Source: a virus (lineage: Duplodnaviria; Caudoviricetes). From it: a stretch of DNA of 50,840 nt. The stretch covers positions 1 to 50,840 of the IMG/VR virus record IMGVR_UViG_3300031862_000007. One strand, 5' to 3'. The stretch's first letter is position 1. Each line of letters opens with the position of its first letter. Shown piece after piece: positions 1 to 50,840 of the stretch. The notes beneath the pieces were generated by a model that saw only the letters and a list, made by a program, of their open reading frames with translations, ran no database searches and was not told where the DNA came from. The position numbers were made by a program, and so were the translations under genes.

Positions 1-135
1 AGTTAAGATTAAGTTAAGATCTAATTAAGATCTAATTAAGATTAAGATTAAGTTAAGATTAAGATTAATATAATATAGATTTAGGCTAGACTTAGACTGA
101 ATCTAGATTAGGCTTAAACTGGATCTGAATTAGAA
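1..135. repeat. AT-rich low-complexity TAAGAT/TTAAG/CTAG array
   Basis: agttaagattaagttaagatctaattaagatctaattaagattaagatt...; full copy at about 42036-42189. Confidence 0.9.
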
Positions 136-148
136 GAGGAGTCAGTTT

Positions 149-190
149 AGAAAAAAAGGGGGGGGAAACTAGTTAAACCCCCCTTTTTCT
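149..190. terminator. Hairpin, possible bidirectional terminator
   Basis: agaaaaaaagggggggg-aaactagttaaa-cccccctttttct; repeated at 42203-42244. Confidence 0.6.
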
Positions 191-314
191 GTCCATATTG
201 AGATTATAATTAATACATTTATTGATAAATAAGATTTAATAGGATAGAGGGACTTGCTAAGAGAGAAGAAGAGATCAATGCCTACTAGAGGAAGATCAGG
301 GGTGATATTAGTGA

Positions 315-325
315 TTATGTCAACT
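315..325 (+). other. XerD-arm-like half site with degenerate left arm
   Basis: TTATGTCAACT, identical to the right arm at 370-380. Confidence 0.45.
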
Positions 326-352
326 AGAGAGAGGTTATAAGGCAGGATTTAT

Positions 353-380
353 GGGTCGTATAATAACTATTATGTCAACT
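353..380 (+). other. dif-like XerC/XerD recombination site
   Basis: GGGTCGTATAA-TAACTA-TTATGTCAACT, same 11-6-11 architecture as E. coli dif GGTGCGCATAA-TGTATA-TTATGTTAAAT. Confidence 0.7.
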
Positions 381-489
381 ACATCCCATTATTAGGAGAT
401 TCGAATAAGGGGGGGCATATGGGAACTTTCCGATTGACCCTAGGTCTATTAGTGCATCACTTGCTGGGTAAATTTTATCTTTTCTCATA

Positions 490-759
490 CTAGGTCTTTT
501 CTTCATTTGCTATAAACCTCCATATTTTCCGCAATATGGTTTCTACATCATATCGTCCGTATTTCTTTCTAAACTTTTCAAGCCCTAATTTTTGTATCTC
601 TTCTGCTGTTTTTCCTATAACATTTGCGAAAAAGGTTTTCTTTTGTAGCAATGTTTCAAAGGGTTCCTTTCTTCTTTTCGCTTCCTCTTCGAGAAATCTT
701 CTAAGGTGTTGAGGAAGGTCTTCCCAATAAAGAGGCTTGTGTTCTGGTTTATTTCTCAT
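490..759 (-). CDS. Hypothetical phage protein (89 aa)
   Basis: ORF duplicated at 42544-42813; coupled to the upstream ORF. Confidence 0.7.
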   Translation of the reverse strand: MRNKPEHKPLYWEDLPQHLRRFLEEEAKRRKEPFETLLQKKTFFANVIGKTAEEIQKLGLEKFRKKYGRYDVETILRKIWRFIANEEKT

Positions 760-989
760 ACTAGGCTTTTATCTTCCAGAACAGTCTTTTTCTTTTTCAT
801 CTCACTGAGCAGTTTACCTGACAATTCCCAGCATAATAATTTTAGGTCATTTATGAACTTGACATGGTTGATGAACATTCTGATGTCGTCTTTATTGCCA
901 ACCAGGGTGATATGAGCGTTTTGAGGTAAGCAGTTGAGGGAGATTGTATGGAGGCCGAATCCGTCGATTGAGAATTTTTCTTTTTTCAT
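756..989 (-). CDS. Hypothetical protein
   Basis: GGAG RBS upstream; overlaps the start of the next gene. Confidence 0.6.
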   Translation of the reverse strand: MKKEKFSIDGFGLHTISLNCLPQNAHITLVGNKDDIRMFINHVKFINDLKLLCWELSGKLLSEMKKKKTVLEDKSLV

Positions 990-1130
990 TTTTCTCCCAA
1001 ACTGATTCTCATTTTTTCTTTCTGGGTTTTATTTTGAGCTTTACCATTTTAGGGTTTCCAACCAGCCTACCCTCAAAGTGGAACAGCGTCACATAATGGT
1101 TCATATTATTGGCTGGCTTCTTTTTATTTT

Positions 1131-1340
1131 TCAATTTGGCCTGATTATTCGTCTATCCGGCTTTGCCTTCACCATGACGAATTTCTCTGATTTTATGACT
1201 CTATCGAGGATTTGGAGGATCTCGAGGAATATCTTGGCGTCTTTTTTATTTGAGAAGAAATAGGCTTTTGATTTGGGGAGGAGGGGGGAGGTGAATATCC
1301 TGATTTTGAACCCGGCGAAACTGATGGCTTTGGGTTTCAT
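1131..1340 (-). CDS. Hypothetical basic protein
   Basis: ATG overlaps the stop of 1340-1531. Confidence 0.5.
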   Translation of the reverse strand: MKPKAISFAGFKIRIFTSPLLPKSKAYFFSNKKDAKIFLEILQILDRVIKSEKFVMVKAKPDRRIIRPN

Positions 1341-1531
1341 TAACTCGGTTCCACGAAAGCGGATATTTTCTTTTTGAGTTCGCGGATCTCACGCCGTTGT
1401 CGTCGAGTAACAAGATAGAGACGGGCGACAGAGGAGCGGGAGCGCCGGAGTTCGCGGACGACAACGAAAAGTGCCCGACGGAGCCTTTTGTCTTCATAGG
1501 GACAGCGGACAATGTCTTCTTTCACAGCCAC
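1340..1531 (-). CDS. Small coiled-coil protein ending SAFVEPS
   Basis: Diverged homolog at 45683-45874 with conserved protein sequence. Confidence 0.8.
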   Translation of the reverse strand: MAVKEDIVRCPYEDKRLRRALFVVVRELRRSRSSVARLYLVTRRQRREIRELKKKISAFVEPS

Positions 1532-1537
1532 ACTTTA

Positions 1538-1613
1538 ATCGTATCATGGAATTCCGGGGAGTCAATAGGGTTAGTATAAGATATTGACAAGTAAAGAGTT
1601 CTAAGTGTATTTT
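1538..1613. promoter_or_regulatory. Divergent sigma70-like promoter pair
   Basis: - strand TTGACT-N16-TACGAT (1565-1538); + strand TTGACA-N18-TATTTT (1584-1613); both conserved in the diverged copy at about 45880-45960. Confidence 0.55.
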
Positions 1614-1618
1614 AAGAA

Positions 1619-1840
1619 GTGGGAAATGGCATGGGCCTAAGACGGCGATATCGGGTCTGGCGATTCAAGCGCAAAATAGGGAAACTCATCAAGTTTTTTT
1701 TGGAGTTGGACAATGCCATGAAGCATAATCATCCCAAATGGAAGAGGCAACAATTTTGGAGAGATTTCGTGAAGTCAGACGAGTTCCGCAGGGGGCTTCG
1801 GCGAAAGCTTCCCGCGCTCCTCGAGGAAGACCTAAAGTAA
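1619..1840 (+). CDS. Small basic hypothetical protein (probable start 1631)
   Basis: Homologous pseudogene at 45977-46141. Confidence 0.7.
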   Translation: MGNGMGLRRRYRVWRFKRKIGKLIKFFLELDNAMKHNHPKWKRQQFWRDFVKSDEFRRGLRRKLPALLEEDLK

Positions 1841-2379
1841 CGGTCAGGGAATGGGGCGGGATTCCAGTCCTCTGTGGTGCGGAGAAGATTCCCCATCATA
1901 TCCGTCGCGGCAAGCGTCCCAAGCCGCCGATGGCTGAACTCGGAATCGAGAAGCTCAAGCCACAACAGAAGTTGGCGCTTCAAAATAAATTCGAGTTGGG
2001 AATGTCGAACCGTCAGGCTGCAATCCAGGCCGGTTATGAGGAAACAAATGCGAGCCGTGTTCTTCCCCGGCTCCTCCGAAGAAAACCTATAGTCGATGAA
2101 CTTGAGCGGCAGGGCGTAACTGATATAAAGATAGCCTCTGTTATCGCTGAAGGGCTGGACGCCATGCACCCGATAAAACCAGAGCAACCTGACCATCACG
2201 CCCGGGCGAAATTCGTCAGCGAGGCGAATAAGGTCAAGGACAATTATCCGCCGAAGAAAGTCGAGATCGAGGAGAAATCGACGAGAATCGTGCTGAGTGA
2301 CCGCGCCTATGAGAAATATCTTGAAGATAAGCGTATGAGGGAAGAAGAACGGCGCAAATTGATGGGCGAAAGTGAATGA
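1738..2379 (+). CDS. terS: Terminase small subunit (true start probably downstream, e.g. ATG 1930)
   Basis: HTH-like NRQAAIQAGY motif; immediately upstream of the large subunit. Confidence 0.75.
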   Translation: MEEATILERFREVRRVPQGASAKASRAPRGRPKVTVREWGGIPVLCGAEKIPHHIRRGKRPKPPMAELGIEKLKPQQKLALQNKFELGMSNRQAAIQAGYEETNASRVLPRLLRRKPIVDELERQGVTDIKIASVIAEGLDAMHPIKPEQPDHHARAKFVSEANKVKDNYPPKKVEIEEKSTRIVLSDRAYEKYLEDKRMREEERRKLMGESE

Positions 2380-3974
2380 TAGAAATTGTTGATAAGCAAG
2401 GCAAGCGGGCTGGGAGCCGCGAATCATGGATTTATGACAGCCTCCATGACCTCTGGATTCTCTGCCACGACGTTTTAAGTTTTCAGAAGGACATTGAGTA
2501 TCAAGACCTTAATTGGGTTCATAAGGCCCTGTGTGATTTTATCGATCCCAACAAGCAAGCCTATCGGCAACTTTTAGTTCTGATGGGACGGGATATGCTT
2601 AAAAGTTCAATCGGCAGGGGCATGATGATTCAATGGCTTCTCAATAAGGCTTACTACGGGATGTCGGGTGAGGCCTTTATCTACTGTGGCATCCTTGATC
2701 TTGCGAAACAGCATCTTGAGAAAATCGTTGATGAGATTCTCTACAACGAACTCATTCAATCTCTTTTTCACGGGAAAATCCCGGCCAAGGTCTCAGATCA
2801 GCGATTCAAGTGCCGGATTGACGAGGGCGAGATCGTTTGGCGCGGCAATATAAGAATAGCTACTGGCTCGCCAGAGAAGCCGATCTCTGGACGCCATTTT
2901 GAACTCGGAATGGTGGACAATCTCAACAATGAAGTCAACACCCGCACCGTAGAAATGCGGAAAAGCATAAATCGAAGTTGGCAAACGCTTGAATCGGTTT
3001 TTATTGAAAAATCACGCGAGGTCGTTTTTGAAACGACCTGGGCAATAGACGATGTTTCTGGAATCATTCTCGATCCTGAAAGCAAGTTTGATTATTCCAA
3101 GATAAAAAGAAAGCCCTGTCATGTTTTCATGTCGAACATAGGCTACAAAGTTTTTAGTTGTCCCGCCACAATGGGCGAAGGCGAGATAGGAACGCCTGTT
3201 TTCCCTGAAAAAATCGACTTAGAATATCTTGAGCGAAAACGTCGAAAGCAGGGATATTACCTTTATTCAAGGCTTTATGAGCTTCAGCCGATGGCTGATG
3301 AAGAGGTCATCATCCGGCCCGAGTGGTGGAATGTGCATTACGAAAGGCTCCCCATGCCCTTTATCCGCAATATCTGCGTTGATGCTGCCGGGTCAACGAA
3401 GAAGGGAAGTTCTTATTCCGGCCTTTCTATCGGAGAGTGGGACGCGGCGGGAACGCTCTATCTTCCCTGTGCGACCAAAAGAAAACTCTCTTTTAAGGAG
3501 CTTGAAAAGTGGATTGTTACTGAGTTTGACATGAGTGCTGAGGAGGGGCGGCCCGTTACCTGGGTTGGAATTGAAAAAGAAAAATTCGGCATGGATTTAA
3601 AAGCTCAAATAGAAAGTTATAGGTCAGATATTGTTATCACGCTTTGGGACAACCGGGGTATTCCTCGCGAAAAACGCCATGAGGACCTTGTCCCTTATTA
3701 TGAGAGCCGAAAGATTCTTGCAGGGCCGGGGCAAGTAGATTATGAGGATGAGCTGAGAACTTATTATAAGGGCAAAGACTCGAATGTCGATATCATTGAC
3801 ACGATTTGGGGCCATTTTCAGCTTCGGCTTCTTCCCACGAAACCAAAATTTCCTACTCCTTATGAAGCGACAAAAAGTCAACTTGATAAAGAAGTCGAGG
3901 AATTTGAAAAGCAGAGCGAGGGCGATATGCGTGACCGGATAAGAATTCCGAGGGGGATCGCTTTAAGGTTTTAG
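2376..3974 (+). CDS. terL: Terminase large subunit
   Basis: GRDMLKSS Walker-A-like motif, ISGRHF..GMVDN Walker-B region, C-terminal RNase H-like nuclease (CVDAAG, DIIDT). Confidence 0.85.
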   Translation: MIEIVDKQGKRAGSRESWIYDSLHDLWILCHDVLSFQKDIEYQDLNWVHKALCDFIDPNKQAYRQLLVLMGRDMLKSSIGRGMMIQWLLNKAYYGMSGEAFIYCGILDLAKQHLEKIVDEILYNELIQSLFHGKIPAKVSDQRFKCRIDEGEIVWRGNIRIATGSPEKPISGRHFELGMVDNLNNEVNTRTVEMRKSINRSWQTLESVFIEKSREVVFETTWAIDDVSGIILDPESKFDYSKIKRKPCHVFMSNIGYKVFSCPATMGEGEIGTPVFPEKIDLEYLERKRRKQGYYLYSRLYELQPMADEEVIIRPEWWNVHYERLPMPFIRNICVDAAGSTKKGSSYSGLSIGEWDAAGTLYLPCATKRKLSFKELEKWIVTEFDMSAEEGRPVTWVGIEKEKFGMDLKAQIESYRSDIVITLWDNRGIPREKRHEDLVPYYESRKILAGPGQVDYEDELRTYYKGKDSNVDIIDTIWGHFQLRLLPTKPKFPTPYEATKSQLDKEVEEFEKQSEGDMRDRIRIPRGIALRF

Positions 3975-4262
3975 ATGTCAGAAGCGGCAATAAAAAAAAG
4001 ATTAAGAAGAGCTGTAGAGGCTGCCGCTGAAATTCTCGATTATCCCAAAGGTTCATACGGTATCATCATGCTGGATGGGAAAACTTTCAATATTGAGGCG
4101 ATAAGCCGTATGGAAATAAGGAAAATCAGGATAGTTCTGGACGAAATTAAAAAGAACGATGAAGAACTTGTTAAAAAGTTTCCACTTCCAGGAAACTGCA
4201 CTAAGGAGATTTGGTGTAGAAGTTCCGAAGGTGGTTTTTTTATGAAAAAAATCTCTGATTGA
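3975..4262 (+). CDS. Degenerate Hjc/PD-(D/E)xK-fold protein
   Basis: C-terminus LPGNCTKEIW resembles MPPSCRKELW of 28897-29202. Confidence 0.5.
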   Translation: MSEAAIKKRLRRAVEAAAEILDYPKGSYGIIMLDGKTFNIEAISRMEIRKIRIVLDEIKKNDEELVKKFPLPGNCTKEIWCRSSEGGFFMKKISD

Positions 4263-4288
4263 AAATCTTGTCAATGTCTATTTCCCCC

Positions 4289-4350
4289 ACCCTTAGGTTC
4301 ACTTTTTGGTGACCCCTTAGGTTCACTTTTTGGTGACCCCTTGGGTTCAC
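4289..4350 (+). repeat. Tandem 24-bp repeat (about 2.6 copies) upstream of the portal operon
   Basis: ccccttaggttcactttttggtga at 4289, 4313 and partial at 4337. Confidence 0.9.
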
Positions 4351-4459
4351 CCCACTAAAAAACCAGGGCTTATATTCTAGGTGCATTGAAAGACTATCTG
4401 TCTGGATGGCGTTTCTTTCTCACAGCACTCGTCTTCGTCCTTTCCTCTAAGGAGAAAAA

Positions 4460-4717
4460 ATGAATCTTTGGTTTATCGCGCTTCTCGTTGTTGTCCTCAT
4501 TGATGCCGGGGTGATTTGTTTCATCACTCACAAGCATTACGAGGAGAAAAAAGAAATCTTCAACCGCTTCATGGCCGGCGACTACCGAGCCTATATGTAT
4601 TTCAAGGATGAAAACAAAGTTGTTGTGGATAACCTCAAAAAGAGACTTGAGGCCGAAAGGGAAAAAGTGGAAACGGAAGAAGAGCTGGAAAAAAAGAGAG
4701 CGGCTGAGGCGTTTTAA
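4460..4717 (+). CDS. Small membrane-anchored coiled-coil protein
   Basis: N-terminal hydrophobic helix; AGGAG RBS. Confidence 0.75.
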   Translation: MNLWFIALLVVVLIDAGVICFITHKHYEEKKEIFNRFMAGDYRAYMYFKDENKVVVDNLKKRLEAEREKVETEEELEKKRAAEAF

Positions 4718-4719
4718 AG

Positions 4720-6753
4720 ATGGCAGAGAAGGCAAAGGAACAGGAAAAATTCAAACCTCTCGGTCCACGTGACCTCACCGGGGACATGAAAGAGATCGTG
4801 GAGGAAACTGACTGGTATTGGCTTAATCATCCTGTCGTCGAACTCTATCATGGAGCCTGGGAAGAATATATCGCTTGGTTTGAGGGCGATCAATATTCCT
4901 ATTACAGCACAGTATTAGAGAAACTTGTAGATGTTACGCCGCTTGTGGAGCGCGAGGTCAAAAATGTTTATAACCGGATCCTCCCGATGGTTAGACAGCA
5001 GTGGGGGGAGATTCGCTATCCGCACTCTTTCTATGTCGAGCCGAACACTTCGGAGAGCGCAGACAAGAAGGCTGCGAGTATGGCCTCGGCTCTTATCGAA
5101 TACACGAATGTTCTGCGGCTTTTCAACCATAAAATAAACTACGCCAAGCTTTGGGCACTTGTTACAGGCAATGTCTTCTGGAAGGAATGGTGGAACAGGA
5201 AGCTTTACGGATTTACTGAGGGCAAGGATGGCAGGCCGATAAAAGAGCCTGGCGATGTTGATTACAATTGGGTTAATCCTTTCAATGTCCGGCCTGACCC
5301 AAATGGAAAAACGCGGGATGAGTGGCGCTGGCTCATTGAGGGCAAGCTTACGCCCAAGGCAGAGGTCGAGGAAGAGTTTGGTTTAGCGAAGGGGACTCTC
5401 CCTGCTGAAAATATCATGAGGTCGGAGATCGGACTTTTCCGACGGGCTGACCAACCCAAACCCCATGAGGAAATGATTATCAGGAAGGAAAGATGGGCAA
5501 GGCCGACGAAAAATTATCCCAAGGGTCGATTCAGTGTTATCGCGGGGGGATATCTCTGCTATGACGGCCCGAGCCCGGCGGCAGCGGATGGGGACATTCC
5601 CTATTTTCAACTCATGGGGACGATGCCGATTCTTGACGAACAGTGGGGAGACTCTTCGGTGAGGATCGGGCAAAACGCCCAGCGTCAGTTTAATCGCTTC
5701 GGTTCCATGATCGATGAGCATATTCAAAACTTTAAAGTGAAGGGCATGATCCCTAGAAATTCTATGAATTTCAGAGACAAGGTGTCCTTCTGCCGGGCCG
5801 GGGTTGACTTTGTTGAGTTCAACCCAACTGGTTACGGTAATCCTTATTTCCAGTCTCCCCCCCCGCTTCCCGAAATCATTATCCGCATGTTCCTGTTTAT
5901 GGAGAATGAGATGGAACAGGAAACATCGGTAAGAAAAACACTTCAAGGCCAGCTTCCTAAATATGCTTCCCGCGCCTCAGGTGAACTCTTCCAGGGGCTT
6001 GTCGCTCAAGACCAGAAAGTCCTCTACCCGGCCATTGAGGACCAGGAGGTGCAGTTGCAGGCCGCCATGAAATATCGGCTTGAACTCATGCAGAAGCATT
6101 ATAGCCTACCGCGAATGGTCAAAATTACGGGAAAAAATAAAGCGACTTCCATCGCCTATATCAAAGGTGCAGAGATCGCCAACAACACTGATGTCAGAAT
6201 CCGCTCCGGCGTCGCACTCATGCAGAGCATCGAGGCAAAACGGGAGGTCGTCAGCTCCATGATTCAGCAAAACCTCATTACTGACCCGAAGAAAGCACTT
6301 GAGCTTCTCGACGTGAAGGGCATTGAGGAATACATGGAAGATGAGTATGTGGATGAGCGCCAGGGCCAGCGCATCATAGAACTCTTCAAGCAGGGGAAGG
6401 CTTATATCGAGGTCCAGCCCGACGATAACCACGCCGTTCTCTATACGGTTTTCAATAACTTCCGCAAGACCGAGGAGTTTGACACATTGCCGAAGGATGC
6501 TCAGGACAAAATCCAGAAAAGGATTGATGGTCATAAGGCCTATCTGCCGGAGATCCAGAAGGCCACGCAGCTACAACCAGCCGTCACGACCCCAGCTGAG
6601 GCTGAGGTTCCCGCTGAAACTGGCGGGGCAGGACTTGGAGCAGGGGCCGGAGCCGCAGGAGCATTGGAACAGTTAAGGAAATTGCCTCCCGAGGTCGTTC
6701 AGGAGGCCATGCGGCAAGTTGCGGCTGAAAGTCAAGGTCAAGGAGCAATGTAA
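4720..6753 (+). CDS. Portal protein (P22/T7-like)
   Basis: 677 aa; position; WFEGDQY, VYNRILPMV, VNPFNVRPDP motifs typical of podoviral portals. Confidence 0.85.
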   Translation: MAEKAKEQEKFKPLGPRDLTGDMKEIVEETDWYWLNHPVVELYHGAWEEYIAWFEGDQYSYYSTVLEKLVDVTPLVEREVKNVYNRILPMVRQQWGEIRYPHSFYVEPNTSESADKKAASMASALIEYTNVLRLFNHKINYAKLWALVTGNVFWKEWWNRKLYGFTEGKDGRPIKEPGDVDYNWVNPFNVRPDPNGKTRDEWRWLIEGKLTPKAEVEEEFGLAKGTLPAENIMRSEIGLFRRADQPKPHEEMIIRKERWARPTKNYPKGRFSVIAGGYLCYDGPSPAAADGDIPYFQLMGTMPILDEQWGDSSVRIGQNAQRQFNRFGSMIDEHIQNFKVKGMIPRNSMNFRDKVSFCRAGVDFVEFNPTGYGNPYFQSPPPLPEIIIRMFLFMENEMEQETSVRKTLQGQLPKYASRASGELFQGLVAQDQKVLYPAIEDQEVQLQAAMKYRLELMQKHYSLPRMVKITGKNKATSIAYIKGAEIANNTDVRIRSGVALMQSIEAKREVVSSMIQQNLITDPKKALELLDVKGIEEYMEDEYVDERQGQRIIELFKQGKAYIEVQPDDNHAVLYTVFNNFRKTEEFDTLPKDAQDKIQKRIDGHKAYLPEIQKATQLQPAVTTPAEAEVPAETGGAGLGAGAGAAGALEQLRKLPPEVVQEAMRQVAAESQGQGAM

Positions 6754-7004
6754 TGGCTAATCTTTTAAGTCTCAAGGAAGTCTCAAACGAGTTGAATTTC
6801 TCGGAAGAGGAAATCATGGAACTCGTCAGGCAGAAGAGAATCCCTTATCTCTATTTTCCGGCCAAGGACGAATATCTTTTTCCCGATACGGATGTTCGGC
6901 AGGCCCTGAGTCCACGGCCAAAGAAGGAAGAGGCGTCAGCTTTTGTGGAAAAGAAACAAAACGAGCCGGTAGTCGCAAGACGAGGCCGTCCAAAAAAAAT
7001 ATAA
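6753..7004 (+). CDS. Excisionase-like HTH DNA-binding protein with AT-hook-like tail
   Basis: LLSLKEVSNELNFSEEEIMELVRQKRIP; C-terminal RRGRPKK. Confidence 0.65.
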   Translation: MANLLSLKEVSNELNFSEEEIMELVRQKRIPYLYFPAKDEYLFPDTDVRQALSPRPKKEEASAFVEKKQNEPVVARRGRPKKI

Positions 7005-7019
7005 AAGGAGAAATTTTTC

Positions 7020-8039
7020 ATGGAAAGCACAGCTTCAGAGGAAAAGGCCGAAAGTCGGCCCTCCGGTATGAAGGGGATTGCTGAGGGGATTAGGACATTG
7101 GTCGCTGAAAGCACTGCCAGCCCCGCTGCGGCGAAAGAGGCAGTTGTGGAAAGCGAAGAGAAACCCTGCGTTGAATGTGAAGAGAAAGAAGCGGAAGCGG
7201 CAAAGGCAGCCAAAAAGAGCCGATTGTTTATCGTGGACAAGGAAACAGGACAGGAAATTCCTGCTGTTTTTACGTCCGAAGGTAAAGACTATGAGGCAGA
7301 TTCGGTTGACAAGCTCAAGACTTGGACCGGACTCGGTATTCATGCCAATCGGCGACTTGAGGAACTCAAGAAATTTGAGGAACCCGTGAAGATGGTTCTC
7401 AAGGCGATTGAGGAAGGTCGTATTGTCATCAAGGACAAAGTCGATTCTTCACCTCCCGTGAAGGAAAAGGTGGAAGAGGCGGCGTCTGAAGATGAGGAAG
7501 ACTTCATCACCGACCCGGCTGTTCTCAAGGAAAGGCAAAAAAGGCAGGCCTTAGAGGGCGAGGTCAAGGAACTCAAAAAGACGATTGATTCGCTCAAGGT
7601 CTTTGTTGTGAGCAGCAAGACCGATGAGATGAAGAAGGAGATCGAATCCGAGATCGAGCAACTCTCAAAAACCTACCCTTTGGGAAAAAAGAGAAGCAAA
7701 GAAGTTTGGAAACTTCTGGCCGAGATTGGTGAAGATGGGGCTCCGGCGTACACCGTCGAGACCGCCATGAAGACCGTTCACGAACAGAACCTCAGTGATT
7801 TTCAAGAGTGGACGAAGGATCATCCCGAATTCATTGAGAAAGACAAAATCAAGAAAGAGGGAATCCAGGAATACCTCAAGGACAAAGAGGAAAAGGAAAA
7901 GGCCCCCGTCTCCGCACCTTCCGCTACGGGAACAGGTGCGGTCGTGGAAGCTAAGCCCGAAATAAAGGGCATGAAGGATGCCGTCTCCAAGATGAAGGAT
8001 TTTCTCAAGCAGTCAACTAAAGCAGGGAAAAGTCTATAA
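7020..8039 (+). CDS. Capsid scaffolding protein
   Basis: Highly charged, coiled-coil protein between portal and capsid. Confidence 0.7.
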   Translation: MESTASEEKAESRPSGMKGIAEGIRTLVAESTASPAAAKEAVVESEEKPCVECEEKEAEAAKAAKKSRLFIVDKETGQEIPAVFTSEGKDYEADSVDKLKTWTGLGIHANRRLEELKKFEEPVKMVLKAIEEGRIVIKDKVDSSPPVKEKVEEAASEDEEDFITDPAVLKERQKRQALEGEVKELKKTIDSLKVFVVSSKTDEMKKEIESEIEQLSKTYPLGKKRSKEVWKLLAEIGEDGAPAYTVETAMKTVHEQNLSDFQEWTKDHPEFIEKDKIKKEGIQEYLKDKEEKEKAPVSAPSATGTGAVVEAKPEIKGMKDAVSKMKDFLKQSTKAGKSL

Positions 8040-8054
8040 GACAGGAGGTTTTCG

Positions 8055-9296
8055 ATGTTCAGCATCGAGGTTGAGGACAAAATCTATAACGAGATGATTT
8101 CCAAGGGAGTCGTCTCCGAGGTGAGAGGGCTGTCGAAATTAGCAGACAAGATCAAGAAGGACTTCGATAAAATCGACGCACACGGGAAATATATCACCCA
8201 AAAGATGAATTTCGGCGGATCTCAGGCCTTCGGAGCAAAATCCAACAGCTCCTATCCCACTGGGCAGCAGGTCACTCCGGGTGAGGCCTTGCTTCGGGTC
8301 AAGCGGTTCGAGATGTTCACCATGCACTTTGATGGACTTTCCTTGGAACTTGCGGAAAAAGGCGGCTCTCCCATTGATCCCGAGGATTTTGAACAGCAGG
8401 AACTTTTTAAGGGCATGGGCGATGACATGAGTCGCCAGCTTATGCTCGATGGCTCAGGCGTCATCTGCCAGGCCAACGGAGCAGGGAGCGGGACAACGGC
8501 CCTCGTGGTCGATTCACTATATTTTTCAAAGCCGGCAAGTCTTTTCTTCAATCCAGGGAGAGTGATTGACGCTTATCTTGCCGCGGCTCAAGAGATCAAC
8601 AGCATCGCCATCGCAGCAATCGCCTCAGATGTGCAGTTGACGCTCGCAAGCAACCAGACATGGAGTGACGATTCAAATATTTACGGCGAGGACGTTTACA
8701 CTGGCACAGAGGCGGTCGGCAAGGGCGAGATCATGGGGCTTTTGGGGATCGTCAGAGACACAGACCCGCCAGCACCTAATGCTGCAGGGCTCCAGGGACT
8801 GCCGGTAGCCAGTTACCCGCTTTGGAAGTCCAAAGTTTGGGGCAATGGCGGCGTCGCACGGCCTTTTGATGAAGACCTGATGATCAAGGCGCTACAGTAT
8901 GCCGAAAAGAGAGGCAAGATTACCGTTCTCCTCATCACCGAGGGCATTTTCAGATTGTGGAAACAGCACCTTGACGCTTATAAAGTGCTCGGTTCCGAGC
9001 CCAAGGCGATGTGGGGAGGCTGGGTCGCGCTTCCGTTCTATTATGACGGCCGGATTATCCCGATGGTGCAAGACCTGTATGTTCCCGATGGAAACATCAT
9101 GGGTCTCGCTGAAGATGAATTTACGCTCCACTTGACAAATCCAGCCTGGGTCACCTGGGAAAAGGTCGGAGGCTCGAGACTTCAGAAGGTCGCCAATAAG
9201 AACGAGTATGTTTCCGAAGGACATATCTTCGGCAACCTGGGCGTCCGCAGCCGCGCTCCTCATTTCCGCATCACAGATATTGAGGAACCTGAATAA
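8055..9296 (+). CDS. Major capsid protein
   Basis: 413 aa, strong AGGAGG RBS, position after scaffold, followed by a terminator. Confidence 0.85.
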   Translation: MFSIEVEDKIYNEMISKGVVSEVRGLSKLADKIKKDFDKIDAHGKYITQKMNFGGSQAFGAKSNSSYPTGQQVTPGEALLRVKRFEMFTMHFDGLSLELAEKGGSPIDPEDFEQQELFKGMGDDMSRQLMLDGSGVICQANGAGSGTTALVVDSLYFSKPASLFFNPGRVIDAYLAAAQEINSIAIAAIASDVQLTLASNQTWSDDSNIYGEDVYTGTEAVGKGEIMGLLGIVRDTDPPAPNAAGLQGLPVASYPLWKSKVWGNGGVARPFDEDLMIKALQYAEKRGKITVLLITEGIFRLWKQHLDAYKVLGSEPKAMWGGWVALPFYYDGRIIPMVQDLYVPDGNIMGLAEDEFTLHLTNPAWVTWEKVGGSRLQKVANKNEYVSEGHIFGNLGVRSRAPHFRITDIEEPE

Positions 9297-9304
9297 GAAT
9301 AAGT

Positions 9305-9334
9305 AAGGGGGGCGCTTCGGCGCCTCCCTTTCTT
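9305..9334 (+). terminator. Intrinsic terminator after the capsid gene
   Basis: aaggggggcgc-TTCG-gcgcctccctt followed by tctt; cUUCGg loop. Confidence 0.8.
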
Positions 9335-9346
9335 GGAGATGAGGAC

Positions 9347-9766
9347 ATGGCACTTTTAAGTCCGCCAAAATCGTTTGTGCGGGAACTTAAACGGATCGAC
9401 TCTCGGCTCTATCCGCTTTACTTCGACCGTTTCAGAAAATGGATGATCGTAAGTCCTTGCCAAAGGCCCGTGGCGGGTGTCACCGAATATGACCCAACCT
9501 CGGAAAAGCACGTAGCCGTTGAATTCCTGATTGAAGACGAGAATGGCAGGCCGCTGCCTCTTTCGAGCGCCGTTCTCCATGTGGTCAAGCTGGCCTTCTG
9601 TGATACGACTCGAAGAAAACCGTTCAGCTTCTACTGGAAGGCGTTCAAGGAAAGTGAAAGACGAAGGCAGTTTGTGGCAGCGCGTGAGAGGCAGTCGATT
9701 TTCAAGGAAGCGGGTCGGGAGATCAAGAAGTTTAAGACAAGCGAAACTTTTGTTTTAGGGAGGTAA
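9347..9766 (+). CDS. Hypothetical phage protein
   Basis: ORF with GAGG RBS in the structural operon. Confidence 0.7.
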   Translation: MALLSPPKSFVRELKRIDSRLYPLYFDRFRKWMIVSPCQRPVAGVTEYDPTSEKHVAVEFLIEDENGRPLPLSSAVLHVVKLAFCDTTRRKPFSFYWKAFKESERRRQFVAARERQSIFKEAGREIKKFKTSETFVLGR

Positions 9767-9768
9767 AA

Positions 9769-10152
9769 ATGTATGTAGGCTATAGTCGCAAAGAAGTTGA
9801 AAGGGCTGGAGCGGTAATCACGAAGCTCTATTCCGGGACAGTCTCGGCAAGCGGAGACTCAAAGTCCGCTTATAAGTGGATTCCTCCTTTCATCAGCCGG
9901 GCGAATCTTTTCCTGAAGGCCACAGAAAACTCGGGCACGGCCACGATGGATGTGAAAGTCGTAACAATGCACCCGAGGGTCGCGGGACACACGACAGACT
10001 GGTATGACCTTCAGGCCTTCACTCAGCTTTCGGCGACTGGAAAGGAAAAGAAAAGCCTCGCCAGTGGCCTCGGCGATAAGCTCGCCGTGGTCTGGACTGT
10101 TACCGGGACAGGAAACTGGACGATTGAGGTTTACGCAGAGCTGAAGCTTTAG
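9769..10152 (+). CDS. Putative virion beta-sandwich (decoration-like) protein
   Basis: Beta-rich Thr/Ser/Gly composition; GGAGG RBS. Confidence 0.55.
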   Translation: MYVGYSRKEVERAGAVITKLYSGTVSASGDSKSAYKWIPPFISRANLFLKATENSGTATMDVKVVTMHPRVAGHTTDWYDLQAFTQLSATGKEKKSLASGLGDKLAVVWTVTGTGNWTIEVYAELKL

Positions 10153-10167
10153 AAAATTTAAGGGAAA

Positions 10168-10191
10168 GGGGGAGGGCTAATGCCCTTCCCC
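10168..10191 (+). terminator. GC hairpin (terminator or processing site)
   Basis: gggggagggc-taat-gcccttcccc. Confidence 0.45.
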
Positions 10192-10213
10192 GAATCTTCT
10201 TAAGGAGTTTGAT

Positions 10214-10672
10214 ATGAGAAAAACTCGAATTCTGTTTTTGGCGATTTTCCTTATTTTCTCTTTATGTATTGTTTCAGATACGGCCCCAACGAGATACAAA
10301 TTTCTGACGAGCGATATCACGGTTCCGATCAACACAACTTGGGTCGAGGGGACAGACTTCACATCCAAAACAATCATGCTTGCCTATGCACAATCAGCAA
10401 CCCTGACTTTTTACGTCAAAGGAAACAATGCGGCATGTTCAAAAGATGTAATTTTCAAGTTTGTGGCGTTTGATTCTTTAAGGAACAAATGGGACACGAT
10501 TGATGCTCTGGGTGGATCGGGTGTGACAGTTACAGCTAATGGAACTACGGCAGTTCAGATAACAAAGCTTCTCTATGCTTATTTTGAGAAGATCAAGTTA
10601 TTGTCGGTTCAGAATCAGGAGACCGTAGCTGGATATACGGTTGATGTGAATGTCTCGATATTTATTAAGTGA
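10214..10672 (+). CDS. Beta-rich protein with N-terminal signal peptide
   Basis: MRKTRILFLAIFLIFSLCIVS leader; AGGAG RBS. Confidence 0.7.
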   Translation: MRKTRILFLAIFLIFSLCIVSDTAPTRYKFLTSDITVPINTTWVEGTDFTSKTIMLAYAQSATLTFYVKGNNAACSKDVIFKFVAFDSLRNKWDTIDALGGSGVTVTANGTTAVQITKLLYAYFEKIKLLSVQNQETVAGYTVDVNVSIFIK

Positions 10673-11670
10673 TAAAGGCGGAGGATAAGATGAAACATAC
10701 ACTGATGAAGCTTGGTTTTCTTAGTGCATTTCTTTGTGCGCTGATATTTTTGGGCACGGCGCAGATTCCGACGATCCTGCCGGTTTCGCCAATCACAGAG
10801 AATGTGCAATTTCAAAAAGAGGCGCAGTTTCTTACCAATTCCTACTATTCCATCATCAAGGGTTCTATGGCAGAGGGCTTGGCAGGTGCAGACCTGCGTA
10901 TCGGTTTGGATGAATCGAATCGCACGCTGATTATTTGCGACAGGGGGGACATTGGGACGGATTTTGGATTGACGGCAAGCAGTGCGCCGAGAATAAAGAT
11001 TTTTAGTGCCACAGGAACTAATGCACTCGATTTATATACTGGGAATATTGTTCAAAATGGCACTCAGCTTAATTTTTCTGCCCAGAAATTTGTTTTTTCT
11101 AGCGGAACAGACCAAGCCTCTGGAAATATGTATGCATTTAATTCCGATGCTGGCGCCGAACTCACCGCCGCTTCCGGCATACAATCCTGGCTCTATGTAG
11201 AACCCAAAATCAATCAATCTGGCACAGCGGCTTACAATGCTATTCTCGCCAATGTTACTGAAACGGCACTTGGAAGCGGGGCAAATAATCTACTGGATTT
11301 GCAGGTAGCAGGAACATCGAAATTCAGGGTCAATAACAAGGGTCTTTTGGCCTATGGCGCAGAATACGACAACGGCAATTCCGGCGCCGCCGACACAATC
11401 GACTGGAATAACGGCAATGGACAAAAATCAACTTTAACGGCTGCCTGCACCTATACTTTCACGGCCCCGACTTCTGGCGTTACTCGGCTTCAGCTCCGAG
11501 TCATCCAGGGCGGAACGGGAAGCTATACTGTAACTTGGCCTGCAACCGTGAAATGGCAGGCTGATACAGCACCCACTTTATCCACCGCTGTTGGCTCAGT
11601 GGATATCATCACTTTTTGGTGGGACGGCCAATTTTATCGAGGCGTAGCTTCGGTAGGATGGACAACTTGA
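10669..11670 (+). CDS. Tail-fibre-like protein with signal peptide (probable start 10690)
   Basis: Hydrophobic leader; C-terminal IDWNNGN...VTWPATVKW...PTLSTAVGSVDIITF module seen in phage fibre proteins. Confidence 0.65.
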   Translation: MIKAEDKMKHTLMKLGFLSAFLCALIFLGTAQIPTILPVSPITENVQFQKEAQFLTNSYYSIIKGSMAEGLAGADLRIGLDESNRTLIICDRGDIGTDFGLTASSAPRIKIFSATGTNALDLYTGNIVQNGTQLNFSAQKFVFSSGTDQASGNMYAFNSDAGAELTAASGIQSWLYVEPKINQSGTAAYNAILANVTETALGSGANNLLDLQVAGTSKFRVNNKGLLAYGAEYDNGNSGAADTIDWNNGNGQKSTLTAACTYTFTAPTSGVTRLQLRVIQGGTGSYTVTWPATVKWQADTAPTLSTAVGSVDIITFWWDGQFYRGVASVGWTT

Positions 11671-11678
11671 GGTAAGCC

Positions 11679-13322
11679 ATGATGCGCCGACTATTAAACA
11701 AATTTATCCTGCCTGTCTTTCTGGCTTTATTTGTCTTGACTTCTTTTGGTTTCTCAACAACTTACTATGTAGATTCAGCAGTAACAGATACTTATCCCGC
11801 AAGCGCAACGCCAGATTTCACGACTTATAATCACGTGACGTTTGAGACGACGGGTGGCACGGATTCCGTTTATAAAACCATAGCCGATGTCAATGCCAAG
11901 ATGTCAACGCTTGCTTCAGGGGACTCTGTTTTATTTAGGCGAGGACAGAGTTGGCAAGAAAGCCTTGTTATTAATAAAACTGGCCTGACAGATTATCTCA
12001 CCTTCGGAGCATACGGTACTGGGGCAAAGCCGATTATCTGGCAGGCGAGCGGTGGAAGCGTAGCGATTACTTGTTCAACAGCGAATGTTTCATATATTTG
12101 GCTTGATAATTTAGAAGTATATACTGTTAAGGGAGCGGGAACTAATACGGCTATTTGGATTTACGGTGATAATGCTACAAACTGGAAATTCACAAATTTA
12201 TTAGTTTCACAATCTGCTCAGAATGGAATCTATTTACAGAGAATTGATACATATCTCATTGAAGATTCTATCGTCCATGATTGCGATCAATGTAACGTAG
12301 TTATTTATGGTTCTGCTACTTATCCAATTACTAATGGCACAATAAGTAATGTAGTTTCATATAATGCCGGAGTAGAGGATGGCCTGATGATTCATGACGA
12401 TGCCAGCAGTAATCACCCTGGGGCACATCATCTTGTAGAGAACTGCGAGGTATATAATAATTATGAAGATGGCTTTGACTTGCAGTCTGGCGATGATATT
12501 ACTGTTCGTGGATGTTATTCGCATGGAAATAATAGTCGTGCTTACAGCCTTGGGACTCATGCAAGTAATATTATTGTAGAAGACAGTTGGGCTGTTTCAG
12601 CCTCGTCTACAGCAGGTTTATACGATATGAGCGCAGGGGTGTCTAATGCTACTGTAAGATATTGTATTGGGTATTATACTGGAACGAATGCCGCTTTGTC
12701 TACGGGCAATACTAGTAGCAATATATCTAATGCTAAATGGTATAACAATACGATTGTAATAACTAATAGTGCTGCCAAGCTTATGGGTATCATGGCAGCC
12801 ACGTTGACGACCCTTATTGTTAAAAACAATATTTTTATTTACTTGGGAACAACACCCGTAACGTCTTGGGTTGTGTTTTATAGTACTACTCAAAACCCGA
12901 CAGAAATGGGATGCGATTGGAATTATAATTGGTATTATGTTCCAAATGTAACAGAGGGAACAAATGCAAGGTGGTATGTAACCAAAAATACGACATTTTA
13001 TAGTTATGCAACCTGGAAATCTACTTGGTCGCAGGATGCCAATTCATCAGCGAACAGAACTACTAACCCATTACTTGTGAACGGCTCAGGCAACTGGTCG
13101 CTGGATACAGATTTCAAGATTCCCTCAAACTCGCCCTGTAAGGATGTTGGCGTAAATCTTGGCTTGACAGAAGATTATTTCGGCGGGTTTGTTCCCATTG
13201 GGAGTGCACCAGACATAGGTGCGCACGAGTATCCGTCGGATGTTCCGGCGAAAAATGCGCTTTTTGTATTCGTCGGTTTGCTTGCTATTACGGCCTATCG
13301 GAATCGGAGAAAATTTAGATGA
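11679..13322 (+). CDS. Right-handed parallel beta-helix (pectin-lyase-like) protein with signal peptide and C-terminal TM/basic tail
   Basis: GDSVLFRRG, GAYGTGAKP, repeated VENCEVYNN-type rungs, GSAPDIGAHEY, then ALFVFVGLLAITAYRNRRKFR. Confidence 0.8.
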   Translation: MMRRLLNKFILPVFLALFVLTSFGFSTTYYVDSAVTDTYPASATPDFTTYNHVTFETTGGTDSVYKTIADVNAKMSTLASGDSVLFRRGQSWQESLVINKTGLTDYLTFGAYGTGAKPIIWQASGGSVAITCSTANVSYIWLDNLEVYTVKGAGTNTAIWIYGDNATNWKFTNLLVSQSAQNGIYLQRIDTYLIEDSIVHDCDQCNVVIYGSATYPITNGTISNVVSYNAGVEDGLMIHDDASSNHPGAHHLVENCEVYNNYEDGFDLQSGDDITVRGCYSHGNNSRAYSLGTHASNIIVEDSWAVSASSTAGLYDMSAGVSNATVRYCIGYYTGTNAALSTGNTSSNISNAKWYNNTIVITNSAAKLMGIMAATLTTLIVKNNIFIYLGTTPVTSWVVFYSTTQNPTEMGCDWNYNWYYVPNVTEGTNARWYVTKNTTFYSYATWKSTWSQDANSSANRTTNPLLVNGSGNWSLDTDFKIPSNSPCKDVGVNLGLTEDYFGGFVPIGSAPDIGAHEYPSDVPAKNALFVFVGLLAITAYRNRRKFR

Positions 13323-13543
13323 AAATTCAAATTGACCTAAAGGACATCATCGTTTTCGGGCTTATCTTACTCTGCCTTGCTTTCTGTCTTAACCTTTACT
13401 GGAAGATGGAGAATATTAAGCTTGCACAGCAGGTGAACCAGAATACTCAGAGCATCCAGCAGATTGTTACCTTTCTGAATCAAGGACAGCAGGCAAAGGC
13501 TGGAGCTCCGTCGGCAGAACAGCCGAAAGTGGAGAAGAAATGA
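13319..13543 (+). CDS. Small TM plus coiled-coil protein
   Basis: N-terminal TM helix; overlaps both neighbours. Confidence 0.65.
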   Translation: MKIQIDLKDIIVFGLILLCLAFCLNLYWKMENIKLAQQVNQNTQSIQQIVTFLNQGQQAKAGAPSAEQPKVEKK

Positions 13544-14253
13544 CAAGAGGAGAAATTAGAAGCTACATCAGGATTTTGGCCGATGAACTCACCGAGACTC
13601 CCGAAGGACTTTTCTTGGATACTGAACTCGACTTGCTCATCAATATCTCTCAGCAGAAAACTGCCGTGGAGCTCGCCCCGTTCATTCCCTGGGCGATAAC
13701 AAAATCTTTTCTTATCTCAACGGTCGCCAACAAGCGCGAGTATGATGTTTTGGCTGACCTGAGCGTGACGGATTTGTTCATGTTTTTCGGGATCTTCCAT
13801 AATGAATCGGGATATAAACAGACTGAACTTCTCTATGTCGAAAAGGATCAACTTGTTGAATATAATGTTATCGGCGAAACTGGCGATCCCAAGGTTTGGT
13901 CATGGGACTCGCCTGGCGTCATAGCACTCGACCCGTGCCCCGACCAGAGCGTGACAAGCAAATTCAAGGCGGTCTATATTCCTGTTTTCCATGATCTAAA
14001 TCAAGATACTACTCATGACCCTCCGACAGGCAAATATGCCATCCCCTTCAACGGGCTAGTTACTTTGACGCCGACCCATTCTCTCATATCTCTGGATGTT
14101 TTGAAGCAGTGGCATATCCGGGGCGAAGAGGAAGGTTCTGATATTGACCAGCGCTATAGGGAAGTCTTCTCGTCTGTTATCTCCACAATGTCTATGGCCC
14201 AGGGCGTGACCTCGAAGATGAGGCCAGAATTGAGGGAAATGATCAAGAGGTGA
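13540..14253 (+). CDS. Head-tail adaptor
   Basis: MTRGEIRSYIR...DTELDLLIN N-terminus typical of adaptors; position. Confidence 0.7.
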   Translation: MTRGEIRSYIRILADELTETPEGLFLDTELDLLINISQQKTAVELAPFIPWAITKSFLISTVANKREYDVLADLSVTDLFMFFGIFHNESGYKQTELLYVEKDQLVEYNVIGETGDPKVWSWDSPGVIALDPCPDQSVTSKFKAVYIPVFHDLNQDTTHDPPTGKYAIPFNGLVTLTPTHSLISLDVLKQWHIRGEEEGSDIDQRYREVFSSVISTMSMAQGVTSKMRPELREMIKR

Positions 14254-14256
14254 AAG

Positions 14257-16077
14257 ATGTATCGGCACTCGGTGAAGGGACTCTATCGGTTCGACGGGAT
14301 CAAGAGCCTTGCCGGAACCTTAAACGAGCTTTCTGCGCCAACCGAAGTGCCTGAAGCTCAAGTTATAAAATGTCTTAATTTCAAGCCACATAAAGACGGA
14401 ATCAGCCGGGTCAAAAGGCCAGGATATTCGAAGTTTGACGCTTTCTATAACTTTGAGGGCCTTCCAATAAGAGGACTTTTTGATTACTGGGATGAGACTC
14501 CTGTCAATAGATATGAGGTCATTACCTCAAAAAAGATTTTTAGCCGTGCAGTAGGAGCAGGGTCGTGGTCAGAGCTTTATTCTCAAACTGCGGAGCTTGA
14601 ATTTCCAATCAAGCCCGTGGTTTATCTTCGGGAAAGACCGATTGTCGTCGGGTTTGACACAAACAGATTAGTTGAGCCGACAACGACTTATGGGCTCGGG
14701 ATTGTGGCCCCATCCTCAGCACCGACTTTAGCAGAAGGCGCAGCTGGCAGCCTCACCGGAACTTTTAAATATGTCGTGACCTACATGAGGAGCGGAAATT
14801 TTCAGGTCGAGAGCAATCCCTCTCCGGAATCCTCGCCGATAACTGTAACTGCAAAAAAAATCAACCTCTCCGCTATCCCAGTATCGACTGATCCGAAGGT
14901 GGACAAGAAGAGACTCTATAGGACGACCGCAGGTGGAGCAGTCTTTTTTTGGGTTGCCGACATAGCCAATGCCACAACGACCTATGAAGACAACATCACA
15001 GAACTTGGAGATGAAGTCAGTTATGATCGTTATCCGCCGCCCGTGGCGATATTCGCTGAAGTCTGGGATGACCGAGTTTGGTTTGTGCCGAAAAGTGATA
15101 GAAACCAACTTCACTTTACAAACAAGGGTTCAGCCGAAGAAATGGACAGCGATAACATCATCCAAGTCAAGGGAAAAGATTCTGATGAGATCATGGCGAT
15201 CAAGGCCTACATGGACTCGCTCTATATCTTCAAGCATAAGTCACCTTGGAGGCTGGATAAAATCGGCGAATCTTCTTACCAGTTGACAAAACTTCCATAT
15301 AATATCGGCACAGATGCCCCTGCTTCTGTTGCCGTCGGAGGGGGCCTCCTGATGTGGAAGTCAAAAAGGGGAATAGAGATTTTTAACGATCAAGTTATTT
15401 TTGATCCGCCGTTTTCCGATTTAATTCCCGAGACATTGGCGACTATAAATGAGGCCGCAATCGGCAAGGCCTTCGGGGAGGTGAATGAAAAGGAAGGCGA
15501 ATATTGGCTCGCCGTTCCTACTGGGGCATCAACGGAGCCAGACCTCGTTATAGTTTATGATTATATTGGGGGGAAAATAAGCAGATATATATTTGCCAAG
15601 AAATTAACTGCGATGCACAACATCAGGGATGGGAATTCAAAGCTTCAATTCATTACTGGAAGTTCAGACGGCAATCTTTATATTCAGGATTCAGGATTCA
15701 CGGATGACGGCACGCCGATTACGGCAAACTTCATGACAAAGCAGTATTGTTGTTTAACGAATGAGAAGGGGTTATGGAATGTCCTCCGCAGACTTTTTGT
15801 GGATTACATTTGTCCAACCGGAACAAGTGTTGTTTTGAAGATATACAAAAATAAGGAAAAGGTCGCAACTGTTTCAACTTCGCTTGCAGGGGTAACGCCG
15901 TCGGATTCGGACAAGGCCAGAGAGGTTATTTTAAAGCGCATAAACCTTGGATTATCTTGCGCTTATGTTTGTTTTGAGTTTAGCCATAATGAGACGCCGA
16001 CAGACGAAGTGAGAATCCTGCCGCCTGAAATTTATTTTAAGCGAAGGGTCTGGAAGTCTGACGTTAAGGCCGATTGA
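14257..16077 (+). CDS. Tail nozzle / DNA stabilisation protein (P22 gp10, T7 gp12-like)
   Basis: 606 aa, VKRPGY motif, beta-propeller-like repeats, follows the adaptor. Confidence 0.75.
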   Translation: MYRHSVKGLYRFDGIKSLAGTLNELSAPTEVPEAQVIKCLNFKPHKDGISRVKRPGYSKFDAFYNFEGLPIRGLFDYWDETPVNRYEVITSKKIFSRAVGAGSWSELYSQTAELEFPIKPVVYLRERPIVVGFDTNRLVEPTTTYGLGIVAPSSAPTLAEGAAGSLTGTFKYVVTYMRSGNFQVESNPSPESSPITVTAKKINLSAIPVSTDPKVDKKRLYRTTAGGAVFFWVADIANATTTYEDNITELGDEVSYDRYPPPVAIFAEVWDDRVWFVPKSDRNQLHFTNKGSAEEMDSDNIIQVKGKDSDEIMAIKAYMDSLYIFKHKSPWRLDKIGESSYQLTKLPYNIGTDAPASVAVGGGLLMWKSKRGIEIFNDQVIFDPPFSDLIPETLATINEAAIGKAFGEVNEKEGEYWLAVPTGASTEPDLVIVYDYIGGKISRYIFAKKLTAMHNIRDGNSKLQFITGSSDGNLYIQDSGFTDDGTPITANFMTKQYCCLTNEKGLWNVLRRLFVDYICPTGTSVVLKIYKNKEKVATVSTSLAGVTPSDSDKAREVILKRINLGLSCAYVCFEFSHNETPTDEVRILPPEIYFKRRVWKSDVKAD

Positions 16078-18665
16078 TGACATACGAAGAATTCATCGAA
16101 ATGCTACGGGTTCAGGGAAAGCCTGGGACAATAAAAGAATCAGACTTGGCCGATGGTGCAATAACGGCCAAGAAAATCAAAGTCGGTGCCTTGACTGCCG
16201 AGACGATAGCGGCCGGCACGATTACTGCGGATAAACTCAGTTTTAATCCCTACATTATAGGCACGAATGATCTTGATGACGTCGTAGATGGAACCTCTTA
16301 CGCTAAGATATTAAGCAGTGCAGCGCAAGGCGGCCTGGTTCTTTTGAGTCAGGCGGTGGGCAATATCGATAACATAGGTGACGGCACAACCTATAAAAAA
16401 GTTTTAGCGACAGATATTTCAGCCGGACACATTCTTTTATCTTCTGTAATCGGAACCTTAGACAATGTGGCCGATGGTACAAGTTATGGGAAGGTTGCCA
16501 TAACAGATATTCAAGCAGGCCATATTTTGCTGGCTACGGCAGTAGGAAGCTTAGACAACATTGCCGATGGGTCAAATTATGGCAAGGTAGCCTTAACCTC
16601 TATTAGCGCAGGAAAAATCATTGTAGCTGGTCTTGATAGTGGCGTAACTGCTCGGATGTTCCTTGATGGCACGACCAAAACCAACATAGAGGCCTGGCGG
16701 CATGCATCGGACGTAACCCTGATAGATGGGGGGGATATCTACACCAAGTCCATTACCGCCGTTAAATTAGATATAGCTACGATAACCGATAACTTGATTC
16801 TTAATCCATCCTTTGAGCAGGCGGGGGGATGGGCGGTGGTGGAGGAAAACGGGACGGCCACGTATTCCACTGCAGACAAAACAGAAGGGACATATAGCTT
16901 ATTATTGTCTGCTCCAGCCGTAGGCTATGGATGTCGAGCTATTCCACTTGTTCCAGGGGATAAGTATACTGTTAGGGTTAAACTTAAGGGGGCGACGGCC
17001 ACGACTATTGGTTTATATATAAGAATGAATGAAAAAACCACTTATCCTGCTGGGGATTATGTAACCGCGGATTTGCGGGATAGCCGCACAGATTTCGTTA
17101 CCGACGGTGCTGCGCCATCTACTTGGACGACTTACGAATATACTTATACGGTCCCAGCAAATATCTATTGGGGTTCTTTTTCTATCTATAACTGGACTGG
17201 CGGCCCTGCGGGTGGAATCTATATAGACGAGGCAGAGGCCAGGAAGCAGTTAGGTGCGGTGCATATTGAGGATGGGGTAATAAGTTTAACGAAGTTAACC
17301 TTTACGCCTTTCGTTATAGGCACAGATGACCTGGATGACATAGCTGAGGGCACGAACTACGGCAAGGTTTTAAAGGCTGACATCTCAGCGGGGCATATTC
17401 TACTCTCAGCATGCTCCGGCAATCTTGACAATATCGCAGACGGTTCAAATTATGGGAAGGTAGCATTAACTTCTATAAGTGCCGGTAAAATCATCGTGGC
17501 TGGTTTAGATAACGACGTGACAGCCAGGATGTTCGCTGATGCCACCACTAAGACCAACATCGAAGCCTGGAGGCATGCATCGGACGTAACCCTGATAGAC
17601 GGTGGGCACATCTACACGGGTACGGTTGTTGTTGGGGCGTTGGGAAGCGACGTAATCGCCAGGGTCTTTTCCGACGGTACGACCAAAACAAACATTGAGG
17701 CCTGGAGGCATGCATCGGATGTGACGCTGATAGACGGTGGGGATATCTATACGGGGACGGTAACCGCCAATAAAATCAGCGTCACTTCGCTCTCTTCTAT
17801 CCACGCAAACATGGGAACCATTACGGCAGGAAAAATTGATGTCGGAAACATAGAAATAAACGCCGATACGGAGAGAATCCTGATGGGTGCAGCGACCGCC
17901 CCGAAAACTGGCATTGGGGTATTTATCGGAAAAGATGTAGCTGACTATGAATTCAGATGTGGTAATCCTGCGGGTCATATGATGCATTGGGATGGTGCTA
18001 CTTTATGTCTTTATAAGGATGGAACTTATTTTGTTAACGCCCAGGAACTTGAGGAGGGGGCGGCCCGAGCCAGAATGTATATACAGGGTTCTCCCTATGC
18101 TGGTGGCTTTCAGGGTAAGCTGATGAACGATGAAACGGGATATTATTGGGCGGGAACGACATATAAAATAAGTCTCACTTTTTTGAGTGGAACGAAATAT
18201 ATGTTGACCATTGATACGGCTGTGCCAGGTGGCGGCGCAGGCAGTGGCGATAGTTGCTTTATTGCAAAAACAAGAATTTTAATGGCTGACGGGAATACTA
18301 AAAAAATAGCAGATATTCAAGTAGGAGATTATGTTTTAACAAGGAAATCTGAGACATCTCCGAAATTGGTAAGGGCAAGGGTTTTGAAATTTTATGAACA
18401 TCCAGAAACCGATATATTTACAGTAATTAATGATGTTCTTGTTGTAACGCCAAATCATAGAATGTTTATCAATGGGAAATGGCAGCGAGTCGAAACTCTT
18501 AAATTGGGAGACACTCTTCTTGATGATAAAAATAGGAAAATAGCGGTGAAATCTATAAAAGAACGAAGAGAGAAGGCTGAGAAGGTTTATAACTTGGAAA
18601 TTGAAAAATACAGGACATATTTTGCTAACGGTTTTTATGCCCACAATGCAAAAGACCCTGGATAA
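16074..18665 (+). CDS. Tail fibre/spike with internal repeats, CBM-like domain and C-terminal Hint domain
   Basis: Repeats LDNIADGSNYGKV and AWRHASDVTLIDGG (x3); NLILNPSFE CBM-like start; Hint motifs CFIAKTRILMADG, VTPNHRM, VYNLEI..YFANGFYAHN. Confidence 0.85.
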   Translation: MMTYEEFIEMLRVQGKPGTIKESDLADGAITAKKIKVGALTAETIAAGTITADKLSFNPYIIGTNDLDDVVDGTSYAKILSSAAQGGLVLLSQAVGNIDNIGDGTTYKKVLATDISAGHILLSSVIGTLDNVADGTSYGKVAITDIQAGHILLATAVGSLDNIADGSNYGKVALTSISAGKIIVAGLDSGVTARMFLDGTTKTNIEAWRHASDVTLIDGGDIYTKSITAVKLDIATITDNLILNPSFEQAGGWAVVEENGTATYSTADKTEGTYSLLLSAPAVGYGCRAIPLVPGDKYTVRVKLKGATATTIGLYIRMNEKTTYPAGDYVTADLRDSRTDFVTDGAAPSTWTTYEYTYTVPANIYWGSFSIYNWTGGPAGGIYIDEAEARKQLGAVHIEDGVISLTKLTFTPFVIGTDDLDDIAEGTNYGKVLKADISAGHILLSACSGNLDNIADGSNYGKVALTSISAGKIIVAGLDNDVTARMFADATTKTNIEAWRHASDVTLIDGGHIYTGTVVVGALGSDVIARVFSDGTTKTNIEAWRHASDVTLIDGGDIYTGTVTANKISVTSLSSIHANMGTITAGKIDVGNIEINADTERILMGAATAPKTGIGVFIGKDVADYEFRCGNPAGHMMHWDGATLCLYKDGTYFVNAQELEEGAARARMYIQGSPYAGGFQGKLMNDETGYYWAGTTYKISLTFLSGTKYMLTIDTAVPGGGAGSGDSCFIAKTRILMADGNTKKIADIQVGDYVLTRKSETSPKLVRARVLKFYEHPETDIFTVINDVLVVTPNHRMFINGKWQRVETLKLGDTLLDDKNRKIAVKSIKERREKAEKVYNLEIEKYRTYFANGFYAHNAKDPG

Positions 18666-18671
18666 GGAGTA

Positions 18672-18920
18672 ATGATGAGCGAAAAAAAAGAATTATCGAA
18701 GGTCGAGCAGTATGCTGTTAGGGCGGCGGTTGAGAGGATTAATTCGGCTCGGACCGAGCTGCAATCTCTCCTGAAGGATATTGCCGCGGAGCAGGGCATA
18801 AATCTCAACGACCCAGCAGAAATCTGGGAACTCTCTGCGGATATGAAATCGCTTGAACGGCGGGGGGAGACGAAAGTTTCTCCTAAGTTGACAATCCCGA
18901 AAGAAAAAAAGGGAGGATAA
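18672..18920 (+). CDS. Small coiled-coil protein, possible fibre chaperone
   Basis: AAGGAG RBS; follows the fibre gene. Confidence 0.6.
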   Translation: MMSEKKELSKVEQYAVRAAVERINSARTELQSLLKDIAAEQGINLNDPAEIWELSADMKSLERRGETKVSPKLTIPKEKKGG

Positions 18921-18921
18921 A

Positions 18922-19413
18922 ATGGACGGATTAGAAGGATTGTTCGGAGGGACGACGGGTGGTGCTGGAGCTGGGGCAATGGGCGCAGGAACGGCTGGGG
19001 CAATGGGCGCAGCGGGGGCAGGTTTTCCGTGGTTGCTTGCCATTCCTATTTTATCGAGCCTTATTCAAGCCCTGACTTCAAAATCTAAAGAACAGCAACA
19101 GCAGGAAAATGTCACTAACACACTGAGGATGCTGCAACAACTCGGGATAAAACAACCCTATCAAAGCAAATATACTCAAAAGCTCGACCCGATTATCGCT
19201 ATGGCCTTGGCAAATCAACTCAAAAGGACATCAAATTGGGGATGGCCGCAGGGAATGGGTATGGACACGGGACTTCTTGAGGCTTTTCTTCAAAGCATAA
19301 CAAGCCCTAGTTCATTGCTCACGCCGCAAGGAGCACAGAAGAAAACAGTATTTGGAGAGACTAATACTAATCCCATCACCTGGGGGATAACGCCTGGAAT
19401 ATTGGGAGGGTAA
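18922..19413 (+). CDS. Putative DNA-ejection (pilot) protein
   Basis: Gly/Ala-rich N-terminus followed by a hydrophobic helix, typical of podoviral ejection proteins. Confidence 0.6.
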   Translation: MDGLEGLFGGTTGGAGAGAMGAGTAGAMGAAGAGFPWLLAIPILSSLIQALTSKSKEQQQQENVTNTLRMLQQLGIKQPYQSKYTQKLDPIIAMALANQLKRTSNWGWPQGMGMDTGLLEAFLQSITSPSSLLTPQGAQKKTVFGETNTNPITWGITPGILGG

Positions 19414-19414
19414 A

Positions 19415-20407
19415 ATGGCTATCTATCAAGGAGATCAGGGAACACTCGGGGGTGGAACTTTCAAGCCCAAGCCGCCGCGGGATGTAGAATGTTTTAGTGA
19501 TACTGATTGCCCTACGGGTTATAAATGCAAAGCAGGCAAATGCGTAAAAATTGAAACACCGGCAGAAAAAACAATAGCTTGCATTGGAGGAATTTGTAAA
19601 GAGACTGATTACTCTACGCCCGAATTGATAGCCAGGTGTCGAGGAAAGAATGTCGGCGATAAATGTGGAATAACGGAAACGGGATGTAAAAATAGTGCAG
19701 AATGTCCCATTGGTTATGAATGTAAAAATGGTAAATGTGTGAAGATAACAGTTCCACCGCCTGAAGGGGGCGGGGGCGGGGGTTGTAAAGGAGGATACAA
19801 AAACACTTCCAATCTTCCTTGTCCCAAAGGGTATAAGACAACAGGCATAGGTGGAGAGCAATGGTGCTGCCCGGAAGAGCTTACGGCCGCAAGTGAGTTT
19901 AAGTGGAGCCCCGAAATTGAAGCTCTGATGAATAGAATCTTGGCGAAGGCCAATGAACTTTTAAACCAGCCTCGTGGGCTGTCCGATGAAGAGAGGCAGG
20001 CGATTTACAACCGTTCCTTTGAACAGATTAAGGGAATGGAGAGGCCAGCCATTCAATCACGTCTGGATGCGATCTCGAGAATAGGTATGCTTGGGAGCCC
20101 CTATGCTGAGAGGGAAGTCGAAGAAGTCCAGAGACAGACGCCGCAACTTCTTGCCACGACATCAAGAGACATAGCTATTGATGAGGCTAAACGTCGGTTC
20201 AGCGAACAGCAACAAGTCTATCAGACGGTCATGCAGATGTTAGGCCAGGGGATGGGCGGTGAACAGATTGTCGAAGCCTTAAATGCGGCAAGGAGAGGAG
20301 AGGGGACAAGCGCGCTTCAAATGATACTCCAATACTTCATGTCGTTATACGGGGGACAAAACAACGCATACTGGCAGGCCATTATAAACGCCCTCGCCGC
20401 TCAATAA
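19415..20407 (+). CDS. Putative ejection protein with Cys-rich repeats
   Basis: CFSDTDCPTGYKCKAGKCV and CKNSAECPIGYECKNGKCV repeats; helical Gln-rich C-terminus. Confidence 0.6.
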   Translation: MAIYQGDQGTLGGGTFKPKPPRDVECFSDTDCPTGYKCKAGKCVKIETPAEKTIACIGGICKETDYSTPELIARCRGKNVGDKCGITETGCKNSAECPIGYECKNGKCVKITVPPPEGGGGGGCKGGYKNTSNLPCPKGYKTTGIGGEQWCCPEELTAASEFKWSPEIEALMNRILAKANELLNQPRGLSDEERQAIYNRSFEQIKGMERPAIQSRLDAISRIGMLGSPYAEREVEEVQRQTPQLLATTSRDIAIDEAKRRFSEQQQVYQTVMQMLGQGMGGEQIVEALNAARRGEGTSALQMILQYFMSLYGGQNNAYWQAIINALAAQ

Positions 20408-20417
20408 GGAGGCTAAG

Positions 20418-21311
20418 ATGCCAGACTTCAGCAAATTTATCCCGTCCATAATGCCGTATATCGAGATGTATCTCAGGGGGGAGTTCACCAAAAGAGAGAT
20501 TATGGACCGGCTCAAGGCACAGCTTCAAGAATATGCGGCTTGGGGTGAGGAGCAGAGGAAGACAGGCAAGCAATCATTGCAGAACGAGATCATAAAGAAT
20601 CTCTACAATCCGGAATATTTCAAAGATAAGAATATGCCGGAGCTTGCTATTATGAATTATATCCAGAAGACAAATCCGCAACTTCTTGGTGAAACTCAAG
20701 TTCCGGCTGATATCGGACAGCAGTTGCAGGACGCAACAAACGCCCTGGCTCAAATCACAAAATTCAGAATGGCCGGGGAAGCGGTGCCGGATGAACTTCT
20801 CCAAAAGGTTTCGCAGTTTTTCGGGGAAAAGGCTCTTGGAGAAACAGCCCAGGATATCATCAAGCAGAAAGAAGGGGCAGCCGAAAGAGGGGTAAGGGGA
20901 AGGGAGATCGCAGTCCAAGAGGCTCTTGTCCCGATTAGGAAGGCAGAGGTAGGGCTAAGGGGAAAAGAGTTGGGGACGGAACTCGGCGAGATGACGGCGA
21001 AGGAGGCCAGGGTGAGACTTGCTCAGCTTGCAGAGGAGAGGAGAAAATATCAAGTTCAGTTAGCGGGGATCGACGAAAAATTTGAGCCTGAAAAATCAAA
21101 GGAGGCGAAATCGGTCCTCAGGGAGATCAAGGTTCAGGAGGATAAGATCAATTCCAAATTCTCAAAGGAATTCGATGCTGAATACAAGGCACTCGCAGAT
21201 GCAATCAAGGCAAAGGGCGCAACGATTAAGCATCTTGATACCGATGAGCAATTGAGATCTTATCTCATTGAGAACGGCTACAATATTGAGAAATTGAAAA
21301 AGTATTTCTAA
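20418..21311 (+). CDS. Putative ejection protein (helical)
   Basis: Coiled-coil composition; position between pilot and large ejection genes. Confidence 0.55.
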   Translation: MPDFSKFIPSIMPYIEMYLRGEFTKREIMDRLKAQLQEYAAWGEEQRKTGKQSLQNEIIKNLYNPEYFKDKNMPELAIMNYIQKTNPQLLGETQVPADIGQQLQDATNALAQITKFRMAGEAVPDELLQKVSQFFGEKALGETAQDIIKQKEGAAERGVRGREIAVQEALVPIRKAEVGLRGKELGTELGEMTAKEARVRLAQLAEERRKYQVQLAGIDEKFEPEKSKEAKSVLREIKVQEDKINSKFSKEFDAEYKALADAIKAKGATIKHLDTDEQLRSYLIENGYNIEKLKKYF

Positions 21312-24300
21312 TGAACGGCGAAAAATACGATTTTAGTTTTCTTGATGCCTGGAACCCCCAGGAACCAGCTCTTCCATCTGCGGCTGAAAAGCAGAAAGCT
21401 GGTCGGTTTGATTTTTCTTTTCTGGACAGCTGGACGCCTCAAAGAGTGGGGCCAGAAAGAAAACCGATAGAGCTAGAGAAAAAGCCGGGGCTTGGATTTG
21501 TCGTCGGCGAGACCCTCAAAGGAACGGGGCAGGATATAGTTCAGACTCTTAAAAATTTGCTAAAGCAAAGTGGACAATTTATGACTCATCAGGTTATGGG
21601 AATTCCTCAGCCGGAAGAAGAGGTGGCGAAATTTTATGCTCCTGTGCCAGCCAAAATTGAAGAAGCACCCAAAACGCCGCTGAGGGGAGTGCTCGAGGTG
21701 GGGAAAGGACTTGGAAAATTGGGCTATGAATATGGCTCATTTCCAGTAAAGGTTGCTATTAACCTTGCCAAACATCCAAGAGAGCAAATTGTCAATGATC
21801 CACTTGGAACTTTAATGTTTCTTAGTCTTGCCTTTGCACCAATTCGTGAAGCTTTAAAAGGGGAGCCGGGTCCGCCATTAACTACTGAAAGTTTGAACAA
21901 GGCTTTTGCTGAGGCAACGAAATTGGAACTTGAACCAAAATGGAAGATTACACCTGAAGTCATTACTCAGCAACTTGTGGATAGGTATAACACCGCACTC
22001 GGCGAATTCATGAAAACAAAAGAACTCCCTCAGGCCGCTACCCCAGAGCCGAGATTTTTAGCCACCGAGAAAGGAACCGTCATTCCAGCAGAGATGCCCG
22101 AGAGGGTTTCCATCCTGGCCCGATATAAGGAGGCAGAGGGTGTCAAACCCGGGATGGAGATCAATATCAAGCAGGAGGCTGATGGCTCTTTGACCGTAAG
22201 GACGGCAGGTCAAAAAGAAATCACGCCCGCCGCAGGAGCTGAGTATCCCTATGGCTTTAACGCAAAGGGGGAGAAGACGGTCAGGGAAATCTATGGGGCG
22301 ATGCAGAACTTCAAGGCTTTGACTGAGGATGGATGGCAAATTGATTATAATCCCGAGACACGAATCGCCAAGATCGTAGGAAAGACGGAGCCGATGAAGG
22401 GGACGGTCACTCAGGAAGGGAAGGTCATCTGGACGCCAGAAGTCAAACCGCCGATTGAACCTGTAAAAATGATAGAAACGCCAGCGCTTCAAGCGGAGAA
22501 ACCGGCGGGAATTGCCGCCAGGGTAGAAGTAGGAAAACCGGTAGTTCCGACCGTGACTCAGCCAAAGGTTAGAAAAGCACCAGTCTTCACAGATCCGCTT
22601 CTGCAAACGATCAATGAAATGGGGGGGATAAAACCCAATCCCGATTATCCCGCAGGAGAGCTTAGGAGATTGGTCCCGCCTTCGCTCATCAAGTCCAAGG
22701 GTATGCCGATGGATGAGCTGGCGACGGAACTCAATTCAAAGGGATATAACTTTTTGAATGACGGCGAGCTCTATGACCGACTCGCCGGGAAGAAAGCAAG
22801 AAAAGGCGAGATGACTAAGGAAGAGTGGCGGGCGACAAAAGAAGAAAAAACGCAAGCAGAAATAGAAAAGGCGGGGGAAGAGGGAAAAGTCCTTTATAGG
22901 CGTCCGCCACCGCCCACAGAAAGGCCTCCAACTGCCGTTAAACCCATTGTGACTGCGCCAGAACGAGAGATTAAGGGGGAGGCCCCTACCCCCCTACGCA
23001 CTCCCGAAACAAAACCTGAAATAGGGCCAAAAATAGTGGAAAAAGTAGAGCCGACTGAAATTCAATTCAATAAGTCTGAAAGGGTATCTCAAAGAAACAA
23101 TGAGTTGGTATCCGTAGATGTCGCCAAAATGGATGCCGCCTGGCAGAAGGACGAGAGTTTTTATATTAAACCTGGTGAAGAGGCAATCCCTGGACGCAGG
23201 GGCCAATTTGAAGAATTCGTAAGGACAGGACAACCTATAGAGGCCCCGAATGTCAGTATCGGGACTAAGGGGCAAATATCGTTTGGAGACGGTCGGCATC
23301 GGTTTGCCGTTCTTCGTGATATGGGAGCCAAAGAAGTTAAGGTTAGCGTTCCAAGAAATCAAGCCCAAGATTTTATTGATAGATTTTCGCCTGAGGCAAC
23401 GGCGAAGGTTGTTTCAAAAAGGGTCGAACCAAAAATAGAGCCAGCCAAGGCCGATGAAATTGAAAGGGGGATTGAAGATGCGATTTTGAACCGCAAGGAG
23501 TTTACGCCGGAGCAGAAGGCTTATCTTGAAGAACGGCAGGCTTATAAAAAGTATGAATTCGAGGAAAAGCCGCCTGAGGTTGAGGAAGAGATCGCCCCCG
23601 AAGTGGCCGCCCCACGAGAACGGCTTGTCAAAGTTACAATCAAAACTCCATCCGGGGATTTTGTCCAGGAGACGATGGAATCGTCAATCCCTAAAATCCA
23701 GAATTATGCCAGAAAGTTAAAGGTCGAGGATAAGATCAAGGTAGGAGAACCCTATATAGGGAAATGGAAAGATTATCTTCCACCTTCTCAAATCGAGACC
23801 TTCCTTCAAGAAGTGATGCGCGATGTTAAGACGCTCTCGCCGGACAAGTGGGAAAAGTTTGCCGGTTATCCATTCCTTCCCGAAGTCAAGCGTGTTTTCA
23901 AGGACCTGAAGTCAAAGCAGACGATCAAGCGACTTGTGACCAGGGAAGAGATCAAGAATGAGCTTAATAAAACGCCCGAGGGAAAAGTCGAGTGGATGTA
24001 TCTCGAGACTGAACGCCAACTCAAGGAGAAGATGAAGCCGACCTGGAAGAAGGCACTTGAGACGGCTAAGCGTGCCACTATAGACACAAGCGGAAATCTT
24101 AAAACCAAGCTTTTAAAGGAATTAGGGGATGAAGGACGAAATGCGGTTATCCAGCATGATCTTGTTGCGGGAACTTCGGCCAAGGCTGAGCGGCTTTTTG
24201 AAAGAGCAGAAAAAGAAATCTATGGCGGCCTGAGCAAAGAAGAAGAGGGACTTCTCAATAGAGCCATTCAATCAAGGCGGACCATCGCCATCAGCAAATA

Positions 24301-26563
24301 TAAGCCAGAAGTCAAGCATCCGATGGGGCTCACGGGCGAGGAGCATGCGGCCTTTCTTGAAAAGATTCCTGCGAAAATCCAAGGCAAGGCAGACCTCTAT
24401 TTTGCCGAAATGAGAAAGGCACTCGATAGGCTTCACGATGAAGGGCTTTTGACCGAAGAGGCATACAAGGACTTAGCCAGCAAGGGAGATTATTCGCCCC
24501 GAAGATTCATCCAATACATTGACCCCGAGAATACCTATACCGTAGGTGGAAGAACGATCACGGTTCCCGACAGCGGCATCAAGGCTCTGGACGAAGGGAG
24601 TTTGCGAGTCATGGAGATTGACTCCCGCAATCTTCTCTCCAATGTGATCTCAAGGACAGAGGGAAGAATTTTCAGAAACAATGCCAATAAAGCGCTCTAT
24701 GAGCTGGCCGACAAAATCCCAGGGAATGGAATCGTGGAGAAGGCCGAGGTCTATAAGGTCACAAAAACTGGAAGGCCAAAGTATGAAACTGCCAAAGGCG
24801 GATACACGAAACTCAAGGCCGTCATTGACGGCCAGACAAAAGACATGATCATGCCGGATGAGTTTGCCAAGGAGTGGATAACCCGAGATCCTCTTGTCAA
24901 TCAGACAATGGCGAACATCATCGGCTGGCTCTCCATGAGCAAGCCTTTAAAAGCTTTTGCAACCGGAATAAACCCAGGATTCGCCATCGGCAATATGCCC
25001 CGTGACATCGCACATATCTGGATAACCACGAATGAATACTCAAGTTTCCTGCCAAAATACGGGGCTCAGATGATGCACGATTTAGGGACTGTAGCAAAGG
25101 ACGCTATCACAAGAGGAAAGAGGTGGCAGGATTATATTGACGAAGGCGGGGGGATGAATTTCCTTACCTATCAGGGAAGGCCATTCCATACTTCGATTAA
25201 AGGAATAAAGGGATTGCAGAAGGTTCTTGGTTGGGTAGGGGAGACATCTGAAGTCTGGTCAAGACTTGCCCTAAGGGAACGTGCTTTAAGGAATGGGAAG
25301 TCACCGACTGAGGCAACATGGACCGCTCGGAATTACCTTGATTTTAACCAAGGTGGAAATGTCATCAAGGCTTTTGATACAGGAATTCCCTACCTCAACG
25401 CTTCCGTCCAGGCGACACGAGGGTTATTCCGGGCCGTTGCCGACAGACCAGGTCAGACAATCTGGAAGCTCGGGCAAATCGGGACCCTGGCGAGCGGCCT
25501 TTACCTTGCCAACCGTCTCGGAAATAAAAAGTGCTGGGAAGCCGTGCCGGACAGGGAAAAGATCAATAATTTCATCATCACGACACCCTGGAGTGTTAAG
25601 GATAAAAACGGGAACGAAAGGCATTTTTACTTCAAGATTGCCAAAGACCAGACTCAGAGAATCTTTTGCTCAATTTTTGAGAACTTGATGGCGAAGGCTA
25701 TTGGCGAGAAAGTCAATGGTGATCAGATCGCTGGGGCCGTCTCCGATTTTATCCCCATTGTGCCGGAGCAGAATATCCCACCGACGATTGACGCTTTTCT
25801 CGGCTACATGAAAAACAAAGACTTCTGGAAAAATGAAGATATCTGGAAGGGACCGAAGGTCACGCCGAGGGAAGAATACACGGTCTATACAGACCCCGCC
25901 ATGAAGAAACTCGGCCAATTGACGGGGCTTTCTCCAGAGAGAACGGAGTATGCCTTGAGTCAGATTTTTACTCGAGGAAATATTTATACGGCTCTTGTGA
26001 GTGGTGGCTTAAACGCAATTCTCGGAGGTCAGTCGGAGGCTGACAAAAGAAAATTAACGATGGAGTTTATAACCAAGGCCGTGCCGGACATCAAGAGGGT
26101 TTTCAATATTACTCCGCCTTATTCTCAGACAGAGATAAAGCAGGCCAAGGAAGTGGCAACCGAAGAATCGACAAGAAAGTTCAAACAGGAACGCGAGCTT
26201 AATGAGATGGCTTCCCAATATTACCGCAAACTTTATGATGAGAAAACACGAGATGAAAAGCTGCTCGGCGAGATCAGGGCTTTTATTCGCCAGCAGCCAG
26301 CCGAAGACAAGGATAGGATGATCAGGTGGTTCAATAATTATGGAAAGGTTTATGACATTCCCGATCGTTCCTGGTGGTTGACGATTGCGGGGATGCCGCC
26401 CGAAACAAGGGCGACGGTTTTCTGGAATAAATATGTCGAGTCAAGCGAGGAAGAAAGGCAGGAGCTTTTGAAGCTGGCTCGAAAAGTGCCGGAGATCATG
26501 TCAGACAGATTCAAGAGGCGATTAAATTTATTGATGTCAAAGTGGGAAAATGAGAACAAATAG
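21311..26563 (+). CDS. Large polyvalent / DNA-ejection protein with ParB-like and LPD38-like domains
   Basis: 1750 aa; GDGRHRFAVL ParB-like motif; C-terminal FYFKIAK...NKDFW...GLSPERTEY resembling LPD38. Confidence 0.7.
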   Translation: MNGEKYDFSFLDAWNPQEPALPSAAEKQKAGRFDFSFLDSWTPQRVGPERKPIELEKKPGLGFVVGETLKGTGQDIVQTLKNLLKQSGQFMTHQVMGIPQPEEEVAKFYAPVPAKIEEAPKTPLRGVLEVGKGLGKLGYEYGSFPVKVAINLAKHPREQIVNDPLGTLMFLSLAFAPIREALKGEPGPPLTTESLNKAFAEATKLELEPKWKITPEVITQQLVDRYNTALGEFMKTKELPQAATPEPRFLATEKGTVIPAEMPERVSILARYKEAEGVKPGMEINIKQEADGSLTVRTAGQKEITPAAGAEYPYGFNAKGEKTVREIYGAMQNFKALTEDGWQIDYNPETRIAKIVGKTEPMKGTVTQEGKVIWTPEVKPPIEPVKMIETPALQAEKPAGIAARVEVGKPVVPTVTQPKVRKAPVFTDPLLQTINEMGGIKPNPDYPAGELRRLVPPSLIKSKGMPMDELATELNSKGYNFLNDGELYDRLAGKKARKGEMTKEEWRATKEEKTQAEIEKAGEEGKVLYRRPPPPTERPPTAVKPIVTAPEREIKGEAPTPLRTPETKPEIGPKIVEKVEPTEIQFNKSERVSQRNNELVSVDVAKMDAAWQKDESFYIKPGEEAIPGRRGQFEEFVRTGQPIEAPNVSIGTKGQISFGDGRHRFAVLRDMGAKEVKVSVPRNQAQDFIDRFSPEATAKVVSKRVEPKIEPAKADEIERGIEDAILNRKEFTPEQKAYLEERQAYKKYEFEEKPPEVEEEIAPEVAAPRERLVKVTIKTPSGDFVQETMESSIPKIQNYARKLKVEDKIKVGEPYIGKWKDYLPPSQIETFLQEVMRDVKTLSPDKWEKFAGYPFLPEVKRVFKDLKSKQTIKRLVTREEIKNELNKTPEGKVEWMYLETERQLKEKMKPTWKKALETAKRATIDTSGNLKTKLLKELGDEGRNAVIQHDLVAGTSAKAERLFERAEKEIYGGLSKEEEGLLNRAIQSRRTIAISKYKPEVKHPMGLTGEEHAAFLEKIPAKIQGKADLYFAEMRKALDRLHDEGLLTEEAYKDLASKGDYSPRRFIQYIDPENTYTVGGRTITVPDSGIKALDEGSLRVMEIDSRNLLSNVISRTEGRIFRNNANKALYELADKIPGNGIVEKAEVYKVTKTGRPKYETAKGGYTKLKAVIDGQTKDMIMPDEFAKEWITRDPLVNQTMANIIGWLSMSKPLKAFATGINPGFAIGNMPRDIAHIWITTNEYSSFLPKYGAQMMHDLGTVAKDAITRGKRWQDYIDEGGGMNFLTYQGRPFHTSIKGIKGLQKVLGWVGETSEVWSRLALRERALRNGKSPTEATWTARNYLDFNQGGNVIKAFDTGIPYLNASVQATRGLFRAVADRPGQTIWKLGQIGTLASGLYLANRLGNKKCWEAVPDREKINNFIITTPWSVKDKNGNERHFYFKIAKDQTQRIFCSIFENLMAKAIGEKVNGDQIAGAVSDFIPIVPEQNIPPTIDAFLGYMKNKDFWKNEDIWKGPKVTPREEYTVYTDPAMKKLGQLTGLSPERTEYALSQIFTRGNIYTALVSGGLNAILGGQSEADKRKLTMEFITKAVPDIKRVFNITPPYSQTEIKQAKEVATEESTRKFKQERELNEMASQYYRKLYDEKTRDEKLLGEIRAFIRQQPAEDKDRMIRWFNNYGKVYDIPDRSWWLTIAGMPPETRATVFWNKYVESSEEERQELLKLARKVPEIMSDRFKRRLNLLMSKWENENK

Positions 26564-27134
26564 GTTTTATCGAATCTACGCAGATCCGGGACATGGAGGC
26601 AACGACTGGGGGGCCATAGGCCCGGATGGAATAAAGGAAAAAGACATCGTGCTTCAAATAGGCCAGCTTTTCAAAAGAGTGGTCGTCCAGGGCGATTATC
26701 TCTATTGGCCTTATTTGACAAGATTCAGCGATAGATACCTCACGCTGGCAGCTCGATGCAAGCTTGCCAACGATAGAAAGGTAGACCTTTTCGTGAGCCT
26801 TCACTGCAACAGCGTTGCCAACCCGGAGCCGGAGGGAGTCGAGGTCTGGTTTAAGAAAAAGTCGGAGTCTTCAAAGTCGCTTGCAGCGGAACTCTATTTG
26901 AGTTTGCTTTCTTCGATGCCGGGGATCAACGGTCGTGGAGTTAAGTCGTCCGACATGGCTCCACATGGCAGCCTCTATGTTCTTGAGAATGTAACAATGC
27001 CGGCGGCCCTCATAGAGTTTGAATTTTTATCTAACCCAAAAGAATTCATAGGGGATATCGAAGATCAAAGGCGTGTCGTGAAGGGACTCGCCGAGACGGT
27101 CGAGGAGTTTCTTGAGTCGGGAGAACATGAATGA
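26550..27134 (+). CDS. N-acetylmuramoyl-L-alanine amidase (Amidase_3) endolysin
   Basis: DPGHGG..GAIG..EKD, FVSLHCN, LYVL..MPAALIEFEFLSN motifs. Confidence 0.92.
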   Translation: MRTNRFYRIYADPGHGGNDWGAIGPDGIKEKDIVLQIGQLFKRVVVQGDYLYWPYLTRFSDRYLTLAARCKLANDRKVDLFVSLHCNSVANPEPEGVEVWFKKKSESSKSLAAELYLSLLSSMPGINGRGVKSSDMAPHGSLYVLENVTMPAALIEFEFLSNPKEFIGDIEDQRRVVKGLAETVEEFLESGEHE

Positions 27135-27289
27135 AAGATTTTTTGAAGGCCCTAGGAGTGGCTATCACTTTAGGGGCGACTATCTATAGGGCCATAAAAA
27201 AGGCGAAGGACAAACATGAAAAAGAAGACATTTACAAGGCTATTGCTGACCGTGATCTTAATAAGCTCCGTGAGCTTATTTTTAAGTAG
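27131..27289 (+). CDS. Small TM protein (52 aa, absent from the ORF track), i-spanin-like
   Basis: MKDFLKALGVAITLGATIYRAIKKAKDK...; ATG overlaps the amidase stop; overlaps a lipoprotein gene in another frame. Confidence 0.55.
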   Translation: MKDFLKALGVAITLGATIYRAIKKAKDKHEKEDIYKAIADRDLNKLRELIFK

Positions 27290-27455
27290 CTGTGGTCAGA
27301 AAAGAATAGTCTTCATCGATTCGACGGAAGACATCCTGGGGTTTGTTGAGGATGGCAAGATTATTTCAACGACGGTGATAAAGGACGGTGTAATCGTGAC
27401 GCGGGGATTCATAGTGAAATTTCGAGAAATGAAGAAGGCACTGGAGGAGAAATAA
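27216..27455 (+). CDS. Lipoprotein, o-spanin-like
   Basis: Lipobox LSSC; overlaps the preceding TM gene in the lysis cassette. Confidence 0.6.
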   Translation: MKKKTFTRLLLTVILISSVSLFLSSCGQKRIVFIDSTEDILGFVEDGKIISTTVIKDGVIVTRGFIVKFREMKKALEEK

Positions 27456-27496
27456 TGATTCATCTTATCGATGGAGAAGAGGAACAAAGAGCATAG

Positions 27497-27931
27497 ATGA
27501 AACAGTATCTCGCCGAGATGAAGTGGTCGCTTCTTTTTGTGTTGGTCCTTTTCATTTTGGCAGGTCTTTTTATTTACAATGCCACCAGCCAAACGACCTA
27601 TGTCGGGAAATTCAATATTTTTCATCTTGTTTTCAGGGAGGCCATCGAGACTGTTTTCATAGAATTTGACGATGGAGATTGCTTCTGCCTGACCACGAAC
27701 GAAGGCTATAGGGTCAGCGGCGACCCGGCAAGAATCGCTGATTATCTCGTGCGTGAACAGGGAAAGCAGCTCTCGCACATTATCCGAATAACTCATAACC
27801 ACTTTAGCGGGGAAGGTTTTACTTGGGCAGATAAAAACACGTACTTTTATTTCAAAAACCGCGGATTCAACGGCAAATTCCAAATTTATTATACGGCGAT
27901 GGGAAAAACGAAGACATTGGGAGAGGAGTGA
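27497..27931 (+). CDS. Membrane-anchored or exported JAB/MPN-like protein
   Basis: N-terminal TM; upstream Glu plus THNHFSGEGFTWAD (HxH..T..D). Confidence 0.5.
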   Translation: MKQYLAEMKWSLLFVLVLFILAGLFIYNATSQTTYVGKFNIFHLVFREAIETVFIEFDDGDCFCLTTNEGYRVSGDPARIADYLVREQGKQLSHIIRITHNHFSGEGFTWADKNTYFYFKNRGFNGKFQIYYTAMGKTKTLGEE

Positions 27932-28149
27932 AAATGAATAACCTTAACACCCTTGGTCTATTGGCTCTTGCCCTTCTTATCCTGATCAAAGATGTCGTTG
28001 TCCCGTTGCTAAAAAGAATGAATCACAATAGAGCAAACCCTATAAGCCTCGACTGCCTGTACCAAGAATTCAAAGACTTCAAAGAGACTCAGGAAAAGTG
28101 GAATGAGAAAGTAGAAAAAAGAATAGAGAAGATTGAGGAAAAATCATGA
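27928..28149 (+). CDS. Holin/antiholin-like TM plus coiled-coil protein
   Basis: Single N-terminal TM, charged tail, in the lysis region. Confidence 0.5.
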   Translation: MKMNNLNTLGLLALALLILIKDVVVPLLKRMNHNRANPISLDCLYQEFKDFKETQEKWNEKVEKRIEKIEEKS

Positions 28150-28430
28150 AGTGGGTTCTGGCTGTAATAGCCTGCGAAGGCCTCACCGAGCTTCTTGTCA
28201 ACGCAGAGATTCTTGATAGTCCTCGAAATTTCTTGTCTAAAGTAAAGTTTCTCAAGGCGTTGTTAGAGTGCGGCTATTGCGCTTCTGTGTGGGCCGCCCT
28301 GTTTGTTTTTGGCATCCTACTTTTGAAGGCTGAGATTGTGTTGGTTCCAATCGCCATTCATCGCCTCTCAAATTATCTTCACGATTTATATAAATTCATC
28401 AAAAACAGAAAACGAAAAATGGAGGTTTAA
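28146..28430 (+). CDS. DUF1360-like membrane protein
   Basis: LLECGYCASVW motif followed by TM segments. Confidence 0.6.
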   Translation: MKWVLAVIACEGLTELLVNAEILDSPRNFLSKVKFLKALLECGYCASVWAALFVFGILLLKAEIVLVPIAIHRLSNYLHDLYKFIKNRKRKMEV

Positions 28431-28619
28431 ATGCCATACACAAAAATCACAAGAGAAGGAAAAAAATTCTGCTACAAAAACAAGGAGACGGGTCAAAAGA
28501 TATGCTCAGATTCGGAGCATGACGCCATCGCCAGCATGAGGGCCAGATACGCAGCAGAACATGGAACAGAGATGACAGGGAAAAAGGGAAAGCCCTTTAG
28601 GGTGAGACACGGAAAATAG
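28431..28619 (+). CDS. Small basic hypothetical protein
   Basis: GGAGG RBS; last gene of the + operon. Confidence 0.65.
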   Translation: MPYTKITREGKKFCYKNKETGQKICSDSEHDAIASMRARYAAEHGTEMTGKKGKPFRVRHGK

Positions 28620-28833
28620 AATTTGTTTCATTTTTCAATTCTTGCCTAATCTTCTTGTAATCTATTCCCAAAAACTTGCAGATAAATATGAAGCCAAAAA
28701 TATAGTTTAGCGATTCTTTATCATTATTGAAAAAATAATATTCAGCTTCCCTAAACAATCTCTTTGCGTTTTTCTTGTTGCTTCTGCGAAAAGTCCTATA
28801 GTCTTTGAGTGCAGTCAAGACAACTTCTACCAT
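28597..28833 (-). CDS. Hypothetical phage protein (may start further upstream)
   Basis: A.YFF...F.FIC..LGID pattern common in phage late-regulator-like proteins. Confidence 0.55.
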   Translation of the reverse strand: MVEVVLTALKDYRTFRRSNKKNAKRLFREAEYYFFNNDKESLNYIFGFIFICKFLGIDYKKIRQELKNETNSIFRVSP

Positions 28834-28896
28834 ATAAACGCCGATTTCGTTTCTAGACGTAAATAAAAATCTCCAGCCTGTGATTCTTTCTTTTCT

Positions 28897-29202
28897 TTAC
28901 GTGTAATACTCTTTTACCCAACCGCGTCGATCTTTCCAAATCCACAATTCCTTCCGGCAACTCGGCGGCATTTTCAAAGCGCGAATCCTGTCGCGCATTT
29001 CGTTGTCGCACCGGTTTGACTTAACCTGAACGAATAAAAGGTGACTTCCATCGGGGGCCAGGCCGAGAACATCGAATAGACCAAAAAGGTCGATGTTCAA
29101 AAACTTGTGACGGATGGTCTTCCAGGTTATATAGCCCTGTGCCTTGAGTTCATCTTCACAGAGCTTTTCTTTACGATAACCCTTTGTGATTTTTTTAATC
29201 AT
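28897..29202 (-). CDS. Holliday junction resolvase-like PD-(D/E)xK nuclease
   Basis: E..LKAQGY, DLFGLFDVL, FVQVKS. Confidence 0.75.
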   Translation of the reverse strand: MIKKITKGYRKEKLCEDELKAQGYITWKTIRHKFLNIDLFGLFDVLGLAPDGSHLLFVQVKSNRCDNEMRDRIRALKMPPSCRKELWIWKDRRGWVKEYYT

Positions 29203-29350
29203 TCTCGCTTGGCCTCCCTATCAAAACATCGTTCTTTCTCGAAAATCTCATCCTGCCTGTCGCTCCAATCCGCAGCGGCACAGATGGCAGCCGTGAAAAA
29301 ACCGAGAACGAAACCGATAAAGACAAGCGCAAATGCGGCGAGATATATCA

Positions 29351-29542
29351 TTATTCCTCCTTTGACGGCCTTCCAATGAGTATGTCTTTTGTGGATTCGG
29401 CCTGCACCACGACCGCCTTCTTCTTTGCCTCCCGATCAATGTTCTGAGAGACATCGTCCACGGTGAGAACCCACCACAGAAAAAGGAAAATCAGAAAGCC
29501 GAGAATGGAGAGGAGCCGGCGGAAGAAAGTGTCAGGTTTCAT
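29351..29542 (-). CDS. Small membrane protein
   Basis: Single TM helix. Confidence 0.55.
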   Translation of the reverse strand: MKPDTFFRRLLSILGFLIFLFLWWVLTVDDVSQNIDREAKKKAVVVQAESTKDILIGRPSKEE

Positions 29543-29769
29543 TTTTCCTTCTCATCGGCGGCCTCCTTTTTTTCAATATGCCGAAGATAGGCCCGAATAG
29601 ATCGCAATGGAACAGTCGTTATAATTTGGGGAATGCTTTCTCCAATATAGGCATGAATTTCAATTCCATTTTTATTTTCGTATGCCCATGTTTCTCGTGC
29701 CCCACTTGTTTCAACAAGTGGAATAAAGTTAAGACGTAAACCGTCATTCCCAAGTTTTATTTTACTCAT
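29539..29769 (-). CDS. Hypothetical protein (start MSKI at 29769)
   Basis: GGAGG boundary motif precedes the ATG. Confidence 0.6.
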   Translation of the reverse strand: MSKIKLGNDGLRLNFIPLVETSGARETWAYENKNGIEIHAYIGESIPQIITTVPLRSIRAYLRHIEKKEAADEKEK

Positions 29770-29780
29770 CGATAACCTCC

Positions 29781-30797
29781 TTATCGAAAGATGCACTTAA
29801 TAAACGCCCCGAGTTGCCATTTCGATATTGGTCGGCCCTTGATATATTTCTCATAGCAGGATTGGGGCTTAGGCGGAATTGGCGGTATGGGTTCAGGGGG
29901 AATCGGCTCGGGCGTTGGCGGCTCAGGTTCGGGCGGATTGAGCGTTTTTGAAATCGCCTCAACTCGAGTCCAATACATTTTATCGACATCTATGATCGGC
30001 TTTATCCCCACTTCCTCATTGGCTTTCATTTCGTAGCCAATGGCCTGGGGGTCGTTCCTGATCGCCGTCCCCAAATCGGCGAGTTGCTTGACTGTCGGAA
30101 ATGGAATATTGCCGTCGCCTGAGTAGAGGATTTTCTTGCCCTGGAGCAGAGGAACGGCCCACTCAGGAATCTTCCCGATCTGCTCTTTATGATAGATGGC
30201 ATGGGGGGCGATGATGTCGGCGTATTTCCAATACTGATTATTTGTCCAGCCAGGCGTGGCTGTGGACTGAATCAGCCTATCTTCGTGGACGCCCAGTGCA
30301 AGCAAAGCGTTATGATGCCACTTAATAAAACGTTCAATATATGATAGGGGTTCGTTAATGATGGCAAGGCGATAGTCAACCTTTTGTGCGTTAAGTATTT
30401 TTATCCACCTTTCGAGATAGGCTTTCCGTTCTTTCTGGATTGCCATCGGCCAGGATGCGGGGTAATAAAATATGGCAACGGGATGACAATGGCTTTTGAA
30501 CTTTTGAACAAACCAATGTTTTGTCCACCCTGCCCCATCCAGACTATTGCCGTCCTCAAAGTCAAGATCAACGCCGAGTCCTGCAATGCCGACTTGCTTG
30601 ATTAACGCTTCGGCCCGAGTCCAATAATCCGGGTTTACGGGCTGGCACTTTTCGCCATCGCCCCAAGTAATAGTGCCGAAAATACGGAGCCGGGTTATGC
30701 CATAATATTTACATCTCGATAGAAACAAAACGATATTGCCCCGACAGGCGATAAAAAGGCGGTAGCAACTTAAAACGACATCCTTAACTTCACTCAC
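29781..30797 (-). CDS. Glycoside-hydrolase-like (clan GH-A TIM barrel) protein with Pro-rich linker
   Basis: GITRLRIF, YWTR...GLGVDLDF, IINEP acid/base motif, PPEPEPP linker. Confidence 0.5.
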   Translation of the reverse strand: MSEVKDVVLSCYRLFIACRGNIVLFLSRCKYYGITRLRIFGTITWGDGEKCQPVNPDYWTRAEALIKQVGIAGLGVDLDFEDGNSLDGAGWTKHWFVQKFKSHCHPVAIFYYPASWPMAIQKERKAYLERWIKILNAQKVDYRLAIINEPLSYIERFIKWHHNALLALGVHEDRLIQSTATPGWTNNQYWKYADIIAPHAIYHKEQIGKIPEWAVPLLQGKKILYSGDGNIPFPTVKQLADLGTAIRNDPQAIGYEMKANEEVGIKPIIDVDKMYWTRVEAISKTLNPPEPEPPTPEPIPPEPIPPIPPKPQSCYEKYIKGRPISKWQLGAFIKCIFR

Positions 30798-30904
30798 CGG
30801 CGGCCTCCTAATAACATTTGAAATGCTATCTTTGCGAATTTAAAGGATTGACCCATTAACCAAAGAAACCAATGCCAGTTAGAATTGCTATATGGTTTAC
30901 TCAT
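30794..30904 (-). CDS. 36-aa peptide (absent from the ORF track)
   Basis: Starts and ends inside consecutive GGAGG..GCCG(A/G)TGA boundary motifs. Confidence 0.45.
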   Translation of the reverse strand: MSKPYSNSNWHWFLWLMGQSFKFAKIAFQMLLGGRR

Positions 30905-31346
30905 CGGCGACCTCCTTTGGCTTTCCCGTTGTTAACAATCTTCCCTCTATATAGGTTTGGTAAAGCGTCCTTTTCCCATCGAAAAGATACGGTAGAAAAA
31001 TCTCCTGCGGATGGGCCTGGCCGGAAGCAATGAGGCTAAGTTGCGCATGGATCCAGTCTTTCAGAATTCTCCAGGTGACGTTGTAGGCCCTGGTGTCCCG
31101 ACCCTTCATGGTGTCCCGACCGTAATAAGTTCTTTTCCCCGAAAAGATAGCCTCCCGTACGCCATTTATGTTCGCGGGCAATTTGAAAATTTTATTATTG
31201 AGCTTAAACTGAAGGCTTCTCACTCTGCCGTCCTCCAAATACTCTTTCATAATGGCCTCAGCGCCGAAAAGGGCAAGGATTTTCTCTATTTCGGCGATGC
31301 TTCGTTCGGCAGAGACGCTGGTCGTGTAGTTTTTGATTTTATTCAT
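30897..31346 (-). CDS. Conserved phage hypothetical protein
   Basis: NYTT.V...SIAEI..IL..FGA and WRILKDW...FLPY pattern. Confidence 0.7.
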   Translation of the reverse strand: MNKIKNYTTSVSAERSIAEIEKILALFGAEAIMKEYLEDGRVRSLQFKLNNKIFKLPANINGVREAIFSGKRTYYGRDTMKGRDTRAYNVTWRILKDWIHAQLSLIASGQAHPQEIFLPYLFDGKRTLYQTYIEGRLLTTGKPKEVADE

Positions 31347-31361
31347 GTCTCTCCCCGCTCA

Positions 31362-31778
31362 TCATCGGCCTCCTTTTTGGGCTTGCTTTTTAAAAGTGCG
31401 GACTTTTTGTCTCAATTCCAATAGTTCAGGCAAAGTATCCATAGCTCGTTTCTTCCACTTCTCTCGCTCCTCGATGAGGCGGCGAATGGCCCCCAGGGAT
31501 TTAGCCTGTTCGCACCAGGGGTCTAATTGTAACCTCATATAAGCATCATCCAGGGCCGCCAGCATTTCCTTCTCCGTCACTTCACTCATCGGCAGCCTCC
31601 TTGTCCGACGGTTCTTTTTTTCCATAAACGGTATCAGTTTGAAAGTAAGCACAATCTCAAATTTTGTTTTGCATTTCTGACAAGTAACAGATGTGATTCC
31701 ACAAGATTCCGCATATCCAACATCCAGCATTTCTTTACACTTGGGACACGACTCCTGCCAATAATATCTATCACCCAT
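31362..31778 (-). CDS. Zn-ribbon protein fused in frame to a second small gene
   Basis: CPKC...CQKC; internal RBS plus ATG at 31586-31600 (MSEVT). Confidence 0.55.
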   Translation of the reverse strand: MGDRYYWQESCPKCKEMLDVGYAESCGITSVTCQKCKTKFEIVLTFKLIPFMEKKNRRTRRLPMSEVTEKEMLAALDDAYMRLQLDPWCEQAKSLGAIRRLIEEREKWKKRAMDTLPELLELRQKVRTFKKQAQKGGR

Positions 31779-31790
31779 TATTTTCTCCTC

Positions 31791-32000
31791 TCATCGGCGA
31801 CCTCCTTCCCAAGAAAAGCCGAATTCAAAATTCAGGACTGTAATAGAAAAATAATGATGATTACCAATCGGATGCCAGTTAGCAGCAAGTCCAAAAAGTA
31901 CAAAGTAAAAACCTGTTTTATCTACAGATGTTTTCCAATAATTACTGAAATAAAAATCCCACTTTTTCTTTCTTGTTATAAGTTTCTCAAATTTATTCAT
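31791..32000 (-). CDS. Hypothetical protein
   Basis: Bounded by boundary motifs. Confidence 0.55.
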   Translation of the reverse strand: MNKFEKLITRKKKWDFYFSNYWKTSVDKTGFYFVLFGLAANWHPIGNHHYFSITVLNFEFGFSWEGGRR

Positions 32001-32247
32001 CGTCGGCTTCCTCCGGCGGATCGCAACTCGGCTTCACGATAAAAAAATTCCCGCCCTCCAAACCAATCGTTATCTCGTCCACCTCTCTCGGGTCTTCGTT
32101 CTGCTCCCTGCACAGCTCAACCCATTCATCCCAATGGGCGAGGAAAACCTTACCAGCACGGCGGTCCATTAGTTTTCTCCAAAATATTTTTGCATATAAC
32201 GCCGGTTCATTTCTGCATGAAGCCAACGATGGTAACCAAGAGAGCAA
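31993..32247 (-). CDS. Hypothetical protein (probable start MDRR near 32169)
   Basis: Coupled to the stop of the HNH gene. Confidence 0.5.
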   Translation of the reverse strand: MLSWLPSLASCRNEPALYAKIFWRKLMDRRAGKVFLAHWDEWVELCREQNEDPREVDEITIGLEGGNFFIVKPSCDPPEEADDE

Positions 32248-32714
32248 ATTAATAAATTTGAATTATGATTATCGGCCTTATTTCCATTGATATGATGAGT
32301 CATTTCACCCCGTTTTAAATATCGACCTAAAGCCTTTTCTGCAATTAATCTATGTTCTTGAATATATCCAGTTGCATTAACGAAAGGATGATTAGGACAC
32401 CAGATTAAAATATAACCCCGTGATCTTATCTTGCCGCCCTTCCAACCAGGGCATTTGTCCCCCGTCTGCTTTTGCCGAGCCAACGCCAATGCCGCTTTTG
32501 TTTGTGGTAACATCGGTTTTCCAAAATTAGGACTATTAACCCCTTTGTGTGTTTGACTATATTTATTAAGATTAGATATTACGAGTGGGGAAACTTGTCT
32601 TTTTTTATTGGCTTCAAGTAGGATGGATTTTACATGAGGCGCCATGGGTTTCCCATACATAGGATTATTTTTTCCAACGTTCCAATGTCTTTCAATTCGG
32701 TGATCAGTCATCAA
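32169..32714 (-). CDS. HNH homing endonuclease with NUMOD3-like repeats
   Basis: GKNNPMYGK, NSPNFGK, WKGG, HHINGNKADNHNSNL. Confidence 0.85.
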   Translation of the reverse strand: MMTDHRIERHWNVGKNNPMYGKPMAPHVKSILLEANKKRQVSPLVISNLNKYSQTHKGVNSPNFGKPMLPQTKAALALARQKQTGDKCPGWKGGKIRSRGYILIWCPNHPFVNATGYIQEHRLIAEKALGRYLKRGEMTHHINGNKADNHNSNLLICSLGYHRWLHAEMNRRYMQKYFGEN

Positions 32715-32730
32715 ATCCTCCTGATTGCGG

Positions 32731-32822
32731 AAGTCTCGGGGGTGGCTAAAATGCCTTCTTTCTACCGGTTTCCTCCTGTCGCTCGGACATTAGCCTAGCG
32801 ACGTTTGCCACCCCCAAGACTT
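32731..32822 (-). other. Intergenic branched stem-loop (structured RNA element)
   Basis: 16-bp outer stem aagtctcgggggtggc / gccacccccaagactt (G-U pair on -); inner gtcgct/agcgac stem. Confidence 0.55.
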
Positions 32823-32834
32823 TTCAGTGGCGGA

Positions 32835-33092
32835 TCAGTTTGGCGTAGCGGTACCGCCAGCCACCTTCAAAAGTCCATAGCCAGACAGGGCCCCAATGAT
32901 AACTGCGATAAGAAAGGTTATGGCCGCAAAGGTGAAGGCCGTACCTTCACTAATGAACTTGTAGGCCGTAACGCCTACCGAGGCCAGAACCACTAGGACG
33001 ACCGCTACTGGACCTTGAATGACGTTTGGCAGTACCTTTTTTAGGAACTGTACAATGGCCATCACAACCGCAATCGCTTGAAGTTGGGTCAT
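32835..33092 (-). CDS. Holin-like multi-pass membrane protein
   Basis: 2-3 TM helices, IVQFLKK and SGYGLLK motifs; GGAGG RBS. Confidence 0.55.
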   Translation of the reverse strand: MTQLQAIAVVMAIVQFLKKVLPNVIQGPVAVVLVVLASVGVTAYKFISEGTAFTFAAITFLIAVIIGALSGYGLLKVAGGTATPN

Positions 33093-33245
33093 TTTAACCT
33101 CCTAACTATTTATTTTCTTCCCCCATCTAGGGAAGATATTTCTTCCGATCTCTTGTCTTTGCCGAATCAATCTCATCCAGAACGAAACCAATTAGTAAAC
33201 CAAGGAATAAGCAGCCGAGTATTAATCGTAAAACCTGGCACAACA

Positions 33246-33479
33246 TTAGCGCTTCTCTTCCGATTGCTTGTAGTAGGGACAATTAACTGGCTGTTTTAGG
33301 CTTTCCGCCGTCTCTCTTAGCTCAATAATTTTCTTTCCCCATGAACAGTAGCCGATAAGGGTTCTATCGGGAATTTGAGAGAGGTGTGGCTGGAATGATT
33401 CACAGTGAGGACATTGATAGATGTTATAGATTCCGTTTTCAGGACAGCACTTGTTCTTGCAGAAATTTGCCTTCTTCAT
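33246..33479 (-). CDS. Cys-rich putative Zn-binding protein
   Basis: CPHC, GYC, CPYY. Confidence 0.55.
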   Translation of the reverse strand: MKKANFCKNKCCPENGIYNIYQCPHCESFQPHLSQIPDRTLIGYCSWGKKIIELRETAESLKQPVNCPYYKQSEEKR

Positions 33480-33781
33480 TTTCCCATGTTCTTTTTCAGC
33501 TTTGTAATTTGTCCCTTGAGGCCAGCGATGCGTTTCTCCTGAAACTGAATATGCTTTCTTCTGTCGGCGGCCAAGCTTTCATACCAATCTTTGTCCTTGA
33601 GAAGCTGCTGATATTCTGGCAGGTCGCGGAGTTTCTGATTGACAAATACCTCCAGGGCATCGGCAATCCTGAGAATCGCGCCAGCTTGAATTTGCCCATC
33701 GCAAAGATGCTGTCCAGGCTCAAGATAACTTCCCCAATTTAACTTTGACTTTTCTCTCCAAGAATTATGTTCCGTAGGCAT
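33476..33781 (-). CDS. Hypothetical protein with C-terminal coiled coil
   Basis: AAGGAG RBS; GAILRIADALE...LKGQITKLK. Confidence 0.65.
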   Translation of the reverse strand: MPTEHNSWREKSKLNWGSYLEPGQHLCDGQIQAGAILRIADALEVFVNQKLRDLPEYQQLLKDKDWYESLAADRRKHIQFQEKRIAGLKGQITKLKKNMGK

Positions 33782-33785
33782 GTTT

Positions 33786-34289
33786 TTACTCCTTCAGTTT
33801 TTTTGGCTCAAAGACCGGGACGAGATATTTCGTCTCGGCCATTGTCTTCTTTAGTGATTGATAACACCGGAGGAAATGGAGTCTATCCCATGGCTCGTCC
33901 CCGGGATCGAGGTTTCCAAACCTTTCCCATCCCCCAAAGGCCATTTTAATAGCTTCGTTCAAAATGGGGTCATTCCGCCCTTCGCCCCCGATCTGCAAAA
34001 GTGCCCGGTTAGCCCTTCCCCATGCGTCCATCGCCAACCGCTCAAGCTCCTCTGCCGAGATCCCCAGCGCTGCCTCTCTTATTTCCGCCGGCGTCGGCAT
34101 AGAGGAGAACCGCCTTGTGTTTATGATGTGATTTACTCCTGCCGTAAGTAGGGGATAGGGGATGTTGCCCAGACAGGAGTAGTAAATCTCTATCCTCTGC
34201 TTGGAGATTCCGTCTTTCTCAAAGACAGTAGCCAGCATAGCCATAAGTAAAGCAAAGTCCTTTTCCTTCTCAGAGGGGACGATGTTCAT
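33786..34289 (-). CDS. Replicative helicase loader/inhibitor-like protein
   Basis: MPTPAEIRE motif and AI...GGW; directly downstream of the initiator. Confidence 0.6.
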   Translation of the reverse strand: MNIVPSEKEKDFALLMAMLATVFEKDGISKQRIEIYYSCLGNIPYPLLTAGVNHIINTRRFSSMPTPAEIREAALGISAEELERLAMDAWGRANRALLQIGGEGRNDPILNEAIKMAFGGWERFGNLDPGDEPWDRLHFLRCYQSLKKTMAETKYLVPVFEPKKLKE

Positions 34290-35091
34290 CTTTTTTCTCC
34301 TTTTCTTTATCCTCGAGCCATTCTTTTATGCCGTTGAGTTTGTCTTCTTTTTTGGCCTTGAGATAGAGCTGATCAAATTTCTCTCTAAGAGTAGGCATAC
34401 TGAGGATATTGGCTTTCCAGAATTTGTCTTCTTGGGAGAATCGTATAACTACCTCTATTTCTTCGGGTGTTCTATTATCAGATTGCCGAAGCAGGCGACA
34501 TTCGTTGAGCCATGTTATCTGAGCTTTTTCGCTGATTTTTGAGACTTTTGACTTTGGGTTGTTTTTTATTATGAGGTCGATGAGGAGTTGGCAAAGGTCG
34601 AGATCAATTTTCTCGAACGAAGAAAGAGAATTATATTTTATTTTATATTTCTTTATTTTATTTTTATTTGCGCCAACTGCGGATATGGTATCGATAGGGT
34701 ATTGATAGGGTATATTTAAGTGACTATTATAGGCCAGTAATTTAGGGATTAACTTGTTTCTATTCAGTTCTTTAAGGTCAAGGGCCACTCTCTTCAGTAC
34801 CTTTGGCGACCTTGAACACTGATGTCGGATGAAATTTTTCACCCAAAGTAGCTTTTCGGGAGTGAAAATAATCTTTTTTTTCTTGGATAGGGTATCAAGA
34901 ACAACGGATACCCTATCGATAGGGTATCCAGTTTCTATCGAAATCGTGTCTTCCGTGATATAATAAAGGCCAGCTTGGTTTGAGTGCTCATTTGTAAACA
35001 TCCAGAGATATATAGTCCGACCTTCAGGGGACAAGGTCCGAATAAAAGGGTCACTCCAATAGCGACATTTTATAATTCGATAGTCACCCAT
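34270..35091 (-). CDS. Phage replication initiator (lambda-O-like organisation)
   Basis: YWSDPFI...YLWMFTN..SNQAGLY N-terminus; FWKANILSMPTLREKFDQL C-terminus; internal iterons. Confidence 0.8.
   Translation of the reverse strand: MGDYRIIKCRYWSDPFIRTLSPEGRTIYLWMFTNEHSNQAGLYYITEDTISIETGYPIDRVSVVLDTLSKKKKIIFTPEKLLWVKNFIRHQCSRSPKVLKRVALDLKELNRNKLIPKLLAYNSHLNIPYQYPIDTISAVGANKNKIKKYKIKYNSLSSFEKIDLDLCQLLIDLIIKNNPKSKVSKISEKAQITWLNECRLLRQSDNRTPEEIEVVIRFSQEDKFWKANILSMPTLREKFDQLYLKAKKEDKLNGIKEWLEDKEKEKKDEHRPL
34621..34929. other. Putative phage replication origin
   Basis: GATAGGGTAT-type iterons at 34682, 34693, 34704 (11-bp period) and 34886; perfect 24-bp palindrome ggataccctatcgatagggtatcc at 34906-34929; AT-rich tract 34621-34670. 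Confidence 0.7.
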
Positions 35092-35512
35092 GTTTACCCA
35101 AGCGGCCCCTCTTTATCTTCAGGTTCTTTTGCCGCTCAGAAAATGACTCCTTATCTTTTGCTGAGGGTTTGGATTTTTCTTTTTTGGGGCCAAGAAAAAT
35201 GATGCCTTCTGCGTTAAGTTCTGACATACTTCGCATTTCCCCCTTATCATTCTTCCAAGATCGGTGACGAGGCTTACCTTCAACGACGACCAGTTGTCCT
35301 TTTGTGCCGTATTCAATCATCAATTCGGCCTTCTTGCCGAAGCAAATTATTCTATGGTATTCGACATGGGGGGTTTTTTCGCCAGGCCAGACTTCATTTG
35401 TGGCTAATTGAAACCAAGCCATCTTCGTGCCCTTTTTACTGTCTCTTGTTTTAACTTCTGCGGCAACCCGGCCCACTAAAATGGTTTTACTGAAACTATT
35501 GTAGTCAGCCAT
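35084..35512 (-). CDS. ssb: Single-stranded DNA-binding protein
   Basis: ILVGRV, FQLATNE, HRIICFGKKAE, KGQLVVVEG, RSW. Confidence 0.9.
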   Translation of the reverse strand: MADYNSFSKTILVGRVAAEVKTRDSKKGTKMAWFQLATNEVWPGEKTPHVEYHRIICFGKKAELMIEYGTKGQLVVVEGKPRHRSWKNDKGEMRSMSELNAEGIIFLGPKKEKSKPSAKDKESFSERQKNLKIKRGRLGKHG

Positions 35513-35524
35513 CGGCTTTATTCT

Positions 35525-35905
35525 TTAAAACGGAGGCTCTTCATCTTCACTAGACCCTGTTTCTCTTATGATCTTTACTATCTTTGCTCTTTCCTTCCCC
35601 TTGATTATTTCATGTTTTATTTCGGCCTTAAAGCGCTGGCCCACGGCTTCATGTTCATCTATCTCGATCTCGCCCTCTTCATTCTTTTTACCGCCAAGAG
35701 CAATAAGTATTTCTTTAAGCCTATCCTCATTAGGGAAGAAAAATTCACGATGTTGGTGAGTTTTCCCAGAAGGGTCCTCGGCTTCAAGGTCGAATTCATA
35801 GTAGTCATAACCACTATCGCTTTGTTTTAATTTAGGTAGCCTGGTCACAGTAAAGTTATAAGTACCAAGCGCCAGAATCTCGAATCTTTTTTTTGTGCTT
35901 ATCAT
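35525..35905 (-). CDS. DUF669-like OB-fold ssDNA-binding protein
   Basis: GTYNFTV N-terminus; acidic SEDEEPPF tail. Confidence 0.6.
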   Translation of the reverse strand: MISTKKRFEILALGTYNFTVTRLPKLKQSDSGYDYYEFDLEAEDPSGKTHQHREFFFPNEDRLKEILIALGGKKNEEGEIEIDEHEAVGQRFKAEIKHEIIKGKERAKIVKIIRETGSSEDEEPPF

Positions 35906-35915
35906 GCGTTCTCCT

Positions 35916-36584
35916 TTAGCGAGTGTTCCTTTTTATGGCTGCCCTGTTATAGTGGATTGCTAATAGGTGAATAAAAGTGTCCCATTCTATGGGAAGGTCT
36001 GCCCAAAACTTATAAGAAAAACTTGCTTCCTCTTTATCAATCTTCAGCAGATGACAGCCACCATCCAATAACTTCTTAGGATTATTCTCTTCCCAAATGT
36101 GCTTAGAGGCCGCGAGCTGAATAAGATGATCTTCATAAATCCCCGAGGCGGCCTTCCAGTCAAGAACAGAGAGTTTGTCCCGAATGAAACCCAGGCAATC
36201 TATTCTTGTGCCGAATTTGTATTTCTCAGAAATGCAAACCTGCTCGGTAAGATAGCCTCTAAAGTTGACCATCTTCTTCCATTCTCGAAAATTGAAATAG
36301 GCCATGTCAGCCTTTTTTAACGTTTCTTCTCTCGACTCGATTACAGCGAATTCTTTATCAATATCTGGTTTCATTCTTTTGATGTCGCACTCAATAAGGT
36401 AATGAGCGATAGTCCCGGCATCCGTTGCTTCCTTTGAGGCGTCCATTAGGCTTATGCCTTTTTTTCCTAGCTTCCAGGCCCACCATTTGATCCCATCGGT
36501 TTTCCAGCCGAGGCTTGCTAAGACCGTGGTGATGCCAGGCACTTGCGTTCCGTCTTTAAGCAGGTATATTTGTTTTGGCTTCAC
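35916..36584 (-). CDS. PD-(D/E)xK exonuclease
   Basis: PGITTVL, GTIAH, GTRIDC, LDWK, QLAA. Confidence 0.8.
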   Translation of the reverse strand: MKPKQIYLLKDGTQVPGITTVLASLGWKTDGIKWWAWKLGKKGISLMDASKEATDAGTIAHYLIECDIKRMKPDIDKEFAVIESREETLKKADMAYFNFREWKKMVNFRGYLTEQVCISEKYKFGTRIDCLGFIRDKLSVLDWKAASGIYEDHLIQLAASKHIWEENNPKKLLDGGCHLLKIDKEEASFSYKFWADLPIEWDTFIHLLAIHYNRAAIKRNTR

Positions 36585-37558
36585 AATTCTTCCTTTGGTT
36601 CAGGCTCCTTAGCTTCTTCTTTAGGTTTATTTTTCTCCCACCATTTTTTGAATTCGTTTATAGCGTAGGGCAAATTCTGCAAAAGCAGTTTTAGGTCGCT
36701 GAGTTTGCCTTCATGGAAGGATAGATTCCCGAATTTATAGCCAACGAATGTCCGTGGTTGCTTTGTTCCCTCTTCCTGCCAGACCTCAAGAAACTTCTTG
36801 AAATCCTGCGGATGAATGTTGTTTTTGACGAGTTCGTATTTGATATCTTTTATCAGCTCCTCTTTCTCCGCTTCCATCTCTTTTCTGTTTTTCTCTTTCT
36901 CTTCGGATTCTGGAGTAGGGATTAACTCGGCTGGTGTGACGGGGATCTCAATCGCCGCCTCAGTTTCCATCTCTTCTTTCGAATAAAGGCCCAGCGCCAG
37001 GTCCGGGGCATAGGCCCTGACTCCATTTGAGACACAACGCCACAGGTTCATCTGCTTCGGATACTGAACATAACTTGTCTTGTCCGTGAGTTTCGCCCGC
37101 TTTGCGTCGTCCGAGGTGAATGTTTCCGTGTGAGACTCAAATCCAGGTCTTGAGAATTCGAGCTTGCAAATGTTCTCATCGCTTTTGATGACCTTATAGG
37201 TCAGGCCCTTTTGGATAGCCAAAGCCAACAGTGCCTTTGCCTCAATGCAGACCCGGCCTTTTACGATGGACATCGTTTGGAGCGCCTGGACGGGTTTGAG
37301 CCCCAGCTCCCGACCATATTCGATGATGGCGACAGCCCCCGATATACTTTGGATTCCCGGGAAGAGCTTGCTTTGAAAGAGAAACCTTCCCAATTTCTCG
37401 AGATTTCCAGAGTCGGGAAGCAGGGCCTTGTCATCGTCTCGCTTAATGACGGCGAGTTCCGAAGGCTTGATGGTTCCGGGTATTCTTTTGATGAGGCCCT
37501 TTCTTGGCTTTCTATATGTTTTGGCTTTTTTCTTTTTCGGCATCGTTCCTCCGTTCAT
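36581..37558 (-). CDS. RecT/Red-beta-like single-strand annealing protein
   Basis: GRELGLKPVQAL..IVKGR, YPKQM..RC, PDLALGLYSKEE; adjacent to the exonuclease. Confidence 0.75.
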   Translation of the reverse strand: MNGGTMPKKKKAKTYRKPRKGLIKRIPGTIKPSELAVIKRDDDKALLPDSGNLEKLGRFLFQSKLFPGIQSISGAVAIIEYGRELGLKPVQALQTMSIVKGRVCIEAKALLALAIQKGLTYKVIKSDENICKLEFSRPGFESHTETFTSDDAKRAKLTDKTSYVQYPKQMNLWRCVSNGVRAYAPDLALGLYSKEEMETEAAIEIPVTPAELIPTPESEEKEKNRKEMEAEKEELIKDIKYELVKNNIHPQDFKKFLEVWQEEGTKQPRTFVGYKFGNLSFHEGKLSDLKLLLQNLPYAINEFKKWWEKNKPKEEAKEPEPKEEL

Positions 37559-37560
37559 TT

Positions 37561-37590
37561 AGGGCAGGGGATGGTTGCGACCCCCACCCT
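37561..37590. other. Intergenic GC hairpin
   Basis: agggcagggg...cccccaccct. Confidence 0.35.
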
Positions 37591-37651
37591 TCGATTCTGA
37601 GGAGTTTATGGGAAGAAAGTTTGAGAGGAGGATAGCAACCGTATCTTCTCC

Positions 37652-37885
37652 TTACAAATGTTTTTCGGGTCCGCCCTTTAGCTCAAGCTCAAAGACTTCG
37701 CCATCCTCGACCTTGATTTTAGGCTCACTGATTTGCTCTTTGGAAAGCCGAAGCTCGAGTTCGTCTATTCTTTTTTGGTAAAGATCGATCATGGCGTTGG
37801 TCTCTGCACGAAAATCAGAGAGCCAACTTCGGAATTGGTTGAGTATGACCTTGCCGTTCTTCGCTGTGGGTTGAGTTTGTTCCAT
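37652..37885 (-). CDS. Small coiled-coil hypothetical protein
   Basis: GAGGAG RBS. Confidence 0.65.
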   Translation of the reverse strand: MEQTQPTAKNGKVILNQFRSWLSDFRAETNAMIDLYQKRIDELELRLSKEQISEPKIKVEDGEVFELELKGGPEKHL

Positions 37886-37915
37886 TCTTGCTCCTCAATA
37901 AGTTTAGTTTTATTT

Positions 37916-38287
37916 TTACCGGCAGAGACCTGTCTTGGTAAATCCGATTTCTTTCCAATGATGAGAAATATGGTGTGATTGTGATAAAAATAAACTTAGA
38001 TTCGTCGGCCTATCGTCGTTTGTTATCCCGTTTTTATGATGGACAATTTCTTTTGGTAAAATAAATCTGCCGATTATTTTTTCCATGATTAAATGTGATC
38101 GTCGGACATAACCATTCTTGTCGGCATATGGATGATTTATAGACTTGACAAGGATATAGCCGCTTTTATCCGATGTAACTCCTCCCCTCCAACGATGATT
38201 TAGTTTTCCTAATTTTGATAAACCGTTATTATTATAATTTTTGTAGTTGACATAATATTCCTTATGTAACCCATATGTTATTCGCAC
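37916..38287 (-). CDS. HNH endonuclease
   Basis: NHRWRGG, HPYA..NGYV, VHHKNGITNDDRPTNL. Confidence 0.8.
   Translation of the reverse strand: MRITYGLHKEYYVNYKNYNNNGLSKLGKLNHRWRGGVTSDKSGYILVKSINHPYADKNGYVRRSHLIMEKIIGRFILPKEIVHHKNGITNDDRPTNLSLFLSQSHHISHHWKEIGFTKTGLCR
38245..38272 (-). other. Second dif-like site, inverted relative to 353/42407
   Basis: - strand GGGTTACATAA-GGAATA-TTATGTCAACT. Confidence 0.65.
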
Positions 38288-38487
38288 AGTTCTCCCAACT
38301 CTATTCCTAAAGAATAACTTATGCTCTTCAATGTTTCAAGCTCAGGATTCTTTGATATCCCATTTTCAAGCCGAGAGATGTGTACTCGACTGCATCCAGC
38401 TACTTTTGCAAGATAAGCTTGGCTCCAGCCCAATTCTCTTCTTTTTTTCTTTATTTTTTTGCCGATGTTGGTTCTTGAATATTTCAT
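38278..38487 (-). CDS. XRE-family HTH regulator (Cro-like)
   Basis: IKKKRRELGWSQAYLAKVAGCSRVHISRLENG. Confidence 0.9.
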   Translation of the reverse strand: MKYSRTNIGKKIKKKRRELGWSQAYLAKVAGCSRVHISRLENGISKNPELETLKSISYSLGIELGELCE

Positions 38488-38495
38488 TTCTACCC

Positions 38496-38587
38496 TTATG
38501 TTATATTATGTTATAACAATTTCATAAAAAGTCAAGTAGTTTTTTTAAATATTTTTCTATTGACACTCAAAAAAATCGTGATAAAAT
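38496..38587. promoter_or_regulatory. Divergent promoter/operator region
   Basis: + strand TTGACA(38560)-N16-TAAAAT with extended TG; - strand TTGACT near 38535; tandem TTATGTTATA repeats and TGTTATAACA palindrome at 38496-38518. Confidence 0.6.
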
Positions 38588-38608
38588 AAAATAGATGAGG
38601 AGGAAAAT

Positions 38609-39298
38609 ATGAGGAAAATAATATTTATTGTCATCCTGATTCTATCTACCTTGTCTTGTGCGACCGTGAGGGAATATCGGGCCAGATACAAACAGGACAT
38701 GAACGCCCGAGACGAAAAACTTTTCGGGACCCATCGTAGTAACTCAACGACTTACTCGCCGCTTAACGATCCTGCGCTCGGCTTGCTCCTCGGTTTGTAT
38801 ATGTTAAGCCCACATCAAGAAACATATGCTTACTCGCCGTACTTTCCGCTTTTCCCATATTATAATTCTTTTTCGAGCCTCCTGGCCTATGAAAGTGAGC
38901 TGCAAGATATCAACGACATGGAGATGTTCAAGCTTGAAATGAATACGCGGCGAATCATGGATGAGCTGAGAAGGGCGCGAGAACGGGAGGCAAGGCAACT
39001 CAGAATGGAAGTAGAGGATCTGACCGATCAATTGAAACGTACGCAAAATCAACTTGACTTTTCTTCTTTAAGTAAATGGCGATCTGAAAAATTGGACTCG
39101 GCCTGGTTGTTTAAGGAAAGTGAATCGAAAAAGCCTGACCTTAGCTTCCTGGATAAGATACCACCCGCCAAAGAAGTCTATGATTTTTCTTTTCTGGATA
39201 ATTGGAAGCCTAAAAAACCCGGGTCCTGGGGTGGAGTTGGGGCCGGTGCAGTAGGCTCTGTCCGATTCTTAGCAATTCCGAAGGTCAGGAAAGACTGA
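38609..39298 (+). CDS. Lipoprotein with ejection-protein-like motifs (candidate superinfection exclusion factor)
   Basis: Lipobox TLSC(17); GAGGAGG RBS; YDFSFLDNWKP motif shared with the 1750-aa protein. Confidence 0.75.
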   Translation: MRKIIFIVILILSTLSCATVREYRARYKQDMNARDEKLFGTHRSNSTTYSPLNDPALGLLLGLYMLSPHQETYAYSPYFPLFPYYNSFSSLLAYESELQDINDMEMFKLEMNTRRIMDELRRAREREARQLRMEVEDLTDQLKRTQNQLDFSSLSKWRSEKLDSAWLFKESESKKPDLSFLDKIPPAKEVYDFSFLDNWKPKKPGSWGGVGAGAVGSVRFLAIPKVRKD

Positions 39299-39475
39299 TC
39301 AGAGGCCCAGTAAAACTTTTTTCCCTCGCCTCCTCTTCAGCCAGGAACTCAGAATCATCGTCAGGAGTTGCGTCAGAGGTAAGCCGTTCTCCTGTGCTAT
39401 TCTGACCAGCTCTTGCTTCATCCACTTCTTATTTTTCGGCAACCGGAATTGAATGTCATGCTTTTCTTTGCTCAT
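39299..39475 (-). CDS. Ribbon-helix-helix (Arc-like) regulator, 58 aa, absent from the ORF track
   Basis: MSKEKHDIQFRLPKNKKWMKQELVRIAQENGLPLTQLLTMILSSWL... Confidence 0.65.
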   Translation of the reverse strand: MSKEKHDIQFRLPKNKKWMKQELVRIAQENGLPLTQLLTMILSSWLKRRRGKKVLLGL

Positions 39476-39707
39476 TTTTTACTTCCTTTTTTAATTTAAC
39501 AAAATAAATTTGAAGCGGCATAGAAAAGTTGGGATGGTGGAAAACGGGGCTGATATGTACTATCTCTCCGAATCTTTTTTCAATGTTTTCTTTTTCACTA
39601 TAAGCAGGCATGATAATTCTATCGGCCAACAGTTTCATGTTTGCTGTCCTACGCATATATTTTACGATTTTAGTATAGTCTAACTCGCCACGAATATTTT
39701 TACTCAT
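39456..39707 (-). CDS. Hypothetical early protein
   Basis: AGGAG RBS; coupled to neighbours. Confidence 0.55.
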   Translation of the reverse strand: MSKNIRGELDYTKIVKYMRRTANMKLLADRIIMPAYSEKENIEKRFGEIVHISPVFHHPNFSMPLQIYFVKLKKEVKNEQRKA

Positions 39708-40090
39708 TTCTGCTCCTTCTTTTTTTGAATAATTTCTTTATATATTGTTATTTTTTCTTCGTTTTTATGCTCTATGAATTCAATCCATCTTTTTAAATAA
39801 CTTAGACATGATTCAGCCTTATAGTTTGAATATCCTAATTGTTCTTTAATTTCTTTTCTGCGAGTTTTAAAGATTATATATTTTAAGGTATCAATAACTC
39901 TTATTCTAATTAGTGGTGTGTTAGCATAGTAAATATCATCTTTTGTAATTCTCTTTTCTGTTTTTAATTTTCTAAGTTGGCTTATGTTATTTGATATTTC
40001 TTTATCAAGGTCTGATCTTAATAATCTTAAAAAACTCAGGAGCAGGTAATGCTGTTTCATAAGTTCATTTACTTTCATCATATTTCGCAT
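39704..40090 (-). CDS. Hypothetical low-GC early protein
   Basis: AGGAG RBS. Confidence 0.6.
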   Translation of the reverse strand: MRNMMKVNELMKQHYLLLSFLRLLRSDLDKEISNNISQLRKLKTEKRITKDDIYYANTPLIRIRVIDTLKYIIFKTRRKEIKEQLGYSNYKAESCLSYLKRWIEFIEHKNEEKITIYKEIIQKKKEQK

Positions 40091-40133
40091 TTCTCCTTTT
40101 ATCTCTCTTTTCCCTGGGCTTACTTTATAATGC

Positions 40134-40460
40134 CTAACTTTTAGGTGGGAAGTAGAAATCTCTCAGCATTTCCAATTCTCTTTTTTTCTCGTTGTTGCTC
40201 ATTATTTTATTGAATTCGTTTTCAAGTTTTTTCCTGGCGTTTCTTTTTGGTAAGGCGATTAACTTTTGATATGTCGCTCCATCAAGTCTATTATAAAACC
40301 ATCTTAGCAACGCAATAATAGTGTCCCAATCTGGCTTTCCCTTTTTGTCCTTCATGACTAAAGCCCAGATTGAGGCAATTTTGTAAACCGGCTTAGTCCC
40401 TGCTCTAAAAGGTCCAAGACTTTTTTCAGTAAGTATCGTTGTCAATTTGCGGTAGTCCAT
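40134..40460 (-). CDS. Hypothetical protein homologous to part of 46714-47661
   Basis: GKPDWDTIIALLRWFYNRLDGATY vs GQPDWTVVKSLLIWFWERFKETTY. Confidence 0.7.
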   Translation of the reverse strand: MDYRKLTTILTEKSLGPFRAGTKPVYKIASIWALVMKDKKGKPDWDTIIALLRWFYNRLDGATYQKLIALPKRNARKKLENEFNKIMSNNEKKRELEMLRDFYFPPKS

Positions 40461-40657
40461 TTTCCCTCCTATCTCTCAATATATTTTAGCTTCAATCCTG
40501 GGAGAGATTGTCGGCCATAGACAATAGCTATCATGCACACTTGACAGCACCGAATCTTGACATCCTTTCTGTGTGCATCCTCAAAGACCACGACCCGCCG
40601 AGCTTTGCCCCGACAACCTTTCCTAAATTGACATCTTTCCAAGTGCGCTCCTCTTGC

Positions 40658-40846
40658 CTAAACCTCAAGGCGACCCTGATCCTCAGCATATTTTATCTCT
40701 CTTATATGCTTGCACTCAATCCGGTGGAAGACCCAGGCCGGACAACTGCAACCCCAAACGCCGGCCCGATCAATCGCCACCGTCCAGGTCCCGTCGCCTT
40801 TTGACTTAGGAATATACCACCTTTTCACCCATCTGTCAGCCATCAA
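40658..40846 (-). CDS. SWIM zinc-finger protein
   Basis: WGCSCPAW...CKH. Confidence 0.8.
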   Translation of the reverse strand: MMADRWVKRWYIPKSKGDGTWTVAIDRAGVWGCSCPAWVFHRIECKHIREIKYAEDQGRLEV

Positions 40847-41084
40847 TAAACCTCCTTACCCAAAATGTTTTCTTAGCCTTTTTTAAAGCTTTGTCTTTTT
40901 GCACCTCGTTCCAAATACTCCGAAGATAGAGAGTCTCAAGCGAGATCTCATAGTGCTTTCTCCTGCGCTTCTCCCAAATCCTGAGCAATCCGGTCTCCGT
41001 TATCTCCACGATAAGCGGAGACCTAAGAAACCGCAGACACTTCCGGTCTATCACCCGCCGGATAGGTTTCTTCAGTATAGTCAT
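40836..41084 (-). CDS. Hypothetical early protein
   Basis: AAGGAGG RBS. Confidence 0.65.
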   Translation of the reverse strand: MTILKKPIRRVIDRKCLRFLRSPLIVEITETGLLRIWEKRRRKHYEISLETLYLRSIWNEVQKDKALKKAKKTFWVRRFIDG

Positions 41085-41273
41085 TGACCTCCTTTTTATT
41101 CTCGAAAAATTAGGCTAATCATCTGATTAAATAAACAGAAATTTAATGAACTAGGAAAAATATAAATTCCCACTATGGCAATCCCCATTATTTCAAAAGT
41201 AAATCCCATGATAATTGATTCGTGTTCAATGGGTTCTTGCCAAGTTTCTATTTTCATTTTTTATTGACCTCCT

Positions 41274-41597
41274 TTAATAATCTTCTGGAAACATGAGAGG
41301 ATAGGCGCTTGTCTCATTGAGGACGACGAAGAAATCCAAGCCGTTGACCTTGACCTTGTAGAACCAATCCGTCCCCTTTTCGCGCTGAATCTTCATCACC
41401 TCAAGCTTCGCGCCGATCGTAGCTTCAGGTTTTTGCCAGAGAATTAGCAGAAAGTTATGGAGAGAATAATTCCTGAACCCACCGCGCCAGCGCTTGACAA
41501 ACTCCGTCAGCTTTTCCGGTGACACAACAAGCGAAGCCTCTAACTCCGCGAGCTTGCCCTGTAATTGAGACCGTCTTTCTTTACTGTCCATGATCAA
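41274..41597 (-). CDS. Truncated ArdC-N-like domain fused to an unrelated C-terminus
   Basis: FRNYSLHNFLLILWQKPEAT, then abrupt change to ...YPLMFPEDY. Confidence 0.55.
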   Translation of the reverse strand: MIMDSKERRSQLQGKLAELEASLVVSPEKLTEFVKRWRGGFRNYSLHNFLLILWQKPEATIGAKLEVMKIQREKGTDWFYKVKVNGLDFFVVLNETSAYPLMFPEDY

Positions 41598-41884
41598 CTC
41601 AGGTAAGCCTCAGAGAGAACGCCGGCAGAGCAAACGAGCGTCAAGACGCGCGAAGAAGGGAAGCCATTTGCACTCAAAACTTGAAAACATGCGACCGAAT
41701 CCGGCCCCAAACGCAGATCAGAATCAATCCAGAGATAATCCGCCCGAAGCACACCCGCAGCGCGAGCCACAGCCGAAACATGAGAGACTCGATTATCTAC
41801 AAGCACAGAGAGAACGCGATTTACGCGCCCAATTGAAAACCCCTTGCCCTCAGGAGATCGAATCCCCTGAACCTCTAACGCCAT
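41594..41884 (-). CDS. First early gene, hypothetical (start MALEV)
   Basis: GGAGGT RBS before the ATG at 41884; downstream of a strong promoter. Confidence 0.55.
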   Translation of the reverse strand: MALEVQGIRSPEGKGFSIGRVNRVLSVLVDNRVSHVSAVARAAGVLRADYLWIDSDLRLGPDSVACFQVLSANGFPSSRVLTLVCSAGVLSEAYLS

Positions 41885-41942
41885 TGACTCACCTCCACAG
41901 AATCTTTTTTGGGGTGACCTTTTGTCTCCCCTGTCCACTTTC

Positions 41943-41970
41943 ATCTTAACACGACTTTCCCGATTGTCAA
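41943..41970 (-). promoter_or_regulatory. Strong early sigma70-like promoter
   Basis: TTGACA, about 16-bp spacer, TGt-TAAGAT. Confidence 0.65.
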
Positions 41971-42406
41971 GACCCCTCCCGAAAAATAATTAAAAAGGAA
42001 TTCGCGCCCCCCGCGCGCGCGCCCGAGTAGCCCCATTAAGATCTAGCTAAGTCTAGTTAAGATTAAGTTAAGATCTAATTAAGATCTAATTAAGATTAAG
42101 ATTAAGTTAAGATTAAGATTAATATAATATAGATTTAGGCTAGACTTAGACTGAATCTAGATTAGGCTTAAACTGGATCTGAATTAGAAGAGGAGTCAGT
42201 TTAGAAAAAAAGGGGGGGGAAACTAGTTAAACCCCCCTTTTTCTGTCCATATTGAGATTATAATTAATACATTTATTGATAAATAAGATTTAATAGGATA
42301 GAGGGACTTGCTAAGAGAGAAGAAGAGATCAATGCCTACTAGAGGAAGATCAGGGGTGATATTAGTGATTATGTCAACTAGAGAGAGGTTATAAGGCAGG
42401 ATTTAT

Positions 42407-42434
42407 GGGTCGTATAATAACTATTATGTCAACT
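42407..42434 (+). other. dif-like site (copy within the repeat)
   Basis: GGGTCGTATAA-TAACTA-TTATGTCAACT. Confidence 0.7.
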
Positions 42435-42543
42435 ACATCCCATTATTAGGAGATTCGAATAAGGGGGGGCATATGGGAACTTTCCGATTGACCCTAGGTC
42501 TATTAGTGCATCACTTGCTGGGTAAATTTTATCTTTTCTCATA

Positions 42544-42813
42544 CTAGGTCTTTTCTTCATTTGCTATAAACCTCCATATTTTCCGCAATATGGTTTCTAC
42601 ATCATATCGTCCGTATTTCTTTCTAAACTTTTCAAGCCCTAATTTTTGTATCTCTTCTGCTGTTTTTCCTATAACATTTGCGAAAAAGGTTTTCTTTTGT
42701 AGCAATGTTTCAAAGGGTTCCTTTCTTCTTTTCGCTTCCTCTTCGAGAAATCTTCTAAGGTGTTGAGGAAGGTCTTCCCAATAAAGAGGCTTGTGTTCTG
42801 ATTTATTTCTCAT
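42544..42813 (-). CDS. Duplicate of 490-759
   Basis: Identical except one residue. Confidence 0.7.
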   Translation of the reverse strand: MRNKSEHKPLYWEDLPQHLRRFLEEEAKRRKEPFETLLQKKTFFANVIGKTAEEIQKLGLEKFRKKYGRYDVETILRKIWRFIANEEKT

Positions 42814-42851
42814 AATGGTTTTTCCATTAAAGCACACTTCTGCCTATCACA

Positions 42852-43103
42852 CTACTGGAATCCATCTACTTTTCTTTGTGGCCAATATTGAAAGGGACAA
42901 TCATCGGGGCAATAATCGGGATCATTGGGAAGTGTTCCTCTTTTGCGAATAGCCCATAGGCCATAAAAATTTATAAATGACCCTTTATTCAAGTGATAGC
43001 CTTTCACTATGGATCTCCTTTCAGAAAAGCTCATTACTGAGCATTGTATGAAGCTCAGATTTGACTCTCTCGATATCCTGATTAACTTTATCATAGACTT
43101 CAT
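42852..43103 (-). CDS. Hypothetical protein or fragment
   Basis: ORF ending YCPDDCPFQ; abuts the IS remnant. Confidence 0.35.
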   Translation of the reverse strand: MKSMIKLIRISRESNLSFIQCSVMSFSERRSIVKGYHLNKGSFINFYGLWAIRKRGTLPNDPDYCPDDCPFQYWPQRKVDGFQ

Positions 43104-43113
43104 GCGGTTTTAG

Positions 43114-43422
43114 GTCTTTAAACCTATTGATATCATAATAGACGAATATGCTCCATATAAGAAACTAGCTTTATTTGCCGATCACAGGACCATTGACCAT
43201 CGGTTTTGGTATGTAAATGGATTTATTCACACAAATACTATTGAAAGTTTTTGGGCCCTTCTAAAACGCGGAATTTATGGACAGTATCATGCAGTAAGCA
43301 AGAGGCACCTAAACAAATACATTGACGAATTTTGTTATCGCCTTAATAATAGAGGCAAGGGTGATATTTTTAATGTGACAAGAAAAAGAGGCTTGGGGGT
43401 CAAACAATGGGCGAAGAAATAA
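43114..43422 (+). pseudogene. IS1595-family (ISXO2-like) transposase C-terminal remnant
   Basis: Startless frame IIDEYAPY...HTNTIESFWALLKRGIYGQYHAVSKRHLNKYIDEFCYRLNNR. Confidence 0.88.
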
Positions 43423-44276
43423 AATCTGCTAATTTTAAAGGAGAACTTAAAATTGGCGATTTAAGAATTCCATGCTATGTTTTAGAAGATTCAACTAGAA
43501 TATTATCGGGGCGCGGTGTTACTGGTTCGATGGGACTGAAAGGACGTGGCCAGGGAATGGCCAGGTTTTTAGCATCAAAATCGCTTATCCCATTTATATC
43601 AAATGAATTAAGGGCGGCCATCGAAAAGCCAATGCTTTTTAAAGTAGGAAAGGGCGGAAAGCCATATTTGGGATATGAGGCTACAATATTGCCAGAAATA
43701 TGTAAAGCTGTCCTAAATGCCGAAGAGGCGCATATGCTGCCCCCACATCAAAAACATATGGCAGCTCAAGCAAAAATATTAATTAAAGCATTAGCTGTAA
43801 CTGGAATTATTGCCCTGGTCGATGAAGCTACGGGATTTCAAGAGGTAAGAGACCGAATAGCCCTACAAAAGATCTTGGATAAATATTTATTAAAAGAATA
43901 TGCGCAATGGGCAAAGCGATTTCCTGACGAATTTTATCAAAGAATGTTTAAATTGAAAGGTTGGCAATGGAAAGGAATGACCATAAATCGTCCAAGCATA
44001 GTAGGTAAATATGCAAACGATATAGTGTATGCTAGATTGGCACCGGGAATAATTGAGGAGCTTAGACGTTTAAATCCACCGGACGAAAAGGGGCAAAGAA
44101 AAGCTAAGCACCATCAATGGTTGACAGAAGACATCGGTCATCCGGCCCTGCAACGACATATTGATATATTACTCACCCTTATGAGAATTGCGCCAAATTG
44201 GGGGTCATTTGAAAGGATGGTTAAACGGGCTTTTCCGAAATCTGGTGAAGACGTCCCTCTTCCTTTAGATGAATAA
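43407..44276 (+). CDS. P63C-domain protein
   Basis: IPCYVLED..RILSGRG, GIIALVDEATGFQ, WAKRFPDEFY, HHQWLT..IGHPAL. Confidence 0.88.
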   Translation: MGEEIKSANFKGELKIGDLRIPCYVLEDSTRILSGRGVTGSMGLKGRGQGMARFLASKSLIPFISNELRAAIEKPMLFKVGKGGKPYLGYEATILPEICKAVLNAEEAHMLPPHQKHMAAQAKILIKALAVTGIIALVDEATGFQEVRDRIALQKILDKYLLKEYAQWAKRFPDEFYQRMFKLKGWQWKGMTINRPSIVGKYANDIVYARLAPGIIEELRRLNPPDEKGQRKAKHHQWLTEDIGHPALQRHIDILLTLMRIAPNWGSFERMVKRAFPKSGEDVPLPLDE

Positions 44277-44283
44277 AAGAACG

Positions 44284-44688
44284 TTAACTATTCATAATCA
44301 TTTCTTTATATTTGACTTCTGAAAGCTTAATTCTTTTGATGCAATTCACAATTTGCCTTATGGTTAGGTCTTTTAATTTTCCTTTACTTGTTAATAATTT
44401 AGAAAAAGAATCCTTAAGAACAGAGGCTGCGTCAAACGGAGCAATATAATATAACTCCAGCCAAGTATTTTTATTGAAAAAATCCGTATCTTTTGGAATA
44501 TAGAACATATGCTTATCGGGCTGACATCCAATTTGAAATATTTTTTTCTCTGGATTTGATGTTGTTTTACAAAATAAATATGGCTCACTATTATTTCTGG
44601 GAACATTTAACAAGACTAAAAGTTTTGGCGCAGATCCCCCATTATCAAATTGAAAATCAGCGTGATAAAAAATTTCTCCCTTTTGCAA
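44284..44688 (-). CDS. Putative toxin, PemK/MazF-like fold
   Basis: KGEIF...FQF..G...KLLVLL...LFCKTTS; downstream of a Panacea antitoxin. Confidence 0.5.
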   Translation of the reverse strand: MQKGEIFYHADFQFDNGGSAPKLLVLLNVPRNNSEPYLFCKTTSNPEKKIFQIGCQPDKHMFYIPKDTDFFNKNTWLELYYIAPFDAASVLKDSFSKLLTSKGKLKDLTIRQIVNCIKRIKLSEVKYKEMIMNS

Positions 44689-44711
44689 GATTCCCCGCCA
44701 TCAAAGAAATA

Positions 44712-45287
44712 TTATGAAAATGTTCTTTTTATCTCTCCTATTTCTTCCATCATTTGAATTGCCTCTTCTTCATCAACCTCGGCCTCGCTGTCAATGGCTA
44801 GCAAAAAATCTATTTTCATATAAATTCCTTTTGTTTTTAAGGTTTTCTCCCAAGGCGAATTTTTTAGATGCGTTACTTCCGACATATCTTCAGCCTTGGC
44901 TTCCTTGTAAATTGTCGCAAGATCATTCAGAATTTCTATCTCGCTTTCCGAAAACGCATCCAAGTTATATTTCTTCTTTGCAATAAATTGAGTGAATATA
45001 TAATCTTCTGTTAATGCATCTTTCACTACGACAATTTCCATGGATTTCTTTATTTCATCGGGAAGATCATCATTTTTTATTTGTTCCCAAAAAATCTTGG
45101 GAACAGGGCCTTTTTTAAACGTGAAATATTCTAGATCTGTAACGGTTCTTCCATATTTTTTAAAATGGGAAAAATCCAAAAAGAAAAGCAATTTAAATAT
45201 TTTTAGAGCAAATGGATATTTTACTTTTGCTTTAAAAAAAAGTATTGCGTTTACTCTCTTTTCTAATTCTTTATTAATGAGTTTCAT
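44712..45287 (-). CDS. Panacea (DUF4065/SocA-like) antitoxin
   Basis: KIFKLLFFLDF.HFKKYGRTVT..Y....GPVP; SEVTH...PW. Confidence 0.85.
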   Translation of the reverse strand: MKLINKELEKRVNAILFFKAKVKYPFALKIFKLLFFLDFSHFKKYGRTVTDLEYFTFKKGPVPKIFWEQIKNDDLPDEIKKSMEIVVVKDALTEDYIFTQFIAKKKYNLDAFSESEIEILNDLATIYKEAKAEDMSEVTHLKNSPWEKTLKTKGIYMKIDFLLAIDSEAEVDEEEAIQMMEEIGEIKRTFS

Positions 45288-45682
45288 GTTGATTTATGGA
45301 TGCCTTTCAAGCTATATACTATTTTTATGGGCTTTTTGTCAAAAATCGACGCTCATACATTAATACGATTATTTAGTCGTTTTTGTTTCCCTTGAATTGA
45401 AACCGTTTAATTCGCTACCTCAAACTGGGACATCCCCTTTCATTTTTCTCCTTTTATCCTCGCATTCGTGTTCCTAAGCCCGTAATGTCCACTGACCGCC
45501 TCCCAATTAGCCTTTTTTGGCGTCCCAGCACAAGCACAGGGCGCATTTTTTGACGGATCTCACTCGTTCCCCTACCACCCTACACCACCCTACGCACAAT
45601 TTCCGTTATAGCCGAGGGGATGGCGCCTGCTATGCCTGGGCCGCAAAAACGGGCTTTTAGGCTTTTCACTTGTTTACTCCGA

Positions 45683-45874
45683 TCAATTCGGCTCTATGAA
45701 GCTGGAGATTCGCTTTTCAAGTTTGCGGATCTCGCGCCGTTGTTTGCGGGTAGCCTGGGCGAGACGAGCGACGGAAGAGCGGGAACGCCGGAGCTCGCGG
45801 ACGATGGTGAAAATCGCAAGACGCAATCTTCGATCTTCAAGTGGACAGCGGACAATATCTTCTTTCATAGCCAC
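45683..45874 (-). CDS. Homolog of 1340-1531 coiled-coil protein
   Basis: MAMKEDIVRCP.ED.RLR...VRELRRSRSSVARL...ISSFIEPN. Confidence 0.8.
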   Translation of the reverse strand: MAMKEDIVRCPLEDRRLRLAIFTIVRELRRSRSSVARLAQATRKQRREIRKLEKRISSFIEPN

Positions 45875-45976
45875 ACTTAAATCGTAGCATGGAATTTTGG
45901 GGAGTCAATAGGGTATGGGTTAAATTATTGACAAGTAAAGACTTTTAGGCGTATTTTAAAATAAGTGTGATGTGGC

Positions 45977-46141
45977 ATGGGCTTAAGGCGGCGATATCGG
46001 GTCTGGCGATTTAAGCGGCGAGTGAGGAAACTCATTAAATTTTTCATGGCTCTCGACAACGCCATGTAGCGTCATCATCCCCGATGGAAGCGGAAGCAGT
46101 TTCGGGGAAATAATAAGGCCAATTATCTTCTGGCACGATGA
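45977..46141 (+). pseudogene. Truncated homolog of 1631-1840
   Basis: MGLRRRYRVWRFKR...LDNAM then in-frame TAG (46067) where copy 1 has AAG; similarity ends near 46105. Confidence 0.8.
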
Positions 46142-46337
46142 CCCATCCCATGCCACCACAGCCATGACAGGTGATTTCTATTATTGTGGCCGTTGACGCA
46201 GGATTATATTTCATATCAGGAATCATTCCTCTTCCCCCACATACAGGACAAATTTGTGCGTGTCCCATTTTATTTTCCCTTTTAATTTGGCTCAACGAAG
46301 GACGAGATTTTCTCTTTCCTCTCAGATAAATCATCAA
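46044..46337 (-). CDS. Small DnaJ-type Zn-finger protein (probable start MGHAQ)
   Basis: CPVCGGRG...CHGCGGMG. Confidence 0.55.
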   Translation of the reverse strand: MMIYLRGKRKSRPSLSQIKRENKMGHAQICPVCGGRGMIPDMKYNPASTATIIEITCHGCGGMGWVIVPEDNWPYYFPETASASIGDDDATWRCREP

Positions 46338-46463
46338 GCCTCTCCATGAATTCTCGCTCTATCTCATAGCTCCTTTTTATGTGCGGTATTACACCTCATC
46401 CATAAAACGCTTGAAATCTTTAAACAAATTTTCAAGTTTTTCTTTTTGGGACTTCATTCTATC

Positions 46464-46685
46464 TCAACTTGGTTCGATAAAGGATGACACTTTTTTCTCG
46501 AGCTCTTTCAGCCTCTTTTTCAATTGACGCAACAGCTTATAAGCCTCGATTTGGGATTTACGTAGCTTTTGGACCTGATTCAGCGTGTGCTTAAAAGCCC
46601 GGCCTATCCTTGTGTGGTCCTCCGGGGTAAGGTTAGAATCAGGTGAGAAACGCCTCGCTGTTGTCCTGGCCTTTTTCTTGTCCAC
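46464..46685 (-). CDS. Coiled-coil protein ending SSFIEPS
   Basis: C-terminus shared with the 1340 and 45683 proteins. Confidence 0.6.
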   Translation of the reverse strand: MDKKKARTTARRFSPDSNLTPEDHTRIGRAFKHTLNQVQKLRKSQIEAYKLLRQLKKRLKELEKKVSSFIEPS

Positions 46686-46713
46686 GGCCCTAAAAAGAAA
46701 GTGTTCTAAAGTC

Positions 46714-47661
46714 TCAAGCCGGGTGCCGTCTTCCTCCTGAACTCAGTGTGCTATTGTTCTTTCTCGCAACTCTTTGAAATGCAAGCCAATCATCTTTTAT
46801 GAGCTGGAACTTTCTTCCATCCCATGATCTTCCTTCTCGAAAATATCTTTTCCTCTTCACGTTCTCCTTTAAAATCTTCCCATCAGGGAAAACTACGGTT
46901 TCATGTCGACTCCATATACCCACAGGCACAATTGGACCGAGCTGAATGTAGTTTTTTCTAAATGCAATCCCTTGTCCAAATCCTGACCTCAAGCAAGAAA
47001 AATAACCTTTGGCAGATTGTTCTATACTTGATTTCTTATCTGGGTTTTTCATGGCTTTTGAATATGCATTACTTAACGTCTTCTCAGTGATGAACGCTGT
47101 GCATTCGCCTTCCGCCAGTTCATCACGATAGGTGGTCTCTTTGAAGCGCTCCCAAAACCAGATTAACAGGGATTTGACAACGGTCCAATCCGGCTGACCG
47201 TTTTCTTTTTTAATAACCTGGGCAAAAATAAAAGCTATTTTGTGTTTTGTATCTGTGGCATGACTTTTCGTTATCCAAGGAAGTCCACGGGTCAACATTT
47301 CCTTACAATCACGCTCAATTTCTTCGATCTCATGATATACTTCTTCTGATTTTGGATGGCTTGTCTCTGTTGCTTCTATTCCGTAGAGTTGAAGATATTT
47401 AGGGTATATTTTAATTAAATACTTCTTAAGGCCTTCAAATTTTTTAATAACCGCCCTGATTTGTTTTCGTTCCTTGGACCTACCTTTTCTGAGCATCGCT
47501 GGGAGCTGGTTAGGAGAAACTCTGTATCTCGGATCTAACCTCCATATTTCATATGCTACAACGTGAGAGAATTCATATAGTCCATTGCGCCCTTTAGTGA
47601 GAGTGAATAGGTATTCATCCCACTCTTCTGGCATCTGAGGAATGTTATCTCTCATGGACAA
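46714..47661 (-). CDS. Hypothetical protein divergent from the HTH gene (possible regulator)
   Basis: 315-aa ORF; partial homology to 40134-40460. Confidence 0.65.
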   Translation of the reverse strand: MSMRDNIPQMPEEWDEYLFTLTKGRNGLYEFSHVVAYEIWRLDPRYRVSPNQLPAMLRKGRSKERKQIRAVIKKFEGLKKYLIKIYPKYLQLYGIEATETSHPKSEEVYHEIEEIERDCKEMLTRGLPWITKSHATDTKHKIAFIFAQVIKKENGQPDWTVVKSLLIWFWERFKETTYRDELAEGECTAFITEKTLSNAYSKAMKNPDKKSSIEQSAKGYFSCLRSGFGQGIAFRKNYIQLGPIVPVGIWSRHETVVFPDGKILKENVKRKRYFREGRSWDGRKFQLIKDDWLAFQRVARKNNSTLSSGGRRHPA

Positions 47662-47753
47662 AAAAGCGATTTTCTAATCCAAAGTTAATAAATTTCTTTT
47701 CCTCTCAACTGATCCAAAATAAGGTCCAGATAAGTGGTTTGCGATGCCATTCA

Positions 47754-47764
47754 AGTTGACATAA
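47754..47764 (-). other. XerD-arm-like half site
   Basis: AGTTGACATAATATT, 15 nt identical to 38245-38259; no XerC-like arm. Confidence 0.4.
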
Positions 47765-47799
47765 TATTTTACCATAGAGTTGAATAAAAATAAATATTC

Positions 47800-48045
47800 A
47801 TGGAGCGAAAAATGATCAGCAGACTAAGAGAAATTAGATTTCGAAGGAATGTCTCTCAACTTTTGTTATCGCAAAGGACAGGGATCTGCCAATCGACTTT
47901 ATCGAAGATTGAGCACGGCTGGAGTAGGGGAACATCCGAACAGCGAAAGAGAATAGCAAGGTTTTTTAAGGTTGACAAAAACTGGATTTTTCCGGAAGAG
48001 AAACAGATTCATAAGAAATCGAATGAGCGAAAATTCAAACTTTGA
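47800..48045 (+). CDS. XRE-family HTH regulator
   Basis: LREIRFRRNVSQLLLSQRTGICQSTLSKIEHG. Confidence 0.85.
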   Translation: MERKMISRLREIRFRRNVSQLLLSQRTGICQSTLSKIEHGWSRGTSEQRKRIARFFKVDKNWIFPEEKQIHKKSNERKFKL

Positions 48046-49792
48046 CTTCAAGCCCGGCACGAAAAGCAAACTGATTACGGTTTATCGTTACGAGGATGAG
48101 GCGGGGGAGGTTGTCTTTGAAAAGGAGCGTCATGAACCAAAATCTTTCCGCTTCAGACGCCAGGTCAACGGCAAGCGGGTTTATAATCTCAACGGAATCG
48201 AGCCCGTCCCTTATCGGCTGCCGAAATGGAAAGACGCGCCCTCCGTGATAATATCTGAAGGCGAAAAAGATGCGGACGCTATTGCGGACCTTGGATTGGT
48301 CTCTACCTCGGGTCCCTTCGGGGCCAGCTCCTGGCCTACAGAACTCACGCCCAGGTTCAAGGATAAGCAGGTTTATATCTGCTACGACATTGGACAAGAA
48401 AAGGCCGCTGGATATGTGGCGGCTTCACTTTATGGCACAGCAAAAGAAATCAGGATCGTCCACCTGCCCTCGCTACGCCATGAGTTTGACATCTCGGACC
48501 ACCTCGTTTTGTTTTCCCACCGTCTAGGAAAGATTAAGGCCATCCAGGGTCTTCTCCGGGATGCGGAGAAATACAACCCCCCCGGAGTTATCGAAACCCA
48601 CGAGCCTGAGTTGAGGTCTATACAAGAGCTCTGTATTGACCATGATTTTCTTAACCTCTACATCGATTCCATCTCCCGGGTTACGGATGCGCCAAAAGTT
48701 TTTATCTTGTTTTCGGGGATCGGCCTGCTCAGTGGGATCTTAAACAAGATGTGGTTTTCCTATCCGAGACGGACAAACCTTAACCTTTATCTTTTACTGC
48801 TGGCCCCTTCTACATTTTACCGGAAATCGGTTTGCATCGATATCGCCAGCGATTATTTAGCGGAGGTGAACCCGGAACTTATTATGCCAGAATCATTCTC
48901 TCCCGAGGCTCTAATTGAAATTCTGTCCAAAAAGCGCCGAGGTTTAATATTATGGCGAGAGCTCATCCAGGTTAAAGAATTTAATTTTGGCAGCGACTAT
49001 TCCAAAGCATTGCCTTCGCTACTAACCGACATCTATGATTTTAAGGCGCGGCTGACGCGATGGACAAAAGAAGAAAAAGAGACAACCGCCGAAAACCCAA
49101 CAATTTCGATTTTATCCGCTGGAATTCAAAGCTGGCTTGTCTCGGGGATCCGACAAGAAGACTTCATGGGCGGAATCTGGACTAGATTTCTTTTTATTCC
49201 AGCGCCGGACCAGGAGACTAAACCTTATCGGCGGCCCAACCGATTCTCACCCTTGCCAGCCATAATTGACCGCCTTCGAGAGCTGGACTCAATCGAAGGT
49301 CGGGAACTTGACCTTAACAAAATCTTCCCCTTGCTCGATGCCTGGGGGGCTGCTCATCAGGCCCAGGCAATAAAGATTGAAAATGACTTGATGCAAGCCA
49401 ACTTTTCAAGGCTTGAAGTCGCCTTACTCAAGATAGCTGGCATTCTCGAACTTGCCGATGACCTAACTTCTACTTCTATCTCACCAAAAGCCTTCACGGA
49501 AGCCGTGAAAATCATCGACTTCCTCAAGGGCGAATTGTCTATATTTTTTGAAGAGCACGTGGTTTTTGGCAGTGAGGAAAAAAACAGGGCTGCGGTTATC
49601 CGCCTTTTAAAAAAACATGGTCAACTACTTCACAGCGATTTGCAAAGATTAGCCCACATAAGAAAATCGCAAGACCTCTATTCAATCATGACACAATTGA
49701 AAGACGAAGACCGAGCCAAAGAAGATTTAGTCCCCCCCACTTCTCAAGGCGGAAAGCCAGGCAAACTATATTCTTTGAAAGGAAGAAAATGA
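47972..49792 (+). CDS. TOPRIM primase fused to a DUF3987/YfjI-like P-loop domain (probable start 48023)
   Basis: YRYEDEAG, IISEGEKDAD, ICYD; NLYLLLLAPSTFYRKS, GIWTRFLF. Confidence 0.8.
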   Translation: MTKTGFFRKRNRFIRNRMSENSNFDFKPGTKSKLITVYRYEDEAGEVVFEKERHEPKSFRFRRQVNGKRVYNLNGIEPVPYRLPKWKDAPSVIISEGEKDADAIADLGLVSTSGPFGASSWPTELTPRFKDKQVYICYDIGQEKAAGYVAASLYGTAKEIRIVHLPSLRHEFDISDHLVLFSHRLGKIKAIQGLLRDAEKYNPPGVIETHEPELRSIQELCIDHDFLNLYIDSISRVTDAPKVFILFSGIGLLSGILNKMWFSYPRRTNLNLYLLLLAPSTFYRKSVCIDIASDYLAEVNPELIMPESFSPEALIEILSKKRRGLILWRELIQVKEFNFGSDYSKALPSLLTDIYDFKARLTRWTKEEKETTAENPTISILSAGIQSWLVSGIRQEDFMGGIWTRFLFIPAPDQETKPYRRPNRFSPLPAIIDRLRELDSIEGRELDLNKIFPLLDAWGAAHQAQAIKIENDLMQANFSRLEVALLKIAGILELADDLTSTSISPKAFTEAVKIIDFLKGELSIFFEEHVVFGSEEKNRAAVIRLLKKHGQLLHSDLQRLAHIRKSQDLYSIMTQLKDEDRAKEDLVPPTSQGGKPGKLYSLKGRK

Positions 49793-49800
49793 GTACCAGG

Positions 49801-50038
49801 GTTTCATCACAAAACCACCCGCTACGTTACTATCAAAAGTGCGAGGATACAACCAGGAACAGGGGTTTCATCGCATGCCAATTTGCGACGATACTAAAAC
49901 GCATAAATAATTTATTTTTCAATATATTAATGACTATAAATAGGTATCATAGCAATCATCACAGGGGGGGCACTTCCCCCTTATATTTCAGGGCAAAAAA
50001 CAAAGAGGAGATACCCCCTTGCTACGTTGCGATGATAC
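49801..50038. repeat. Iteron-like GCGATGATAC repeats around an AT-rich tract (putative origin of the element)
   Basis: Variants on + at 49841, 49885, 50029; on - at 49801, 49865, 49944; AT-rich 49900-49940. Confidence 0.6.
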
Positions 50039-50146
50039 CCCTCGTCGGGCGGTCCGAAAGGCTAAAAAAACCACAAGTCGCAGACGTCCCAGAAGGCGCT
50101 GGATATTGAGTCCGAAAATGAAAGGACTCTTTACAAGAGGTTTAAG

Positions 50147-50422
50147 ATGAGCGAGGAAAAAATAATTCATGAATTTAAGAAGAACGCTAACGAAACGGTG
50201 ATCGTGAAGCTTACTGAGTTTAAGGGAAAGAGACTTATTGATATCAGGGCTTATTATGCGGCAAAGAACGGAGAGCTGAGGCCTACGCCAAAAGGCGTTT
50301 CACTACGCCGAGATTTGCTTCCTGAGATGAAAGAGGCTATCGACAAAGCCCTGGCGGCATGGAAGAAAGGGCTGCCGGGAGAGCCGGAAAACGGCCGAGT
50401 CCCTGACAAGGAAAAGGTTTGA
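50147..50422 (+). CDS. PC4/YdbC-family ssDNA-binding protein
   Basis: EFKGKRLIDIRAYY...PTPKGVSL. Confidence 0.88.
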   Translation: MSEEKIIHEFKKNANETVIVKLTEFKGKRLIDIRAYYAAKNGELRPTPKGVSLRRDLLPEMKEAIDKALAAWKKGLPGEPENGRVPDKEKV

Positions 50423-50423
50423 A

Positions 50424-50660
50424 GTGACCAAACAAAGATCGATTTACCTTAAATGTTTGGACTGTTCCGGGGGATCTGCGCGGGGGGTAACTCTCTGTAG
50501 CGTCCTCGACTGTCCGTTGTGGGAATATCGGTGCGGCTACCACTTATCATCAAAGAGATATCGAGAAAGAATCGATGCGGCTTTTACCAAGGAAACAGAC
50601 GACATTTTAGAGCTGAAGGGCATTGGCTTGACCAAGGCGAGTTTTCTAAAAAAACCATAG
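50424..50660 (+). CDS. Small Cys-rich (Zn-binding) mobile-element protein
   Basis: KCLDCSGG...C...DCPLWEYR. Confidence 0.65.
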   Translation: MTKQRSIYLKCLDCSGGSARGVTLCSVLDCPLWEYRCGYHLSSKRYRERIDAAFTKETDDILELKGIGLTKASFLKKP

Positions 50661-50714
50661 CAGGCTTATGTTCTATTTGAAAAAAGACCCTATTCTAAAG
50701 TGGTGAGTGACAAA

Positions 50715-50840
50715 ATGAACTGGCTTCTCACAGTCAAAGAGCTTGCCGATCTTCTTCACATTCACCCTAAGACTGTTTATCGATGGAAACAAAATGGAAA
50801 GCTTCCCTTTTTAATGAAGAATGGTCTAGTAAGATTCAAG
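50715..50840 (+). CDS. Excisionase-like HTH protein (truncated by the window end)
   Basis: MNWLLTVKELADLLHIHPKTVYRWKQNGKLP...VRF. Confidence 0.8.
   Translation, partial: MNWLLTVKELADLLHIHPKTVYRWKQNGKLPFLMKNGLVRFK

Follow-up and report, generated by a model that had tools for sequence, protein, structure and literature searches.

The window analysed here, the whole 50,840-nucleotide stretch of the tailed-phage record IMGVR_UViG_3300031862_000007, carries a 28-mer, GGGTCGTATAA-TAACTA-TTATGTCAACT (353-380, plus strand), that on its sequence is a conserved mimic of the chromosomal dif site of the host lineage, a chance match being ruled out. The reading favoured here, with a probability of roughly 0.42, is that this 28-mer would be a crossover site for the XerC/XerD recombinases of the host, used mainly on the phage's own DNA, and the family of tailed phages of sediment bacteria that shares it probably borrows both enzymes. 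In the literature consulted, plasmids, filamentous phages, microviruses and double-jelly-roll phages are described as hijacking Xer; the same sources, mostly abstracts, gave no such description for tailed phages. The features of the window are as follows.

1-759, no strand: repeated block, copy 1, with short TTAAGAT-type repeats, a hairpin, the dif-like pair and an 89-aa ORF
298-325, plus: accessory site AGGGGTGATAT-TAGTGA-TTATGTCAACT, with a degenerate left arm and a perfect XerD-type arm (315-325)
353-380, plus: main dif-like site, with XerC-type arm GGGTCGTATAA, spacer TAACTA and XerD-type arm TTATGTCAACT; arms match host-class dif and the site is conserved in relatives
409-426, plus: GGGGGGGCATATGGGAAC, the reverse of a TCCCATA..C7 motif, flanks read by eye
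490-759, minus: 89-aa ORF, function not assigned, last part of the shared block
1738-2379, plus: small terminase subunit (terS), weak PHROG match, conserved gene flanking the site on one side
2376-3974, plus: large terminase subunit
4720-6753, plus: portal protein, PF16510 (precomputed label), used as probe for collecting the phage family
38245-38272, minus: third dif-like site, GGGTTACATAA-GGAATA-TTATGTCAACT, immediately downstream of the gene for the Cro-like HTH protein, in the orientation opposite to that of the main site
38278-38487, minus: Cro/CI-type HTH regulator
41274-41597, minus: 107-aa early-operon ORF, conserved gene flanking the site on the opposite side
42055-42813, no strand: repeated block, copy 2, joining unit A to element B
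42217-42237, minus: terminator-like hairpin with a G8/C6 stem, between the short-repeat array and the dif-like pair (other copy at 163-183)
42352-42379, plus: second copy of the accessory site, inside the repeated block
42407-42434, plus: second copy of the main site, inside the repeated block and not independent
47972-49792, plus: primase-type protein of element B (DUF3987; PHROG DNA primase)
50700-50840, plus: first 47 codons of an HTH_17-tyrosine-integrase of element B, a 3'-open ORF cut by the window end

The main site lies in the main gene-free gap of a tailed phage with a P22-type portal, with the end of the early operon on one side and the small-terminase gene on the other. It has the 11-6-11 layout of dif and, as described in the first-pass annotation, stands in non-coding DNA, with no overlapping ORF of at least 60 aa and none of this size anywhere in positions 1-489. 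Counted by eye, its inner arms (positions 7-12 against 17-22) are complementary at 5 of 6 positions, and an excerpt of PMC3025954 gives more than four such positions as a criterion for dif. By the same kind of count, 20 of the 28 bases are identical to E. coli K12 dif as printed in the consulted part of PMC2731167. Searching the window with up to three mismatches returned only 353-380 and 42407-42434, none of 100 shuffled sequences held any match to the 28-mer (expectation for the exact 28-mer, 0), and the looser pattern ATAA-N6-TTATGTHAANT with at most one mismatch matched five times against 0.09 expected. The copy at 42407, listed earlier as a second occurrence, is present but is part of a repeat in which bases 1-759 equal 42055-42813, and so does not count independently. 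The identical right arm previously noticed at 315-325 is also there and belongs to the weaker accessory site, 55 bp upstream of the main site and in identical orientation; the third site, at 38245-38272, is an addition to those noticed earlier. Carried on a 50.8-kb virus record and not at a replication terminus, the main site is not chromosomal dif proper.

Conservation in related phages, which had been suggested as a check, was borne out in a family gathered by portal alignment. Nineteen loci counted as informative, each having 5 kb or more of sequence before the portal gene and a portal identity of 40% or higher. In 17 of them the site was found 3.4-9.2 kb upstream of the portal, in either orientation; L011 and L012 were without it, and the 19 include two near-duplicate pairs (L003/L013 and L015/L021). 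The family consensus is GTCGCATAA, six variable bases and TTATGTMAACT, both arms being conserved even though the first search pattern held only ATAA and part of the right arm. With up to three mismatches, GTCGCATAA-N6-TTATGTCAACT gave 24 matches, spread over 20 of the 40 family sequences (561,250 bases), and the reversed pattern gave none. In relatives the site again stands between the homologue of ORF 41274-41597 and terS, and its orientation switches across relatives while these neighbours stay unchanged, as would suit a recombination site but not a promoter or an operator. The spacer is free to vary, with 50 different spacers among 63 viral sites and an information content of 0.01-0.63 bits at positions 12-16. 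The exact 20-base pattern occurred in 61 IMG/VR contigs, eight within the portal family and 53 outside it. The family keeps a host-type dif site with or without an integrase, as do dozens of other viral contigs, which points to a general, unstudied dependence of tailed phages on the host machinery for chromosome resolution.

A portal identical to that of the window is also present on a 63,158-bp contig. Other searches were less productive: positions 1-12000 and 41000-50840 had no megablast match among GenBank phages, both exact window arms with any spacer had no match in viral_contigs or genome_contigs, the capsid protein as sole probe retrieved no relatives, and TerL and portal reached only 22-26% identity with cultured phages in tblastn, which is uninformative on the host. 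The architecture around the site also varies within the family. An extra XerD arm at -37/-40 was found upstream of 5 of 54 non-redundant viral sites and downstream of none of the 54, and the paired architecture with this accessory arm, shared by the window with L003/L013, L018, L024 and L028, is confined to the window lineage. The 89-aa ORF of the repeated block had been considered as a conserved Xer-activation factor; this idea was dropped because the ORF is absent beside the site in relatives. At least two dif-like sites with different spacers, often inverted, are present in the window, L004, L024/G342 and G003:C214, and in L004 one of them is at the place homologous to the third site of the window, beside a homologue of ORF 38278-38487.

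The host class considered here is the GTDB class of G001, a genome carrying a prophage of this family. Portal relatives occur in 6 of 339 host-class genomes, with seven loci in all genome_contigs. In this class, TCGYATAA-N6-TTATGTNAACT was present in 61 of 151 genomes and exactly once in 55, with 0 for the reversed control, and the single-copy site reads [GA][GT]GTCGCATAA-N6-TTATGT[CA]AACT, from which the window site differs only at position 7 (T for C). In G070 the site coincides with a switch in coding-strand bias from 0.60 to 0.40, the best split within 20 kb (p = 0.0024); GC skew around it was flat and noisy and gave no terminus signal. G001 encodes both XerD (TIGR02225, 362.1 bits, cut-off 329.6) and XerC (TIGR02224, 357.1 bits, cut-off 335.15), with the two genes on C5 and C10. 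With both 11-bp arms, the XerD arm included, matching host-class chromosomal dif and both recombinases encoded in G001, the earlier suggestion that the motif is a true dif-type site is well supported at the sequence level. As dif arms track host lineage, they provide a host-prediction marker requiring sequence only.

Prophage and own-host dif spacers are identical at only two of six positions in G001, four in G002 and two in G054, and spacers ending in TATA make up 2 of 63 viral and 16 of 32 host sites; position 17 (A), beside the XerD arm, is common to hosts and phages. Host dif spacers also differ by lineage, so that the contrast between viral and host spacers is weakened and a private phage spacer is firm only for the three prophages with a known host. 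The window site is identical at 26 of 28 positions, the full spacer and the rare T of position 7 among them, to the single-copy dif of genomes whose records are titled 'Ca. Eisenbacteria'. These bacteria are nevertheless unlikely hosts, since their GC content is 66-68% against 45.6% for the phage and the portal family was found in 0 of 206 genomes of the phylum.

The first-pass annotation had described an integrase-less phage with no integrase, resolvase or ParA, and this holds for one genome unit of 42,054 bp (unit A), beyond which the contig extends. Six-frame HMM searches of the window with PF00589, PF00239, PF00665, PF07508, PF13614 and PF02195 gave no match, and Pfam and PHROG scans of the window ORFs revealed no recombinase, resolvase or ParA. 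The description fails for the adjoining element B, which has the same site-bearing block and in which an integrase starts at 50700. Among integrase-free complete or nearly complete genomes, the site is present in unit A, G341 (DTR, 100%), G342 (99%) and G340 (91%), and in five of seven further DTR genomes. It is equally present in the integrase-bearing G001, G002, G054, G345 and G349, as well as in L013, which has its own integrase, 73% portal identity to the window phage and the same paired architecture. The G001 prophage (C4:649,481-693,044) is bounded by a 22-bp att repeat at tRNA-Ser(tga), and its dif-like site is intact, lying 3.9 kb within the prophage at a distance of 280 kb from the candidate chromosomal dif. 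G001 and G002 have the only family prophages with host flanks, both at tRNA-linked att sites (tRNA-Ser) and each encoding an integrase. The site is thus no mere stand-in for an integrase and is independent of integrase-mediated integration. Partition-system Pfam families were absent from the scanned window ORFs, and in five integrase-free genomes AAA_31 (ParA-type) was found in none and ParB_N in one, which gives no support to a stable plasmid prophage, the kind of element that classically uses a resolution site.

Unit A is followed in the contig by element B, the two being joined by the second copy of the repeated block, which has a single mismatch at 747 and diverges after 759 bp; homology between A and B stops 379 bp to the right of the main site and not at the site. 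ORF 50700-50840 of element B shares 49% identity (E 8e-13) with the N-terminal part of P0112, a 465-aa integrase of L102, and the gene order primase, PC4, integrase recurs in L099 and L102. In the metagenome scan, with the window's own contig left out, relatives carrying the B primase were short only and lacked dif-like sites; on G116:C30, a B-type integrase and a dif-like site are about 9 kb apart and oriented to each other as in B. Logan contigs from four sediment runs aligned to 36000-50840 broke this region into short pieces, none of which spanned the whole 759-bp repeat, and the A-to-B join may be a chimera created by assembly through this repeat, which is common to several genotypes. Depth in run X1 was about 14-21 for A, about 8-13 for B and 38-73 for the shared stretch, and in X2 it was 19.3 against 2.4-4.7; these differences indicate that A and B are separable entities. 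No joint or long loose end at the spacer was seen among the Logan matches listed, which counts neither way on integration.

In the favoured reading, the 28-mer would act as a phage-borne dif mimic to which host XerC/XerD bind and at which they cross over, recombining two copies of the site, with each phage lineage having its own spacer. Such recombination could circularise terminally redundant DNA, resolve circular multimers or convert them into one another, or join and split replicons that have this site in common, as unit A and element B do; the borrowed enzymes would then do the job of Cre/lox in P1 and of cer/psi in plasmids. That XerCD binds and cuts the site, and which of these reactions matters, we infer, and a position of the site inside the terminal redundancy is a guess. 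The earlier proposal was that the phage either integrates at dif or resolves multimers through host Xer, and processing of its own DNA fits better. No dif-integrated copy was found, with only 6 of 339 class genomes carrying the family. Against such processing, a concatemer-packaging lambdoid phage has no obvious need for dimer resolution, simple resolution fails to explain multiple sites with different spacers, often inverted, and a spacer equal to that of one clade's chromosomal dif (26/28 overall) is what would be expected of an integrating element. A more far-reaching scenario, which we regard as doubtful, is that tailed phages of uncultured sediment bacteria and a riding primase-integrase element routinely hijack XerC/XerD through private-spacer dif sites by the packaging region, thereby closing, resolving and fusing genomes including A+B cointegrates, and that integrase-free members may also insert their 42-kb genome at host dif, which would make them the first tailed IMEXs. 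The proposed use of Xer may account for the fusion and separation of phages and hitch-hiking elements, and it lends itself to a concrete biochemical test feasible even for uncultured hosts.

Among the other readings, lysogeny of the IMEX type, with the site as attP in integrase-free members and host XerCD inserting the genome at chromosomal dif, is considered unlikely, although several observations are in its favour. Unit A has no recombinase yet shows a lambdoid early region with a Cro-type HTH regulator, its relatives are temperate, genes for partition in a plasmid state are absent, and both the 'Ca. Eisenbacteria' match with its full spacer and rare T and the shared A at position 17 would suit insertion at dif. 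The arrangement of a phage unit between site-bearing blocks, followed by another element with the same site, also resembles the IMEX tandem arrays described in the portion of PMC12715192 consulted. On the other hand, no dif-integrated copy was found with the family present in 6 of 339 class genomes and 0 of 206 of the other phylum, a weak negative given fragmentary MAGs, and G027, once a candidate for carrying a phage at dif, was dropped because its alternative flank consists of host genes. Integration at dif is further at odds with the tRNA-linked att sites of the only host-flanked prophages, the retention of the site in integrase-bearing relatives including L013, the GC gap between phage and dif-matching clade together with the lack of portal relatives there, the end of A/B homology away from the site, and the lack of a loose end at the spacer among the Logan matches listed. 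Quite unlikely is a role in cassette or replicon shuffling, whereby the sites would be pdif-like module borders or replicon fusion points and XerCD would drive mosaicism and A+B cointegrates and not the phage life cycle directly. In its favour, inverted pairs 3.4-5 kb apart flank the immunity/small-ORF region in three genomes:

Window: 38245-38272, minus, and 42407-42434, plus
L004: 3105, plus, and 6605, minus
G003:C214: 19218, minus, and 24222, plus

Shuffling would likewise accommodate the identical block and site in element B (primase, PC4-like protein, HTH-integrase), the B-type integrase near a dif-like site on G116:C30, the separate depths of A and B, clusters of dif-like sites with a common flank in G138, and pairs such as L156/L195, in which the left flank is 97% and the right 67% identical with different spacers, a flank comparison that covers very few pairs, 5 of all those among 62 sites. 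Against it, spacers differ within a genome, which should block Xer exchange, most genomes have a single strong site, the A/B homology boundary lies away from the site, and the A-to-B join may itself be chimeric. Least probable of all is that the motif only resembles dif and is instead bound by a phage protein (a terminase at pac or a regulator) or acts as a transcription signal. The site is 1.4 kb upstream of terS, near short repeats and the conserved TCCCATA..C7 motif as potential packaging signals, a TTGACA is present in the XerD-type arm on the opposite strand, and three sites per genome are unusual for a crossover site. By eye, TCCCATA..C7 adjoins the site in L001, L002, L004, L005, L038, L039 and the window, and is possibly a packaging or end signal. 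Nevertheless, both 11-bp arms equal a single-copy chromosomal site of the host class around a free spacer, the orientation flips relative to the same neighbours, and the motif recurs in 53 viral contigs outside the portal family that are not bound to share terminases or regulators. A promoter was dropped as an explanation because none was called at the site, and no -10 element is at a usable distance.

Set beside chromosomal dif, where XerC/XerD activated by FtsK resolve dimers, the site has the same 28-bp 11-6-11 layout and host-class arms, but is phage-borne and off the terminus, has a spacer unlike most host-class dif and, in the window sub-lineage, is accompanied by a half-degenerate second site 54-55 bp upstream. 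P1 uses Cre/loxP to cyclise terminally redundant DNA and to resolve dimers at one fixed site near its packaging region. Most circular plasmid prophages encode one or two XerCD-related recombinases with a presumed role in dimer resolution (PMC8026635, as excerpted). P1 and these prophages encode their recombinase, whereas unit A has none and its site copies the host dif arms. The parts of PMC12715192 and PMC2731167 consulted describe IMEXs, recombinase-less mobile elements with dif-like sites, and an excerpt of PMC7062461 covers gokushoviruses. Taken by itself, unit A is likewise recombinase-less with a dif-like site that matches host XerC/XerD arms, as are CTXphi, VGJphi, TLCphi, dif-type double-jelly-roll vibriophages, gokushovirus prophages and the gonococcal genetic island; the IMEX phages listed in these excerpts are filamentous, microviral or double-jelly-roll, whereas a 42-kb tailed dsDNA phage is concerned here. 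Unlike for IMEXs, a dif-integrated copy was not found and integrase-bearing relatives keep the site inside the prophage. Sites of filamentous phages often have degenerate XerD arms and longer spacers (PMC3025954, in excerpt), in contrast to the near-canonical arms and 6-bp spacer found here.

The cer/psi sites, which function in plasmid multimer resolution (bioRxiv 10.64898/2026.02.23.706985, as excerpted), are also carried on an extrachromosomal replicon with a dif-type core, are acted on by XerCD with PepA and ArgR/ArcA, and may share with the phage site the presence of extra DNA on the XerC side. Their accessory region is about 180 bp, whereas here the accessory element, seen in 5 of 54 sites, consists of a second XerD-type arm whose distance is fixed, and the carrier is a virus without partition genes. 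Acinetobacter plasmids carry pdif modules. As in these modules, inverted dif-like sites surround segments of 3.4-5 kb in three genomes (the window, L004 and G003:C214), but here the paired spacers differ and the carrier is a phage.

The record (50,840 bases) is classed as linear in IMG/VR with a CheckV completeness of 100. Positions 1-759 are repeated at 42055-42813 with one mismatch at 747 and the two stretches diverge beyond this block, so that the contig comprises a 42,054-bp unit (A) and, after it, 8 kb of other DNA (B). The first-pass annotation had described a non-coding 28-mer of 11-6-11 layout, with a second copy at 42407 and an identical right arm at 315-325. The 28-mer was recovered at 353-380 in a 489-bp stretch free of ORFs (threshold ≥60 aa), flanked by a terminator-like hairpin on the minus strand and an 89-aa ORF (490-759), and the right arm at 315-325 was found to belong to a weaker site. 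The second copy is present but is not an independent occurrence, since both copies sit within the repeated block.

Dif-like sites in the window
353-380 and 42407-42434: main site, GGGTCGTATAA-TAACTA-TTATGTCAACT, located by sequence search
298-325: weaker dif-like site, containing the recurring right arm at 315-325
38245-38272, minus strand: third dif-like site

At ≤3 mismatches, no further match to the 28-mer was found in the window and none in 100 shuffles, while a looser pattern (ATAA-N6-TTATGTHAANT, ≤1 mismatch) gave five matches in the window versus 0.09 expected. No promoter was called on the main site; between 41900 and 42900 a single promoter-like match was obtained (41943-41970, minus strand; TTGACA-16-TAAGAT preceded by TG), which closely precedes the first early ORF (41594-41944) and is a candidate early leftward promoter. 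The variants listed from Logan contigs formed clusters at 42339-42390 and 42457-42474, and none of those listed fell inside the 28-mer at 42407-42434, which hints, no more than that, at conservation of the main site at population level.

By gene content, unit A is a tailed phage.

Landmark genes of unit A
1738-2379: small terminase subunit (terS)
2376-3974: large terminase subunit
4720-6753: P22-type portal
8055-9296: capsid protein
38278-38487, minus strand: Cro-type HTH protein of the early arm

The unit also codes for beta-helix domains, carbohydrate-binding domains and an amidase endolysin, and the minus strand has a lambdoid-style early arm that encodes a RecT-like protein, an exonuclease, SSB, an O/DnaD-like replication initiator and two HNH proteins. 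Across the window, six-frame HMM searches returned no tyrosine or serine recombinase, rve transposase, large-serine 'Recombinase' domain, AAA_31 ParA or ParB_N, and the window contained no tRNA genes. The earlier claim that the 42 kb lack an integrase, resolvase or ParA thus stands for unit A but does not extend to the contig, where an integrase gene starts at 50700 in B. An 863-aa ORF (16074-18665) containing a 191-nt direct repeat in three copies (16554-17752; 81% and 60% identical to the first) probably encodes a tail or fibre protein of repetitive sequence. In a joint scan of the structural-region ORFs, one ORF matched Hint/intein-type domains (PT-HINT, Intein_splicing, Hom_end_hint) and one small ORF matched an excisionase-type HTH_17 domain.

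Portal relatives at E ≤1e-5 numbered 111, many on 40-45 kb contigs, and a portal alignment from 30 of them led to 32 viral loci and seven genome loci. A first pattern fixing only ATAA and the right arm matched in 14/39 loci; the left arm, though unconstrained in the search, was conserved as [GAT][GT]GTCG[CT]ATAA, and the spacer was variable. With GTCGCATAA-N6-TTATGTCAACT at ≤3 mismatches, 24 matches fell in 20 of the 40 sequences searched (561,250 bases in all), and the reversed-pattern control gave none in the same set. The site lay 3.4-9.2 kb upstream of the portal in 17 of the 19 sequences that had ≥40% portal identity and ≥5 kb of DNA before the portal (L003/L013 and L015/L021 being near-duplicates); the other two, L011 and L012, had no site upstream of the portal. 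Its position was constant, between terS and the homologue of the early ORF 41274-41597, and its orientation relative to the neighbouring genes was reversed in L001, L002, L004, L005, L025, L038 and L039. A TCCCATA..C7 motif recurred beside the site by eye. An extra XerD-type arm, a sub-lineage feature, accompanied 5/54 non-redundant viral sites; it stood 37-40 nt upstream in every case, and none was seen on the downstream side.

Three of the seven portal-bearing genome loci came from records titled Ca. Aminicenantes, and the portal was present in 6/339 genomes of one GTDB class. The pattern TCGYATAA-N6-TTATGTNAACT occurred in 61 of 151 sampled host-class genomes, with exactly one copy in 55 of the 61, and its reversed control in none of the 151. 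On a 2.1-Mb contig (G070), coding-strand bias fell from 0.60 to 0.40, and the best split lay ≤20 kb from the site (Mann-Whitney p = 0.0024); GC skew around this site was uninformative.

Features of the host-class genome G001
C4:374,035-374,062: chromosomal dif candidate, GAGTCGCATAA-CGTTTA-TTATGTAAACT
649,481 and 693,023: 22-bp direct repeat bounding a prophage
653,396-653,423: intact dif-like site in the prophage

A second genome, G002, has a homologue of the G001 chromosomal site with similar flanks, and both XerD and XerC of G001 exceed the NCBIfam cut-offs. The site layout agrees with the dif criteria published in PMC3025954, and by eye 20/28 bases equal those of the E. coli dif printed in PMC2731167. 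Judged by sequence, the phage motif is the predicted dif of its hosts.

The second 22-bp copy in G001 forms the 3' end of tRNA-Ser(tga) and adjoins a 357-aa integrase. The dif-like site is 3.9 kb within the prophage; the chromosomal dif candidate is 280 kb away, and the two spacers agree at 2/6 bases. The corresponding spacer agreement with the own host dif was 4/6 for a syntenic prophage in G002 and 2/6 for a prophage of the same plan in G054:C8. The dif-like site is hence not the att site of the integrase and is retained by phages without need of Xer for lysogeny. A tyrosine integrase was found in 3/10 portal-family records (G344, G345, G349) and none in G341 (direct terminal repeats, 100%), G342 (99%) or G340 (91%); L013 (73% portal identity) has a paired site like that of the window, and ~2.6 kb separate this pair from an integrase. 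Of 21 further site-bearing viral contigs (≥31 kb), five encoded an integrase, with none in five of the seven terminal-repeat contigs among these 21. The site is therefore not simply a replacement for an integrase, since integrase-bearing relatives keep it too.

Exact matches to GTCGCATAA-N6-TTATGTMAACT were spread over 61 IMG/VR contigs (63 sites, 50 kinds of spacer), only eight of these contigs being from the portal family. Half of the spacers of 32 host sites compared terminate in TATA. In a second phylum the site occurred in 41/206 genomes (40/205 without G446, which is flagged unpublished), as a single copy in 40, with many different spacers. Host spacers showed variation by lineage, so that the viral-versus-host spacer contrast is firm only for phages of known host.

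Element B (42814-50840) is no variant of A, only 45682-46112 being A-like (~77% to 1339-1766). It encodes P63C/anti-repressor-like, SocA/Panacea-domain, DUF3987 primase and PC4-like proteins; its relatives L099 and L102 have, in this order, a primase, small ORFs, a PC4-like protein and a 453-465-aa HTH_17-tyrosine integrase.

End of element B
50700-50840: open ORF of 47 residues in the last 141 bases of the window

These 47 residues share 49% identity (E 8e-13) with the N-terminus of a B-relative integrase; an integrase gene therefore starts shortly before the window end, which truncates it, and it belongs to B rather than to the 42-kb phage unit. Element B looks like a satellite or integrative element and shares the phage's 759-bp site-bearing block. 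G116:C30 (L088) encodes an integrase (160-1464) with 38% identity to the B-type HTH-integrase; a dif-like site (10392-10419) is ~9 kb away, with spacing and relative orientation as in element B.

Because both arms are conserved and identical to host dif, the spacer is free, orientation is independent and host XerC/XerD are present, we consider the main site a probable XerC/XerD substrate (probability about 0.8), a non-Xer role of the motif being the least likely reading. Action of host XerCD on the phage's own DNA would be the favoured use, tentatively and at somewhat under even odds, as the site is retained whether or not an integrase is encoded, adjoins the packaging region and, in known-host prophages, has spacers that would impede exchange with host dif. 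Against this use, it is not obvious why a phage that packages concatemers should need resolution, multiple sites occur in several genomes, and the lack of partition genes leaves a stable plasmid state unsupported.

That integrase-free members integrate at host dif is unlikely. The window spacer between arms gave three matches in all species genomes, all titled Ca. Eisenbacteria and each the sole such site of its genome (one of them 1.458 Mb into a 3.12-Mb chromosome), and a fourth genome of that phylum, G570, also has it. The full spacer match, with overall identities of 26/28 (L215, L217) and 25/28 (L216), is the pattern that an integrating element would show, but the Eisenbacteria-titled genomes have 66-68% GC versus 45.6% for the phage and the portal family was found in 0/206 genomes of the phylum, making the match a lead rather than a host identification. 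An inverted XerD-arm-like motif (AGTTGACATGAATAG or near) lies ~55 nt right of dif, at equal distance in L215-L217.

Module or cointegrate shuffling is more doubtful still. In Logan contigs from four sediment runs, where depths are per-contig means and hence rough, run X1 gave ~14-21 for A, ~8-13 for B and 38-73 for the common 40.5-42.9 kb stretch, and run X2 gave 19.3 for A (36000-37979) versus 2.4-4.7 for B (42930-45404). The differing depths indicate that A and B are separable entities and that the block is common to several genotypes; their join may be a true cointegrate or an assembly chimera over the 759-bp repeat.

The Xer-exploiting phages in the literature searched, a class described in PMC12715192 and PMC2731167, are filamentous, microviral or double-jelly-roll, and most circular plasmid prophages encode their own Xer-like recombinases according to PMC8026635. 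No tailed phage using host enzymes at a dif-like site appeared in the literature searched, mostly at abstract level, which leaves absence from print unproven.

Some genomes showed more complex arrangements. In the host-class genome G138 (L091, L092, L094), a 7-kb stretch of contig C103 has three direct dif-like copies, an inverted copy follows 14 kb beyond, and C96 has two more; two of the G138 sites have a common left flank, and the arrangement looks like a set of dif modules or an array of IMEXs (integrative mobile elements exploiting host Xer). For G027, contigs C138 and C176 (L086, L087) share one left flank and dif followed by two different right flanks, that of C176 containing host genes and that of C138 (1.4 kb) being possibly an inserted element or a strain variant.

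Follow-up and report, generated by a model that had tools for sequence, protein, structure and literature searches.

The window (the whole 50,840-nt stretch analysed, IMG/VR record IMGVR_UViG_3300031862_000007, Caudoviricetes) carries a gene for a putative lipoprotein, P0003, and a gene for a predicted large virion protein, P0001 (Table 1). The N-terminus of P0003 consists of MRK, IIFIVILIL and STLS-C17, fitting the signal features of a bacterial lipoprotein (a signal peptidase II substrate), and its lipobox is MRKIIFIVILILSTLSC (Cys17). The lipobox reported in the initial annotation holds across the family, as a hydrophobic stretch and the Cys are kept in every member with an intact N-terminus. 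A PROSITE-like lipobox pattern matches 26 of 43 family sequences, and those without a match (17) are fragments, products of alternative start calls or sequences with Pro at −4, which still have [TI]SC. In E. coli, lipoproteins with Ala at +2 are sorted to the outer membrane; by these rules, which may not be those of the host, the Ala at +2 of P0003 would send it there. The one pointer to the host is a Desulfofustis phage with 32% identity, from which the host's identity and its possession of an outer membrane can be assigned only provisionally. Sequence and AF2 model agree that the hydrophobic parts of P0003 are the signal peptide and one short helix at residues 55–66. The tail that follows the predicted stalk is modelled at low confidence with short helical turns at the motifs described below, and residues 204–222 have a pLDDT below 50 (shallow alignment).

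Upstream of the gene, the promoter proposed earlier was recovered at the level of sequence (TTGACA-16-TAAAAT, 11/12 positions) and is a candidate only. The stretch was found in four sediment DNA runs and in no listed RNA run, a result that is silent on expression. Wherever context could be seen, the lipoprotein gene adjoins a Cro/CI-type HTH regulator; in two relatives (G001 and L025), a homologous HTH gene follows it immediately, in the same orientation. An integrase was not found among the scanned ORFs. The lipoprotein could not be placed in any family with Pfam, PHROGs, PADLOC, NCBIfam or the ESM Atlas, and the best matches in PADLOC-DB were coiled-coil noise (E 0.004–0.065) in three of five family members tested, the other two having none.

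Table 1 Coordinates of the two genes, their motifs and neighbouring features in the window
Feature	Position	Strand	Remark
Three genes upstream of P0001 (163, 330, 297 aa)	18922..21311	+	Ejection-protein candidates by position only
Large virion protein P0001, 1750 aa	21311..26563	+	Related to LPD38-type polyvalent/ejection proteins
P0001 N-terminal motif copy 1, YDFSFLDAWNP	21326..21358	+	
P0001 N-terminal motif copy 2, FDFSFLDSWTP	21407..21439	+	
Cro/CI-type HTH regulator (HTH_3, E 1.2e-14)	38278..38487	-	Divergent from lipoprotein gene
Promoter match TTGACA-16-TAAAAT, sigma-70-like	38560..38587	+	11/12 positions, TG present; consensus match only
Shine-Dalgarno-like GAGGAGG	38597..38603	+	5 nt before ATG of lipoprotein gene
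Lipoprotein gene P0003, 229 aa	38609..39298	+	Long form of unnamed phage lipoprotein family
Signal peptide with lipobox	38609..38659	+	Cys17 codon 38657-38659
Predicted stalk, long alpha-helix, residues 84-168	38858..39112	+	AF2; block mean pLDDT 93-98 at residues 91-150
Tail cassette	38942..39288	+	Short-form alleles in near-identical strains lack it or have other sequence instead
P0003 motif copy 1, LDFSSLSKWRS	39053..39085	+	Identical in L005
P0003 motif copy 2, PDLSFLDKIPP	39134..39166	+	Resembles P0012/P0016-type large-protein motifs
P0003 motif copy 3, YDFSFLDNWKP	39179..39211	+	Copy of phage's own large-protein motif
Gly-rich end of P0003, GGVGAGAVGSVRFLAIPKVRKD	39227..39295	+	

Hypervariable N-termini of the large virion protein

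The P0001 gene sits among the late genes, in the order portal, tail genes, the 163-, 330- and 297-aa genes, the 1750-aa gene and, directly after it, an amidase endolysin. Family searches gave no assignment for the 163-, 330- and 297-aa proteins, and a Pfam search of P0001 returned nothing at E <= 0.01. Seven P0001 homologues (P0009, P0013–P0015 and P0017–P0019) carry a precomputed PF18857 (LPD38) assignment. In the available text of the relevant studies, LPD38-bearing giant proteins were found in virions and proposed as ejection proteins (bioRxiv 10.64898/2026.04.10.717836), and LPD38-type polyvalent proteins such as phi24B gp47 were predicted to reside in virions (PMC5512222; Iyer et al. 2017).

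The large ORF begins MNGEKYDFSFLDAWNP...RFDFSFLDSWTP, and nearly all of its relatives start with a short motif repeated 2–5 times in tandem. Within the first 150 aa, the best internal 8-residue repeat beats all 300 shuffles in 14 of 20 large proteins, and in 13 of those 14 the repeat lies within the first 90 aa. This N-terminus is hypervariable. The large protein L016 is 87% identical to P0012 and 85% identical to P0011 over about 1060 C-terminal residues, and despite these similar bodies the motif types of the three differ (FSTEELFPS, DLDWLNSIPPK and DFSFLANSLPG, respectively). The repeats fit the description of short linear motifs, being at most 12 aa long, repeated, evolutionarily plastic and outside folded domains. 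Our literature search found no description of tandem N-terminal motifs in LPD38 proteins, within the portions of the sources available to us; the supplementary domain alignments of PMC5512222 might cover them. An AF2 model of P0001 residues 1–420 from a 6-row alignment had a mean pLDDT of 50, with residues 1–143 below 50; docking of the motifs in cis was absent from this model, which is too weak to argue from. Complex prediction of the 330-, 297- and 163-aa proteins against large-protein residues 1–60 scored 0.00, a value from 3-row alignments without controls that counts neither way.

Motif copies in the lipoprotein family

The tail of P0003 aligns to large-protein residues 4–47, and the motif strings and positions given in the initial annotation were confirmed: YDFSFLDAWNP and FDFSFLDSWTP in P0001, YDFSFLDNWKP in P0003 and two weaker copies beside the latter. 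In a six-frame regular-expression scan of the whole window, DFSFLD occurred three times, only at 21329, 21410 and 39182, and the five occurrences of the relaxed pattern D[FLIMV]S[FSLIMV]L[DSEN] all fell in the large-protein and lipoprotein ORFs. Scored with BLOSUM62 over 11-residue windows, the best pairing of the mature lipoprotein with large-protein residues 1–110 gives 55, a value reached by 0 of 2000 lipoprotein shuffles (mean 23.1, maximum 38). The likeness extends to the DNA. The region encoding FDFSFLDSWTP shares 18 nt with 39181–39198, as had been noted before, and five consecutive codons (GAT TTT TCT TTT CTG) are common to 21410–21424 and 39182–39196; the chance of five identical codons is ~0.005, as the product of per-residue values under the window's own codon usage. 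Because the identity between the two genes is at the DNA level, it argues for sequence transfer rather than convergence, and the motif copies in the lipoprotein share common descent with the large-protein gene. An exact back-translated scan of viral contigs for DFSFLDxWxP found three loci, all short spurious frames.

A second resemblance fared differently. The initial annotation had likened GGVGAGAVG..FLAIP, at the Gly-rich end of P0003, to the 'pilot-like' protein encoded at 18922. The string is present and unique in six frames, whereas the idea that the tail copies that protein is unsupported: BLASTP gave no match, the string is not kept in the related lipoprotein L005 (FDKVP) and homologues of the 163-aa protein vary among themselves in their Gly-rich N-termini. 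By-eye alignment suggests as a possible source the GGEIGQIIG box, which follows the motifs in other large proteins and appears verbatim in the tail of the lipoprotein P0039.

Motif copies recur and mix across the lipoprotein family, whose members are mostly 104–176 aa. The initial annotation had asked whether homologous lipoproteins carry the motif; all six long forms and two short forms with loop insertions carry large-protein N-terminal motif types, often mixed. With the first 20 residues of each sequence cut before scoring, 8 of 43 family sequences, all six long forms among them, match one of 10 large-protein N-termini better than any of 40 internal control segments; the 7 of these 8 that were compared with shuffles beat all 200. 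That cut removed the motif-like starts, seen by eye, of the fragments P0047 and P0049. The count of 43 leaves out the window's own shorter gene call (P0004), two entries that duplicate the products of the L005 and L006 ORFs (P0005 and P0007) and P0050, whose likeness to the family is limited to the signal peptide and roughly the first 30 mature residues. The lipoprotein of the window finds its best match, among the large proteins compared, in its own large protein. The P0039 tail combines the L016 type with the L017 type including the downstream linker (52.5% identity over 80 aa to a large-protein N-terminus, E 3e-16), P0037 combines the L016 and window types, and L005, the closest long-form relative of P0003, combines the L017 and window types; in P0034 and P0041 the P0012 type is inserted in an internal loop. 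Apart from the window's own, the long forms come from short contigs or from database proteins without a contig. The core PPD[IV]W..W[ST]P of many short forms, considered as half a window-type motif, was rejected with scores of 22–24, within the range of the controls.

In sediment metagenomes, near-identical strains differ in whether they have the tail. Contigs spanning the long form were assembled independently in runs X1 and X2, with 0 and 2 differences. Run X1 also holds a joint of 38941 to 39289 with 38 other letters between, and in run X4 a 2860-nt contig joins 38859 to 39289 with 150 other letters between. Such coming and going of tails among close strains, together with the DNA-level identity that points to transfer and with terminal KD codons common to long and short alleles, as insertion predicts, could also reflect a non-adaptive by-product, in which illegitimate or short-homology recombination between the large-protein 5′ end and the lipoprotein 3′ end yields functionless, transient chimeric ORFs. 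We regard this as quite unlikely. At least five distinct tail or loop compositions occur, all in frame and with similarity concentrated on the motifs while the linkers diverge; copies sit at two protein positions, tail and internal loop; motif copy 1 is identical in the window and L005 despite 57% identity overall (BLASTP); and the long form's independent assembly in two runs likewise speaks against a transient chimera.

Because 35 of the 43 sequences, most of them short forms, show no motif copy above controls, the conserved core of the family must have another function. Only two genomes hold both genes: the window, which has a copy, and G001, which has a short form and no copy. A second copy of the phage's own large-protein motif was found only in the window among six genomes or records with the large protein, and not in G001, G006, G007, G008 or the Desulfofustis phage. 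The lipoprotein family is absent from G006 (99% complete) and G008 (98% complete), and the large protein is absent from G004 and G005, both fragments (58% and 51% complete). Searches of genome contigs with the lipoprotein alignment and with the large-protein alignment each gave 0 loci, tblastn of P0003 against the phage collection gave nothing, and viral-contig scans for the lipoprotein gave L004, G001 and L025 only.

A candidate periplasmic decoy

Our preferred reading, which we consider evenly poised, is that the lipoprotein brings about superinfection exclusion as a decoy or trap in the periplasm. We infer that P0003 is expressed, lipidated and placed in the envelope, that the motifs bind a partner and that exclusion follows. 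It would be exported and lipid-anchored, facing the periplasm, with a helical stalk of ~85 residues followed by a flexible tail. This tail would have been captured in frame from the N-terminal 'address' region of the phage's giant virion-packaged protein, a region of 2–5 tandem copies of a short linear motif that changes fast between related phages. An invader with a matching motif type would eject its internal proteins into the envelope and meet the tethered copies there, which would either vie with it for the motif's partner or be built into a joint assembly with it. In both cases the DNA-entry conduit would be left incomplete, and mimicry would thereby give superinfection exclusion. A tail with several motif types would shut out several rival lineages.

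The architecture fits tethered display because the lipobox is conserved, the helix at residues 84–168 is confidently predicted and the tail is of low confidence, and the HTH-adjacent site counts in favour of a decoy because prophage-expressed exclusion genes often lie there. Exclusion by mimicry, first put forward in the initial annotation, is partly supported: the check proposed there, whether homologous lipoproteins carry the motif and whether it tracks the ejection protein, comes out in its favour for the long forms, while short forms are mostly without a copy and the same-genome pairing is n=1.

The same copies could serve a functional but non-defensive role, as a shared short peptide that directs proteins to the envelope or binds a partner such as a host periplasmic factor, peptidoglycan or a membrane. 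Each protein would use it to localize itself or in some step of the phage's own cycle, with no competition involved. An envelope role is expected of the two proteins alike; the motifs, which are short and contain many aromatic and acidic residues, lie in low-confidence, probably flexible regions; and the short-form core, the family majority, must function independently of motifs. A generic localization signal should, however, be conserved, and here the type differs between large proteins 85–87% identical elsewhere; moreover, tails mix types, some of them absent from the same genome's large protein, and near-identical strains do without the tail. We judge such a shared peptide unlikely.

Alternatively, the N-terminal motifs may be capsid- or portal-targeting packaging signals of the large protein. 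Their presence in the lipoprotein would then be unrelated to DNA entry; its precursor might, for example, sequester rivals' packaging machinery within the cell. The large protein would have to be packaged, phage-specific motifs fit co-evolution with a phage partner, and cargo of HK97-fold shells is known to bear tandem N-terminal targeting peptides. This possibility seems very unlikely, as the conserved export signal and lipobox would put the tail outside the compartment in which capsids assemble.

A broader extension of the decoy reading is that the lipoprotein family forms an updatable, protein-level record of rivals' address cassettes, which would be acquired by recombination, displayed as multi-specific periplasmic decoy arrays and drive the turnover of ejection-protein N-termini. 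We advance this only tentatively and think it rather doubtful; if true, it would amount to an arms race of copied enemy keys, waged in the bacterial envelope by means of short linear motifs. If the decoy reading itself is true, it would represent a new principle of phage–phage competition, in which a dedicated binder gives way to displayed copies of assembly or address motifs taken from the invader itself, and the tandem N-terminal motifs of LPD38-type giant ejection proteins would be a specificity determinant. The decoy would then give a sequence-defined handle on how giant proteins leave the virion and cross the envelope or build a conduit, mixed-type tails would point to the phage lineages that compete with one another within shared sediment hosts, and the logic of copying in order to recognize could be reused for narrow, programmable blocks to phage entry in laboratory strains.

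Comparison with known systems

Llp of T5 and Cor of phi80, N15 and T1 are small phage lipoproteins that prevent a second infection by acting on the host receptor. The proposed target of P0003 differs, being ejected phage proteins rather than the host receptor, and a sequence relation to Llp or Cor was not detected in Pfam or PHROGs. According to the available text on Ltp of Streptococcus phage TP-J34, that protein comprises a lipid anchor, a spacer and an effector domain and blocks DNA injection (PMC3952083). P0003 is like Ltp as there described in being a phage-encoded lipoprotein in what would be the lysogeny/regulatory region and, by prediction, in its anchor–spacer–effector layout. It is unlike Ltp in having no sequence relation to it, with 0 Pfam families, 0 PHROGs and no NCBIfam/PADLOC match. 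It differs also in its effector: that of Ltp, in the same text, is a folded repeat domain and not a copy of its target, whereas the P0003 tail consists of the target's own motifs and is probably flexible. Homology to the Ltp repeat domain was not found in P0003, whose AF2 model is a single long helix with a flexible tail.

The accessible account of P22 SieA has it blocking the ejection-protein conduit, with escape mapping to the ejection proteins (PMC10883804). In that account SieA, which is encoded by a podovirus with a P22-like portal, excludes related phages at the ejection conduit, much as P0003 would. Unlike SieA, P0003 is not a polytopic inner-membrane protein, having just its signal peptide and one short hydrophobic helix, and its specificity would come from the copied motifs.

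P0001, for its part, is like LPD38-type proteins such as phi24B gp47, as far as the available text describes them, in its homology to PF18857 carriers and its place among late genes; it is unlike them, as there described, in the hypervariable tandem N-terminal motifs seen here (PMC5512222; bioRxiv 10.64898/2026.04.10.717836). In the literature searched, we found no report of an exclusion lipoprotein that mimics ejection-protein motifs. By copying short motifs that evolve quickly and lie in disordered regions, viruses of eukaryotes compete for a partner. The lipoproteins described here are comparable in that short, fast-evolving motifs in disordered regions are copied, and differ in what is copied and how: eukaryotic viruses mimic host motifs, whereas the phage copies its own and its rivals' virion motifs, by DNA transfer.

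Motif copies in the lipoprotein and their genomic setting

The initial annotation had proposed that the 229-aa lipoprotein copies motifs from the start of the 1750-aa large protein of the same phage, and its motif strings and coordinates were all correct when the window sequence was read again. A six-frame scan of the window revealed DFSFLD only three times, twice at the start of the large protein and once in the lipoprotein. The best 11-residue match between the two proteins scored 55, compared with a maximum of 38 among 2000 shuffles, and BLASTP aligned lipoprotein residues 177-205 with large-protein residues 7-47, spanning two motifs that keep their order in both proteins. The two genes share an identical run of five codons (21410-21424 and 39182-39196), with a chance probability of ~0.005 as the product of the window's codon-usage values, which argues that the copy arose by DNA transfer and not by convergence. 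The lipobox, promoter-like site, Shine-Dalgarno sequence and divergent HTH neighbour described for the lipoprotein gene were each found.

A second proposed likeness, between the lipoprotein's Gly-rich end plus FLAIP and the 163-aa protein (annotated as pilot-like), was not supported: the strings are unique in the window to these two proteins, but BLASTP yielded no match. A related lipoprotein, L005, has FDKVP in place of FLAIP, and the Gly-rich stretches differ among homologues of the 163-aa protein. As an alternative, the Gly-rich end may descend from a GGEIGQIIG box that other large proteins carry downstream of their motifs and that recurs verbatim in the tail of the lipoprotein P0039; for the window protein, this origin is suggested by a by-eye alignment only.

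The window is a complete, linear IMG/VR virus record of 50,840 bp (CheckV 100%), and its DNA is present in sediment metagenomes. The right arm lies mostly on the minus strand, and no integrase was found among the scanned ORFs. The closest named phage, Desulfofustis phage LS06-2018-MD01, shares 32% identity over a conserved part of the large protein. A self-cleaving tail fibre or needle is a possible role for the 863-aa late protein. The 330-aa protein (homologues at L016:7541-8614 and L017:7934-8923) comprises a Cys-rich, probably disulfide-bonded N-terminal half that is unalignable among relatives, a Gly run and a conserved C-terminal half (56% identity to the L017 homologue over residues 161-327); its hypervariable half adjoins the hypervariable motif region. 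Beside the lipoprotein gene, summed contig depth was 3-16x that of the flanks in each of four sediment runs and variant contigs were numerous, which indicates that the 58-aa gene at this site is common to many co-occurring phages. Judged by eye, we take its product to resemble a ribbon-helix-helix regulator.

Features of the window
Arm, order	Feature	Coordinates	Strand	Remarks
Left, 1st	P22-like portal			PF16510
Left, 2nd	Tailspike-like protein			Beta-helix
Left, 3rd	Internal virion protein match			phrog_511 'internal virion protein'
Left, 4th	863-aa late protein	16074-18665	+	CBM_4_9, residues 240-366; C-terminal Hint/PT-HINT, 737-858, E 1e-16
Left, 5th	163-aa protein	from 18922		
Left, 6th	330-aa protein	19415-20407	+	
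Left, 7th	297-aa protein	from 20418		
Left, 8th	1750-aa large protein (P0001)	21311-26563	+	SFGDGRHRFAVLRDMG segment at ~23080-23400
Left, last listed	Amidase_3 endolysin			
Right	Replication organiser, exonuclease, RecT-like protein			
Right	69-aa Cro/CI-type HTH			
Right	HNH endonuclease (early region)	32169-32714	-	One of the two HNH genes is directly downstream of the HTH gene
Right	HNH endonuclease (early region)	37916-38287	-	
	229-aa lipoprotein (P0003)	38609-39298	+	
	Interval of raised contig depth	39284-39488		
	58-aa gene adjoining the lipoprotein gene	39299-39475	-	Pfam: weak SAP match only

Exchangeable N-terminal motifs of the large proteins

The large protein had no Pfam match and is homologous to large proteins carrying LPD38 (PF18857). 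This domain occurs in phi24B gp47, which has been detected in virions and proposed to be an ejection protein (bioRxiv 10.64898/2026.04.10.717836). We compared the best 8-residue repeat in the first 150 aa of 20 distinct large proteins with 300 shuffles each. The repeat beat all shuffles in 14 of the 20 proteins, within the first 90 residues in 13 of these and at 103-125 in P0014, with scores of 34-44 versus 17-31 in internal control segments. Repeats in P0016 and P0015 were marginal (7/300 and 20/300 shuffles reached the score), and the test detected none in the first 150 aa of L027, P0017, P0018 or P0019.

Tandem motif types at large-protein N-termini
Large protein	Motif type
Window, P0008	DFSFLDxWxP
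P0011	DF[SR]FL[AS]NSLPG
P0012	DL[DG][WF]LxxIPPK
L016 (virus record G001)	FSTEE[LI]F
L017	PPSGFxLD
L018	IGERFLxW
P0009	DYSW[LI]xxLKP
L028	DQFxWLDG
L030-L039 group	[RK]EIGPY, 4-5 copies
L038	S[QE]YIKEPE
Desulfofustis phage	[FI][VI]PA[QS]x[FY]LS

Over ~1060 C-terminal residues, the L016 protein shares 87% identity with P0012 and 85% with P0011, yet the three proteins have three motif types; P0016 has a near window-type motif although its body is nearest to L027. Motif type thus does not track the protein body, indicating that the N-terminus is a repeated, rapidly exchanged cassette. An extra domain of ~100 residues (...GPGFLGTLKRPDG.VSTELS...), with no Pfam family, lies between N-terminal motif copies in L016 (9530-10000) and L028 (6278-6900). 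Another segment, of ~110 residues (...SFGDGRHRFAVLRDMG...), had no Pfam match and is presumably ParB-like; it is present in P0001 and P0010 and absent from the otherwise 97% identical P0008, and is a domain-sized insertion/deletion polymorphism.

The lipoprotein family and its variable tail

The lipoprotein family has no name, and Pfam, PHROG, NCBIfam and PADLOC provided no assignment for the window member. Relatives comprised 4 proteins from a word-indexed search, 8 metagenome loci and 34 representatives from an exhaustive profile search (E <= 0.001); viral records yielded three in all (L004, G001 and L025) and the bacterial genome collection none. Most members have 104-176 aa and share a lipobox signal peptide, the conserved segment LGLLLGLY, a variable region rich in Pro and Tyr, and a helix at the C-terminus that ends ...RIIDELKRxxKD. 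Six are long forms by C-terminal extension (window, L005, L006, P0024, P0037 and P0039), whereas a seventh long member, P0027, owes its length to an extended helix alone. AF2 modelling of the window protein (34-row alignment) predicted with confidence a helix at 84-168 (block mean pLDDT 93-98 at residues 91-150) and, after it, a low-confidence tail in which residues 179-183 and 194-197, the motif sites, form short helical turns. In G001 (L024 10001-10650) and L025 (~9980-10640) the lipoprotein gene lies directly upstream of the homologous HTH gene and both share a strand, whereas the two genes are divergent in the window, so the module has been inverted. P0050, a database protein of 351 aa, shares with the family only the signal peptide, lipobox and ~30 first mature residues, and its remaining 300 aa are unrelated; the anchor module thus seems to serve other cargo as well.

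Contigs of four sediment runs were compared with window positions 38300-39500. Contigs spanning the long form showed 0 differences in run X1, which may be the source sample, and 2 in X2. A second X1 allele has 38 letters in place of 38942-39288, giving a short form that ends ...RRIIDELKRAK-KD, and a 2860-nt X4 contig, with both flanks matching closely, has 150 other letters in place of 38860-39288; the terminal KD codons are common to the alleles. The tail is therefore real and not an assembly chimera, and has been gained or lost among near-identical strains.

We scored 43 lipoprotein sequences, some rows having been dropped beforehand, against the N-terminal 110 aa of 10 large proteins; as controls we took 40 internal segments of 110 aa from these large proteins (control maxima 24-39). 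Eight of the 43, including all six long forms, scored above every control, and for the seven other than the window 0/200 shuffles reached the observed score.

Lipoproteins scoring above every control
Lipoprotein	Score	Best-matching type
Window	55	Own large protein
L005	61	L017
L006	49	P0012
P0024	41	P0012
P0034	49	P0012
P0037	42	L016; also 40 to window type
P0039	55 and 54	L016 and L017
P0041	46	P0012

In P0034 and P0041 the copy lies in the internal Pro/Tyr-rich loop, not the tail. Over 80 residues, the P0039 tail is 52.5% identical to the start of the L017 large protein (E 3e-16), with the alignment continuing into the post-motif linker AAEKVLGGEIGQI. Types are mixed within several single tails; the window copies resemble three variants: its own type, P0012/P0016-like DLSFLDKIPP, and DFSSLSKW. 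The test set by the initial annotation, that homologous lipoproteins carry motifs tracking the ejection protein, was thus borne out in the long forms, but 35 of the 43 sequences had no copy above controls. Both genes occur in two genomes only, the window (long form, own motif) and G001 (short form), the other long forms coming from 1.7-3.1 kb contigs or database proteins without contig context. Of six records that encode a large protein, the window alone repeats its own motif elsewhere; a second FSTEELF was absent from G001 (91% complete), and the lipoprotein family was absent from G006 (99% complete) and G008 (98% complete).

A possible tethered decoy

The very fast motif turnover in the large proteins and the mixing of types within single tails fit phage-phage conflict better than a housekeeping role. 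We therefore prefer to read the lipoprotein as a tethered decoy that would cause superinfection exclusion, a reading with roughly even chances of being right. A predicted lipid anchor, a helix of ~85 residues (by arithmetic, a straight length of roughly 12-13 nm) and copied motifs in a flexible array would suit peptide display in the periplasm, the compartment into which an incoming podovirus releases its internal proteins. The decoy could compete for the partner of the motif, in our opinion more likely a co-ejected phage protein than a host protein because motif types change so easily; it could also co-assemble with incoming N-termini as a dominant-negative subunit. We infer the lipoprotein's expression, export and lipidation, as well as its partner and the exclusion phenotype.

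The literature searched, as listings, abstract and text passages, provided no account of tandem hypervariable N-terminal motifs in these giant proteins or of a lipoprotein capturing them. The presence of motif copies in the lipoprotein is solid. Exclusion lipoproteins and membrane proteins targeting DNA entry are known; mimicry via captured target motifs would be a new principle, and we rate the proposed function about as likely as not. P22 SieA, which blocks the ejection-protein conduit (PMC10883804), and Ltp, a lipoprotein built as anchor, spacer and effector (PMC3952083), are precedents; in the abstract and passages covered, neither is described as copying its target.
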